In this document: in pieces, positions 1-64,000 of the stretch | Layout: every line of letters begins with the position of its first letter | Numbering within the stretch: the stretch's first letter is position 1 | Source of the DNA: Strigamia acuminata | Taxonomy: Eukaryota | Direction: 5' to 3' | Assembly (NCBI GenBank): GCA_949358305.1 | Contig: OX442314.1 | Location: forward strand, 9,238,001-9,302,000 | DNA length: 64,000 nucleotides | Translations under genes and position numbers: made by a program | Notes under the pieces: model-generated | The model's database searches: none | Told to the model about the DNA's origin: nothing | Seen by the model: only the letters and a program-made list of their open reading frames with translations

Positions 1-3000
1 CATTAAATCGCGCTCCACACCTGTCCGCCATCATTCTGTCATTACAGACCCCTCTTGTTCACTCCATTAGGGCCTTTGAATCCCACTCCATCTAATTATT
101 CTTTTAATCCTTTTTTTTCTTGGTTTTAGGCGGCCATTTTTGTGAATAATTAATTTTGGTGCACTTTGTTTGATCTTTTTGCTCGCTCAGGTGTAATTTT
201 TTAAGTGGATGTTAATTTGAGAGATGGAAGTTGAAATTAATAAGTTTTTAGTTGAGTGTGTTTGAATTTTGAAGGGAATGTGGGTTGAGATGGAAGAAAT
301 GGTTTTTTGGGTTTGTTGAGTGATGGTTTCCATGTGTTGGTCGTTTTTCTTTTATTTGATACTCTGTCTCTGTCGTCGGTTAATGAGAATTTTTTATTTT
401 TTATTTTTTTTTTGTTTTTATTTTGTGGGTTTTTATTTAAATCTTTTGGGTGGAATTAGTTTGGGAGTTTTGGACAAGAAAAGCCGACAAATTGGTGAGG
501 ATTTAGTGGAAAGTGCATTGCAATTTGGGTTGATTAAGCGGAGGATTGAAGTTTTTGTGCATTTTGTTTGTGTTTTTGTATTTTGTGTGTCAAAGTTTTA
601 AATATTGGGTGTTGAAAGTGTAAGATTACATTTTTGGGTTAAATTACACGATTGGAGGTGTAATGAACGTGAGGTGTAAATATTACAGTTTTATGTGTGT
701 TGTGTGACCGGAGCGGTAAAAGGAGCCATGGTGTAAATTTACTTCATTATGGTGTAAATGTACTCCATTATGGTGTAAATGGTGTAAATCTATACTGATT
801 TAAATAAACAGGTGTTGAAAAATAAAAATAATGTTTGAAGAGGAACATTTTAATTTTGATTTATTTAAAACCACCATTTTCTTTTGTTGATGAAATCTTT
901 TTGAAATTTATTTTTAATTTCTACCCCATACTCGGATTCAAAAGCAGGTCCATCCATTTCATAGGCCGGTATCCGATCCACTGGTCTATTTTTGGCAGAT
1001 AGTAAATACGAGCACAAAGTATCTCTTACATTTTTATTTATTTAATGTCGAAACTCTTTATAACGAATCGCGATATAAAAAATTATCGATGTAACGAATA
1101 CCTAAAAATGGCTGGTTTGGTTGGCTGGTCATAGAAGACCATGTTAAAAAATTCCCTCCTAGAATATAGTGCACTAAAATTATTTTTTGCAAACTTATAT
1201 AAAATTTTATGTAAAATTTTCTGCAAAAATTTTTTTTTTCTCTTTTCTTTTTAGTAGTTAATTTTTGAAAAATTTAATTCACTGATAGATGAAGTGGGGT
1301 GCGGAAGATCGCCTTGTTTAAAAATGGATCGCGATGCTAAAAAGTTTGGAAACCATCCTCTGCTACCATTGATGATGCTGTATGTTGCGTGGAAACATGG
1401 TCATCAAAAATCCATCGCTAAACACTTAAACCTCCAATAATTTCCAACAATTCCCAACTTATTGGACACAACTCACAAGCAATGCCAAACCCACACGCAT
1501 GTCCCCCAGTAATATCACATACAAATCTTAATAACCGGTATATACCCCAAACAAAAAAAAATTCATACAAAATCAATAAAAGCCACAACTTGCATAATAA
1601 AAAGCAATCTGTCGGCCAAACCCATTCTCCTGACTCACTTTATTGACCAAAAACAGGTGAAACAAACCCCACATAACCTCCATCTATGCGGGTCATTTTC
1701 AATTCGGACACGGACCACTAATTGCTCCTTATTTTTTACTACCTCAATACACACACCCCTAAATTTCTTTGATTACATTTCAATCCAAATCCACCCACCA
1801 TTTTTTTCTTCTTCTAATTTCCATTAGCAATTCCTCCTAATAAGACTAAAAAGACAAATGGCTTCCTTGATTGTTCCTTCAACTAGACAAAAACAACCTC
1901 CCCCCCATCACTTTTTTTCCTTCTTTTTAACCCTCCCACATCAAGTGTCTCGAGTTTGATCAATTCCCTTGTTTAATGGGTTCCACGACACAAAGCCGGC
2001 TCAAGTAATTGGTAAAACAAAGGAAAGAAAGAAAAAAATGAACCATCCTCTGCTACCAAAGAACCATCCTCTGCTACCAAAGTCATCAAATTCATTCGTT
2101 TGGGTCTGCGCATGCGCGCCGCGCTTTTAATACGATTTTGCGTCATGCGATACTCGGTGCAAGTGTCACTGCTGTGAAGACAGGCGTAGTGAGAAGTGGG
2201 GTCGCGTGGCGCCCACCTGGGCTCACCTATTCCCAACCTAGACCCCAACGGTTGACGGGCAGGTGCTTTCGCTTATGGGCGAATGGAGAGGAGTAACTTG
2301 TCAGGGTGAGTGATGTCTGATGGTAGCAAACAACTTCCTCTTTTAATAAAAAATAAATGGGAATTTTCTCTAGCCCGAAGTACATCCCGCGAAATAAAAG
2401 TCAAACTATCGAATGGTATTGTTCAGTGTGGCACCGTCAGGTGGCGTACAAGCGTATTTGAATATAGATGTAACAAAAAATAGAATAAATCTCACTTCCT
2501 GTTTAACATGCAAATGTAACACGTGCCGTAAGTTGTCTCCCACTGCAATTAACGCAATCGACGTGTAATCTCGATGAGTTTTTAAGGCGTTACTGCGTGA
2601 CCCAAAATTGTTTTATTCGATTAGTTATTTTAATGTTAATGAAATTAATCTGAAAAGTAGCCAGCCCTGAACTAGTCGTCAGGAGGTGTAAAATGAATTT
2701 TAGAGATTTGAAATCGGTCGACCGGTTTCGGAGGAGATAGAGTCCGTAGAAAGACGGACAAACGGACTACGCACGATTAATATAACGATGACGATATATA
2801 CCGGTATATTCTTCTTCTGGGTTAGATAAGCAACAGAAATCGCTTTTGTTTCACTTTTATTTCACTTTTGCCAATCGGAACGTGCAAAAGCGATCATTAT
2901 TGACCAATTTTCGTGTTAATTGCGTGGCGTCCTCTGCCGGTTAACGGCGGAAATGATTCTTTGCTCCCTCTGGTGCCAACTCAATTAACCTCACTGTGCG

Positions 3001-5330
3001 TGGGCACACCCCAGGAACCCCCTCATCCTCCCAAACCACCCCGATACACCCCTCAACGCCATTTCTATTTTTGCCAGGTGTTTTTGTTTATTGTACTCCC
3101 GGAAATTTATAGTTGCGGTCGTTACGGCGCTTCGCACGGCGGCCATTTTGGATTTTTGTGTCTCGGTTGCCCGCGAGATGGAGATTTTTGAATTTCTAGA
3201 AAAATCTAATTTGTTTTGGAATAATTAAATGAGAATTTTATTTTTATCTTTTTTTTTTTTTCAAAATGGAGTTGACGGATAAAGAATTTGTGTCTGGCGC
3301 AGTCGGGACCTCCCGTGGAGTTTAGGAAAACTATCCATTTATAAAATGGCGGGCAGGAGGGGGGAATTTGAATAGCTCCGGTTTATACAATGCAAAGTTT
3401 TGATTCTACATGCAGATTAGTTCTTGGGTTTCTTTTGTAAGGAAAAGATTGGACATCACTTGAATCGATTACGGTCTGGAATATGTGCGGCTCACCTGTA
3501 ATCACTTGATTCGAGGGGAGGGAAATGGGTTTGTGGGGAGGGCATCCACTACGGGGAACTGCCCACGCGTCACACGCACTCAAAACATCAACTGCGCATG
3601 CGCTGGTTTATTTACGTGTGTGATGATAATTAACAACACGATTTTAACGTTTTTGATTAATTTTTTTATTGATTAAACCGTGAAATAAATGTTTTTTTAA
3701 ATAAATAAACGAGTGTTTTGGTTTTTTGTCGGTAGGAGGGGGCAAAAATGGCGGCGCGCACGGAATGGTTATTATAAGTTTGGATTTGGTTGTGAGTGCC
3801 CGGCGGATTTTCAAGCCTGATTCAATTGTCGTTTGGGCTTTGATTAGCGCCCACTCGACTCGCATGTCGATGTGCGGGGATTGTGTGAGTGTCAGTCGGA
3901 ACCCTTTTAACCCGTAATACAATTTGCTGATAGTTAGCATAGCGATGTCGTCGAGTGTTGTCAAGGTGATTGCGTTACGAACACCGATACACCGATTCGA
4001 TTCCCCTTCCAGCAAAATGCACTCATCGCATTACAAGTTTCACGTTCTTCAATTTTTAATTCGAAAAAGCTTAAAATCATTCGCGAACATTTTAGAGACA
4101 AATCGCCGCCATTTTACACGCACCGGTTGTTGCGCCCGTTTGACTCGGCGTCAGATTAATGACCAAATTGTGTTATAAATCGACGAAATGTGACGTCATT
4201 TGAAGAAATAACAACCAAATGGCCTCCATTTAGCTCAGCGCGATTTCATATGAAAACCGGTCGTTGAATGGCTTATGGGTCTTGAATCATGGCGCGGATT
4301 AATAGCCGGGGCTCTTAATCGAAGCTGAACCACGCTTTTTATATGAAAATATTTTTTTTTATAACAATTTCTAGTTTTCGACAGAACTGTCGGGCGTTTA
4401 ATGCCACAACAACATATATATAATATATATATAAATAAAAAAAAATGTTGAATAATGAATTTGATCTCGTGTTTCCCCTTCAAACTCAAATTGATGTATT
4501 TTTTTTCCCGTGTTTTTGTCAGTTGCAAAATTGAAGGGGATTTTTTTTTTGTTTTCTTTTCTGATGGAAATTCATGCTTATATTGAAAAATGAATTAGTA
4601 ATCGCATAGAAAATGGCTGCGTCTGTCTCATTTCGCTGATAACATCTTGGTTTCTTTTATCTGACACGAATTAACATCCATATTGACCTCCGTAAATAAA
4701 ATATGGTCGAAACAAGCAGTCACGTAACAGATATGACTGTCAAACTCGTCACGAACAATTTCACCCACATGTATGAGCCGAGCGCCCCCTTGCGGGTCCG
4801 GGGTCCTTCGTATTTGCATGTTGTTAAATAAAAATGAGAATGTGGAGGGAAAAAATGGGATTGTTGGTAATTTTTATGTTTGAATCGCAGCGATGGATCT
4901 GATTGCAATTTAGGGTCATTTGTATCGTATTGTTTCCACTCCAGCTGCGAGGTCGAAGCGGGACCTCGGATCAAGGGTCGGTTTGGTTTCATTATTTATT
5001 GCATGTGTGAATGTTGAGTTTGTTTGTTTTTTCGAGTGGAATAGGCGTTTTTGGATGGGTTTTGGATTGGTTAAAGATGGGTCTAAAATGCCTATGGTTT
5101 CAAAAATTTGATTTTAAAGGTAAAAGTTATTTTTTTTTTTTAAATTTGGGTTTTGGTTGATAGAAATTGTAAAAAATGATGAAATAAATGAGGAAAATGC
5201 ATTTAAAAAAATTTAGATTGGTCTAAAATGTCTGTAGTTTTATGAATGGGCTGATTTTTAGGGCAAAAGTGATTTTTTTTTAATTAGATTTTTGGAAAAA
5301 AAACACTAAAGTGATTAAATGAAGCGGAAA

Positions 5331-5512
5331 AATGCATTAAAAAATTATAAATGAGTCTAAAATGCATTAAAAAATTATAAACGGGTCTAAAATGCATTAA
5401 AAATTCTAAATGGGTCTAATTTGCATTAAAAAATTATAAATGGGTCTAAAATGCATTAAAAATTCTTGTTGGGTCTAATATGCATTAAAAAATTATAAAT
5501 GGGTCTAAAATG
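5331..5512. repeat. 30-bp minisatellite, about 6 copies
   Basis: Unit AATGCATTAAAAAATTATAAATGGGTCTAA. Confidence 0.9.
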
Positions 5513-6529
5513 TCTATAATATCATACAAGTAAATGTGTGTGATTTTTATACTATTTAAGTTTTTATTTTAAAAAATCCCAGAAATGATGAAAGAAAATT
5601 TAAAACATGCATTTTTTATAATACATTCAAAAGAGGTCTAAAATGCCTATATACGGTAGTTTTAGAAATTTGCTAAAAATTATTTTTTTGATTTGAGTTT
5701 TGATTAGAAAAATCACAAAAATGATAAAATTAATAAGAAAAATGCATTTTTAAAAGGAAATAACTTTAAAACAGGTCTAAAAATGTCTAAAATTTCATAA
5801 ATTTACTATTCCAAGCTAAAAGTAATTTTTTAATTGAATTTCTGATTTAAAAAAATCACAAAAATGATAAATAATTAATAAAAAATAATAAAAATAAATG
5901 TTAATCACAAAAATAATAAAATAAATTTCAATCACAAAAATAACAAAAATAAATGTCAAAAACCCACTTTTACCAAACAAAATTTAAAAAACCAGTCTAA
6001 AAATCTCCATAATTTCATATATTTATATTTATTAAAAAAAAAAAAAAAATTTGTTATAACGAGGTTGTGACCTCTTAATTGCTTCTGGTTGCAAAAAAAA
6101 GAAGAAAAAGTAGCTGCATGACGTCAAGTAAAGTGAGGGATGCCATGGAGGGGCTGGGGGGGTCGCCAGGAGTCGCCAGGCAGACCGGCCCCGGATGGCC
6201 GGGCACCTCATCGCCTCAGGGTGCCCGGGAACTCGGGAAGGTGAGAGGGGTGTCGGGATGAGGGGAGACGCAGAGTGTGTAGTCAAACTGCAACTTGCGA
6301 TTTTTTTTTTGTTCAATTTTATTTTACTACATGAGCCACGTGTGCTCGAACGTGCTGCCAGTGTCGGACAAGTGGATTTATAAAAGAATGATATTTAGAA
6401 GAAAAAAAACTGAAGGGGAAAAAAAATCCATAAAATAAAATGTTAATCCAAGTGCTGAAGCGCATGCGTGATTTAAGTTGACCTTTTATCAATTTTAGAC
6501 AGGGTTTTTAATTTTTCTTTTTGGTCAGT

Positions 6530-7155
6530 TTTGTTCGACGGGATTTTGTTTGAGTTGGGCGGGAGATGGTCGCTTGGTTGCGGCGGAGTTGATCGCGCAT
6601 CACCGTCGAAATGTCTGAGTGATTAAAACGTCGGATAAATGTTGAAAAAGTTTAGATTTTAGACTTGGGGATGAAATTTTAGTCCATTTAGGCCCTGTTT
6701 TTAATATTTTTGAAAATTTCAATTTTTGAAAGGTGATTTTTGCACGAAATTGTGTTCGACGAGATTTGTGTTCCCATGCGGGCTGTGGTCGCCTCGCCGC
6801 GGCACAACAGATCGCGCATCACCGTCGAAAAATTCACGCTCTTAAAAAGCGCAAAAAAACTCGATATTTTAGACTTGCGAATGAACTTTTAGTCTCTTTA
6901 GACCTATTTTGAATCCCATCTCTTTATTACACCTCAAATAAATTTTTATTTCTTTATTTTTGCACGAAATTACTTCCGACGGGAATATTCGTATCCCCAC
7001 GCGGGCGAAGCTCGCTTTTCCTCCGCCCAAAAACCGCGCATCACCCGTCGAAAAATCAAAAACTAAAAAACTCCAAATTAAATAAAAAAAAATTGACATT
7101 TTAGACTAACAAACAACTTTTTAGTCCCTTTAGGCCTATTTTGAATCCCATCTCT
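6530..7155. repeat. Degenerate tandem triplication of a unit of about 220 bp
   Basis: CGCGCATCACC(C)GTCGAAA and TTTTAGACT...TTTAGTC...TTTAG(G/A)CC recur three times (near 6594, 6813, 7035). Confidence 0.75.
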
Positions 7156-7829
7156 TAATTCCCCCCCCACTCTTTACACAAGATAAGAGGAATTCTCACG
7201 AGGGGGTGTTTTGTGTGCACTGTGCATGTGCAGGGCTTTTTGTCTCTCTCTGATTGGTCTGATGGATAAGGATCGCAATTTTCGACGATCCAAATTGGAT
7301 GTTGCGCCAATAAAGAAAGAAAAATCCCACACTTTATGTCGCACCTTATGTTTGTCCGACCGAAAATGGCGTCGGCTTTCGATTTTATCGGCCGAAACAA
7401 GAGCGCACAACAAACGGGATTAGGGAGCATTGTGGGTAATCTGGTGATTTAATGACGCAATGCGCAGGTAATTGAGAAAGTTGAGTGTGGCGAGAATTTT
7501 TCGAATTGTTGGAGTTGTTTGCATTTGGAGACGGAAAACTGACCCGGATGATCAATTGAGGCTTTAATCAAGAGTTTGTTGGATACGTGCGTCGCATGTT
7601 GAGGGATTCGGGCCAGGGTTGGGCTTGGCTGCATGTCATATTCAATTGTTATGCTTTTTTTTTCGGGTTGAGTGATGAATAGCGGAAGTGAGCAAAGTTT
7701 TGTTTGGTTCGTGGATACGCACAAAGAGAGGGAGTTGGGATTGTGTGCGGGGAGCCCGAGATGGCGTTTGGTTGTGGATTATCTTGATTTTGGAGGGGAA
7801 AGGGTTGAATGGGAGGGGGGGAGGAAGTG

Positions 7830-7868
<39 letters not shown>

Positions 7869-8376
7869 GTGGGGTTTGCAGAATCGGGGAAATGCAAATT
7901 GGGGTAATCGGTGAGGGATCATTGTGTCATCGGGATTGGGTGTAAAGTGAAGGGTATGAAAGGGTTGTGAAAGATGGGGGGGGATGTGAGGGGGTGTGAA
8001 TTTTTTTTTTTTTGGTGGATTTGAAAATTGGGTTTTTTTTGGGGTGGAAATTGGAAGGTTTGGATTTAGGTTTTGGGAAAATTGTTTTATTTTGGAATTT
8101 TGTGTTTGAAAAATTGTGCTTTTTGGAGTTTTGAGTTGGAAAATTTTGATTTTTTTAGTTTTGAGTAGAAAATTTGTGATTTTTTTGGAGTTTTGTGTGG
8201 GAAAATTGGAATTTTTGGAAATTTCAGTTGGATAATTGAGATTTTTCGGTGATAAATGGAGTTTTGAGTCGGAAAATTGGGAGTTTTGGGTCGAAAATTT
8301 AGTTTTGAGTCCGAAAATTGGGATTTATGGTAGGAAAATTGAAATTTCTGGCAGGAAAATTGGAATTTTTGGCTAG

Positions 8377-8520
8377 AAAATGGAGTTTTGAGTCGAAAAA
8401 TGGAGTTTTGAGTCGAAAAATGGAGTTTTGAGTCGAAAAATGGAGTTTTGAGTCGAAAAATGGAGTTTTGAGTCGAAAAATGGCGTTTTGAGTCGAAAAA
8501 TGGAGTTTTGAGCCGAAAAA
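8377..8520. repeat. 20-bp minisatellite, about 7 copies
   Basis: Unit AAAAATGGAGTTTTGAGTCG. Confidence 0.95.
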
Positions 8521-9659
8521 TCGAAACTTCAGCACTTTCATCATCGAAAAAATTAAACTTCTCCTCCATTCGTCTAATCCCAAACTCAAATTCAACCTCC
8601 ACATTCCCAAAATCACACTCCCAAACCCCAAACAACATTTCCCACCACTAAACCCCCCCCCCCCCAACCCCTCCCAGCAAACAAACTGTCCCATCTCCAG
8701 TCTCCACTCCATCTTTTCTCATTCTCCTCTTCATCCTATTGATCCTCCCGTTCCGCCTTGGCTCATTAGCGATAACGAGGCAAACCCTCGCGCGCAACTT
8801 CCCAACCTCATTACACCGACTTAATGACAAATTAATTAATTAACTCAAAAAACCCCGAAAGCAACACGTGGATCCTCCGCACCTGTTGCACAAACGCGCG
8901 CCCCGATTCCCCAAAAAACCCGCAACACCGCCACCAGATGGCGCGCGCAACCCCCTCACCTGCGCGTCCCCGCCGTGACGTCATCGCCGACGAGGAAAAA
9001 TGGCGAAGGAAAGGAAGAGAAGGGTGAACAATAAAAATGGAGCCGTGGTTTGGAGCGCGGTTCATCGATCGAGGTAATTAGGCCTAAATGAAGATTGAGG
9101 GGGAGGCCGAGGAAGTGATTGGGTTCCATTAAAAATTAACCACATCCAACGGTGACAGGAAGGAAATTGATCAAAAATAATACACAACGCATTACGCATG
9201 CGCAACACGACATAAGAGAAAGTGAAATTAATTAAGGTCCATTAGTGGACGCGAAACGCATGCAGCGATGTGTGACGTTTTCTTTGGTTGAAGTTTGGTG
9301 CGCATGCGCGGGGGGAGGGTGGGTGGGTTTTTTTTTGTTATGCGTGGTTTGGTTCTGGTTCAATTGCGTGTTAAATGACCACCTGTGCTCGGGTTTAATT
9401 AATGCAACGTGATGTCGTTATTAATTCATGGTGATGTTGATTTTATTCAAGATGGTGGAGCGTGGCAGATGATGGAAGCGTCGGTGGAGAAATGAGATGT
9501 TTCGTGTTTGGGTTTGTTCGGTGGGAGTTGGAGGTGGTTTGGAGGCGAGGACACGGTAGAGGGCATTAAAACGTTGGGTTGGGTTGAGTTTTGCGTGGAT
9601 TTTGGGGTGTTTAATGTTGGTTTTGTGTGGATTTTGTGTTTTGGCGTTGATTTTGGTTG

Positions 9660-10360
9660 GATTTAGTGGTTTTAACATTGTTTTTGGAGTAATGTGTTGG
9701 TTTTAACGGGTTTTTTGCAGTTTTTATTGGTTTTAACGTTGTTTGTACAGTAATTATTGGTTTTAACGTTGTTTGTACAGTAATTATTGGTTTTAACGTT
9801 GTTTTTACAGTAATTATTGGTTTTAACGTTGTTTTTACAGTAATTATTGGTTTTAACGCTGTTTATACAGAATTTATTGGTTTTAACGTTGGTTTTGTGT
9901 ACATTTGTGGTGTTTAACGTTGGTTTTGCGTGGATTTAGTGTTTTGACGTTGATTTTGCGTGGATTTAGTTGTTTTAACGTTGTTTTTGCAGTAATGTAT
10001 TGGTTTTTAACGTTATTCTACAAAAATTTATTGTTTACAGCGTAGTTTTACACACGTATTTATTGGTTTTGACGTTATTTTGCAAATTTTTATTAGTTTT
10101 AACGTTATTTTGCAAATTTTTATTAGTTTTAACGTTATTTTGCAAATTTTTATTAGTTTTAACGTTATTTTGCAAATTTTTATTAGTTTTAACGTTATTT
10201 TGCAAATTTTTATTAATTTTAACGTTATTTTGCAAATTTTTATTAGTTTTAACGTTATTTTAATTTTTTTTTATTAGTTTTAACGTTATTTTGCAAATAT
10301 TAATTAATTTTTTAGCGATGTTTTCACACGTATTTATAACTTTTAACGTTATTTTGCAAA
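9660..10360. repeat. 30-bp minisatellite with two variant blocks
   Basis: Units TAATTATTGGTTTTAACGTTGTTTGTACAG and TTTATTAGTTTTAACGTTATTTTGCAAATT. Confidence 0.9.
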
Positions 10361-11496
10361 TACTTGTTTTCACACGTATTCACAAATATTAACGTGTTTT
10401 TTATTTCCTAAAAAATTCATCAATTTCGTATTCCGCTGTACGTGAAATTTTATTTATTTCCGTCCAATCTCCGGTATTGAATTTTTAATTCCCAGCGTAT
10501 TTAACGTTTCCCCATCTCCAGCAATCACCAAACACAAAAAAATCGTTACCAAAATATGACCACGCAATTATTTACCTTTCCCTTTTCGCAAACTGTCAGT
10601 GCAAAAATTATTCCACTGATTTCAACGCGAGATAACGATACGATGCCAGAGTATAATAGCAAACTAGAAAAACTATCAACAAATTTTGACTCACGGTACA
10701 TTATAACAACCGCACGGACACGTCAATCACGTTGCATTCATTTCCAGCTCGAGTCAAATTCGGATCGTGAACAAACATGGCGTGAGTTACAAAATAGAGT
10801 TCCCATCCGAGCGAATATGTCATAAATAACGTCGCAATCGCAAACAAACGTGAATTATTTATTCGCTTCACTGCATGGCGCGCGGGGCAGCAGCAAAGCC
10901 GCACTTCGGGCGGAGTTTTTTGCGCTTTGTAAATTGAGACGTCAAATGCGTTTTGTTTGTCGCGAGACGAATCGGACCAAGGCGTCGAGTGTGAATGATG
11001 GCGAGTGACGCAGCAATTAAAAATTGGAGCGTTTTTTTTGTGTGGGACTTCCGGTTTGGAGCGGAAGTGACGAAAATTAGATGAATTTTGTTCGGGGTTA
11101 ATTATGCTTTATTGAAGAGAATGTGTTTGGACGAGGGAGGTTTGCGATGCATTACTGTGACGGCGTTGTAGTTGGAAGTTTTGGGTTGTGATGCGGGAAG
11201 TAAATGTGCGGATTGGAATTGAGTTTTGTGGGGGAAAGGTGAAAAATTGAAGTGTTTTGAGTGGAGATGGAGTTTTGGGTATGAAATAGTTAATTTTTTT
11301 GGGAAATTTTCTTGTTTTAAGTGAAGAGTTCACAAATGAATGCAATTTTTCGTTTAAGAATTCGGTTTTGCACACAAAAATTTGGTTTTACGGACAAAAA
11401 TTTGGTTTTACACCCGAAAATTTGGTTTTACACCAAAAAATTCTGTTTTCACACCCAATAATTCAATTTGACACTCAGAAATTTAATTTTACATTT

Positions 11497-11905
11497 AATC
11501 AATTTTTCCACAAAAAAATCATTATTTTCACATAAAAAACAATTTTTCCACAGAAAAATCAATTTTTCCACAGAAAAATCAATTTTTCCACAGAAAAATC
11601 AATTTTTCCACAAAAAAATCAATTTTTCCACAAAAAAATCAATTTTTCCACAAAAAAATCAATTTTTCCACAAAAAAATCAATTTTTCCACAAAAAAATC
11701 AATTTTTCCACAAAAAAATCAATTTTTCCACAAAAAAATCAATTTTTCCACAAAAAAATCAATTTTTCCACAAAAAAATCAATTTTTCCACAAAAAAATC
11801 AATTTTTCCACAAAAAAATCAATTTTTCCACAAAAAAATCAATTTTTCCACAAAACAATCAATTTTTCCACAAAACAATCAATTCTTTCACAAATAAATC
11901 AATTT
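11497..11905. repeat. 20-bp minisatellite, left block
   Basis: Unit AATCAATTTTTCCACAAAAA. Confidence 0.95.
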
Positions 11906-12943
11906 TGTTGTGTTCTGTATATGTGTTGAACTGCTGGAGCAGCGATTGAAAGAAGATAATTGTCGGTCTGTGGATATGAAGTGGCAAGCCATGACGTGCA
12001 AACCAATCCTTTAAAACCCGGACGGTTGCCGCGGCTGTAGTGGTTTTCATGATTGCCACCTCGCACCATTTAGACTTTGCATCAACTGCCAATAAAAAAT
12101 TATAGTTCATAAATGGACCCGCAAAATCTAGGTGAACCCTTCCCCATACGGTGTCTGGAAGATTCCTTTGGGGAGAGGGCAGATTGCGAGCGCAGATGTC
12201 GCAACCCTTTATTGTTATTTCGATTTGGGAGTCGAACTGGGGCCACCAAACCACAAGAGCGGGCCAATAATTTAGTCCGCACTATGCCTGCATGACCGGC
12301 ATGAAGTTCAATTAGTACACTGCTGTTCCGTAACTTGTGCGGAATAATTATTCTTTCTCCGAAAAATAAAATTCCATCATTAGTTGATAAGGAATGGCGA
12401 ATTTTGTAAAAAGGTTGCAAGTTGCATTTTGACTTATTTAGCCTTAGACCCTTTTCTTTGAATACATTCAAAACCATATAGAAGTTGATGAGGTGTTCCT
12501 CATCAGTGGTCCCTGTAGTGCATGTGGCATCAATAAAAGGTCTGGTCATGAGAGCGGGAGCCACTAATTTGCTTCACAGCTTTTTGTAAAATAGCTGGGA
12601 CAGATGAGATGCGGGATGCCATAAAAAAGTTGGTTCACTTCATCCCATGTGTGTGTTTATGACACACAATTGTTTACTCGTTATAAGCATCCTCGTCGTT
12701 GAACTGCTGGAGCAGCAATTGAAAGAATGTGATTGTCGGTCTTTGTCTTAACTACATTTGAATTATTCTTGAGAAAGAGCAAGGGAAGTATACAACATGA
12801 GCACCCTTATATTTTGTAACCAATATTGGTTACAAAATTGTTAAAGGTCACGCATTGAAAGAGGGAGGGTAATAAAAGAGAGAGTGCACAAGGCCAATAA
12901 ATGTACATAACATTTCACTGCTAAACACTGCAGTTATATATCC
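11906..12943 (-). mobile_element. Degenerate, internally deleted Ty3/Gypsy pol fragment (Mag/K02A2.6-like) inserted in the minisatellite; boundaries approximate
   Basis: Frameshifted RT piece (EEHLINF...GLRLNKSKC), integrase zinc domain (LHAGHAG...CDIC) and core (WGRVHLDFAGP, AVDAKSKW, FARHGLP). Direct repeat of about 45 bp at 11925 and 12698. Confidence 0.85.
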
Positions 12944-12979
12944 AATTAAATTTTCCATAAAACAATGAATTTTACATCC

Positions 12980-14240
12980 AATCAATTTTTCCACAAAAAC
13001 ATCAATTTTTCAACAAAAACATCAATTTTTTCACAAAAACATCAATTTTTCCACAAAAACATCAATTTTTCCACAAAAACATCAATTTTTCCACAAAAAC
13101 ATCAATTTTTCCACAAAAACATCAATTTTTCCACAAAAACATCAATTTTCCCACAAAAACATCAATTTTCCCACAAAAACATCAATTTTCCCACAAAAAC
13201 ATCAATTTTCCCACAAAAACATCAATTTTTCCACAAAAAAATCAATTTTTCCACAAAAAAATCAATTTTTCCACAAAAAAATCAATTTTTCCACAAAAAA
13301 ATCAATTTTTCCACAAAAACATCAATTTTTCCACAAAAACATCAATTTTTCCACAAAAACATCAATTTTTCCACAAAACAATCAATTTTTCCACACATAA
13401 ATCAATTTTACATCCAATCAATTTTTCCACAAAAAAATCAATTTTTCCACAAAAAAATCAATTTTTCCACAAAAACATCAATTTTTCCACAAAAACATCA
13501 ATTTTTCCACAAAAACATCAATTTTTCCACAAAACAATCAATTTTTCCACAAAAACATCAATTTTTCCACAAAAAAATCAATTTTTCCACAAAAAAATCA
13601 ATTTTTCCACAAAAAAATCAATTTTTCCACAAAAAAATCAATTTTTCCACAAAAACATCAATTTTTCCACAAAAACATCAATTTTTCCACAAAAACATCA
13701 ATTTTTCCACAAAACAATCAATTTTTCCACACATAAATCAATTTTACATCCAATCAATTTTTCCACAAAAAAATCAATTTTTCCACAAAAAAATCAATTT
13801 TTCCACAAAAACATCAATTTTTCCACAAAAACATCAATTTTTCCACAAAAACATCAATTTTTCCACAAAACAATCAATTTTTCCACACATAAATCAATTT
13901 TACATCCAATCAATTTTTCCACAAAAACATCAATTTTTCAACAAAAACATCAATTTTTCCACAAAAACATCAATTTTTCCACAAAAACATCAATTTTTCC
14001 ACAAAAACATCAATTTTTCCACAAAAACATCAATTTTTCCACAAAACAATCAATTTTTCCACACATAAATCAATTTTACATCCAATCAATTTTTCCACAA
14101 AAAGATCAATTTTCCCACAAAAACATCAATTTTCCCACAAAAACATCAATTTTCCCACAAAAACATCAATTTTTCCACAAAAACATCAATTTTTCCACAA
14201 AAAAATCAATTTTTCCACAAAAAAATCAATTTTCCACAAA
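12980..14240. repeat. 20-bp minisatellite, right block, with higher-order variants
   Basis: Unit ATCAATTTTTCCACAAAAAC; variant CACATAAATCAATTTTACATCC recurs about 4 times. Confidence 0.95.
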
Positions 14241-14711
14241 AATCCGATTTTCCAAAATCCGATTTCGTTTTTATGACGGAAAAACCGTCACTTCCGGGCT
14301 CCCAAAATCAGCTAAATCAGCGAAATCCATTTTATATTGAACGCGCCTAATATTTTACCCAAAAAATCAATTTATTCTACTCAAAAAATCAACAACAAAG
14401 AGTTAGTATGTAACTTTCTAAAATTACACGTCCGAACACGTCTATCCAACAAATCCCGAACCCAAAAGAAACCAAACCAACAAAAAAAAACGCCCGCTTG
14501 TAAAAACGAAAAGCAAAACGTAAACAAATGACTTTCACTTTAATCCAGTTCCTAAACATTCGAAAGTTTTCGCGGGAAGTGATTCACCTGAGGTTACGCA
14601 CCTGTTGACACACCTGCAACCGGTGAGGGGAAACGATGACCGTGACTCGAGACTCCACCATCATCACTGACCTCGTTTTCGAGCCGGCAACAGGGTCGTC
14701 AACCTTCGTCG

Positions 14712-14731
14712 TAACAAGTTCCGACATGTTC
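14712..14731. promoter_or_regulatory. p53-family response element candidate
   Basis: TAACAAGTTC-CGACATGTTC: two adjacent RRRCWWGYYY half-sites with intact CWWG cores, one mismatch each and no spacer, about 180 bp upstream of ATG 14910. Confidence 0.5.
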
Positions 14732-14909
14732 TCGCCAAACCACAACCTCGCACCCGATTGGCTCCCACACACCGCGCGCGAAACATCCGCAAATGACGTC
14801 ACGCCAACAAACAGACGGACAAACCGAAGCGGTTACGTCACGCGCGGATGATGCCGAGAGTTGTGGAGTGCGAGTGCACGTGGAGCGAAGGCTCAGATTG
14901 AGTTATGCG

Positions 14910-17352
14910 ATGGAGACGTGCGAGTGCTGCGACAAGTGGTCATCTCTGATGGGTTCTTCGTCCGTTCGTCTGCCGCGTTGGATGCCGTTCGCGGGCGTGC
15001 TCCGCTCGACCGGAGCGCGGGTGATGCACGCGCTGGTCGTCAACGTGCCCGTGCAACTCGTGTTTGATGGACAAGTGCAAATCTTTGCGATGCACACGTT
15101 GGTGCAGGTTGTGTTCCACACCGTGTTCACGGCTGCTTCGAGGCTAAATCAAGGTGAGTCACTGAGTAAATTTAGATTTTTTTAATTTGTCTTGATTTAT
15201 TTTTTAGTTTTGCTTTTTTTTTTCACTTTTTTCACTTTCTTTCACTTGCTTTGTGTTTTCATTTTTTATTCATTTCTTCCATGTTTTTATTCACTTTTTC
15301 CACGTTTTCCCATGTATTTATTCATTTTTTCCATGTTTTTCCATGTTTTTCCACTTATTATTCATTTTTTCCATGTTTTATTCATTTTTTCTACGTTTTT
15401 ATTCATTTTTTCCACGTTTTCCCATGTATTTATTTCTTTTTTTCATGTTTTTCCATGTTTTTCCACTTATTATTCATTTTTTCCATGTTTTTATTCATTT
15501 TTTTCCATGTTTTTACTCATTTTTACCATGTTTTTATTCATTTTTTCCATGTTTTGCCATGTTTTTCCACGTTTTACCATGTTTTTATTCATTTTTTCCA
15601 TGTTTTGTCATGTTTTTCCACGTTTTACCATAATTTTCCATTTTTTATTCATTTTTTCCACTTATATTCATTTTTTGCATGTTTTTCCATGTTTTGCAAT
15701 GTATTTCCACCTTTTTTCACGTTTTCCCATGTTTTTCCTTTTCATTTTTCCTTTTTTCCCAATATATTCCAACATTTCCAATTTCTTTTTTTCTTTTTTC
15801 ACATTTTTGCATCAAAAAATTGACTTTTCCCGTTCTTTAGGCGACGGCACTTTACCCGATGTTGTTCCGCCGCTGGAGCAAGACGTGTACGGGAGCATCG
15901 GACACGGACTCAGGCTATTAGCCGACGATTTTGACGGCGGCTCCACAAACCCGACGACGAGTCTCTTCGGCTGCTTGTCAGTTATTTTCGCACAGGTGAG
16001 ACATTTCTGCACGTCAAAACGCACTTTTTTCGACCGAGAAACGGCGAGATGAGCGCGTTTTGATGTTTATCTGGTGTTGGTGACAGCTGCATCGTTAATT
16101 TGATGGCGAAACAAGTCGAAATGAGTCGATCTGACACTTTACAAATGACCCAGCCCATTAAATCCACAAATAAACTCAATGCACCGCATTCAATGTTTTT
16201 TATTTTTATTTTTATTAATTTTTTCAATTTTAATTATCATTGAGTTTGGTGGATTCTGATGGCAAGCAGTTGAGTGGCGCCATCTGGCGGTGATAAAGGA
16301 GGTGCGCTTAATTTGTGATGAATTTGTGATGCAATGCGTAAAATTGGAATGGCAGCTGAATAATTAGATGGAGTGACCACTCTAGTTGTCCGAGCCTTTG
16401 TCCAGTTTAATTTATTCATTGGTATTTAGAATTTTTTTTTAATTTTTTTTAAATTTTTTTTTTAAATTTTTATTTATTTATTTATTCATAGAAGTGATAT
16501 TTATGACGTCATATTTCATGCGGAGATTGTGTTTGACTTATTAAATTTTCATGAAATGTTTGTATAAGTTCTAATCACTTGCATCAACAGATTGGTTAAG
16601 TCAACACGTTGATCCAAATTGATCCTGACTTTATATCTCGCGTTCTAAAAATTCGATTTAATTAAAAATGGGGGGAGGAGTGTAAAATAAAAGAGTGGTT
16701 TTTATTATTAACACTAGGTGCGTTCAAATTGGTTTAAAAAAATCTGCTTAAATGTTTTAAGTCGATAACCTCGTTTTCATTTCTGGATATGACGGTTTTA
16801 TGTCATATTTTGCTTAAGTTAGGCCAAGGATGCGATTTGCGCATGCTCAGTTGAACAATCATTCATTTCTCAATTGCGCAAAAGCCTGCGTATTAGTGAT
16901 ACAGAAACGAATCGCGATATAACGAATTATTCGTTATAACGAATCACGATATAACGAATTATTCGTTATAACGAATCACGATAGAACGAATTATTCGTTA
17001 TAACGAATAGGTAAAAATGTCCCATTTGGTTGGTTGGCCGTAGAACACTATGTTAAAAAAAATTCGTTATAACGAATTATCGTTATAACGAACTGATTTT
17101 TTGGTTCCTTGCTATTCGTTGTAAGGAGTTTCGACTGTATTAGTATTTTGTTGAGTAAATAAGTCGCTTATTTCACTTATTTGTAGTTTTAGTATTTGTT
17201 TAAGTGGCGGATAATTTGAACGCAATTGGTGATTTTTTTGTTTATTTTTTTATTTATTTAAATTTTATTTTTTTTTATTAATTTTTTTATTTATTTATTT
17301 GTAGGGTTGGCATTTCCTCGTTCAACTGATGGATTATTTGTGGAATTTTTAG
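14910..17352 (+). CDS. Putative BH3-only (PUMA/EGL-1/Bim-like) pro-apoptotic protein, about 148 aa; exons 14910-15153, 15841-15995, 17305-17352 (start codon uncertain)
   Basis: Donor AAG|GTGAGT (15154, phase 1) joins in frame to acceptor ttctttag (15840). Donor CAG|GTGAGA (15996, phase 0) joins acceptor tttgtag (17304). Product ends ...YGSIGHGLRLLADDFDG...SLFGCLSVIFAQGWHFLVQLMDYLWNF*, i.e. a BH3 pattern LxxxADDF plus a hydrophobic tail. ATG 14910 has context GCGATGG. Confidence 0.6.
15250..15740. repeat. Degenerate T-tract repeat (about 10/20-bp period) inside intron 1 of the BH3 candidate
   Basis: Units TTTTCCATGT and TTTTATTCAT. Confidence 0.8.
16902..17137. mobile_element. Tc1/mariner-pogo-like MITE (left end deleted); related fragments near 1047, 6050, 22433
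   Basis: TA-CAG...GAGTTTCGACTG-TA ends with internal TTCGTTATAACGAA palindromes. It lies within a wider 12-bp inverted repeat (16719/17224). Confidence 0.6.
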
Positions 17353-18733
17353 GGGATAATTTCGAGTAAAAAAGATAAATAATTATTCAGGGAATTTCCA
17401 TACTGCCGTCCAAGGATTTCTTTTCTTCTTCTTATTGTTTGTTTATTATTTTTTTTTTTATATAAAAATGGAAATTTGAAATATTAAATTTTTGTTTTGT
17501 TTTATTTTGATTTGCTCAAAAGCCAAAACCAAAAAAAATGGATAATTAAAATAAAAAATGAATGAATGAAATTTCTTAAGTTTTGCATCTTTGCTATAAA
17601 AATTGTATTTAAAAATAAAAATTACAAAAAAATGGCGCTCGGAAAAAATAAACTGTGATATTTTATATAAAGTTGAAAAATTTTTTTTGAAAATTTTTTT
17701 TAAGAAATTTTTTTTTTGTTAATTTATATTTTTCACTTATTATTATTATTATTATTTTTTTTTGTATAAATCTCATTTGTGGTAGCGTTGTAGATAGTTA
17801 TCAACTCAATTACTCGTTTGATGTCACTTTATAAGGTTGTGTTTACATATCTAGCAATAGAAATATAATTTCCATACTTAATAATTGTTAATGTGTCCAA
17901 TATACATCTATGTAACAATAACAACCTTTTTCTTTATTGAATATATTTTTGATGTAAATAATTTTCCACTTAAAAAAAAAACAAACAAAAAAAAAATAAT
18001 AAAATTTTTTTGTGATAATTTTTCTTTTATTTAATAAAAAAAAACTTAAAGCAACAAAAATTGCTTTATTTCATTACCCTGTCTTTCAATTTTGATATTT
18101 AGTACTATAAAATTTGTAAACTTTTAATAAAAATAAAGTTTGAAAATAATAATAAAAAAAAAAATGTGTTTTTATTTTAATAAAAAAATTGATCACGGGA
18201 TAAATTGACTTCATTTTTGCCATTATTTTTCCTCTTTTTGTCGGAAAATGAAGGCAAAGGGTTAATGATGCATGGCGCGATTGTATAGGAAGGGGGAAAC
18301 AGAAATGTCGATCTGATACATCACGAGTTTGATAATTACATCAAAATTGAGTCATCCAAATGAAAAGAAACAAATTGGTTCAATTTTCAAGAGAACATGC
18401 TCTTTGATTGAAATTTAGACACCCAACTGACATTCATTTTAGAGTTTCAACCCTTTTTTGTGAAAACTTAACGAGAAAACCAAATAAAAGCAAAGAGAAT
18501 AATAACGCACACTTCACAAAACAGTGTACAGCGGTGCAGCCGAACCGTCGCTTGCGCAGGGCGGCCGACGGCCGACTCGAAGCCACAACTCGTTGCTCAT
18601 ATTTATAGGTTCGCTACTTCGCTCTGATGGTTCCGCTGCAATTAATGCAGTTTTTTTTATCGAAAAGTATCGCTTTTACACTAAACCTGCAATTTTTAAT
18701 TAACAAAGGATAAATTTTACATTTAATTCTGTG

Positions 18734-18950
18734 GTTTTTCATGGAAATTGATCATTTTTGCACCTTAAATTGTAGTTTTTCATGGAAATTGATCATTTTT
18801 GCACCTTAAATTACAGTTTTTCATGGAAATTGATCATTTTTGCAACTTAAATAATAGTTTTTCATGGAAATTGATCATTTTTGCACCTTAAATTATAGTT
18901 TTTCATGAAAATTGATTATTTTTGCACGTTAAATTATAGTTTTTCAATAA
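18734..18950. repeat. 41-bp minisatellite, about 5 copies
   Basis: Unit GTTTTTCATGGAAATTGATCATTTTTGCACCTTAAATTGTA. Confidence 0.9.
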
Positions 18951-20839
18951 AACGAATTAATTTACGACTTAAATTTTTAGTTTTTTGTCAAAAATGTTCA
19001 TTTTGACACATGCAACTGTAGTGTTTCAATACAAATAACCATTTTTGCACTTAAAATTGTAGTTTTTTTTATTAAAAACAATCATTTTGCACCTAAAACT
19101 AAGGTTTTCCAATAAAAACGATCATGTCAGCAGTCATATTTCTACTTTTTTGCACCTAGACTGCATTATCTAATCTTTAAAAATCTATTCTTCCCCTGAC
19201 TTTGCAAACTCGGCGCCGTGTCTGACCACATCCCATAAATCCGAGCAGTGAAGCCGTCAAAACTCGCCTCATTTTCCCAGCCACCCGAATACAACTCCGA
19301 ACAATCTAACTCGCACTTGATTAAAACAACTTTAATCAGCTGTAAACACACTGTCCCAAAAATTAGTCTTAGGTCGCAACTGTTCGTCGCCACTGCTCGA
19401 TCCAGCCAGCTGACGACCATAAATTGACAAATTGAGTTTTATTTGTCATGTAATTGTAAATCACCCTAATTACACATCCCTTTCCCTTTTTACCCCTTTA
19501 GGTGTTTAGATTAGGCCCGGAGTCCCCCGGGATCCAACTTGGTTGATTAACTGTCATTGAGGCGACGAGTTAATCAAAGTGTCAGCCATTTTCTCGTTTC
19601 TTCAATTAATTGAGATTTATTAATTTTTATTTTTATATATCCCACCAAAAAAAAAATTAAAAAATGGAAATTAAGTTTTGGGGGGGCAAGGGGGGGCAGG
19701 TTCCATAAAATTCTAATATACGACCGTTTCATTTGCCCGTCTATAAATTTAAATGGAAATCGTAATTAAGATGTCATCTTTTATCTGCAAACAAATAGCT
19801 CCGAACACATGTCACTTTTTATCTTTTCAATTTCTCCCCAGTGGTGGCTCCATCTGACGCGAGATTGATGCAATTCGGTGCGTACAAGCGGCGCAGACGA
19901 TCCAAAAACCCTCCAAAACACGAGTCAAACTCGTCTTATCTCCTTCTTATCTCGAGTGTAATCCACATCCAAAGAGAGACACACACACATCACATTGAAA
20001 AATGATAATAACACGAGGGAAATTCGTTCTTTAATTATTCTCGAGACAAAGAAAAACGACTCGATACACATTTCTTCCCGTCTTAAGAATAAAAAGATAA
20101 CGACGAAGCAAATTGCAATTTCTTTACTTACAAATGCATCCCAAGAGTTTTTTAGTCTTCTTTTATCAGTGTTTGGACGTTCTAGTTGCTAAAATAGCAT
20201 TTTTCTTGCACTTGAACTGATCAATCAGCCAGACTCATCAAGTAGAGTTTGTCTAAAAAATTACGACCGGTTTAGGCACTCGAGAGCCACCACCAGGGGG
20301 ATCTTTTAGCAGACTGTAAAGTATCCGATGTGCCAGCTGCTGCTCTCTCTCTCTCTCTTTCTGAGAGATAAAAGTGTATACTGATAAAGCAAATAAAATT
20401 CAGCAGTGATTTACACCTGACAACCTTTCACCTCTTTTCGTGGAAGCCATTATTAATTAACAACGTGGAGTTTTGGTTTGCGCCATTGTATCATCGCCGG
20501 TTGGAAGATTATGGGAGGAAGAGTGCTTTTAGGGTTTAGTGTAATAGATGGCAGAAGCCATTTGCACTCAAATTCCAACGTGAGGACTCGGGTGGATTCC
20601 TCCTTGCTTGGTGGGAGATTAGACGGCTTCGCTGTCAACAATATCAATTTGTGATTACCGCTAAGTCCTGGTGATCATCCGCTTCGTGCGGGAACATCGC
20701 TTCCTATTATTATATTTCTTAAAGTGGTTGACAATTACATGTATTTGTTACGTATGTATTGTTGTTTGAATAAATCGAAGTATGTCTTTTGAACGGTGTG
20801 TATGACACTGGTATCTAATGGGGTCCAATTGGATTTTCA

Positions 20840-21470
20840 CGCAAAATAAAGCATTTTCTGGTGAAATAATGCATTTTAATGTAAATAAATGCGTTTTCAG
20901 ACAAAATAAATGCGTTTTCAGACAAAATAAATGCATTTTTAGACAAAATAAATGCATTTTCAGACAAAATAAATGCATTTTCAGAAAAATAAATGCTTCT
21001 TAAACAAAATAAATGCGTTTTTAGACAAAATAAATGCATTTTTAGACAAAATAAATGCATTTTCAGACAAAATAAATGTATTTTCAGACAAAATAAATGC
21101 GTTTTCAGACAAAATAAATGCATTTTTAGACAAAATAAATGTATTTTTAGACAAAATAAATGTATTTTTAGACAAAATAAATAAATTTTTAGAAAAATAA
21201 ATGCATTTCAGACAAAATAAATGCATTTTCAGACTAAATAAATGCATTTTCAGACTAAATAAATGCATTTTCAAACAAAATAAATGCATTTTTAGACAAA
21301 AAAATCCATTTTCAGAAAAATAAATGCTTTTCAGACAAAATAAATGCATTTTCAGACAAAATAAATGCGTTTTCAGACGAAATAAATGCATTTTCAGTCA
21401 AAATAAATGCATTTTCAGTCAAAATAAATGCATTTTCAGTCAAAATAAATGCATTTTCAAACAAAAAAAT
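20840..21470. repeat. 21-bp minisatellite
   Basis: Unit AAAATAAATGCATTTTCAGAC. Confidence 0.95.
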
Positions 21471-23581
21471 CCATTATGAACAAAAACATGCATTTTTATT
21501 TGGAATAAAACACATTTTAATATGTGTAGCATGTACCGGGTGCCCTTTGGAATCGCCACTGGACAGCACTCATCGAGACATTTCCTCCAGCCTCATCATC
21601 TGACCCCTATGGGCCGTTTCCCCAATCAACCGACCCAAGATAATCATATCAATTACCCAACTCTACATGTCACACACCAAAAAAAAAAAACCCAAATGAA
21701 TTATAGATTAAACAAACAAGTTGTAAAAAGAAATGGACAACCATAACACTTTTATTTACGATGTTTATACTTATTGTAATCTCCTTAAGAACTTTATTGA
21801 TACCAGTCAAACTCCTCACCAAACTTGTTTATAAAATAAAATATAAAAACACAACGAATAAAATAAAATAAAAAAAAATAAAAAAAAACGTGTTAACCAT
21901 GCAATGATAATAATAATAAACAAGTTTGATATGTGTAGCATAGCATCACCTTCCCTTCTTTTGTATGTGGGGACTCCTGGTGGCATTTCTCCTCTTTTAT
22001 AGCTCAGCATTTGCTTCATGAAATGACAGACTGCATTCGATCATAAAATGCAGCAGTAAATTGGGTTTTATGAGCAGTTCTCTGCCTTGTGTGCCACAAT
22101 AATTGTTTATTCAAGTCGATGGATGGGAAAAGTCAATCTGAATGCAACGTCCATTTTCTACAACGCCACCTGTTCGACAAAAATAAAGAAAAGTGGTTCT
22201 GTGCTCCCGATTCCGCCGGATAAAGCCAAATCAGATGAAAAGACATTTTTTCCTTCTTCTTTCAACTCCTCACTTTTGTTGCTCGCAAAGAGCAGCGCCA
22301 TAAAAGTTTTATAATCGTCTTTGGTGACAAATATGCAAATGACGCTTTCCACGGTGTAATTACGCACGCGCAGTGGGAAATGTTAAACTGTTAATTCTAC
22401 AATATTAATTCTTGGAAGCGGGGTTTAGGGCGGACCTCGTTATAACGAATTGTGGGGGTTGGGGCGGCGATTCGTTGTAACGAGGTCGCGTGTGCCAAAT
22501 CTGCGGTTCGCCTCGAGCTGATGTTTCTTGGTATGCAAATGAGAGGATTGCGACTGCAAAGCTCGCTTGCTCAAAGCTCATTTATTTGATTTATCCTCGC
22601 AAATCCACCTCCATTTGTAATTTGGATCCCGCAAAAAAGATATAAAATCCGGATCTGTCAATCAAATTTTTTTTTTGTCTTCTGGTTAAGAGATAAAGGA
22701 AACAAAAGGCAATTTATTTTTTTTTTTGTTATTTTTTTTTATTTTGGCTTCAAGATTTAACCCTTTTGTTGGATTCAACGAAGGAAGATGAGTGGCGTGT
22801 ATTTTCATGTCATTTTTATGATGGGGAATGAGGTGTTGAATATTCATCAGGTGTCAGCAACTTCATTAGGATTTTTACGAGGTGTTGGGAGAAATGTGGG
22901 TTAAGAAAGAAAAAATTAATAAATAATATAAATAATATCAAAAGAAAAAAAATAATTATTTTTTTTATTTTTATTTTTTTTATTTTTTTTATTTTTATTA
23001 TTTTTTTGTTAATTTGATGTGATGGCGAGTTCGTGGAAAAATAGTAAATTGTTTGGTTGTCTGGAAAATTGTCGTAAACTGGGCCGGCTTTCGTTGCACT
23101 CATAAAATAAAAATCAACCCTGTTGCTATTATTTCAATTGGGAGGTAATAAAGTGGAGAGAAGTAGTAAAAGTTAATTTTTGGTGTTTTTCGGATTAGTT
23201 TCAGGTGATGAAGGTTTTAAGTTGGTGTTTCTGGTGCGATGGAAGTGGGGATTTATTATTTAAATGTTGGATTGGTGCTCGGGTGCTTGTTGGGTGTTGT
23301 GGAGGGGAATTGGATCCCGTTTGTGGATGTGTGAGAGGAGGCGCCACTTCGGGTTTCGTACGAACTGGTGTTTAGGTGGTTTGCTGATTCCCGTGGAAAA
23401 TGTTTGTGTATCATGACATTTCAGCAAAATCTAAATTTTTTTTTTTTTTTGAAATTAAATTTTAGTTTTTTTTTTAAAAAAAATCTTACTTGGTGATATG
23501 CAACAGCGGTAGGTCCTGAAGATTTTCGTTTATTTTCGTGTTCTTTATCTTGCTCTATCTTAAACGAATCGAACGTGCACA

Positions 23582-24970
23582 ATTTTTTGCCAGTTTTTGC
23601 CCGATTTTGTCCGGTTTTGCCCGATTTTGCCCGATTTTGCCCGATTTTGCCCCGGTTTTGCTCGATTTTGCCCGGTTTTGCCCGAATTTGTCCGATTTTA
23701 GTAGATTTTGCCCGATTTTGACAGATTTTGTCGGACTTTTGTAAGATTTTGACCGATTTTGCCCGGTTTTGCCCGATTTTGCCCGGTTTTGCCCGGTTTT
23801 GCCCGGTTTTGCTCGGTTTTGCCCGATTTTGCCCCGGTTTTGCCCGATTTTGCCCGGTTTTGCCCGGTTTTGCCCGAATTGCCAGATTTTGTCCGATTTT
23901 AGTAGATTTTGCCCGATTTTGACAGATTTTGTCGGACTTTTGTAAGATTTTGACCGATTTTGCCCGGTTTTGCCCGATTTTTCTCGGTTTTGCCCGATTT
24001 TGCCCGAATTGCCAGATTTTGTCCGATTTTAGTAGATTTTGCCCTTTTGACAGATTTTGTCGGACTTTTGTAAGATTTTGACCGATTTTGCCCGGTTTTG
24101 CCCGGTTTTGCCCGGTTTTGCTCGGTTTTGCCCGATTTTGCCCCGGTTTTGCCCGATTTTGCCCGGTTTTGCCCGGTTTTGCCCGAATTGCCAGATTTTG
24201 TCCGATTTTAGTAGATTTTGCCCGATTTTGACAGATTTTGTCGGACTTTTGTAAGATTTTGACCGATTTTGCCCGGTTTTGCCCGATTTTTCTCGGTTTT
24301 GCCCGATTTTGCCCGAATTGCCAGATTTTGTCCGATTTTAGTAGATTTTGCCCTTTTGACAGATTTTGTCGGACTTTTGTAAGATTTTGACCGATTTTGC
24401 CCGGTTTTGCCCGATTTTGCCCGGTTTTGCCCCGGTTTTGCCCGGTTTTGCCCGGTTTTGCCCGATTTTGCCCGGTTTTGCCCGAATTGCCAGATTTTGT
24501 CCGATTTTAGTAGATTTTGCCCTTTTGACAGATTTTGTCGGACTTTTGTAAGATTTTGACCGATTTTGCCCGGTTTTGCCCGGTTTTGCTCGGTTTTGCC
24601 CGATTTTGCCCCAGTTTTGCCCGGTTTTGCCCGGTTTTGCCCGGTTTTGCCCGAATTGCCAGATTTTGTCCGATTTTAGTAGATTTTGCCCGATTTTGAC
24701 AGATTTTGTCGGACTTTTGTAAGATTTTGACCGATTTTGCCCGGTTTTGCCCGATTTTTCTCGGTTTTGCCCGATTTTGCCCGAATTGCCAGATTTTGTC
24801 CGATTTTAGTAGATTTTGCCCGACTTTGGCAGATTTTGTCCGACTTTTTAAGATTTTGACCGATTTTGCCCGAACTTGCAGATCTTCACGCCAGATTTTG
24901 CCAGATTTTGCAAGCTTTTGCCCGATTCTGCATGATTTTGCATGATTTTGCCAGATTTTGTCCGATTTCT
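23582..24970. repeat. 10-bp satellite with higher-order units of about 130-200 bp
   Basis: TTTTGCCCG(A/G) monomers; marker GTCGGACTTTTGTAAGA recurs about 7 times. Confidence 0.95.
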
Positions 24971-26967
24971 CCCGAACTTGTGCATCTTCTCGCTCGATCT
25001 AGCCCACATTTGCAGATCTTTTTCCCCGATCTTGCAGACCTCACCCAATCTTGCGTAATTTCTCGTTCATTCTTGCCAGATTTTGTCCAAACGTGCAGAT
25101 CTTCTCACCCGATCTTGCACACCATTCTGTTACAGTTTCAGCAAATATTTTTCTTGGCAAAATCAAACTTTTAATTGCCAATACCTTAAAACAGATCCCC
25201 CAATTTTTCTAATCATTTACCTCACACCCATTCACACTTTTTTGTTTCCAACTCGAAAAGATACATTTACCAACCAACTTTACCGTACAAAACAAAACAA
25301 TCTACCAACCGTGTGACGATAACGTACCGGCGCAAATAACAAGATAATAAGATAAGTTTAACAGGAGAAAATAGTGAACTGTGTAACTGAGATAAAGTAA
25401 AATGGAGGCGCTTGGAGGCGCTTGTTTTATCAAAACATGAACATTTATTGCTTGGGTATATAATTACAATAAATAATTAATAACAACCAATTTGGAAGTT
25501 TGACTAGTTTTGGCCAAGTATGTTAAATACTTGCGCCGGTACGTCATCGTCACAACCTTCCAGTTTCGTACACGTAAAATGGATTTCTACACTTAGCACT
25601 TTGACGGCTCAAATTCCACCATTTATTTTTCCTTTTTTCTCCTCCAGAAAAACAAACTTTATGCGTCTGGCCTTAAACCCTCGATTTGCCTATTGGCTCC
25701 TCTCCAACATTAATATTTTTTTGCATCTTATTTACGGTACATGTATTTACAAATGGAGGGAATCTCTCTCGACGAGACGACGGAAGGTCATTTGGTCTTA
25801 ATGGATTGGTGTTAAAGGGGTTGAGAGTGGGGAAGGCAGGCACTGCTGAAAGTAATTTGCTGCGTCGTAAAGCCAAAGTGCATCAACTCCTTGGAAATAG
25901 CAAATTCCGGCGTCGATCTCACGCGATAGATGAAGATTTCGGCCAAACGTTCAAACTTGAAAGTCGCGCAAACTATTTATTCACAGCTGCAATTTTCATG
26001 CGTCGAGAAAAAGAAAAGAAAAAGGGTTGAAATACGAACAGCTGCGTTTAATCGAGTGGAAACGTCACGCTGTTTTGTTCAGTCCAATTCAAAACCCCAA
26101 ACAAAAGATCATTTAATGACCGTAGTACAAAGAGGAAAATTAACTTTTCAAGTATTGACCACAGGAATAAAAAAAACAAACCATTAATTCCTTTTTATGT
26201 TTATTTTGTGTATGACCAGAAGGGGGAGTAATGAAACTTATTATTATTACGGAGATGTTTAGTATGGAAATGGTGATTGGTGTGTGAGGAATAAAAAGAG
26301 AGGGAGTTGATAATAAAACGAGGAGTAGTTTTGTTGGGAAAAATAGAAAGGAATCTCTATCTTTTTATTTTTTATTTTAGAGCTTATGCAAATTGAAAAC
26401 GTGTGCAAGTAAAATTTTTATGGAGATTGGCTCGGATGGTCCGTCCGAGGCGAGTGGCTCCATTTTGATAACAGATTGTGCTTAAGGAGGCAAAACATGT
26501 CGTTTTTCTTTCCTGGTATTTTCGCGTGTAGCGACTATAGTTTTTATTGATACCATCAGGATTTAAAATCTCCAACAAAGGTTTTGTACTTTATTATCTC
26601 GGCTCCATTTGTTGCCAATAGAGGAAGAAATCAATTACGAGGTTTTGCCAAAACATGTGCAGTTTATCGGATGAGAATTCTTTAATTGATGATCATCTGC
26701 ATGCAAATGGGAATTAAAGTAGACTATTTGTACATTCTTTGGATTAAGAGTTGCTATAGAGTATGCTGTGATCTGGGTTTAAACTCACAGTTCGGATACA
26801 GTAAAACTGTCTTTTAGTTCTAAAATAAAACGGTTTGTTTAGTGGTCTAGTGGTAAAATAAGTAAATACACAGGTAAGTAATTGATAAAAAACACACAAA
26901 TAATTTATTAAACACAAATTACAATGACAATAATAATAATTAATAATACTAAGCTAATTACGACATT

Positions 26968-27460
26968 AGAGAGTTTGCGGGATGCATTTTTCCCTTACAG
27001 TTAAAGACTATACGGTATAAAAATAGTGTAAGGGAAAAATGATAAATTAAGTTTTTGCGGGCTGCACTTTTCCCTTATCACTACACTATTTCAGCCAACT
27101 ACTGACAGTTAGTAATTTTGGGCCTAAAAATTTAATTTGGGGGCGTAGATGTGCAAATTTCTGCATAAAATTCCATTATTATGCCTATAAAGTATGGTTT
27201 GTACCTAAAATTCAATTTTGGACCTCACTTATCATTCAATCTACGTACCTATGACTGTGATGTGTTTGATCGGGACAACAAAATAATCGCCATTTGCAAT
27301 GGGCGGAGCTAACAATATAGTGTTCTCAATTCTGATTGGCTGCGCTATATTTTAATTTAGTGTTGAAAACGATACACTAAAGATTTTTTCCTTACGTTAT
27401 GGCACTAAAATAGTGTAACGTGGCACAAAATAAGGGAAAAATGCATCCCGCAAACTCTCT
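26968..27460. mobile_element. MITE, PIF/Harbinger-like
   Basis: Perfect 30-bp TIR AGAGAGTTTGCGGGATGCATTTTTCCCTTA; 3-bp TSD ATT on both sides. Confidence 0.85.
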
Positions 27461-28012
27461 ATTGGAATAATGAAAAGAACGGAATAAAATAAGACAACGG
27501 TCGCATGGGAAAAAATGTCGTTCTTACTCGATCAGTACTCGCAGAATTAGCAGAGTAATGACACGATCTGTTGTATGTTCGTTGGTGAAATCAAGAGTGT
27601 GCCAAAACTCTAAATTTGAGCCCAGCAATAAAACGCAATGAGCGCGTTTTGGTGCTACAAAGGAATTATTGCATCAAAACGGTTAATTAGTAGCTCACCC
27701 CAGCCAATTTAAGGTAAGGTGTGCCTAGGAAGTTTTCACCTCCTAGTCACATGGTCTGGTTTGGCACTGCTAAGCCAGACTAATTAAAAATAATAAATAT
27801 TTTTAGTGGTGCAATTCAAATATAAATTAGATACGTTTGAGATCACCACAAATAAAATAATGTATAAAAAGAACATGTGTTTTATGGAACAAATAAAGAG
27901 ATTTCATTTGAGGATATCAATATCCTCAAATTTACATAGCTTGAAAACAATACATTCTTATGCTTGAAAGCACTGTTCCGAGATACGAGTTGTACTAAAC
28001 AAATGAGAAAAG

Positions 28013-31000
28013 ATGAATTTTCTAACATTATTGGTGTTAATAAGCCCCATTGCTGTACTATGCAACTGCGAAAATTACACTGAGATTTGCTATGACATCA
28101 AGAATTTCAGAAATATCAACAGCGTGCTCAGACTGTATAAAACAGCAACTTCAAGATCAGTAAGAATATATTTACTTCTATTAAGGCTTATATACAGAAA
28201 TGTTTAAATCTCACAAGGCTGAACTAATTCGAAAAAATGGATACCCAGTTGAGAATCACGATGTAACTACAGAGGACGGTTACATCCTCAGCTTACAAAG
28301 AATTCCGCACGGACTCACAACAGAACGTAAACGAGATGCTGCCCCTATTCTAATTCTTCATGGCATATTTGCATCTTCAGCAGCATACACCTATTTCACC
28401 AACAGTCTGCGTAAGTAAATAAGCTGTAATGAGCTCAAATTACGGCTAGGATTTATAACAATAAAACTAAGCTCATTGATGCCACAACGGGTCTTATACA
28501 AATACTTCTCAAATAACTCAATCTTAATTCAAACTTCAAGTTAAACACTAAGAGAAATAATGACTCTATTATTTCTCAATAAAAAGGAAGATTTATTCAA
28601 ACTTAGAATAAATACTAAATCAAATACAATATTATTAATACAGATATTATTTTGTGATAAAATGATAAATTAAATGACTGAAGAAATAATTTACTAAAAG
28701 AAAAGTAATCAGAAACAACGGAAAATGATAAAGAATACAATCGATTCGACGACTCCACTTCTCGGGAACGCCGAACGCTTGGATTCGCTTCACTCGACGC
28801 TCGGCTCGGCCTCGGCGTTTCTTCAACACGGACTCAATTCCGTCACAACTATCTCGCTCTCGTAAATTCGGGCGCAACCCCGACTCTTCAAACTTCTCTC
28901 CTTGCGACTCCGTCCTCTCAGTGAATCGCAACACGCCGGTTGCGATATGACTGCGACTAAATTCGCTTGCTTCTGTCACACAGACTCGACTTCGTAGCCC
29001 GACGATGGCGACGAAACTAAACGGTCTCTCCGCGGCGGTTGCTCGGCGGCAAGACAAACTCCTCGCTCAAACGACGATCGCTTGACGAGAATAAAATTCC
29101 CACTGTCACTAACTGAAGTAACAGCAAGAGATATCTCACAAATTGCTCTGGCAATTTGCAAGACTGAGTCCAAATACTCTGACAATCTTTCACTAAATCA
29201 GCTTGTAGAATGGTGTTTTCTCAGGAAGATTTTGGTGACTGGTTGCTCTCAAAGTAAGTTTCAAACTGAGGAGTTTTTCTGCTCCTCACAGGAAGTGTTT
29301 CCTGCTCCAGGAGGTTGCGGGCTGGTTTCCTTGGCGACCACCCACAATTCCTCCCACCCTGCCTAACTCCCTTTGTCTAGACAGGAAATCATAAAAAATA
29401 TAAAATAAAATAAAACAATCTCCAATTTAATATTTTATTTCGGGTTCATTCCCAATACTTCATTAGTGACCACTAGGGTCACTACAAAGCTTACATATAA
29501 ATATATTGGTCCTCAGAATGGGCCATCTTCAGTGGTATTTGCGTTTTGCTACCGATGTAACTCTACTAAATATTTCTGAAAGTGCTGACAATGCATCTAA
29601 TTTAATGATGATAAAGTATTAAAGTTGGGTGGGGAAATTTTTCGGTGACCCAAAATTTGACCTTGGGATGTTCCATCAAGGTCATTGGAAAATTATCTTG
29701 GAAACCGTTAGAGTTAGACAGAAATTTCCAATTGTAAACTTGTAGAGCAACATTTATTTAGTCTAAAAATGACTACTCAAATCTTTTGAACTAAAATTTT
29801 TAAGAAAATCGCACTGGAGTCTGGGATGACAACAGGTAACAAACATGCTTAGTTAGCAAGCAATGCATGCTTGACACGTGAGTGCTGACAGCCAATCAGC
29901 GCACAGAACAACGAATCAAGAGGATATAACACGCAGATATGAGTCCATGTTATCCTTAGTTTATGCTTGATCATATTTTCTTTGCAGCATACGCGCTAGT
30001 GAATGAAGGTTACGATGTTTGGCTTGGAAATTTTCGCAGTAGTTTTCAAGATACTCGCCACATCAAATATTCCCAATCTAATTTCAAATATTGGAATTTC
30101 GGGTATGGTTGATTAATTTCTTTTTCTGTTCTTTGTAATCACTTCTACCCTAGTATTGAAGAATTAGCTGAACTCGACACACCAGCAATGATTGAATACA
30201 TTCTGCAAACCACTAATCACATACAAGTATCAATCATTTCTATGTCTATGTCTACCACAACAACAACATACATGCTTGCTTTCAATCCAGAACTAAATGA
30301 AAAAGTAACTAAGATTAAGCTGTAAAGAAAAAGTCATAATCAAATGTCATTTCTAGATATCGAGGCATGTGCAATTAGCACCAACAGTGCATCTTGGTTA
30401 CATGACTGCAGTGATTCCATATTTTAAACTAAAGGTGTGGCAGTACAGAATAATTGTAGTCATAATTTTTCCTTTTCATACTTAATACAAAGTCCCAAAA
30501 ACCTCCCAATAGCTTGACTGTAGTTGGTTTAGAATACTTCTCTACTAATTCAAGATTTCTTGGGTCTGGTGAAATCCCTTTGTTGTCTATAACATAATGT
30601 AATTTGTGATGTACACCCCGATCGAGCGATGTGGGTGTACCATGGGAAACTCTTCACTCAACTCAAATTAAAATAGTTTCTTCAATTAACATTAACATTG
30701 ATTTAATAATAGAAAAGTGACAATATTTACAATAAATAAAGGTAAAATAAAAACACAACACAGAGCCTAATGACCATTTTATAATTACTGTTCAGTTCTT
30801 GGAACATGGATCCTTCCTAGTCCAAGCGTCTCTTGATGGTTTCGGTCTTTCTTACATCTTGGCACAATCACTTCACAACACAACACTTTGGCATAGGGGC
30901 TCAGCACCCAAAACAGCTTGATCCTTCTAGTACAAGATTCTACACACAACTGTCCTCTACAGTGACAGTTTTGGAAAGCTGCTAAACTATTTCATAGACC

Positions 31001-31862
31001 ATGGCATAGAACGTTAAATTCAAAATGTCCATTTAAGTAACATAATCTGAATTTTCTGTGACGCGACCAGCTAAATATCCAACAGTTGATTTTGTTTATT
31101 CCAAACTTATTTTATTTGTTAAAGAAATTTCGCGACATCACAGGAATCACAGACGATATTTTATCTTCACTGAATAAATTAGCTTACTATGTTGTCCCAA
31201 TTGTGTGTTCTGGTATCCCTTCTGCCGCACCATTCTGCCGGGGATTACTAACACTCCCGACTGGTTACAGTCCAGGAATTTACGGGGTAAAAAATGTAAT
31301 TAATAACTTAATACACGATACTAATACTACTACTGTTTGCTATTGTTAATTAGTTTTGCACAGGTGGCATATTTGCTAATCTTTTGCGAGGTTTCTCAAT
31401 TAAAACACTACTTCACTTCTATCAGGTAATTCGAATCTCTTTTACTTCTCAATGCTTACTTATGTAATTATTTCAGATTTTAACAAATAAACAATTGATG
31501 CGGTATGATTACGGTTTAGATGAAAATCTCGCAAGATATGCAACTGTGAATATAATTCTAATTCTGCTGTTACGTATTAATTAGAGCACTGTAATATTTT
31601 TTTTCTTTTTTTGTATTAGAAAAAGCCCCCAATTGCAAATGTCAGCCGGATTACAACACCCACATATCTTGTCTACAGTGCAAACGATGCCTTAGCAACT
31701 CCACTGAACGTTGCAATGCTGGCAAGAGAAATGAAAACGGCTAACGTCGTATTACTCGAAGATACAATGGTTAATCATGTAGATTTTATTGCTGGTGCAT
31801 TGGACGATAATATTATGAAGCGTATAAATCGTGTAGTACTGGGGTGTATTCGTTTGCCCTAA
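28013..31862 (+). CDS. Acid lipase family (lysosomal acid/gastric lipase, insect Lip3-like) paralog 1, about 409 aa; exons 28013-28159, 28218-28410, 29988-30102, 30154-30304, 30357-30434, 31125-31286, 31354-31425, 31477-31545, 31620-31862
   Basis: Signal peptide; motifs GYPVENHDVTTEDGYILSLQRIP, LHG, GYDVWLGNFR, YWNF, DTPAMIEYIL, YDYG, YSAND, NHVDF; GT-AG introns with consistent phases. Confidence 0.9.
28425..29486 (-). mobile_element. Solo LTR (1062 bp) in intron 2 of lipase 1, related to the LTR at 56180-57325
   Basis: TG...CA ends; 4-bp TSD AAGC; shares TGTAATGAGC start, TAGTGACCACTAGGGTCACTACA end and internal blocks with 56180-57325. Confidence 0.9.
30605..31042. mobile_element. Possible short solo LTR in intron 5 of lipase 1
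   Basis: TGT...ACA ends with imperfect flanks TAATT/TAATC. This intron is about 690 nt versus about 60 nt in the paralogs. Confidence 0.35.
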
Positions 31863-32322
31863 CTAGGTGTGTAATAGAAGGGTGAAGTTTTGGAAATGCA
31901 TAAAGCACATTGCATGACGCAACTAAAATGACCCCTTAATGCTTCTCTGTAATGCAAGGCGCATCCATATAAATATAAACGCATACAATTAATGTAAATA
32001 ATAAAGACAACCTGTAGCATCCTATCCACACCCACACACAAAAAGAACCAAATGCTGAATTCTAATTATTTTGCTAACGATAAAAGAACATTTCAAATTC
32101 ATTGCAATAAATTAAAATTAAATTCCAATGTATTTTTGAACCGTGGAGAAAGTTTATAAATTTATCTGAAATTAGCAGCACATCCTTCACTGTAAATATG
32201 GTACCACCAGGTAAATAGTAACAATAAGAATAGATACCATTCATACCAATAACATTACCATGATAATACAATAAAATAATTTGGAAGCAAATATTTCGCA
32301 GAATGATCAATCCGATGTGCTT

Positions 32323-33299
32323 TGTGGTAATCTCAAAATATTCACCAACTTAGAAGATAAAATTAATTGTCTTCTAATTAATTTGACTGTGGCACACGCC
32401 AAGTCAGATCATGTGACCGAGGGGAGAAATCCTCTCTAGGCACATATCACCCCAGGTTGTCCGGGGTGAAAACGGTTATTAGCCGTTATGGTGCAATATG
32501 GTGTAATAACCACTAGTTGCACCCATTTGAGCTAAGTGCGCAGGTTTTCTGCGCAATATTGAAGCGTGCTGGGCTCGCGCCTTGGCTCAAATCGGGACTC
32601 TGAAAAATAACACACAACCACAAACATCACTGCTTTTGCTCCTGAAAGAAAAGTATTGATAGTGGACTCGTGTTCTTCAGTTTCACCTGCTATCTTTGTG
32701 CAACAAACGCACAAAGCCAGCAATTCTGCTTGAATTAGCCGTAGCTAATTCCAGCAATCGAGAAGAGAAGTTTCCCGACGATCGTGAACCATCGCCGTCG
32801 CTGTTGCGCGAACGACAGCCACCGCCATCGTACGAGAGCCGGACGCCTGCCCCGTGAACCACCGCCACTGAGAGCCGTCGTACGAGGACAGAAGAAACTC
32901 ACGAGAACCATCGTCTTCGACCATCGTTCGTGAGTTTGCAGAACGAAGACAATTTGCCTTCGCCTAACAACATTGTGTTGTTTAAGCGCCATTTCTGACG
33001 CTTTGTAGCTTGCAACAGTCGTTGCAAGCCCTTCCTTTGTTTCATTGTTTCCCGCTCATTTTAATACGCGACTTGTCGCACCTTGTGATATTCTTAATTT
33101 TAACTAGTCATTTCCATTGTAATTAAACCGAATAAAACATATTGTGATTTTTATACTGAAAACTATCTTTTTATTTCTTTTCCTTAAACTTAACCCCTAG
33201 ATAATTTAAGGCCGCCGATTGTAAGTCTTTTAAAGCATTCACCTGCGGTTTCTGCTTAATTTATTAGAAATTAAGTGGATAAAAACCCGGATCGCAGCA
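32323..33299 (+). repeat. 5' LTR
   Basis: Direct repeat of 43746-44722 (offset 11423); identical by eye. Confidence 0.97.
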
Positions 33300-33301
33300 C
33301 G

Positions 33302-33319
33302 TGGGGGCCCGTCCGGGAT
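33302..33319 (+). other. Primer binding site, tRNA-Pro type
   Basis: TGGGGGCCCGTCCGGGAT, 2 nt after the LTR; 17/18 match to the MLV tRNA-Pro PBS TGGGGGCTCGTCCGGGAT. Confidence 0.9.
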
Positions 33320-33412
33320 AGTCATTGTATAAATTTTGATAGTTTAAAATTTACCCGCCATTTTTATCTTGCTTATCTTTCTTCTCTATCCTTTCTAAAT
33401 CCTCATTGAAAA

Positions 33413-36400
33413 ATGGCGACTCCTTCAGAGAAGAGACCGAGAGGAAGGCCGGCGAAGAGACGAGTGGCGATCGATCTACCAGTCGTGGATCAAGAAGTGA
33501 CTGAGTCACAAGAACTGTTTGAAGCCATGGATCAAACAGCTAACTGTAACTCGGCACAGTTAATCGTGAATGAATTCACGCAAGCGTTGGAGCGACAACA
33601 GCCATCCCCGCCCAGCGGCCAGTTGGACTTAAATAATCCAACTGGAAGTGGCCGTTCCAAGACGCAAAACGATGATTTGAATTTACGAATTCAATCATCA
33701 AGTGCAGAGCACTCGCTGAATTCATCACCGGTTCAAGGTGCAGCACAGCAAGATTCTGAGAACTCCAATATGGAAGTTTCTCATTCTCCCGTGCGTGTTA
33801 CCATGATGGACGCACTCCGTGAGCAAGCTAGGCTCGAGGGAGTAAAAGTCACTAGCGAAATGACTGTGGAACAAATCCACAAAGCTATGGTTCGCAAACA
33901 AAGCCAAAAAGACGTTGAAATCGTCAGAACAAGCTTGCAAGCAGAGTTCGAGCGAATGCATGCAGAAATGCAGCAGCAAAATGCCAAACTAAAACAACAA
34001 CGTGCAAATGATCACGTTAAGTTGTTAAATTTAGAGCAGGAAAAAGCTTCCTGGCTAATTACTGACGAAGAGCAACAACAAAGGCTCGAGCAACTAAATC
34101 AAGCACAAAAAGATTTAGAAATTGCTAATGAAAATTTGAGATTGGCCAACGCAAATTTGCGAGAAGCCAACGCAAATTTGCGAGAAGCCAACACAAATTT
34201 AATGACTGCCGAACTAACCGCCCCAGTTCGAGCGAGGGAAGTAATTCCCTCCACTTCTCGAAATTACGAGAATTATGCTGCAGAACAAGCAGCAAGAGCT
34301 AAGAGATTAGCACAACGAGAAAACGAAATATTTCTCGCTCGACAGCAGTCAGTAATTGATGCTGGTCAAGCCGCCAAAAGTCAAAGTACTGCAGAGCAGT
34401 TATTACGTGCCGACTTAGCTGCGCAAGCTCGTGAAAACGAAATTCTTCGCGCAGATCTACTGACAGTACAAGAAAATTTTGCAGTAGTTGTACAAAAAGT
34501 ACAAGACGTTTGCGGCGAAGATAATTTTGCAAAGCCAGCCCCAGTTTTGCAAAAAGGTGCTTCCAAATCACCTGAGTTGATTGATTTAACATCAGCTAAA
34601 CCAAAAGTCAGTCGACAATCAAGTTGGACTGACAGCGATGACTCACGCAGTAGTCGTGGAAGCCGTAATAGTCATCACAGTCGCAAAAAGCGAAAGCGAC
34701 AACCAGACCCGACCGAATATCATTCCCCAAACGTTCCGCAAAATTCGGATCGATTCTTTAGCAATAGTGACCGATTAATCGGATTGCTAGAGAGAAAAAA
34801 TAAAGAACGTGAGAAACCACACGATCGTGGACGGTCACACGATAATCCGCGAGAAGGCTCACCGAAACGAGATTGTCATAACGACATCCGTGATGGGCCG
34901 AGGTACCGTGGAAATCCACCAGGTGGTGACCCACCGGGTGGAGATAGTTCAGATGGACATGGAGGTGGCCACTCACGTGACCACAATTCGAATGGCAATC
35001 GAGGTGGAAGGGGACCACCAAATGGAGACCGTCGTCCGCCAGATGGCGACGATCCTCCGGACCCTGATCCGCCGCCAAATCCGAATCATGAATCTGCGTC
35101 AGATACAGATTCCTCACACCCCAGTGTGAGAGGGCGATCTCGTCACAGAACACGTAGTAGAACTCAAAGACCCGACTTCTACACGAAAGATGAGATTGAC
35201 CAGCTGTTGAGGCAAAATGCTCAACAACAGCGAAAAAGCAGAAGGGATAAAATTATTTTGCAAAAAATAAATGAATTCACTTCTGATAAATGGACTCATC
35301 AAACAACAGATGAAAAGTTCATTAGATGGGATCGAGTTATCCCACATGCCTATAATGGAAATTGGCAAGCAGGGTCAAACCTCTTGCTGGAAATATTCGA
35401 ACTAGGCAAGGTTCACAGTTTTGGCTGTGAAGGTGCATTGGCCCATCTAGTACCAAGAATACTGGTTGGCGATGTCAAGGAGTGGTTTCGCAGGAAAGAC
35501 TTCACGAAGTGGGATGACTTCGTTAAACAATTTATGTTTAAATTTGGTGAATCGAGCGAAGACATCAAGACGCTCTGGAGATGTCTTAAGCAACGAAAAG
35601 GCGAAAGCTTACATTCGTACATGCTAAGAGCAGAGAATCTGCTTGGCAGAATGCCACATGCTGTTACTGATGCAACAGCTGATGATCAGTTTAGAGCTGG
35701 CCTCACAGAATATAGTAAAAATATTCTGATGATGTCGGACGCTCCCGACCCGGGGAAATTCTCCGAGTTAAATGAGTTCATGGAGGTCAATCAATTGCGC
35801 ATTGACGAAAAGTACAAAGCTTACCTTACAGATAGCGAAAGGTCAGCGTACTTAAAGCGAGAGAAAAGACTCGCTGAGCAAAACAATGAAACCTTCAATG
35901 GTTTGAAATTGTTGCAGCCACCTAGTTACGAAGACTTTCTAGACGAGGTGGAAGGGAAGAGTTCGAAAAAAGAATCTTCCAAATAGGACGTCAAAAATCC
36001 TCATTCAGTTCCTAAGTTACATGCAAATATAACTGGAGCTGAAACTCCGTCGTCTGAAGCTGAAGAAGCTGAAGAGGAGGAGGAAGCAGGAGATGAGACG
36101 TTGGCTTTATTAGCCAAAGCAGCGGCGTTGTTAGCAAAAAATAACCCCGTTGCAGGCAAATGGAAGCCAAGAATGAAACCAAAAAATGTTTCATTTGACG
36201 CATCAAAGGTGAATACCGAAAGGAATTCAAAGTCACCTGCGGTGTCGCCAGAGCGCCGGTCTGACGCTCGTTCTCGTTCTGCCTCACCAGCAGCAACGAA
36301 AAAGAAATCGCCTGCCACTGATCCATGCAATTTATGCAAAAAATTAGGGCATTGGCAAAAAGACTGCCCATCCTCTAAGAGGGACAAACCAGTGTCAACA

Positions 36401-36457
36401 GCTGAGTTTGAAAAAGCAGTCAAGATCATAACTGACATGTTTCGAAAAAACTTGTAG
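33413..36457 (+). CDS. gag: Gag (coiled coil, capsid-like domain, CCHC knuckle), interrupted by an in-frame TAG at 35984-35986
   Basis: 857-aa ORF with a capsid/MHR-like segment (WDDFVKQF...QRKGESLHSY). The same frame stays open after the TAG to 36457 and contains CNLCKKLGHWQKDC. Confidence 0.9.
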
Positions 36458-36491
36458 ACGCAGATCCATCAGGTCTAGTGGACGCTGCGTC
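36445..36491 (+). other. -1 ribosomal frameshift signal at the gag-pol junction
   Basis: A AAA AAC heptamer in the gag frame, 5-nt spacer, then stem GACGCAG/CTGCGTC extended by TCCA/TGGA; pol lies in the -1 frame. Confidence 0.8.
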
Positions 36492-39400
36492 ACCTCTGAA
36501 ATCGGAATCAGAAAATGAAAATCTGAAGATAATGGAAGATGTTGGAGAAGTTATTGATGAATTAATTCGTCAAACAGAACTAAAAGAAAAGGAATCTCTT
36601 GAGTTAAAAAAGGAGATTGTCGGCGAAACTCCGACTGAAGAAGACACTTCCAATATTAAAGATAAAGTCGAAGTTAAAGACGATAGACCAAGCTCAGTTC
36701 CAGAGACACCTGGAATTGAGGAGTGCATTAAGTTATTTGCAACTACAACTCTTGATACCAATGAGTTATTAGACGAACTACCTTTGGAGCCTCCAATTAC
36801 AGTTCCTCATAAATTGCGCAAGTTTGAGTGCAAAGTGGCTGGAATACCAAACAGCCATGACCTTCCAACGTTGAAGTTAGAAACGTTAAAAGGTGTAATA
36901 ACTGGAATGTTGGACTCAGGAGCAAATAAAAGCTTCCTAGCCACTTCAGTTATTAACCAATTAGGTCTAGAAAAATATCTACGACCTATCGGACCTGGTG
37001 TCAGAGTTACGACGGCAAGTGAAGAAGTCACTCCAGATGGAACCATCCATCTTTCATTTCGATGGACACATGGCACGTTACGTCATCCGTTCATCGTAAT
37101 ACCAAATAAGTATCCCATGGTACTATTGGGTTGCGATTTTATGAATAAGTTAAAAATCCAACCTAATCCACAGACGATGTCTTGGAATTTCACGCAACCT
37201 GTGGATGCAGATTTACCCTACATTCCACAAGCGTTGCTGGAACGTTATTTGGAGAAAATAGAGGAACCCGATTCCTCATTTATGACCTTCGCAAAAGCAT
37301 ACGCTGCAAGTGTAACTCAAGGCAAAATTGATGAAGAGAATTTCATCCAAAAGTTAGTCGAAGAAGCTAACTTAAATTTGGAGCAATCCAAATTATTAGA
37401 AAAGATGTTATCCAAACATAAAAGGATTATTTCTAAAGATCCAGGTAAAACACACCTGGTTAAGCACAAAATTGAGCTTGACACGGAGAAACCCATCCGT
37501 GTCCCCTTTAAGAGCATAAACCCTCAAAAAAGGGAAATAATCAGACAACTTTGTCAAGACATGATTGACAAAGGCGTAGTCGTCAAAGCTGAAGGCGATT
37601 ACGGAATGCGGCCAGTCCTAGTCATGCGACCAGGAAACGACCCACGTTTGTGCATTGATTTTCGCCCCATCAATACACATACTAAGTACAACCCACCTCA
37701 AATGCCAACAATTGAGGAAATTCTGCGAGAAATCGGAGAATTCGAGTGGGTCAGTACTATAGATCTGACCAAGGGATATTGGCAGATAGAATTGCGACCT
37801 GAAGACAGAGAAAAAACTGCCTTCTGGAGCCCAATGGGAAGACTAATGTTTTTAGTCATGCCTTTCGGATTAGTAAACGCACCAACTACCTTCCAAGAAT
37901 TGATGGAAAAAGTTTTGGGTGACGTTTACAGAAAATTTGCATGGGCATATTTGGATGACATAATTGTTGTATCCAAATCGTTCGAAGAACACATTAAACA
38001 TTTAGATATAGTGTTTAAAAAATTGGCAGAAGCTAATTTACATGCGCATCCTGGCAAGACGCATCTCTGTAGAAAGGAATTAATTTTTCTAGGCTACAAA
38101 GTAGGAGTAGAAGGACTTGCAGTAGACCCTAAAAAAGTCGCTGCAATTACGCAATTTCCGGCTCCTACCAATCTTAAGGAATTACAAAGATTTCTAGGCA
38201 TGGTGAATTTCTTTCACCGCCTAATCAAGAATTTGGCCACAGTGGCAGAACCACTAAGGCCTCTCTTGAAGAAAGATGCGGAGTTCGATTGGGAACTGCA
38301 TCATCAGGCAGCATTCGACGCAATAAAAGACTTACTTACGAATGCTGAAACAATGAAGATGCCTGACTTGTACATGCCATTTATTGTTCATACTGACGCC
38401 AGTAGACAAGGGTTGGGTGCAGCCCTTACACAAAAGAAAAATGTGGATGGCCAAGAAGTCGAAATGCCATGCGTGTATGCAAGCAGAAGCTTGCAGCCCG
38501 CTGAAAAGAATTATACTGTGACAGAATTGGAATGTCTCGCAGTAGTATGGGGATTGCGCAAATTTCGCCCATACTTAGAGTACACTACATTCACTGTACA
38601 AACGGATCACCAAGCACTTAAGTGGTTGATGTCGTTATCTGACCCGTCGGGCAGATTAGCTCGTTGGCAAATGGAGCTGATGGCGTATTCGTTCGAAATA
38701 CAGTACGTCAAAGGTCCGCTAAATGTAATAGCAGACGCATTGTCACGTGCACCTGTCAGCGCACCTGACGAACCAGAAGACGATGGCGATAATGATGATT
38801 TATTATCATATTGTCCATCTCCTTGCCGAAGTTGGCAAATGGGAAAATTGAACGAATTACCCAAGTCAATAATAGTCAATGAAGATGATCAAGCATTAAT
38901 TAATTTTTGTATTAATATGCATGATCCGTCAGGAACCCCTGACGTCGAATTAAGAGCTATGATGGCTAAAAAATTCGAGCTGCCAACAACAAATGTTTTA
39001 ATTAAAGCATTTGCAGCTAAAATTGCTAAACAATTGGAATGTGATCCTCCAACGAGAGATGACATTATTGCAGAGCAAAAAGCAGACAAATTTTGCCAAT
39101 ATATTCGCAATTACTTATTAAATAAGCAATATCCAAGTTACATAGTAACTCGTCTTCAAAGAAGAAATTTTGAAAGACACGCGAGTACTTATCTCATTGA
39201 AGAAGATATGTTACTCCATTATCATCCTACCTCTACCGATGAATTGGGAGAGGATGGTAGGGCACTTAAAGTTGTTGTGCCAAGAAAATTGATTTATAAA
39301 ATCATTTGGTTGATGCACGGACATCCACTGTCCGGCCACCCAGGCATTGCGAGGACAATGTACCGAACTCGAAGAGTTTATACCTGGAAAGGTATGAAAC

Positions 39401-40704
39401 GTGATATTACACGTTTTATTCAGCATTGTCAAGGATGTCAGGCATGTAAGCCGAGATCAAAGACCGAAATTGAAGGCGCTCAAATTGGACCATTTGGACC
39501 ATTTGACTGCCTCAGTGTGGATTTGTCTGGTCCCAAACCAAGAACCAGAAAAAACAATACCCACATTTGCGTCATCGTAGATGTCGCTACACATTGGCCC
39601 GAATTATTTCCAATGTGTAATCCAACGGCAATAAAAGTTGCCAACACAATTTATCACTTATCAATGACTTTCGGATTTCCGAGACAAATCTTAAGTGATA
39701 ATGGACCACAATTTCGATCACAGGTCTATAAAGAATTTTGCAAAAAATTCGACATGTCGCGAACACCGACATCGATTTATCATCCACAAAGCAATCCTGT
39801 GGAGAGAACCAATCGAGATATTAAATATTTAGTTTCGATTTATTTAGATATTCATGACCAATGGGATGAGTATCTACGCGAATTTGCATTCAGTTTGAGA
39901 ACAACTGTAACAAGAGGCAGAGATTATTCTCCTGCTTTCTTAAATTTTTTCCGAGAATTAAGAATTCCTTGGGATCCAAGAATTCCGGAAGGAATTTTAG
40001 TCATTGATCCAAAAAATCCGCATTTATATGTTCAGAAATTAGAAGCAATAATTGCAGAGACGTATCAGCATATGATGTCTCACGTCTTAGATTTGAGACG
40101 CCGTGTCGAAGCTGAAAAATCAGATAAGAAATTCGATAACTTCAGACAGAATGATTTAGTCTGGCGAGAGTCTCATATTCTCTCAAATGCCGCTAAAGGA
40201 ATAGCAGCAGGCATTTCACCGAAAAGGAATGGGCCTTATGTAATTGTCAAAAGGTTACAAGGAGGCGCCTTTCAACTTCGACGGCTGAGTGATAATAAAA
40301 TTTATCCAGCTGTTCACGGCACTGAATTAATGCCGTACTTTCCCGTTTTCAACCAAGAAATTTGGCTGGAAGGGGAGGAAGTGGGTCAAAAAACAAAAAA
40401 TATTGTTAATACCTTGGATGATGTTGAATTATCCAAAATTCCTGTCGAAAACACGGAATCGAGTGAAAAATCGAAACTCAAAAATAACGAAGTCGATGAA
40501 ATAAACAAGCGACTTGAAAATGTTTCTCTTGATGAAAATCTAGAAAAGGAAATGTTTTTAGAAAAAGAGAAAATTTCAAACAATGAAGAAAATAACTCAT
40601 CTGACATTGGAGACGATGCTGATGACAATCTAAACAAGTTGGATTGTACTTCGCGAAAGTCAAAGTACAACTTGAGATCTCGCGTTCCGCGAGTCAAGAC
40701 ATAG
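36478..40704 (+). CDS. pol: Pol polyprotein (protease, RT, RNase H, integrase), probably made as a Gag-Pol fusion
   Basis: LDSGA; MPFGL and YLDD; TDAS...ELECLAVVW; HHCC zinc finger; VDL, SDNG, VER (DDE). Confidence 0.97.
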   Translation: MDAASPLKSESENENLKIMEDVGEVIDELIRQTELKEKESLELKKEIVGETPTEEDTSNIKDKVEVKDDRPSSVPETPGIEECIKLFATTTLDTNELLDELPLEPPITVPHKLRKFECKVAGIPNSHDLPTLKLETLKGVITGMLDSGANKSFLATSVINQLGLEKYLRPIGPGVRVTTASEEVTPDGTIHLSFRWTHGTLRHPFIVIPNKYPMVLLGCDFMNKLKIQPNPQTMSWNFTQPVDADLPYIPQALLERYLEKIEEPDSSFMTFAKAYAASVTQGKIDEENFIQKLVEEANLNLEQSKLLEKMLSKHKRIISKDPGKTHLVKHKIELDTEKPIRVPFKSINPQKREIIRQLCQDMIDKGVVVKAEGDYGMRPVLVMRPGNDPRLCIDFRPINTHTKYNPPQMPTIEEILREIGEFEWVSTIDLTKGYWQIELRPEDREKTAFWSPMGRLMFLVMPFGLVNAPTTFQELMEKVLGDVYRKFAWAYLDDIIVVSKSFEEHIKHLDIVFKKLAEANLHAHPGKTHLCRKELIFLGYKVGVEGLAVDPKKVAAITQFPAPTNLKELQRFLGMVNFFHRLIKNLATVAEPLRPLLKKDAEFDWELHHQAAFDAIKDLLTNAETMKMPDLYMPFIVHTDASRQGLGAALTQKKNVDGQEVEMPCVYASRSLQPAEKNYTVTELECLAVVWGLRKFRPYLEYTTFTVQTDHQALKWLMSLSDPSGRLARWQMELMAYSFEIQYVKGPLNVIADALSRAPVSAPDEPEDDGDNDDLLSYCPSPCRSWQMGKLNELPKSIIVNEDDQALINFCINMHDPSGTPDVELRAMMAKKFELPTTNVLIKAFAAKIAKQLECDPPTRDDIIAEQKADKFCQYIRNYLLNKQYPSYIVTRLQRRNFERHASTYLIEEDMLLHYHPTSTDELGEDGRALKVVVPRKLIYKIIWLMHGHPLSGHPGIARTMYRTRRVYTWKGMKRDITRFIQHCQGCQACKPRSKTEIEGAQIGPFGPFDCLSVDLSGPKPRTRKNNTHICVIVDVATHWPELFPMCNPTAIKVANTIYHLSMTFGFPRQILSDNGPQFRSQVYKEFCKKFDMSRTPTSIYHPQSNPVERTNRDIKYLVSIYLDIHDQWDEYLREFAFSLRTTVTRGRDYSPAFLNFFRELRIPWDPRIPEGILVIDPKNPHLYVQKLEAIIAETYQHMMSHVLDLRRRVEAEKSDKKFDNFRQNDLVWRESHILSNAAKGIAAGISPKRNGPYVIVKRLQGGAFQLRRLSDNKIYPAVHGTELMPYFPVFNQEIWLEGEEVGQKTKNIVNTLDDVELSKIPVENTESSEKSKLKNNEVDEINKRLENVSLDENLEKEMFLEKEKISNNEENNSSDIGDDADDNLNKLDCTSRKSKYNLRSRVPRVKT

Positions 40705-41046
40705 CGTTGACTTTCACCTTTTGGGTTCACCCAAAAGATCCGAGAGGGCAATCTCGTGACGTCATTCGTAGTTCACACTCGAATGACAACGTTCACAATG
40801 CGTTATAATTTGTGACGTCATTCGGTGTCACCGAAACAAGTTCGTTTCTCCAATCAACGAACTTAGCCACTTTTCCGATAAGTTTTGAAGTGGATGCATC
40901 GACTCCGATACCACACGACAGTTTTTATTGATTCAGCAAACTGTAAGTTATTTTTCTGAAAGAAAAATTCGATAAATATATTTAATATAGTTTATTACTT
41001 CTTTCTAGCCGAAAGAATTTCTTTTTCGACGCGAAAAAGAAAACGA

Positions 41047-43693
41047 ATGGCAGACGACGAAGTCAACCTCCATGCGGACGAGGAAACGCCGATGGAAGGA
41101 GCCGGTAACGATGTCCAATTATCGTTACAACAGAGGGTAAATTATTAAAATAATTTTCACTTGGTGTTTCAGTCAGAAAAATTGAGTAATTCCACTTTTC
41201 CTGACTTCAAACACAAGCCGCTCAAAAATAAAAATGGCGGCTATAAAAGTCACGTGCTTCCAGCATGTGCGAAGGGAGTTGCCATGACAACCATCATCCC
41301 TTAGTGGTTCACTGCCACAAGCGCTAAGCTTAAAAAATATTTCAAATAAGAAATTATTTGTTTATTTTTAAATAAACTAATTTATTTATTTTTTTTTTCG
41401 AATATAGATCGAGAGGGATCGAGAAACGCCGTTCGCGCTTCCCGACCATGTGCCAACTCAGCACCCGCTGATTTTTCGAGCGGCGTTGCCCGAAAAAATT
41501 AGACGTCTGAAGACGGCGAACAACACGTGGTGGAAGCTGCGCCACGACTTCAGCAGATCGGCTCTGCAAGGATTTGGAGCAAGAGGTCGATTCATCGAGC
41601 GCCTTCACGTGGACGGTGTCGACGAAATCGAGTGGACGCTCGACGAGAGCCCCCCAGGACCACTAGCTGCCGAGTTGCTGCACAACCAGTGGCCAGTGAC
41701 GCCACGAGAGCGTCACGAGCGCAGAAGAGCGCTAAAGAGTACCGGAATTAATTACGGTGCTCTCACCCAATTGAGGAAGAACCTCAAAACAACACAACGC
41801 GAAGTCGTGCAACGGTACCGCAAGTCCGTTCGTGACGGGAACCCGCAATTTCCCGCCACACAAACCGAGCTCCATCAGTTGGCGCTCGCCGGGTGTTTTA
41901 ATGATTTTCCGGGATTTTTCCCGTCGAAAGCACTCCGAGCTGCCGCAGTGCAGCTTCGCGTCGACGAAAATCGACAACTGGCTCAAGCACTCGAGGCAGA
42001 GGAGCAAGCGCGCTGCGCTCTCCCTTTTTATCGGGAAGATGAAATTCCGGCCCCAGCGGCCATCCATCCTCCGCCACAAGACGAGGATTTGAGGGTGGGG
42101 CAACTCCCTCCGCCGGTTCCGGTCCGACCGATGTTCCGCGAATCGAGCCGCGATCGAGAGGAGCGACAGAGGCGATCGCGCCCATATTCGACTGAAGCAC
42201 CGCCACCACGCCCGCAGTCGCGACGAGGACGGACACCAGAGACGTTTGGCTCGTCGTCCTCGCTGAGTTTCGAATCGGACTCCACAATCCAGTCCGCCCG
42301 AAGTAGCCGAACCGCCTCCACGTTCAAAGTGGACAACCCGGCTACTCCATACGCCATGAGACGTGTTGTCGGTGATATCTCTCCCGACTGTAGCGTGCCA
42401 GTACCTGGACACGCTAGCCGCTTGCCCGAACATGGATATGTTTCCCGCTTGCCGGCTGGAGTTAGCAACCTGCAACTCCGGCCATTTTTTAGTGAGTCAT
42501 TCGGACCACAATGGACCTGCTACGAGCAGCAACCCATTAGAGCACAGCAGGAAGTGCTCCAGAAGCTGGACGCATACCAAAGCGCCCAGATCGCCGAGTC
42601 GCAGAAGGACTGGCAGAGATTGGCTGAAAGGCTAGAGCTCTCAGACATCATGACCATTGATGATCCCCGACTAATGGATTTCCAGCGTCAGCTAATTCCG
42701 GGGATGACTAGGGTGTTGTACCCTGGTGTTCTTCCTTCGCCAGGACAGGCGTTAGCGGCCATCACGTACCTTTGGACCGCGCCGATGGGCCTGTCGGAGA
42801 AGAAAGTCGAGCTGTGGTACCACCTCCGGCTCGACCCGCCTACGATCTTAGCCGAGCTAATAAAGCAAGTCGTAGCAAACGGTGAGACCGAAGAAGAGGC
42901 CGCCGTTCGGTTGCGAACCGAGTGGTCCTTTGCGAAGGCCACGGCGCGAATAGCCGGAAGACCACCGCTTCCAGTTACAAGCGCCACAGCAGCTGCGTCA
43001 CTGGCTGTTTTTCAGTCGGCCCAAGAAGGCGCTGGATGTTCGTTTTGGCCGGAGAACGCCGGAAGTTCTCAAACTCCAGCCGGAGTTCAACGGGCAGTCG
43101 AACCCCGTAAGCTCACCGGAGTTGGTCGAGCGCAGGGACGAGGCGTCACACCCTCGTCAACCTCCGCACCCGCGTTGGTTTTCTTGGGCTCGCCGAGCCA
43201 TTTCGACGATGCCTCGACGGAAGACTCACGTCCACCGCCGCCGCCGCCGCCAGCCAAGCCGGAGACGAAGGTCAAGCCGCTGAAGAAGGAGTCGGCTTTC
43301 AAGACCCTGATGCGCCTGTATCCGCACTTCTATTTGACGCCGGATACAAGAACACTGCTGAGCAACAATCACAAGTTGTCGAGGCAGGTGTTTATGTGGC
43401 TCGAAGACCACATTCGGGTGTTAAGCCCACCATCGGTGCTCCATGATCGACTCCTGAGAGCACGATTAGCGCCAGAGGATCCGATAGAGTTTGCGGCGCT
43501 GGGATTTTTCAACCGAGCGAACTCGGCAAGAATCATCCAGGTTTGGCTTCATGTCAACCCTGGAATGGTCTCCGGACCAAACGCAGGTCGCGACCTGTGT
43601 ACGGTTAACGAGCGGTCCAACCCGAGGGACGACACCACGGATATGATGCGCCCGTTGACGCCTGAGCGAACTCAGAACATGGACGAATCATAA
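41047..43693 (+). CDS. Spliced third ORF of the Gypsy element, about 791 aa, function unknown; exons 41047-41136 and 41408-43693
   Basis: A 30-codon ATG exon ending AGG|GTAAAT splices in phase 0 to a T-tract/TAG acceptor at 41407, in frame with the 747-aa ORF (whose track start is a GTG). A 66-nt GTAAGT..CTAG intron lies upstream at 40943-41008. Confidence 0.8.
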
Positions 43694-43732
43694 ATTGGTT
43701 CGTTCATTTTCTCTCCATGTAAGATTCGTCTT

Positions 43733-43745
43733 AAATGGGGGGATG
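43733..43745 (+). other. Polypurine tract
   Basis: AAATGGGGGGATG immediately before the 3' LTR. Confidence 0.8.
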
Positions 43746-44722
43746 TGTGGTAATCTCAAAATATTCACCAACTTAGAAGATAAAATTAATTGTCTTCTAA
43801 TTAATTTGACTGTGGCACACGCCAAGTCAGATCATGTGACCGAGGGGAGAAATCCTCTCTAGGCACATATCACCCCAGGTTGTCCGGGGTGAAAACGGTT
43901 ATTAGCCGTTATGGTGCAATATGGTGTAATAACCACTAGTTGCACCCATTTGAGCTAAGTGCGCAGGTTTTCTGCGCAATATTGAAGCGTGCTGGGCTCG
44001 CGCCTTGGCTCAAATCGGGACTCTGAAAAATAACACACAACCACAAACATCACTGCTTTTGCTCCTGAAAGAAAAGTATTGATAGTGGACTCGTGTTCTT
44101 CAGTTTCACCTGCTATCTTTGTGCAACAAACGCACAAAGCCAGCAATTCTGCTTGAATTAGCCGTAGCTAATTCCAGCAATCGAGAAGAGAAGTTTCCCG
44201 ACGATCGTGAACCATCGCCGTCGCTGTTGCGCGAACGACAGCCACCGCCATCGTACGAGAGCCGGACGCCTGCCCCGTGAACCACCGCCACTGAGAGCCG
44301 TCGTACGAGGACAGAAGAAACTCACGAGAACCATCGTCTTCGACCATCGTTCGTGAGTTTGCAGAACGAAGACAATTTGCCTTCGCCTAACAACATTGTG
44401 TTGTTTAAGCGCCATTTCTGACGCTTTGTAGCTTGCAACAGTCGTTGCAAGCCCTTCCTTTGTTTCATTGTTTCCCGCTCATTTTAATACGCGACTTGTC
44501 GCACCTTGTGATATTCTTAATTTTAACTAGTCATTTCCATTGTAATTAAACCGAATAAAACATATTGTGATTTTTATACTGAAAACTATCTTTTTATTTC
44601 TTTTCCTTAAACTTAACCCCTAGATAATTTAAGGCCGCCGATTGTAAGTCTTTTAAAGCATTCACCTGCGGTTTCTGCTTAATTTATTAGAAATTAAGTG
44701 GATAAAAACCCGGATCGCAGCA
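43746..44722 (+). repeat. 3' LTR
   Basis: Direct repeat of 32323-33299, followed by TSD GCTT. Confidence 0.97.
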
Positions 44723-44950
44723 GCTTTTGAATCTTGACAAAAGTAAGAAAAACAAAATTAAACTGTTACACAATCCACTTACAAGTTGCAAACTATTCTA
44801 GACAAAACGGTGCAATGCATTGTTGCAGAACATCGCTTAAATCGTGAACAATTGATGTGAGCATCTGGCACACTGTACGATCAAACCGATATGAATTAAA
44901 TGTAAAGAAAAAATGCCCTTGAATACTATTAGTTCACTCTTTCCTGAACA

Positions 44951-47900
44951 ATGAATTTTGCTGGATTGCTCGTGTTTTGTTCCATTGCTTTAACATGCAA
45001 CAGCAAGAATTTGACAGAAATTTGCTTCAATAGTAATCCAAAAAACACTGACAACCTAATCAATAACTACAAAATGTGGATATCAGGAACAGTAAGGATG
45101 TTTTTATTTGTTTAAGGGGTTATTTGGAGATATTTAATTTTTCTTAAGGCTAAACTCATTAGAGAAGCTGGATACCCGCTTGAAATTCACCAGGTAAGCA
45201 CGGATGACGGTTACATCATCAACATACAAAGAATACCACATGGACTCACAAATAAACGCAGAGATTCCGCTGCACCTGTATTAGTCCTCCCGGGATTAGG
45301 GACATCGTCAGCAATGTATGTTGTCTTTCCAAATAGCATCGGTAGGCGCATTTCAATCATTTTTAAAAGAAACACCACAAGGTAATCTTCAAGAGACAAA
45401 TTGTTTTCTTAAATCACTTAGAGAATTGAACTAAATAAGTGAATTCTCAGAGATATGATGTAAAAAACGTCATATCCTGTTGTGAGAAGTCATTTCAGAG
45501 GAATATGTCGATTCGTCTTTTGAAGATTGAAAGCATCTACACTCTGGCTCACTACAAGATGGGCCTTTCTCCCATTGGCTGAGCCATTTCACTTGTGTAG
45601 TGACACATAAAAGTAAATCAAAACTCCAGAATTGCATTAGATGTGCAGACATTGCAATCGATTATTTATTTTTAGGAAATTGTGTGCTTTCCTGACAAAG
45701 CAACCGATAAACTGAACAAACATGTACGTTGAAATAAAAACAGCATAAAACTGTATTTTATAAATGGAAAAAACATTTTATTATAAAATACAATTAAAAT
45801 TATATCATTTTAATCATTATGGTAGTACACAGTCTATAGTTAGAAGTAATGAGACTCGGCCAATGGGAGAAAGGCCCACCTTGTAGTGAGCCAGAGTATA
45901 ATGTAAAATTCTGTCAAAAATGTTTCTTTTTCCAGTGTACATGCTGGCCAATGAAGGTTATGACGTTTGGCTAGGAAATTTTCGAAGTAGTTACCAAGAT
46001 ACCCGACACATCAAATATTCACAATCACAATCGGAATATTGGGACTTCAGGTAAAATTTCCATTCTTCGTTGTACATTTTTATGCTGCTTCTGCTCTGAA
46101 TGAGAAGCTTTATGTTTCTGCAACAAGTTTCCAAGAATGTCCTGCTTTTTCAAGCAAATTAATTTTAATCCACAGTATGGATGAAATGGGTCTGTATGAC
46201 ACACCTGCAATGATTGACCATATTTTGAAAACCACCAATCAAACTCAACTATCAATAATTTCTCTGTCAATGTCAACTATAACAACTTCACTTATGCTTG
46301 CTCTCAAACCAGAAATAAATAATAAGGTAAACCAAATTCAACCGCCACACTCGAAATTTAAAGTTAGTTGTTTGATTTAACAGGTATCAAAGCATTTGGT
46401 AATAGCACCTGCAGTGAATCTTGATTACATGGTTATTCCAACATTTCCATTGGTCGTAGCAAAAGTATAAATGTAAAAGAGTGTCTACACTACCAACTAC
46501 ACTAATCGCTTTACTCGTTCAAGACAATTTACAACATAAGGTCCATAGTCTCCTTTTTTGCAATCTTCAACAAATTAAGCTTCTACTTGACACCAATTAT
46601 ATGTTCACCTTTTGGTTTCATGCGTATCTGCCAAGGATTATTGACGATATTCATTTCTGGCTACAGTCCAGGGTCTTATGGGGTTTGAAATGATAGATAA
46701 TTGAAAGATTTAATTTAAACACACATGTAATACATCCTGTACACCTACTAGTATATCTACGATATACTCTTGTATACAGGGTGAGTCAAAAGTCTAGAAA
46801 CACCTTTTTTTCTTGAAAAGGACTGAAGATGTATCAATTCTATTAATCTGGTCGAATAGGAAGTTGATGCTGTTTTCTTGGATGTGGATAACAGGAAAGC
46901 TGGAAACTGAATATACAGTATGTTATAAGTGCGTTTAAATCAAATTTTCAAGCTTCTATTCTCAAAGAACTTGACTGTTGTGTTTCTTTAGTCATGTATC
47001 TGTTTGTACAATTGCAGATTTGTATTGGTGGAATGATAAATGGTGGTTTTCGAGGCATGTCAATTAAGACACTCGCACAAGACTATCAGGTAAATGCAAA
47101 GATAAATTATGAGCACATCTGCAAAAAGTCTTTCCTGGCGAGTCAAACCAGCATGTTGGTTTGCTTCAGCTTGAAGACTTGCCTAAATCTTTCATTCAAG
47201 GCTGTACCTTCTCCCATTGGCTGAGCCATTTCACTTGTACATTGATACAAAAAAAAGACCAAACCACCAGAATTGCACTTGATGTACAGACATTGTAGTT
47301 GAAAAGCAAAAATTCAAAAATTGTTTGCTTTCCTGACAAAGCAACCAATAAACTAAACAAACATGTATGATGAATTAAAAACAGCATAAAACTTAATTTC
47401 ATGAATCAAAAAAACATTTTATTATAAAATACAAATAAAATTTAATTATTTTAATCATTAGAATGATCCAAAAAATAACAAAATCTACTTTTCTTGGTGG
47501 CACAGTAGGAGTAATGAGGCTCGGCCAATGACAGAAGGTACAACTTTGTAGTTGATCAGAGTATACAGTATGATTATTTCTCAGACTGTAACGAGAAAAC
47601 AGCTGTCCAGATTCGATTATGGGTCCAAGGAAAACCTTGCGAGATACGGAACTGTAAGTGCAATGTTAATACAACACTGCAAATATATGTATGGTACGTT
47701 CTTTCTTTATGGTTAGGAAATTGCACCAATTGTAGATGTCAGTCGGATCACAACACCCACAACTTTCATCCACAGTGCAAATGATCCCATGGGAACTCCT
47801 GTAAATGTTGAACTGCTGGCAAGAAAAATGAAAACAGCTAGAGTTATTTTACTTAAAGATCGAATGATAAATCACATAGATTATACCGTCGGTAGGCTTG

Positions 47901-47959
47901 ACGATAATGTAGTAAATGATTTCAACCATTTAATACTGGAAATCATTAAGTTGCCATAG
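44951..47959 (+). CDS. Acid lipase family paralog 2, about 407 aa; exons 44951-45091, 45149-45341, 45936-46050, 46176-46326, 46384-46464, 46524-46682, 47018-47089, 47585-47653, 47717-47959
   Basis: Same exon sizes and phases as paralog 1 (193, 115, 151, 72, 69, 243 nt); motifs DDGYIINIQRIP, GYDVWLGNFR, HSAND, NHIDY. Confidence 0.9.
45540..45898. mobile_element. Tc1/mariner-like MITE in intron 2 of lipase 2
   Basis: TIR of about 40 bp (ACTCTGGCTCACTACAAG.TGGGCCTTTCTCCCATTGGC) with TA flanks. Confidence 0.8.
47203..47563. mobile_element. Second, left-truncated copy of the same MITE in intron 7 of lipase 2
   Basis: Colinear similarity to 45567-45898 (TTCTCCCATTGGCTGAGCCATTTCACTTGT ... CAGAGTATA). 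Confidence 0.75.
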
Positions 47960-48216
47960 ATTTTGAATGCAATTAAAGTATATTTTTTGTTTATACTGTA
48001 GTGGTCCCCAAAGTGTCACTTTAATTAGGTTAATTTTAATGTGTCTTCAAAGTGGTTTGAAGTGATGAATCTCGATGTAAAATGTCGAGTCAAGAAAATG
48101 GCAGCCATGAGGTAAGTGAATATGTACGTAGTCTGTCTTGACTAAAGGAGACCGTAGGAGTGTGTAATTCACAATTGTTAAAATTCTTGTTAAATAAAGT
48201 ATTCACATGACCTACT

Positions 48217-48833
48217 GGAAAAAAATATGGCTTTAAATGTCTTTTAATTGCTGAAAAGTTAATCTAAATTTTAACTTTCGGCTTTGTAAAGTCACATTTT
48301 CAAAGATTGTAAATTTTTGTTTTTCAATAACTTTACAAAATTAAAAAGACTTTTTACAATAAACACGCACAACAACTTTACAGTTTGTAAATTTCAAATT
48401 TGTCAGTTTTAACAATAAATTTAAGTTAATTTAAATTTTTTTTTTTAATTTTAAATTTTAAACCTTAAATATGTGATTTCAAACTTCTAAATTTATTACA
48501 ATTTATTTCAAAATATTTTCATGTAAATATTTTTATTATTTCATGAAAATAAATCTCATGAAAATATATCCTACGAAAATAAATCCCATGAAATCTTCAT
48601 AAAAATCTCACACATCCATAAGATATGCAGAGGATTCATAGCCTTGATCAGAAAAGTGAACAAAATCAACAATGTAAAGCATCAATATAAGTGTCTAATT
48701 TAAACATCAAAAAGTGATTAAATTCAATGTTAATTTTTCTTCAATTTTACAACAACTTTACAAAAACTGTAAAGCTCACATTTCCACATTAACTTTTGGA
48801 ACATTTACAATTTGTAAAGCCATATTTTTTTCC
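48217..48833. mobile_element. AT-rich element bounded by inverted repeats (MITE-like)
   Basis: GGAAAAAAATATGGCTTTA ... TAAAGCCATATTTTTTTCC; no TSD identified. Confidence 0.5.
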
Positions 48834-49093
48834 TGAGCAATGTTTCTTTTAAATATTTAAATGCAACGCTCACTCACATTGTTCCAAACAGTTACAACAG
48901 ACAGGATTCTTTACTGTGTGTTGAAACACTATTTTTTGGTTTTTTTGAGTAAAAAGGTCAAGTGTAGCACGACACATGGTGATTAGCCTGTTCAGACCTT
49001 ACTCTGGAATCCAAGTAATTTGATATCACATAACATATGACATCACAACTTTGTTCACCGACATGACTGCCTGCATGAAGACAACAATAGTTT

Positions 49094-49172
49094 GTAGTGG
49101 TGGCCCAGTGGTTAAGGCAATAACTAGGAATATTTCCACATCTTTCCACAGGTTCAAATCCTGTTGTCTGTG
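49094..49172 (+). pseudogene. Degenerate tRNA-Ser-like sequence (pseudo-tRNA or SINE head)
   Basis: A box TGGCCCAGTGGTTAAGG and B box GGTTCAAATCC; the 5' end resembles tRNA-Ser GTAGTCGTGGCCGAGTGG; acceptor and anticodon stems are broken. Confidence 0.55.
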
Positions 49173-49819
49173 AAAATTTTTACTTTTATTTTTGATTTAT
49201 TTTTAGCAGTAATGTTAATGTTTGTTATTTTATATTTGTTTTTAGAAAATTTTAATTTAATTATTTTTAATTTTTTAACAAATATAAAATTTGAAACAGT
49301 AATTGAGCATGCAAATAACGTTGGTGTAGTTTAGATTCACATAACATATAGGTGGTGCTGCAGAAAGGTAGTGTCACAAATTAACAAATAACAAGTGATA
49401 TGCATTAGAGTGAAGAACACTCCAGCATCCCTTCAATTGTGAACCAATAAGCGGAGCAATTAGTAAATTCAAAGTGATAAAACTTAACATGAAATGTAAA
49501 TTTAAATTGAACAATAAAATACTTGGATTTTAAAATCGTCCGTGGCATCACTTGCACACGCCGGCACAAGGGTTCGACGACTGCGGCTGGTCCCAAAACG
49601 GGCAATGGGTATTGTAGAAATTACCCAAATGGCGTCTGTGGTTGTGACCAGTGATTTTCTGCGCTGGGGAAACCGTGGTCGAGTTTGCATAGATGTCGGA
49701 GACTGCACATTTGGTGAGCTCCATCTGAATGACTATCTAGTGAGCCTGAGCGAACATCATTTCAGACTGACTAATGATGGTTTGCTGAATGTTGACACAA
49801 CTCAACCCGGCGATTAAAC

Positions 49820-50160
49820 GATCACTCAGCGATTGGAGTGCAACTGCAACAAAATGGCGAAATCTGCAGCGGATTCCACCTGTCCCTGCACTCGGGTGTT
49901 GAAGCTGAAATGTCGACCGTGAGGATGGGTTTTGAGTGCTGTTAATCGACCTTCAACGTGGTGAGTGCGGCGAACGTCGTCTGCACAGGCTTCTCCGGAA
50001 AACAGGTCAGCCAGATGTGCGTATGATGGCTCGCCGACGCTGCACAGCAAAACAACCACTTTCTTCGTGTCATTGGTGATGCCACTGCGCATGAAAAAGC
50101 AGTCAACCTGGTCAATGTAATGGGTCCAGTTATTCTTGAAGCGATCACAGAAGTTTTGCA
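49820..50160 (-). mobile_element. Degenerate Mag/K02A2.6-like Gypsy gag fragment
   Basis: NWTHYIDQVDCFF...KKVVVLLCSVGEPSYAHLADL and FNTRVQGQVESAADF resemble the N-terminal gag of this group. Confidence 0.6.
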
Positions 50161-50268
50161 CATTCAGATACATCTTTCTCCCAACTCCTGTTGACGAAAG
50201 GTAACAAACAGACCATTTGTTGCCGCCAACGTGATTCAAAGCCCGTCTTGTTCATGAGCTGACGGTTA

Positions 50269-50619
50269 AGCTAGGTTCACACTTGTGTTCATACTAGATG
50301 CTTACAAAAATTCTTGAAATAAGAAAAAGTCTTGCGGCCAACCAATCACGATCGACTACAACACTCATCGATTCATGTCTGGTTGGCGAGACTTTGCCAC
50401 ATGCAAACAGGCCGCCATTTTCGGATTCTGGAACTAGTTCTAGAACTAGATCTAATTCCAGGTTCCATTGAAACCATTTGATTGGCCAGACGCAACATCA
50501 ATTATTTCAGCTCTGCTCACACGTGCCCTACAGTGTGGACAGACTGTATTGCGTTAGACTAATTTTTCCTTGCGTTGCATTGCATTGCGTCTAGTGTGAA
50601 CACAAGTGTGAATCTAGCT
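50269..50619. mobile_element. Harbinger-like MITE, copy 1
   Basis: TIR of about 30 bp AGCTAGGTTCACACTTGTGTTCA..., preceded by TTA. Confidence 0.75.
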
Positions 50620-51200
50620 TTTAGCCACTACAACTCATTTGCAAGTTCTTGCAGAATGAATACCAGTTACTTCCTCGGTGCCATATTGCTGGGAGTTTAC
50701 ACTTCTTCTCGGAGAATTTCCTTTGTAAATGTGACCCTACAAAGCTAAAAGTTCAAATTTACATTAACTTTTCAACAATTAAAAGACATTTAAAACTTTT
50801 TTTTTTCCAGTGCATTCATCTGCAAATTCCAGGCAATTTATATTGAGCAATTTATTGAACGTAAAACTGTGATAACAACAATTCTTTCAGTTTTGTATGT
50901 TCTTTCGTATTATTTTATTTGTAAGATATTTTTATCAATTTGAATACAGTTTGCGATGCAATCAGCAAATTTCTAAAGGTTTAAAGTGGTAATGAATAAA
51001 AAGTGACTTTGCCTGCACTTCACCAACAAAAATTTCAACCAGCCTAATTGTTGCAGAGCATCTGTTTAGCAGAGATCACAATGGCCAAGTCAGTAAATTA
51101 AATAAAACAAAGAACCTAATGATTCCTTGATTAATATTATTGAATGTGCCCATTCAACCTGGCACACCCCTGCCAAACCCTGATCAGTTAATCAGAAACA

Positions 51201-54065
51201 ATGATTTTCCTAAACTTGATGTTGTTAAGCTCCTTTGCTTTAATATGCAATTGCAAAAATTTTAATCAACTTTGCTATGATGTCCAACAACACAAAACTT
51301 TAGACGCACTAACCAGCGTGTACAAACTTTCAATATCGAAAACGGTATAGAGTAATTTCGTTGTTTTTGTTGTTCATTTAGAATTATTTTTTTTTTCGCA
51401 CGAGGTTCGGAATATTCAAAATAATGAATACCCCGTTGAGATTCATAAGGTAACCACAGATGACGGATACATCCTCGACGTGCATAGAATCCCATACGGA
51501 CTCAAGCAAGACCGTAAAGATAATGCTCCTCCAGTTTTAATCCTTCATGGAATAGGCTCATCATCGGCTCCGTTCACTTTTTTCCCTAAAAGCATTGGTA
51601 AGTCCCACTATCTAATGAATAGTTGTTCATGAAACCGAATTGTTTGGATAATCGAACATTAGATTTATACACGTATGAAAACAAAATGTCATTATAATAT
51701 AGTTAGAAAGGAATGAAACTGACCAAAAATAGATAAAAATTATCAAAAAACATTAAAAACCGATTAAAACTTCTAACAACGTCAAAATATTAATTTTTGT
51801 GGCGTCATTTTGTGTTCGGTGGCCCCGAGTCCTGCAAGTATTTTGGATCCCATTTATTGGGCCACTAATTTTCCTGAGAATTCCACTAAAATTAATTTAG
51901 TGGGAAATTCAGTAAGTGGAAAATTTAATATTTATTTAGTGGGAATTTCAGGAAAATTAGTGAGGTTTTAATTTACCCCCAAATATTTTCAGTGTTTCCT
52001 TATAAAAAATATTGTGATTTCAGCTTACAAGCTGGCCAATGAAGGTTATGACGTCTGGCTAGGAAATTTACGAAGTAGTTTTGAATATAGTCGTCACGTT
52101 AACTATTCGCAGTTGGACTCCGAATTTTGGAACTTCGGGTACAGTCAAAGAATATTCTTTTTCTGTGTACAAGTAAACTGTGACTGCTTCAATTGTATGC
52201 CTGACATGTGACATCATAACTACTCATAATTCAGAATTCATAATTCACTATTCATGATATCAACATGTCACATTTCCAGCAGCCTATTCACCAAGTGTTA
52301 TGATAAAATTGTCGGCTTCACCGCTTTGCTCCGATCTTCTAAAGGTGGAAACACAAGGAAGCGGGTAAAATTCCAAAGCTTGCTAGTACAAGTTTAAAGA
52401 GGGAATCATTTACAAGCTCACTTGACCCGCTTTTGGCTTACCAGCTTAACTGACAAACTCAAGCTAGTTAGAAATTCCTGCCAAAATTTCCTCCAAGAAT
52501 TTCTTCATGATTCTGATTGGCTGTCAAAATCACATGACCAAAACACCACCAAGCTTGAAGCTGGTAAATGAAACTCAGTTTGATCGGAGCGGGTGTGTAC
52601 AAGCTGGCTTCAAAACAAAGCTTTGAATAAAAATACAAGCTTGTGTTTGCTCAAGCGAGCGAATTTTTAGCCGCTTTTTCAAGAAAAAGGAAGTTTTTAA
52701 ATTTTAGCCGCTCCCTTGTGTGTCCACCTTAAAACAATTTTACAGACAAATACAAAACACGTGCACTCAAAAAGCAAGGCATAAGCACGACTTAAGTAAA
52801 TCTTAAAAGAAAAAAAATGTTTAAGCTCCATTTAGTTATCAAAACCCAATTTTTCTGTTGCAACGACCGAATCAGCTTGCTTTGCACCATGTTTGTCAGC
52901 ATTACTTTTAATGTAAACACAAAGTGATTAAAAAAATTACTTCCATCACAGAGTGGACGAAATGGCCTTATTTGACACACCTGCAATGATTAACTACATT
53001 TTGCTAATCACTAATCAAACTCAGCTATCCATCATGTCTATGTCTATGTCAACAACGACCACAACAGTCATGCTTGCTTTCAAACCAGAACTAAATAAAA
53101 AGGTGACATCATCATGCCATTCTTTGCTAATTACTAACATAATTAATCAGCACATTTGTAGGTGTCAAAACATGTTGCTGTAGCACCAACAGTGTATCTT
53201 GACCACTTCGTTTCTTTACTTCCAAGTCATCTAATAAAAGTAGTGTATGTGTGAATGTGAAACCGATCAGAATAATCTAATGCATCAATTATTTCCTTCC
53301 TTTAAGAAATTGGTCGATGTTGTAAAGTATCAAGACAACTTTCTCTCAGTACTCAATAAATTATCCTTTTACTTGCTACCGATTGCATGTTCACCGCTTG
53401 GATTCGTGCATTTATGCCAAGCGGCTGTATTACTCGTTGTTGGCTATTCCCCAGGAAATTACGGGGTTTGAAAACATTGTAATAAAATAAACTGGGCATG
53501 TCAGCATTGTAGATGCATTTTCAGGCTTGCATTGGGCCAATAATAACGGGTGGACTGCGAGGAACCTCAATGAAAACACTGCTCCACTTTTATCAAGTAA
53601 GTTGTTCGTTTACTTTAGGTGTAATTGGATTTATTGTGTGGTTTTTAAAATTTTTGTTTGTTTAGTAGACTAATTCATAACGTTATTTCTCAGCTTTTAA
53701 CAACAAAGCAGTTGATGCGATATGATTACGGATTAGAGGAAAATCTTGTCAGATATGGAAGTGTAAATGCAATGTTTATTTATGGTGGTTAGTTAAGTAA
53801 TCATTTTATTCCTCTTTCGTGATAGGAAATTCCACCAATTGCTGATTTAAGTCAAATCACAGTGCCCACATGCATTGTCCATAGTGCCAACGATCCCGTA
53901 GGAAGTCCACTGAATGCTGCATTGCTGGCAAAAAGAATGAAAACGGCAAAAATTGTATTAATGGAAGATACAATGATTACTCACATGGATTTTGTTGTTG
54001 GAGCATTTGATGATGATATTTTGGAGCGAATAAATCGCGTAATATCAGAGAACATTCGAACTTAA
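51201..54065 (+). CDS. Acid lipase family paralog 3; exons 51201-51344, 51405-51597, 52024-52138, 52952-53102, 53162-53239 or 53242, 53307-53465, 53525-53596, 53694-53762, 53826-54065
   Basis: Same exon structure; motifs TDDGYILDVHRIP, LHG, GYDVWLGNLR, FWNF, HSAND, THMDF. The exon 5 donor is ambiguous. Confidence 0.88.
52343..52729. mobile_element. PIF/Harbinger MITE in intron 3 of lipase 3
   Basis: Imperfect TIR of about 30 bp (AGGTGGA.ACACAAGG.AGCGG.TAAAATT); TSD TAA. Confidence 0.85.
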
Positions 54066-54437
54066 GCACATTCCACATTTCTCGGACAAATATTGGTGAT
54101 TTGTATTTGCAGTTTATAGTTTCATATCAGCAATTTACGCTGACTAGACAATGGTTATCTGTACATAAATTTCTAAAACGTAATTTTACATGCAGATCGC
54201 ACTTTTCAAGTTCATTTACTGCAAAAACTACATTTTTCTATGTACAAAAAACATTTTTGAGATTATGTATTATACACAATGAAATCACTAAGACAATAAG
54301 ACAAATGTTTAAGCAACTGTTTTACTAAAGATCAAACTGATATGAATTAAAAATCTTAATAAAAGAAATAAATTACATACAGTACATGCATTTTTCTTTG
54401 AATATTCCCCATTCTTCTGCCAAACAGATCTAATCCG

Positions 54438-54570
54438 ATTAATTTTCTAATTGATGATTCTAGGCTCCATTGTATTCACTTGCAATTACGAAAATTTTGC
54501 AAAGCTTTGTCACAATTTCAAACGTTTCAGACATGTTGGCAACCTATTCAGTCTGCAACAATTGAAAACA
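54438..54570 (+). pseudogene. Relic exon 1 of a fourth lipase paralog
   Basis: LMILGSIVFTCNYENFAKLCHNFKRFR matches the exon-1 pattern of paralog 1 (LCNCENYTEICYDIKNFR); no later exons found in the window. Confidence 0.6.
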
Positions 54571-54760
54571 TTTTGCAACAAATTTGAAACATTTTGCAAC
54601 AAATTTGAAACATTTTGCAACAAATGTGAATCATTTTGCAACAAATGTGAAACATTTTGCAACAAATTTGAAACATTTTGCAACAAATGTGAATCATTTT
54701 GCAACAAATATGAATCATTTTGCAACAAATGAGAATCATTTTGCAACAAATGTGAAACAA
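54565..54760. repeat. 21-bp minisatellite, about 9 copies
   Basis: Unit AACATTTTGCAACAAATTTGA. Confidence 0.95.
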
Positions 54761-55327
54761 TATATTTTGTAATATATTTTGCGATATATTGTAAATTCGC
54801 ATAGGCCTAGTCAGGTGAGAAGAGGGTGGAGTCAGAACACTCCAAATTTTATACTCCGTATGTAATAAATGATGATTCATTTTAATTGTGGGGTAGATAA
54901 TTGTTTTATTGCTCTTGCTTTTAGACTATTAGTTAATCCTACAGGTTATTAGGAAAAAACCGTTACCTTTACCATAGCAACCAAACTCCAAATTGCCAAA
55001 TTGCTCCTTGCCTTAGCAACGCACTGTTGTTAGGCATGGCGTGTGCCAGCCATGCACTGTGGCTTTTTCGGCCAAATTTTGGAGGAGTAATTTCTTACTT
55101 CTAAGTCTTTGTTTTTCCTTCATCCTATTCACCTAGCGTGTCACAGCTCTGCCCTAAACTGCATTGTTCTGACCGGTGATCTGCGAAAGACGCTTTGAAG
55201 ACCTGAAGACTCCTCAAAAGATTTATCTGATCTACATTCAGATACATCTTTCTCCCGACTCCCGTTGACGACCATTTGTTGCCGCCAACGTGATTCAAAG
55301 CCTGTCCTGCTCCTGAGCTGACGGTTA

Positions 55328-56179
55328 AGCTAGGTTCACACTAGACGCAACAGAAGAAAACTGACACAACGCAAGCTGCTTGCGTCCAAAAATTCTTAAT
55401 GTTGACGCCAATTCCTGCTTCAAGTTCAAGTTGAAGTAAGCAACACAATGTAAGAAAAGGTCTTGCGGCCAACCAATCACGATCGACTCCAACTCTCGTC
55501 GATTCACGTCTGGTTGGCGAGACTTTGCCACATGCAAACAGGCTGTGAAATCCAGTTAAAATAAAACAAGTGAATGTTCAAGCTATTTCGTTTCCGGTAA
55601 ATCAATGGGTTCAGGTTCAAAGTTCGGTTTTCAACTTCAAAAAGTTTCCTCGAATACAGTGGTTTTTAGTCGCTCAGCAAGAACGACTCTCTTAGTTAAA
55701 AGTAAAACGTGTACTAATTTATTTCCACTTGTAAACAAGGTTAAATACAAAATTGAGAATGACTTCTCGGAAAAAGATTCAAAAGATACAAAAAAAAAGC
55801 GGTTCAAAGACCCAATACAAAAGAAAACATCACCACATCTGGTGAAAATTACACATTCGAGGAAAAACACAACAAATCCTCAATTTTTCTCCTCAAAATT
55901 CTCAAAAACAATTATTTCTAAAAATACCAACATCAATTAAACAAACTCAAACATTTATTAAAACCCTAGTTTTCACACAGGCCGCCATTTTCAGATTCTG
56001 GGACTAGTTCTAGAACTAGATCTAATTCTTGGTTTCATTGAAACCATCTGATTGGCCAGACGCAACATCAATTATTTCAGCTCTGTTCACATGTGCCCTA
56101 CAGTGTGGACAGACTGTATTGCGTTTGACTAATTTTTCCTTGTGTTGCGTCTATTGTGAACACAAGTGTGAACCTAGCT
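55328..56179. mobile_element. Harbinger-like MITE, copy 2, split by a nested solo LTR
   Basis: Same TIR and body as 50269-50619. Confidence 0.8.
55544..55977. mobile_element. 434-bp solo LTR nested in the MITE
   Basis: TGTGAAA...TTTCACA ends; 5-bp TSD CAGGC; the empty site is visible in MITE copy 1 near 50408. Confidence 0.85.
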
Positions 56180-57325
56180 TGTAATGAGCCTGAATTACTC
56201 CTTAAATTAATAAAGAATAATTCCAAGCTTATTGATGCTTAGACAAGACTTATCATAAAAAATACTACTAATTCTAACTCAAAATGGTGGGAAAATAAAC
56301 ACAAGTTATTTCTCAAATAAATTCTAAGATGATTTATTCTTAACTTAAACTATGCTTTAAAGGAAATACAAATAATAGGAATACGTGATAAAATCATACA
56401 TATTTGACTAAATGATAAAATTAAATAAAAAATGAAAGATGAAATAATACAAAATGGCGACGTTCGCGGTGAATTTCACGGCGACGTTACGGCAACGTTA
56501 CGGCGACGTTGCGGCGACGTTACGGCAACGTTCACAAATCGTTTGCGACGTCCGATCTTCGTTTTCTACTCCCGGCGTTCGTTCCCGACGACACGGACAA
56601 ATTTCTGACTAATGATGACTCGTAGCCGGACTCAATTCCGTTCTTGAAGATTTTCTCGATGAAACGGACAAATTTCCGTGCAACTTCTCTCTCGCTTCTC
56701 ATACGAATCTTCGCGACTCGACTCTCGAATCTCGGCGACACGGACTAATTCCGACTCGGTGATGAATTCGGACTAATTTCCGTTCTTCCGACGTTCTCTC
56801 GCAACTCATCCGTTGCGACTCCAACTTGTGGCTAATTCCACACAAATATCCCTTCTCAACAATGTCGTTGAGACAAGATGAAATCTCACAATTGTATTCG
56901 TACAATTGCAAGAATGAACTCTAGCTGGATCCCTCTCAGCAAGAATGTGGCTTCCCGTGTCACTAGTTGTGGTGGCACAAGATGAATCTAGCTGGATTCT
57001 TCACAGCAAGATTATGAGTTCCATGGTGTTTCCAAATGTCACAAATCTAATGAAGAATTCTGGTATTTCTGGAGTAGATTTGGTGTGACTTGACTTGGTG
57101 AACATGAACATAAAACTGAAGAGTTCTCACTCTTCACAGGATGTATTTCCTGTTTGGAGGCTTGTGGGCTGGTTACCCTGGCAACCACCCACATTTCCTC
57201 CCACTCTGCTTAACTTCCTTGTCTGGGGACAGGAAATATAAAAAACCAAATAAACTAAAATAAAATAATATTTTCAGACTTTATTTCTGATACTTCTTCC
57301 ACTAGTGACCACTAGGGTCACTACA
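56180..57325 (-). repeat. 3' LTR (1146 bp) of element 2
   Basis: TG...CA ends, adjacent PPT, homology to solo LTR 28425-29486, internal 11-bp repeat CGGCGACGTTA. Confidence 0.9.
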
Positions 57326-57361
57326 CCTCCCCCCTTTTTAGGAAGTTAGTTCCTAACTTCT

Positions 57362-60300
57362 TTAAATCTCATCATCGATCCTCGAGGTGAAGTCCTTGAT
57401 GGGGATTTCAGACTCGGAGACCGAAAACTTCAGTAAATCTCTTGTCGGGTCAATCTTTGCTCTGGATAACCGACTAATTGATTGAGCTGGTTTTTTGTTC
57501 TGCATTAGTTTGTCTTGGGATTTCGTTGGATCATTCCTTGTCGTAACCGATTGATTCTGTCCAGTGATTGCAGATGGTGTCCTGCTCCCAGGACTAAAAT
57601 CCTGCCAACCGCTTCTTCCGGCAGCTTCCTTCAGTTGACCGGTCCAGTTGGCTCGAACAGGCAATTGATCTTCAGTTGTGTGTTCTACCAATCCGGAGCA
57701 GGCATCTTGCAAAATTTTGCCGGGGTCATCTTGGTCATTCTGGGTTGCAAGATTCATCACTTGCGTTGTCACTGCTGATTGCTGTTGCACAGCAGATGCA
57801 TTTGTGGCTTCAAATTTCAATGGCTTTTGGCGTTCCATTGTTGTGATTTCATTCACTGCAATTTTCTCAATTCCGAGCCATTGCTTCTGGATTTCTAGTT
57901 GACTGTTGGACAAATATTCCTGTTGAATTCCAAACTTGGACAATGAGAAACTTTCAACTGGCTGTTTTCCTTCAGGTGTGTCCTTAATTGTAATTTTAGT
58001 GGGCACTGTAGCTTTGCTGTCTGAATTGCCACAATCAGATTTTTTGGTCGCGTCCAATAAATTAATTTTGGAAATGTTTTCAGTTGTAATTGAGCCGGAA
58101 GCACATTTCGGTAACTCAATTGATTGAGTGCTGTGTTGCTTTAAGTCAATTCTCTGTAAAGTTTTTTCCAAAATTTTGTTTCCTTTTTCTGTTGATTGTA
58201 GACCTTGTTTTTCAATTTGACCAATTGATGTCAATACTTGGCAATCTTGATTTTCTGGTTGTCTTTTCAATCCTGTACTTGTGTGCTGTACACTGCAAAG
58301 CATCTTGCAATCATCTGATAAATCAATTTTGGACCCATTTCCAATTTCAACCACACTGACAATATGTTTCTGCCGATCAGTTGATTCGGTGTAGGGTTGG
58401 TCTGTGTGACTATGCCTCATTGCATTTTTAACTTCACTGGACTCCCTGAAGTGTTGATCAACTTGGATTATTTGATTTGGTTGCTCTTCCAATTTTTCTT
58501 TGGTGTGTAGAACTTCCTTTGCCAAATCCAGTCGCTGATAACATTCTTTGATCAAAATTTTTACTTCCTGTAGGTCCTCGGAAGTTATGTTTTCCAGTAT
58601 GTTCTTCAGAGCCTCGATGAAATATTTGGAGGGCCACTCTGGATTCTGCTGACTACATGATTTCGGTGAAGACGTGGAATCTTGTAACATCATATTATGT
58701 GTTAGACTTTTGATCACTTTTCGAAATTGTTTTCGAATAATTTTCATTTCTCAAACCAGACATTTATTTTCTGATTTCCTGGAATTTTCTTTTCGTTGGA
58801 CTTGAACTGAATACTTCGACTCTTCAGTTGGCAAAATATTTCGTTGATGTTGAAATGACTTATCCGCCATGCTGGTTACATCAAGCAGTGACAAATCTGT
58901 TGCATTAGTCTGACTCCCTTGTGATCGCATGTCCACATTTTTCAACTTGACGGATGACGTAATGTTGTCGACAGTGCTCTGACTTTGTAAAATTGACGAA
59001 GTTTCCGTAGAATTCAAATCATTTGATGCTAGTGTCGGCTGGACAATGTACTGTGGCGGAGATTCTGCTGCATCTTGAGTGGGTTTTTCTTCATCAGGTA
59101 TGGATAACGCTGGTGATGAAAAGTTGACTGAAGTTTGCTGTTTCACATGATGAGTCTTTACTTGATCTACCAATGATTTCAGGTTGACAAATGACGAATC
59201 CGTTTGGCAGTTTAAGTCTTGCTTCTTTAATGACAAAATTTCATTTTCTTTTTCTTTTTCCACCACTCTTCCCCCCTTTTTTGAAAATGGTTGAATTTGT
59301 TCATCAGTTTCAAAATCTACACTTTTTGGAAAAAGCAATGGATTTTCTTCTAGGTTTTCAAAAATCAAATTTTCTGTGTCTGATTCGATAATTTTGTCCA
59401 CAATCTGTGCGTCATCTTGGTTTTTTGTGTCCTTAAAATTTTCCGCATCATCAAGAGGTTGCACACATTTCTCAGCTTGCTCTTTGTCCAATTCTGACGC
59501 ACTTTGCATAATTTCAGCACTTTCAACAACCGGTGTGTCTTCTGCACGTTGTGAGTCGTCTGCACTTTGCACACTTTTTCCATCTTGTTGTCTACCATCT
59601 ATTTTCGTTCTTTGACCACTCAAATTTTCGAAAGCAATTGTTCTTTCGTTTGGCCAGTCTTCTCTGCATGTGTCAACTTGTGTTTGGCCAAGTTCTTTGC
59701 TTGCTGTGGACATTCTGATGTCATTTGGTTCTAGAATGGTGTCGCCTGTTGCAGGTTGGTCATGACCCAATTGAACTTGATTGTCTGACTCATGTTGGAG
59801 GTTCTGCTGGTCCATGACATCAAATAACATTTTCTTTTGCGTAGGTGACGTTACTGTTCGTTTATTCTCTCTACGATCTTCTGTATCGTCATTTCCTCGC
59901 TTTTCTGAATTTCTCGCTGAATCTTTAGTGGTCTGTTCAACTTCCGGCTGATGCATGACACTTGCTGTATTCCTAACTGGTGGACACTGCGACTGTGCCA
60001 TGTACCGCAGCTCTTGTAAATCTTGCTTTGCCTTCTTCGCGTCTTTCTGAGCTGGTGGAGATGCTTTACGACAATTTTCGTTTTCAACATTCAATGATGA
60101 CTCTATTGTCTTCCCTTCTACGACGAGTGCTTGGTGAAGGCTGTCAGTCTTTTCCATTTTTCCAGAAGGGGTCTCTTTTGCAACATCAATCGAAAATGTT
60201 TTCGTTTCTGGAATTGGGCTTTTCTTCATTTCAGACATTGTTTCTGTTCCTTGACCAGATGTAGATAACATTTTTAATGCCTTCTTGACTGCATCCATTG

Positions 60301-63300
60301 CTACTGGTGATGACAATCTTTTGGTAACTTCAGAAATTCCCAAGTCCACTGGTGAGCTATGTCTTTTCCTCCTCCTTGAGGTTACCTCAGCACTGGTCCC
60401 ATAGCTTAAAGTTTTCTGGTCATCTCTGGCTTGACGTTTCGTCTCTGCAGGACTGTCTCCAGTTTCGGTCTGTAAACGGCGACGTACTTCTTGCAACTTA
60501 AGTCGGGTTGGCGAAGGTACTGTTGATAATGCCGGGCTGTCAACTGATATTTTGGATGAAGCCGTCTTATCCGCCTTTATCAAACAATCTCTTTCTTCTC
60601 GACGTAGTTGACTTAACAATTCTTGTTCCTCTAGCTTGTCTAGACTCATCCGTCGTTCGCGGTCGTAATCTGCAGTTAACGATGCAACAAATTCTTTAGT
60701 AGAGACTGGTCTGCCAATTTGATAGCGATGTCGTCTGTCTTCAAGACTATCGTCTGCTTCTTGTATTATATTCTGCATGCGTTGCCTTACTCTTTGCAAT
60801 TTAAGTTGTGTTGGCGAGCATTCCATTGTTGCTGTCATGCTATCACTTGGTTCTATAGATAGGGTTGTCATAAACTCTCTTAACCAGCGACTTCTTTCTT
60901 TTGCTATTGAAATTAATTCAATGTTCGATGTTAGATCGATTTCACGGCGCGGAGTGGACCTCTTGCTTCCCGACAATTTTGTGAGATCAATTTCGCTTCG
61001 TGGAATGGATTTTGTACTTTCAGATAATGAACATAGTGGAGATGTGGTGTGCGATACGTGGTGTTGTTGTGACTGCACTTTGTTAGCTTCTAATTTATTT
61101 TGTTCTTCGCTTATTTGAGACTCCATTCTTATTTGCGCGAGTTTATTGTCCAATTTCGTTTCACGTTCCTTGCGCTTTTCCACACGTAATTGTTCCCACA
61201 GTTGTTGCTCTTCTAATCGGATCTGTTTTATCCGCTGCACTCGATCATTCGCCGCGGCTATCGATGCAGCATATTCCTCGCGGGAGTTTGGTTCACTTAT
61301 GTGGCAATAACATCTTCTGTCACGCCCTTCCTGTATGAAGTCTAGCATCCGGTTGTGTACTTCTTTTAACTTGAGATGTGTTGGCGAAATTATTCCTTCT
61401 AACTGTGTCAAGTCAATCCTGTAACTGGGTGAGGATCTCGTACGATTTAGCAATGAACACTTTTGACATGTGGCACGTGGTACGTATTGTTTTGGTGACT
61501 GCCCTGTTTGCATTGTTAAATCCACTGATTCCTGGGATCTCGATGAAGATTTTGCTAGATGATCATCCGTTTGTTTCAAGACAAATTCTTGCTCTTTTAT
61601 TGTGTTTTCTGGCGAACCAAGTTTATTTCCGGGAGGTGAAACTTTTTCCTCCAAGTGAAAGTCGAATTTTTCTTGTCGGCTTTCTTGCGGTTTTGGAGTG
61701 CTAGATTTATTCTGCCTCAAATGTCCAAAATCCAAATATTTTTGGTTGACCTCATTGTCACAAGCACGTGGCGGTGGTGAACTCGCACGTCTCTGTCGCT
61801 CATTTTGATATGAATCATCCTGCCGTTGATCCGACTCTCCTCGCGAGCACAACTCGTATCCGTGATGCGACTCATTGCTATGGCGTAACTCATCTCTTTG
61901 TGGGCGTTCTCGATCGTTAGAACGGCATCCCTCTTGCCTCTGAGATTCAAATTGATGGTGAGAATCGTCTTGCTGATGAAAATTGTCTCGTTGATGAGGA
62001 CTTTCCCGTTGATACGACTCATTTCGATTAGAGTAACCATACGCGTTTTGTTGACGTGTTTCTTTTTTGAAACATGATTCACTTTTCTGGCGGGTTTCGT
62101 CCTGACAACGCGACTCATTTCGCTGATTTGAGTCCTCGTATGGACGTGAGTTGTTCTTAAAACGTAATTCACTTCTGTGACGCGACTCATTTCGCGGATC
62201 CGAGTTCTCATACGGATTCCCATGTCCAGTCACATGATGATCATCGTGGTGACTTGATTTGCCACAATAACGTGACTCGTTTCGCGAATGTGAGCCCTCT
62301 TGTTGACGCTCTTTGTCACGGTAGTGCGACTCATTTCGCAAATTTGAGTTTTCGCGTTGACTTTCTTTGTCACGGTAGTGCGACTCATTTCGCGACTGGA
62401 AGTCCTCGTATTGGCAGAAATCGTCTTTGTACGAATGTTCTCGTGACGTAGAAGGACCATGTTCTTCTTTTCTGTGATTATCGTGTCGTCTTTCGTTGTC
62501 ACGTTTACTTCTTGAAGAATCATAATCCATTTTTTCTTGACGTTGCTCATCTCTGTCATATCTTGAATGACTCGGTGCACTTCGACTTAAGTGTTTGGAA
62601 TCCGAATATTTTCGGTCTGATTCTTCACGATATGCGTATCCAGGTAAAGGACTTGCGCGTTGGTTCTGCCAGTCCTGTTGACTTAAATTGTCTTCATGGT
62701 GTGAAGCATCTCTACGACGTGGATCATCAGCGTATGCACTTCCTTGTCCTGTTGAACGATGTTCGTTCCTCGGACTGCTGTACGAATAGTGATATTTCGT
62801 TATCAGGGTCGTATTAATGTCTACTACATTTCTGTGATGTAACTCATTCTTGTCTGAATTTCCATATCGAGCAGAACTGTAGTCGTTTCTCCTTTCTGAA
62901 TTATCTTTGTTCCGACAATCACGTCCCGACTCATTTCGGTTATCATGACGAATGTCGTATTTCGGTACTTCCTGATCTTGTTGATCGTATCTTCCTCCAT
63001 AGTTCTGTGGTGAAGAATAATGATGCATTTCATTTTGATCTCTTGATTGCCATGTCTTATGGATTGTTGATGTGCCACTCCTAATCTGGCTGGCTTGTAG
63101 TTGGTGGTCAGCCGTCTTGATTGTGTAATCTTGGAAAAATTTTTCTTGATCCCGTTGAACAATCTTAGAATGTTTTCTGTCATCTGTGTTCTTAATGGCA
63201 ATCGGAGACGACATATCTTCTGAGTGGCGTAACAATCCCAAATGTGGTGGCAGACTATATCTTTTCAATCTCAATGATGATTGTTGAACTTCCATCGATG

Positions 63301-63334
63301 GTCCTTGTAGTTGTTTCTTATGATGATCAGACAT
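57362..63334 (-). CDS. Large low-complexity protein of unknown function (1527 aa plus an in-frame 461 aa after TGA at 58751-58753)
   Basis: Fills almost the whole interior of element 2; RNES repeats, SPTxLKL helical repeats and [IV]DLT motifs; no CCHC, protease, YxDD or DDE motifs seen. Confidence 0.75.
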
Positions 63335-63695
63335 GATGTTAATATTAGATAGGATAGTGAAGAAAGAAACAGCTTAAGTTAGAGAAATTACTTCTAAACT
63401 CTGTTATCCTTTCCCCCCTTTTTTGTTTTCAAACAAAAACAAAAATTCCACACCTATTTTTACTACAACTCCAAATAAGAAGTTCCTCAATCCAACTAAC
63501 TCTCACAAAATAATTTTCAAAACAAATTAGGTCCCTCAACTAAATAAAAGTTGTTAAGGTTCAAATTTTAACGGGCCCCCAGGTGTAATGAGCCTGAATA
63601 CACGGTTTTCACTTAACACACTGCGCATGCGCAGATTCGCTAGCGCCATCTGGTGAGGAATTTTGTAAGCACAGTATTAGGATAACCCTGAGCAC

Positions 63696-64000
63696 ATGGC
63701 TATCAATACTGCATTCGTAATTTTAAAGGATAAAAATTCCAAGTGGACACTCAATTTACTTGGGTGTCCAAAAATTAATAGGGAAGACATCCAGCTTCAT
63801 ATGGCCTGTAAATCAAGAAAAAGGTTCAAGTATTTATTTGATGGGTATATAAATAGTATAAGAATTGTTGACCATCCACTGGAGTCAATTCAAGCTGCAA
63901 TCAAAGCCAAGGTCAAGCCATCCCAAAAACCTGGATGGTATAATGTTTGTGTTGCATTGAATAATAATTCAATCACAAATGGATATTGTGAGTGTCCAGC
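63696..64000 (+). CDS. Partial ORF with the start of a SWIM-type zinc finger, probably from a DNA transposon beginning near 63600
   Basis: Open to the window end: ...KYLFDGYI...IKAKVKPSQKPGWYNVCV...NGYCECPA. Resembles the N-terminal region of SWIM/YqaJ-type accessory ORFs of ISL2EU/KolobokP elements. Confidence 0.55.
   Translation, partial: MAINTAFVILKDKNSKWTLNLLGCPKINREDIQLHMACKSRKRFKYLFDGYINSIRIVDHPLESIQAAIKAKVKPSQKPGWYNVCVALNNNSITNGYCECP

What the first reader, a model, noticed from the sequence alone, without database searches (positions are those of the whole stretch)
14910..17352. Hidden three-exon BH3-only apoptosis gene candidate
Seen: three short exons among repeats join in frame through canonical splice sites into about 148 aa, containing IGHGLRLLADDFDG and ending in hydrophobic SLFGCLSVIFAQGWHFLVQLMDYLWNF. 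Established: BH3 helices use the pattern h-x-x-x-L-x-x-h-[GAS]-D-[DE]-h (PUMA IGAQLRRMADDLN, EGL-1 IGSKLAAMCDDFD), and many BH3-only proteins have C-terminal membrane anchors and no other conserved domain. Inference: this is an invertebrate BH3-only protein, a class that similarity searches usually miss and that the ORF track shows only as pieces.
Basis: partly seen in the sequence, partly recalled or inferred. Interest (0 to 1): 0.88.

Follow-up and report, generated by a model that had tools for sequence, protein, structure and literature searches.

The report
Centipede gene with a BH3 motif
A small three-exon gene, conserved in the centipede Strigamia and unlike any named protein, carries a textbook BH3 cell-death motif and a p53-type site upstream, so it likely encodes a stress-induced apoptosis trigger of a kind so far reported in arthropods only from flies.

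Summary
The gene model holds. Exons 14910-15153, 15841-15995 and 17305-17352 join through GT-AG sites into 148 aa. One relative exists in the databases searched: uncharacterised Strigamia maritima T1J153, 76% identical over 147 aa. It matches all three exons, including the 15-residue last exon up to the same final residue. The BH3-like motif has all five canonical hotspots in both species. On a profile built from 23 Bcl-2 BH3 segments fetched here it ranks 2nd of 68,209 window 13-mers, though below most real BH3s. There is no Pfam, PDB or fold match and no BH1/BH2. New here: a near-perfect p53-type site 179 bp upstream of the ATG (22 of 20,000 shuffles) and two CRE-type sites. Against: only one ortholog; the motif is not significantly better conserved than the rest (p=0.14); the C-terminal anchor is weak; the N-terminal half is hydrophobic and conserved, unlike a disordered BH3-only protein. 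Binding and killing are untested. Verdict: a real gene, about 65% a pro-apoptotic BH3-only protein, and a new family of a known class.

The parts
14585..14616 (+). Three CACCTG E-box sites within 32 bp (possible bHLH or Snail-type input; function untested)
   Evidence: Positions 14585, 14599, 14611; 41 CACCTG/CAGGTG sites in the whole window; no shuffle test run
14712..14731 (+). p53-response-element-like site: two RRRCWWGYYY half-sites, no spacer, one mismatch at position 1 of each
   Evidence: 22 of 20,000 dinucleotide shuffles of the 500 bp upstream of the ATG give such a site; consensus as in PMC8268032. One other site with 2 mismatches lies at 52376
14794..14840 (+). Two CRE/ATF-type sites (TGACGTCA at 14794, TTACGTCA at 14833)
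   Evidence: 13 of 20,000 shuffles give two or more; motif identity recalled
14501..15200 (.). GC- and CpG-rich island over the presumed promoter and exon 1
   Evidence: GC 0.50-0.59, CpG observed/expected 1.3-1.5 in 300-bp windows
14848..14901 (+). 17-codon upstream ORF in another frame, ending 8 bases before the main ATG (relevant only if transcribed)
14910..15153 (+). Coding exon 1, residues 1-81: N-terminal Cys cluster, then a conserved hydrophobic Val-rich segment
   Evidence: 62 of 81 identical to Strigamia T1J153; residues 58-76 hydropathy 1.52
15841..15995 (+). Coding exon 2, residues 82-133: Pro/acidic linker, BH3-like motif, start of the hydrophobic tail
   Evidence: phmmer E 5e-14, 73% identity to T1J153
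15897..15935 (+). BH3-like motif, residues 101-113: HP1 I101, HP2 L105, HP3 L108, small A109, AC1 D110, HP4 F112
   Evidence: 12 of 13 identical in Strigamia, the one change being D to E at 111; profile score
17305..17352 (+). Coding exon 3, residues 134-148 and stop: end of an amphipathic hydrophobic tail
   Evidence: 12 of 15 identical; the Strigamia protein ends at the same residue
17483..18184 (+). AT-rich region with candidate polyadenylation signals (first AATAAA at 17614); the true 3' end is unknown

Best explanation
This three-exon gene encodes a 148-residue protein conserved in the centipede Strigamia, and it likely acts as a pro-apoptotic BH3-only protein that would be switched on by stress and would neutralise pro-survival Bcl-2 proteins. 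Shown: the gene structure, the ortholog, the motif, and the upstream p53-type and CRE-type sites. Inferred steps: (1) p53 after DNA damage, and CREB/ATF-type factors, induce transcription through those sites; (2) the hydrophobic C-terminal helix brings the protein to the mitochondrial outer membrane or ER; (3) residues 101-113 fold into an amphipathic helix whose I101, L105, L108 and F112 enter the groove of a Bcl-2-type protein while D110 pairs with the Arg of its BH1 motif; (4) this frees a Bax/Bak/Bok-type effector or an Apaf-1-type adaptor and caspases are activated.
For: Ortholog over all three exons, 112 of 147 identical; 26 of 35 substitutions have BLOSUM62 >= 0 against 47% expected from single-base changes, p=0.0009. 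All four hydrophobic hotspots and the acidic one defined in PMC9171138 (passages) are present at canonical spacing in both species, and the L-X(3)-[GAS]-D core of PMC10107002 is met. The full pattern arose in 53 of 200,000 shuffles of the protein. It has the highest helical hydrophobic moment of the windows sampled (0.58). No other domain: Pfam 0, PDB nothing below E 0.026, one true relative among 1.84 billion representatives. p53-type site 22 of 20,000 and CRE pair 13 of 20,000 shuffles; PUMA and NOXA are direct p53 targets (PMC8268032 passages).
Against: Only one ortholog, and it is close. The motif (12 of 13) is not significantly better conserved than the rest (100 of 134; Fisher p=0.14), though it is better than the 20 residues that follow (10 of 20; p=0.013). 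The stricter substitution test (BLOSUM62 > 0, 14 of 35) gives p=0.085. The profile score exceeds only 3 of 23 leave-one-out scores of real BH3s (median 25.9), and an intronic 13-mer without the Asp scores higher. PMC9171138 states that BH3 patterns have little predictive value; the minimal core appears in 20% of shuffles. The position before the Asp is Ala rather than the usual Gly, and five Gly lie in or beside the motif (residues 99-115), lowering helix propensity (inference). The C-terminal segment scores 1.48 with no basic flank in the window's protein, and an internal segment is as hydrophobic (1.52). The N-terminal 81 residues are 77% conserved and hydrophobic, whereas BH3-only proteins are described as disordered (PMC8998228). 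The promoter motifs were chosen after looking, several were tried, and their conservation in Strigamia could not be checked.
Confidence: 0.65

Rival explanations
1. A small lineage-specific membrane-associated protein whose function lies in the conserved hydrophobic N-terminal half (possibly lipid-anchored through its Cys cluster); the BH3 likeness is coincidental.
For: Exon 1 is as conserved as the whole protein (62 of 81); two hydrophobic segments of equal strength; motif conservation not significantly above background; low predictive value of BH3 patterns (PMC9171138).
Against: The full five-hotspot pattern is rare by chance (53 of 200,000; profile 25 of 20,000). It lies between an acidic Pro-rich linker and a hydrophobic tail, as in BH3-only proteins. 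An independent p53-type site sits upstream.
Confidence: 0.2
2. The BH3 is real but serves a non-lethal role, such as a BNIP3/Beclin-like regulator of autophagy or mitophagy, or a decoy that binds Bcl-2 proteins without killing.
For: An aromatic-x-x-Ile stretch just before the motif resembles an LC3-interacting motif in both species (Y97 in the window, F in Strigamia; pattern recalled, very degenerate, not tested). Sayonara couples BH3 function to autophagy (PMC10107002 abstract).
Against: No BNIP3 or Beclin Pfam match. The motif is of the canonical type rather than the atypical BNIP3 type (recalled). A p53-type site fits killing as well or better.
Confidence: 0.1
3. A truncated or internally deleted descendant of a multi-domain Bcl-2 gene (like a Bcl-xS-type product) rather than an independently evolved BH3-only protein.
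For: The motif resembles BH3 segments of invertebrate Bcl-2 proteins fetched here (several read R-x-L-A-D-E-F). A Gly-Trp near the C-terminus faintly recalls the end of BH2.
Against: No Bcl-2 or BH4 Pfam match. No BH1/BH2 motif near the gene in six frames: one match, in a simple repeat elsewhere. Only 35 residues follow the motif. The last intron falls before Gly-Trp, whereas Bcl-2 genes break at the BH2 GGW (PMC8998228) and many fetched loci read through an intron right after it. No Bcl-2 protein among the HMMER hits.
Confidence: 0.04
4. Not a protein-coding gene: conserved non-coding or antisense sequence read in frame by two predictions.
For: The Strigamia entry is an uncharacterised model; 14,992 models of that genome were generated automatically (PMC4244043 passages). 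No transcript was seen here.
Against: Three exons with consensus splice sites stay in frame in both species, with only two single-residue indels and the same last residue. No antisense frame is open across exon 1. Substitutions lean conservative.
Confidence: 0.01

Closest known systems
Strigamia maritima T1J153 (UniRef100_T1J153, 'Uncharacterized protein')
   Same: Ortholog or close paralog: 76% identical over 147 aa, same exon-boundary sequences, same motif, same C-terminus.
   Different: Model is 21 residues longer at the N-terminus; carries no functional name; not found in the paper library.
Vertebrate PUMA, NOXA, BIM, BMF and nematode EGL-1/CED-13 (canonical BH3-only proteins)
   Same: Works like them by inference: short protein, single BH3 with HP1-HP4 and AC1, hydrophobic C-terminal helix, p53-type site upstream (PUMA and NOXA are p53 targets).
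   Different: No detectable sequence relationship. N-terminal half hydrophobic and conserved rather than disordered; tail lacks a basic flank in the window's protein.
Drosophila Sayonara (CG14044)
   Same: The arthropod BH3-only protein found in the searches; acts through Buffy and Debcl and downstream of p53 (PMC10107002).
   Different: Sayonara is a coiled-coil protein of family PTHR21974 whose BH3 is inferred only in muscomorph flies. No such protein was among the hits for this gene, so the two appear unrelated.
Multi-domain Bcl-2 family (PF00452)
   Same: BH3 segment scores on a profile made from their BH3s.
   Different: No BH1, BH2 or BH4, no Bcl-2 domain, too short after the motif.

Membership tests
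BH3-only proteins | BH3 motif with four hydrophobic hotspots and the acidic hotspot at canonical spacing, small residue before the Asp | tested here: met
   I101, L105, L108, A109, D110, F112 in the window and in Strigamia; definition from PMC9171138 and PMC10107002; profile test 25 of 20,000, though below most real BH3 scores
BH3-only proteins | No other BH motif and no Bcl-2 fold | tested here: met
   Pfam 0 families for the exons and for P0001; no BH1/BH2 motif near the gene; no PDB relative
BH3-only proteins | Motif conserved under selection in orthologs | tested here: inconclusive
   12 of 13 identical in the single ortholog; p=0.14 against the rest of the protein, p=0.013 against the next 20 residues
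BH3-only proteins | Intrinsically disordered outside the motif | tested here: inconclusive
   AlphaFold pLDDT 37 and 52 for exon 1 from 2-4 sequences cannot separate disorder from lack of alignment; composition suggests a flexible linker at 82-120 but a hydrophobic N-terminal half
BH3-only proteins | C-terminal membrane-targeting helix (common, not universal) | tested here: inconclusive
   Hydropathy 1.48 (window) and 1.55 (Strigamia), net charge -1 in the window's last 30 residues; predicted helical at low confidence
BH3-only proteins | Binds the groove of pro-survival Bcl-2 proteins through the motif | not tested
BH3-only proteins | Induces caspase-dependent death in a motif-dependent way | not testable with these tools
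   Needs expression and mutant assays
Direct p53 target genes | Two RRRCWWGYYY half-sites near the transcription start, bound and induced by p53 | tested here: inconclusive
   Site present at 14712-14731, 18 of 20 positions match, 22 of 20,000 shuffles; binding, induction and conservation untested; start site unknown
Sayonara / PTHR21974 | Homology to the coiled-coil family | tested here: not met
   Indirect: HMMER over 1.84 billion representatives returned only P0001 and one chance hit; no direct alignment to CG14044 was made
Multi-domain Bcl-2 family | BH1 (NWGR) and BH2 motifs in a helical-bundle domain, PF00452 | tested here: not met

The most novel reading that the evidence does not exclude
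Centipedes keep a compact, p53-inducible BH3-only killer of the PUMA/EGL-1 type, a new protein family. The p53 to BH3-only to Bcl-2 circuit would then operate in non-insect arthropods, and the insect reliance on IAP antagonists would be the derived state.
Probability: 0.4. Interest if true: 0.8.

Novelty: new member of a known kind. Interest (0 to 1): 0.6.

Why it matters
A 2022 survey found BH3-only proteins in C. elegans but not in other nematode branches or in insects, and its main text does not mention myriapods, chelicerates or crustaceans (PMC8998228). The fly protein Sayonara was described in 2023, with a BH3 inferred only in muscomorph flies (PMC10107002). A canonical-looking, possibly p53-driven BH3-only protein in centipedes would give a direct handle on whether arthropods ancestrally used a Bcl-2-gated death switch and how often BH3 motifs arise independently. 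It also shows that such genes sit unannotated in public proteomes.

Tried and rejected
Expression: no RNA holder listed; this says nothing for or against expression. The two listed runs are contigs that run unbroken through the first donor, first acceptor and second donor with no differences and no splice joint; they look like genomic DNA and may be the source sample. The second junction was not covered by any read-laying. No whole genome is held, so the organism's own Bcl-2 and p53 genes and any paralogs could not be sought. A search for a Strigamia Bcl-2 partner returned 13 proteins, none named from a myriapod. Structure predictions were uninformative, so no fold search was run. ESM Atlas gave no usable feature hit twice. 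The adenylate kinase match in PDB (E 0.026) and the ciliate repeat protein P0015 (E 3e-4, four repeats, no Asp) were rejected as chance. An antimicrobial-peptide reading suggested by P0015 was rejected: the motif is acidic and no signal-peptide-like N-terminus is seen. No relative in viral contigs: 141 pattern matches, none confirmed. Earlier scan findings: none in three look-ups. Paper searches with no hit: Strigamia + BH3, T1J153, Strigamia maritima + Bcl-2. Searches returned only off-topic listings.

Full report
Observation. The window is AT-rich, repeat-laden animal DNA; no whole genome is held. Exon GC is 0.59, 0.57 and 0.38 against 0.25 and 0.32 in the introns. Exon 1 lies in a CpG-rich island. 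The coding exons have no second copy in the window.

It is a real gene. A search with exon 2 found 1 protein among 30 candidates: Strigamia maritima T1J153 (P0001; E 5e-14), a geophilomorph centipede. It aligns over 147 residues with 112 identities, crosses both predicted junctions, and ends at the same residue; tblastn recovers the three exons in order. Identity by part is 62 of 81 in exon 1, 16 of 19 before the motif, 12 of 13 in the motif, 10 of 20 after it and 12 of 15 in exon 3. Of 35 substitutions 26 score zero or better in BLOSUM62 (47% expected, p=0.0009); the stricter count, 14 of 35 above zero, gives p=0.085. The window therefore probably comes from a related centipede (inference). 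The Strigamia entry is itself an uncharacterised model from a largely automatic annotation, so it is conservation evidence, not expression evidence. The start is uncertain. Strigamia's model begins 21 residues earlier and the window aligns there without a stop, but its only upstream in-frame ATG is at 14793, inside a CRE site. The shared Met is 14910.

It has no other relatives in reach. P0001 found only itself among 325 candidates. A profile of P0001 plus the three exons, run over 1.84 billion representatives, returned P0001 and one ciliate repeat protein that I reject as chance. Pfam gave nothing, PDB nothing credible, the Atlas no usable feature hit. AlphaFold models are low-confidence (pLDDT 37 and 52); the first draws the motif and the tail as two helices.

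The motif. PMC9171138 (passages) defines four hydrophobic hotspots and one acidic one. They map to I101, L105, L108, F112 and D110, with Ala before the Asp, and all are kept in Strigamia. The full pattern appears in 53 of 200,000 shuffles of the protein, the minimal core in 40,482 of 200,000. To avoid relying on remembered motifs I fetched Bcl-2 loci (1 viral, 117 metagenomic) and 13 related proteins, aligned 24 sequences (the 13 plus 11 chosen from the 118 loci), and built a profile from their 23 distinct BH3 segments. The motif scores 10.5 bits, best in the protein by 17 bits, 2nd of 68,209 window 13-mers, and 25 of 20,000 shuffles reach it; Strigamia scores 13.1. The limits are clear. The window score beats only 3 of 23 leave-one-out scores of real BH3s, the top window hit is an intronic stretch without the Asp, and the profile comes from multi-domain proteins, many closely related. 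The motif is not significantly better conserved than the rest of the protein (p=0.14). The same review warns that BH3 patterns predict poorly.

What surrounds the motif. An acidic Pro-rich linker precedes it and a hydrophobic tail follows. The tail's best 19-residue hydropathy is 1.48 with net charge -1, so 'membrane anchor' is plausible but not shown. Residues 58-76 are as hydrophobic (1.52) and well conserved. That N-terminal half, with its conserved Cys cluster, is the main feature that the BH3-only reading does not explain.

At 14712-14731, 179 bp before the ATG, two p53-type half-sites abut with one mismatch each at the first position (consensus from PMC8268032 passages). Such a site occurs in 22 of 20,000 dinucleotide shuffles of the 500 bp upstream; two CRE-type sites occur together in 13 of 20,000. 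One other two-mismatch p53-type site lies elsewhere in the window. Three E-boxes cluster at 14585-14616; E-box control of egl-1 in C. elegans is recalled, not checked. These motifs were picked after inspection and their conservation is unknown, but they are independent of the protein motif and point the same way: PUMA and NOXA are direct p53 targets, and Sayonara acts downstream of p53.

Mechanism. Shown: gene, ortholog, motif, upstream sites. Inferred: stress-induced transcription; membrane targeting by the tail; helix-in-groove binding to a pro-survival Bcl-2 protein; release of a Bax/Bak/Bok-type or Apaf-1-type effector; caspase activation. I put this at 0.65. Rivals: coincidental motif in a protein that works through its N-terminal half (0.20), a non-lethal BH3 role (0.10), a Bcl-2 remnant (0.04), not a gene (0.01). 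Binding and splicing remain open.

Comparison with what is known. It works like PUMA or EGL-1 by inference but shows no homology to them. BH3-only proteins are a collection of unrelated families sharing only the motif (PMC3945527 and PMC11463336 passages), so lack of homology is expected. Sayonara is a coiled-coil protein with a BH3 inferred only in muscomorph flies (PMC10107002, first of seven parts and passages) and appears unrelated. PMC8998228 (passages) reports no BH3-only protein in insects or most nematodes and does not mention myriapods. Searches for Strigamia with BH3, for T1J153, and for Strigamia maritima with Bcl-2 found no paper; some searches were seen as listings, and I read passages of PMC7456325 and PMC3634015. 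The library lacks most subscription journals, and I did not open supplements; those of PMC8998228 and PMC4244043 could bear on whether this protein was noticed before.

Verdict. A real, unannotated centipede gene and a good BH3-only candidate with an unexpected p53-type site. It would be a new family within a known class. Interest 0.6; 0.8 if p53-dependent killing through Bcl-2 is shown.

Noticed in passing
window 32323-44722: LTR retrotransposon with two 977-bp terminal repeats that are 100% identical, so a very recent insertion. It holds a gag-like ORF (33410-35986), a pol ORF with RT, RNase H and integrase (36436-40704) and a third 761-aa ORF (41408-43693) without a Pfam match.
   Followed up: partly
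window 28185-28415, 45116-45382, 51351-51629 (+): Three exons matching Abhydro_lipase PF04083: a tandem cluster of acid-lipase-type genes downstream of the finding, with the LTR element lying between the first and second.
   Followed up: partly
window 57362-63373 (-): Two long open frames in register (1540 and 462 aa) separated by one stop codon, low-complexity and charged, with no Pfam match above cut-off.
   Followed up: partly
window 11862-12573 (-): Degenerate retrotransposon integrase fragment about 2.3 kb upstream of the gene (weak PF17921).
   Followed up: partly
window 14848-14901 (+): 17-codon upstream ORF ending just before the main ATG; its first residues partly resemble the N-terminal extension of the Strigamia model, which may mean that extension is untranslated leader read in frame. 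Not testable without Strigamia DNA.
   Followed up: partly
L005:1-1185+, L014:4-1074+, L019:883-1956-, L021:1-1095+: Single open frames in metagenome contigs that fuse an N-terminal CARD (PF00619) to a C-terminal Bcl-2 domain (PF00452), 4 of 4 tested; many similar loci appear. CARD is not mentioned in the main text of PMC8998228; no dedicated literature search was made.
   Followed up: partly
window 52376-52395: A second p53-type site with two mismatches, inside the third lipase-type gene region.
   Followed up: no
window 16906-17060: Short palindromic repeat in intron 2 with a related copy at about 1055-1151; probably a small mobile-element remnant.
   Followed up: no

Follow-up and report, generated by a model that had tools for sequence, protein, structure and literature searches.

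Animal Gypsy elements are usually viewed as simple, with gag, pol and sometimes env. The element described here lies in a 64-kb window (the whole stretch of DNA analysed, 64,000 nucleotides, numbered from its first letter) and carries, between pol and the 3′ LTR, a third gene that appears to be interrupted by introns. What does this gene encode, how is it expressed and what could it do for the element? The original prediction, made from the letters alone, took its product for an undescribed accessory protein other than Env. The locus bears on a wider question, as the escape of animal Gypsy elements from germline silencing and their export of intron-containing RNA are largely open, and a young family of about 100 copies that encodes a conserved accessory protein, large and probably soluble, would be a direct handle on it.

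A complete Gypsy-type element in a young family

The element is a complete LTR retrotransposon of 12.4 kb on the plus strand (32323-44722). Two identical LTRs of 977 bp, each starting with TG and ending with CA, occupy positions 32323..33299 and 43746..44722, and the insertion is bordered by the 4-bp target-site duplication GCTT (32319..32322 and 44723..44726). The sequence contains a primer-binding site directly behind the 5′ LTR (33302..33319), which we take to be of the tRNA-Pro type, and a polypurine tract ahead of the 3′ LTR (43733..43745). In pol (36436..40704), protease, reverse transcriptase, RNase H and finally integrase follow each other in this order (Pfam positions 146-241, 403-556, 619-751 and 948-1117), and gag has capsid and nucleocapsid domains. 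Two LTRs with a primer-binding site and a polypurine tract, this pol domain order and such a gag are features that define the Metaviridae (Ty3/Gypsy; PMC7879559), and the element fits this definition. At least 120 relatives of pol were found, with 32-46% identity among the matches listed; those with names come mostly from arthropods and some from rotifers. When pol was queried against viral contigs, neither of two candidates was confirmed.

The main frame of gag (33413..35986) contains a capsid-like region at about residues 578-753 (capsid profile E-value of 2e-11) and ends in TAG. Its in-frame continuation past the TAG (35987..36457) encodes a CCHC zinc knuckle (PF00098, 22.3 bits against a cut-off of 20.8), so that the stop codon at 35984-35986 interrupts gag ahead of the knuckle. 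This TAG is absent from the best 40 of 455 differences among copies. It may be shared by the family and read through in a programmed manner, which would amount to double recoding, or else be a lesion in the present copy. The start of pol lies in the -1 frame, and a slippery-like A AAA AAC (36445-36451) is found here with a stem-loop behind it.

Two sequencing runs, X1 and X2, contain this stretch, and no run recorded as RNA was among those listed. The two belong to a single study, which leaves their kind unrecorded. We read them as DNA because the host flank and several old single-copy sequences lie at a common depth (about 246 in X1 and about 107 in X2). Single contigs of the element in X2 reach depths of 8,723 and 11,198, which suggests a family of about 80-105 copies, an estimate given that depth is not copy number. 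The element thus apparently belongs to a young, recently active Gypsy family. One X1 contig matches the right flank (44723-45000) up to the target duplication and then continues with 25 letters that apparently do not resemble the LTR, as would be expected of an empty site and hence of a polymorphic insertion.

The third gene is conserved among copies of the element

The gene model places all parts of the third gene on the plus strand. A 66-nt intron in the 5′ UTR (40943..41008, GTAAGT..TTCTAG, 18% GC) precedes an exon of 30 codons that starts with 38 nt of UTR (41009..41136; ATG at 41047, 90 nt coding, phase-0 donor). A putative phase-0 intron of 271 nt (41137..41407, GT..AG), to which reading frame and selection point, separates this exon from the large coding exon, hereafter exon 2, with 761 codons plus stop (41408..43693). 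By arithmetic, 30 and 761 codons give a predicted product of 791 amino acids. The stop codon of exon 2 lies 52 nt upstream of the 3′ LTR, and the first AATAAA beyond it (44554), inside this LTR, is likely to be the poly(A) signal for the third gene too.

Exon 2 differs from the rest of the element in base composition, with 57.9% GC against 39.7% in pol and a GC3 of 0.61 against 0.34-0.38 in pol and gag. Its product is rich in Pro (10.2%), Arg (9.8%) and Ser (7.5%). The original prediction had this right, both in the exact coordinates of the two introns and two exons and in the more GC-rich DNA and the Pro/Arg/Ser-rich linkers of a product of about 791 residues. An open frame of 761 codons far exceeds chance, as the longest among 1000 base shuffles had 343 codons.

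We classified the differences among copies singly on the window's codon, taking the best 40 of 455 rows and the best 40 of 93, and counted those in gag, pol and the two coding exons, leaving rows elsewhere out. Among the differences listed in exon 2, 29 of 36 are synonymous where 10.5 would be expected (pN/pS ~0.10). Listed differences in gag and pol together yield a nearly identical picture (21 of 26 synonymous, pN/pS ~0.097). The other five frames over exon 2 make 4, 4, 2, 21 and 5 of the 36 listed differences synonymous, and the single high value arises because this antisense frame shares third positions. The nominal P of 1e-10 for the synonymous excess is too small, because the counts cover just the rows with the best support (40 of 93 and 40 of 455) and treat differences that are linked. 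Despite this inflated significance, the direction of selection on exon 2 is clear from the codon comparison, and it is purifying. Judged by its sequence across copies, the third gene is real and conserved within the family, and it is constrained like pol. Neutral decay in other copies, which the original prediction had held up as the contrary case, was not borne out.

Two observations speak against the gene. All three differences listed in the 30-codon exon are non-synonymous, where 0.8 synonymous ones would be expected, and no indel is listed there. One X2 contig has two 1-nt insertions in exon 2 (42121 and 42124), at a place where diverged copies align poorly; the remaining nine of the 11 listed indels fall upstream or in introns. 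Another X2 contig (depth 5,964) skips 40875-41163, that is, intron 1, the first coding exon and the donor of intron 2, and is not among the X1 listings. Either a deleted derivative or a subfamily whose first exon has diverged could explain this contig, the letters between its two parts being not known.

A candidate internal promoter between pol and the first intron

The region between the pol stop and intron 1 contains a candidate internal promoter (40757..40820, plus strand) that is absent from the original prediction and bears on the mechanism. Two TGACGTCA palindromes, which we take to be CREs, lie 56 nt apart (40757 and 40813), and a TATAA (40804), presumably a TATA-like box, sits between them and not downstream of both. 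None of 20000 shuffles of 40705-41046 contained two such sites. The full TGACGTCA is found nowhere in the rest of the element, and five more times in the 64-kb window. One diverged contig per run retains TGACGTCA at 40813, although just 6 of the 16 bases that follow agree (counted by eye); this conserved site looks like a promoter footprint, for a motif that was chosen after inspection.

We consider it somewhat probable that this candidate promoter serves the third gene. The sequence also allows an alternative, namely Env-style long-range splicing from strong donor-like GT sites on the plus strand of the 5′ LTR (32930 and 33221). A promoter independent of the LTR would suit a protein that is needed before the LTR fires, such as an activator or a reliever of silencing. 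In the middle of intron 2 (~41232-41256), motifs of regulatory type lie close together, presumably YY1/Pho-like, TATA-like and E-box-like. They are possibly a second regulatory element.

Introns are retained in nearly all copies

Intron 2 is closed in all three frames (3, 6 and 8 stops), and the acceptor AG is precisely where the frame of exon 2 becomes open. Of the ATG-led frames, just one connects in phase to exon 2 via the donor at 41137; it begins at 41047, or at an internal Met at 41092. As 24 of the 30 listed differences upstream of the first Met within exon 2 (codon 242) are synonymous, this part of the exon seems to be translated and splicing is likely needed. Intron 2 is therefore likely to be removed from the third-gene mRNA. 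Its joint (41136/41408) is not among the five joints listed, all in contigs that are probably DNA.

The exact joint of intron 1 (40942/41009, GT..AG) was found in one contig each of X1 (depth 501) and X2 (depth 121.5). Its shorter side has 29 letters and the letters between are recorded as not known; the joint lies at the predicted bases in both runs. If the runs are DNA, the joint most simply reflects a copy made from RNA that had already lost intron 1, and if they are RNA, it is the splice itself. Against the flank depths of 246 and 107, the intron-1-less form amounts to about two copies in X1 and about one in X2, among the ~80-105 copies of the family. The original prediction held that the introns persist because unspliced genomic RNA is what gets copied. 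That nearly all genomic copies keep them, with only ~1-2 exceptions lacking intron 1, is as expected under this proposal. The rare intron-1-less copy thereby documents, in nature, the stringency with which unspliced RNA is selected as the template.

Because the introns of the genomic RNA are consensus-like and nearly all copies still keep them, something seems to favour unspliced RNA. One explanation is that the third-gene protein, whose mRNA would be the same transcript after splicing, binds genomic RNA that still contains the introns and shields it from splicing or exports it, as a Rev-like factor or like CERV of the Caenorhabditis elegans element Cer1. Rev is recognised by an Arg-rich motif plus a nuclear export signal (NES). 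The third-gene protein has basic clusters at exon-2 residues 105-142 and 247-275, which agrees with such a role, as does the predicted folding of the RNA: the element has a mean z of -2.2 (307 windows over 32323-44722; -2.6 in gag-pol and -1.9 on the reverse strand), against -0.56 and -0.23 in its two flanks. By this prediction, the RNA exceeds chance in its degree of structure from one end of the element to the other, and the flanks do not. CERV, as described in the available sections of PMC10309623, also has the general build that is predicted for the third-gene protein, with no homologs, three folded domains joined by flexible linkers, and a spliced mRNA.

Several observations nevertheless argue against a factor of this kind. 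An internal promoter would break the feedback loop that Rev and CERV use. The protein contains a single NES-like pattern match, and its six Cys in 761 residues form no cluster and no Cys-rich finger. Intron 2 does not fold better (z of about -3 to -4 in the whole-element scan) than many other parts of the element. Moreover, cis-acting export elements can suffice without a protein, according to the same available sections (PMC10309623). We therefore regard this explanation, the main rival to the one we favour, as rather unlikely. A structured RNA special to intron 2 was tried as a candidate and rejected, as its z of -5.2 when folded alone is accompanied by -4.2 on the reverse strand and by many stronger windows in the element. 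The search against Rfam gave three matches, all far below their cut-offs.

The product is an orphan and probably soluble

The Kyte-Doolittle mean over 19 residues peaks at 1.0 in exon 2, on what is a simple scale, and the product of the 30-codon exon is acidic. The absence of an evident signal peptide or transmembrane segment, as originally noted, was thus upheld, and the protein is likely soluble. Sequence searches with the 761 residues of exon 2 gave no families in Pfam (E-value up to 1), none among 7993 scored candidates with lengths of 418-1332, none among 1.84 billion representatives of any length, and none in the PDB (E-value up to 10). In the ESM Atlas, neither the whole protein nor residues 360-545 had a usable match, and in metagenome contigs none of 37 pattern matches to the protein was confirmed. 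These blanks mean that there is no relative at the sensitivity of the searches, and are not proof of a new fold. AlphaFold models made from the single sequence are poor (mean pLDDT 40-42). Composition and these poor models agree on three more hydrophobic, mostly helical regions in exon 2 (~85-205, 375-536 and 625-735) with Pro/Ser-rich linkers. Foldseek found nothing at E-values up to 0.001 with a low-confidence model as query, and the best VIA-align result, again with a poor model as query, was a Z of 6.6 over 45 residues of generic helices. An enzymatic product like the GDSL and DEDDy proteins of other elements was considered and rejected on the empty Pfam and PDB sequence searches.

The position after pol is that of env, and the sequence has one RxRR match (exon-2 residue 253), so that a highly diverged Env or another fusogen has to be weighed. 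No homology to F-type or gB-type fusogens appeared in Pfam (E-value up to 1) or in the searches of representative and PDB sequences. The fold search that had been proposed as a check for Env or a fusogen gave no match and, with modelling this poor, was uninformative. F-type and gB-type ectodomains are bounded by signal peptide or membrane segments in the available text of PMC13524379, and hydropathy points to neither in this protein. Its one N-glycosylation sequon, six Cys and 10% Pro also speak against an ectodomain. With no evident signal peptide or membrane segment and no sequence match, we conclude that the product is not Env, and consider the opposite extremely improbable.

The gene could also be a passenger, a host or foreign gene that was captured together with its promoter and introns and is kept for a benefit to the host cell or has not yet decayed. 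Its promoter-like region, UTR intron and distinct GC content do resemble a captured cellular gene. However, the searched representatives held no detectable homolog, and across the family the depth of the third gene is comparable with that of gag and pol. The purifying selection among copies points to selection on the element. A passenger is in our judgement quite improbable.

A further possibility is a cytoplasmic role, either in counter-defence against small-RNA or restriction pathways, like that of Bet in foamy viruses, or as an adaptor for trafficking or a scaffold of the particle. The orphan status and the GC3 that sets exon 2 apart fit a captured, fast-diverging module, and the Pro-rich linkers, two YPxL-like matches and predicted long helices also count in favour of a cytoplasmic role. 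On the other hand, constraint within the family equals that of pol, without a sign of an arms race, and the protein contains no WG/GW motifs. The capsid profile that finds Gag misses the third gene (E-value of 0.07), and a second capsid was rejected as a candidate on this comparison. We consider a cytoplasmic role unlikely.

Comparison with known systems

The original prediction compared the gene with errantivirus Env only, and this overstated its novelty. In the available parts of PMC13524379 and in PMC7879559, errantivirus env (F-type or gB-type) follows pol and needs splicing for its expression. It is made by one splice from the leader and is membrane-anchored, whereas the third gene has internal introns and its product neither an anchor nor homology to Env. 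Closer precedents are found in the accessible text of three other studies (PMC5408684, PMC10309623 and PMC4402516). The prediction of an accessory protein holds insofar as the gene is real, conserved, an orphan and not Env; its claim to be undescribed goes too far, as non-Env third genes have been described and are a recurring class.

CERV (517 amino acids, five exons) is a non-Env protein of Cer1, a Gypsy/Ty3 element, and is needed for export of its genomic RNA (PMC10309623, available sections). It resembles the third-gene protein in being a soluble non-Env product of an animal Gypsy-type element, with no outside homologs, a multi-exon spliced mRNA and three folded domains on linkers (the mRNA and the domains being predicted in the present case). 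This is a likeness by description; broad sequence searches with the third gene matched nothing. The same sections place CERV in overlap with gag, its exons 1-3 being in the gag frame, and describe an M domain with a Cys loop (PMC10309623). The third gene, in contrast, is confined to the stretch from pol to the 3′ LTR; it lacks a Cys loop and seemingly has its own promoter. In the bdelloid rotifer elements Juno and Vesta, as far as the available text of PMC5408684 goes, family-specific non-Env ORF3s also follow pol; they encode a GDSL esterase, a DEDDy exonuclease or short membrane or coiled-coil proteins, whereas the product here is an orphan. That text makes no mention of introns.

Internal promoters have precedents as well. 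According to the accessible part of PMC4402516, env of the Oikopleura elements Tor3b/4b is transcribed from an internal promoter that lies within pol or immediately behind it, and complex retroviruses use internal promoters for accessory genes. The Tor3b/4b product is a true membrane Env from an unspliced mRNA; here introns are present and the promoter is a candidate. The plant Gypsy elements Grande and Retand carry conserved extra ORFs between pol and the 3′ LTR (gene23 and TRP28, respectively), and gene23 is driven by a promoter of its own and encodes a nuclear protein, as reported in the available text of PMC7264820 and PMC11963269. These ORFs are antisense there, whereas the third gene is in sense orientation and has introns. 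Planarian Burro elements have accessory domains (PMC6431247, accessible part).

Each ingredient is thus precedented, be it a non-Env ORF3, a spliced Gypsy regulator or an internal promoter. No paper listed from the literature covered, which excluded most subscription journals and Repbase reports, describes an animal Gypsy element with a post-pol gene that has internal introns and its own promoter. Within this literature, what is new is the combination of a post-pol position, internal introns, a likely promoter of its own and an orphan product of 791 amino acids.

A possible self-encoded on-switch

Taking these sequence features together, our best explanation overall, which we favour tentatively, is that the third gene has its own promoter, is spliced twice and encodes a soluble regulator that turns on the full-length RNA. 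Host factors of the CREB/ATF type would bind the two TGACGTCA sites, and the candidate internal promoter would give rise to a short transcript terminating within the 3′ LTR. Removal of both introns would yield the 791-residue protein, which could enter the nucleus and there either activate the LTR or relieve its silencing. The acidic N-terminus and the basic clusters of the protein count in favour of such a regulator; against it, neither a DNA-binding domain nor a nuclear signal of convincing quality was detected. The full-length RNA that is copied would usually retain both introns, so that the gene is inherited with them.

The trans-acting switch-on protein of foamy viruses is Tas. In the available text of PMC7828637, foamy viruses possess an internal promoter, and tas/bel-2, which encodes Tas and Bet, directly precedes their 3′ LTR. 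They differ from the present element in being vertebrate retroviruses that also have env, and we found no sequence likeness between them and the third gene. It is conceivable, if somewhat doubtful, that the Gypsy element reached the foamy-virus plan independently, with a TGACGTCA-driven promoter and a twice-spliced 791-residue LTR on-switch from a new family, possibly together with gag-pol readthrough and frameshifting. If true, an LTR retrotransposon of an animal would thus encode the switch that turns it on.

Genomic surroundings

Elsewhere in the window, repeat families (D13, D17, D18 and D20) and translations identify three similar gene copies in tandem (~28000-31900, 44950-47960 and 51350-54070), which we take to be lipase-like. 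The element sits between the first and the second copy. Short tandem repeat arrays with periods of about 10, 20, 21, 30 and 41 nt are dense at ~5300-25000 and account for several spurious long frames there. On the minus strand, 57362-63373 holds a low-complexity, A-rich frame of 1540 codons, followed by one TGA and another 462 codons in the same frame. Pfam gave no family above its cut-off for this frame, which may belong to a further element or represent a giant exon of the host.
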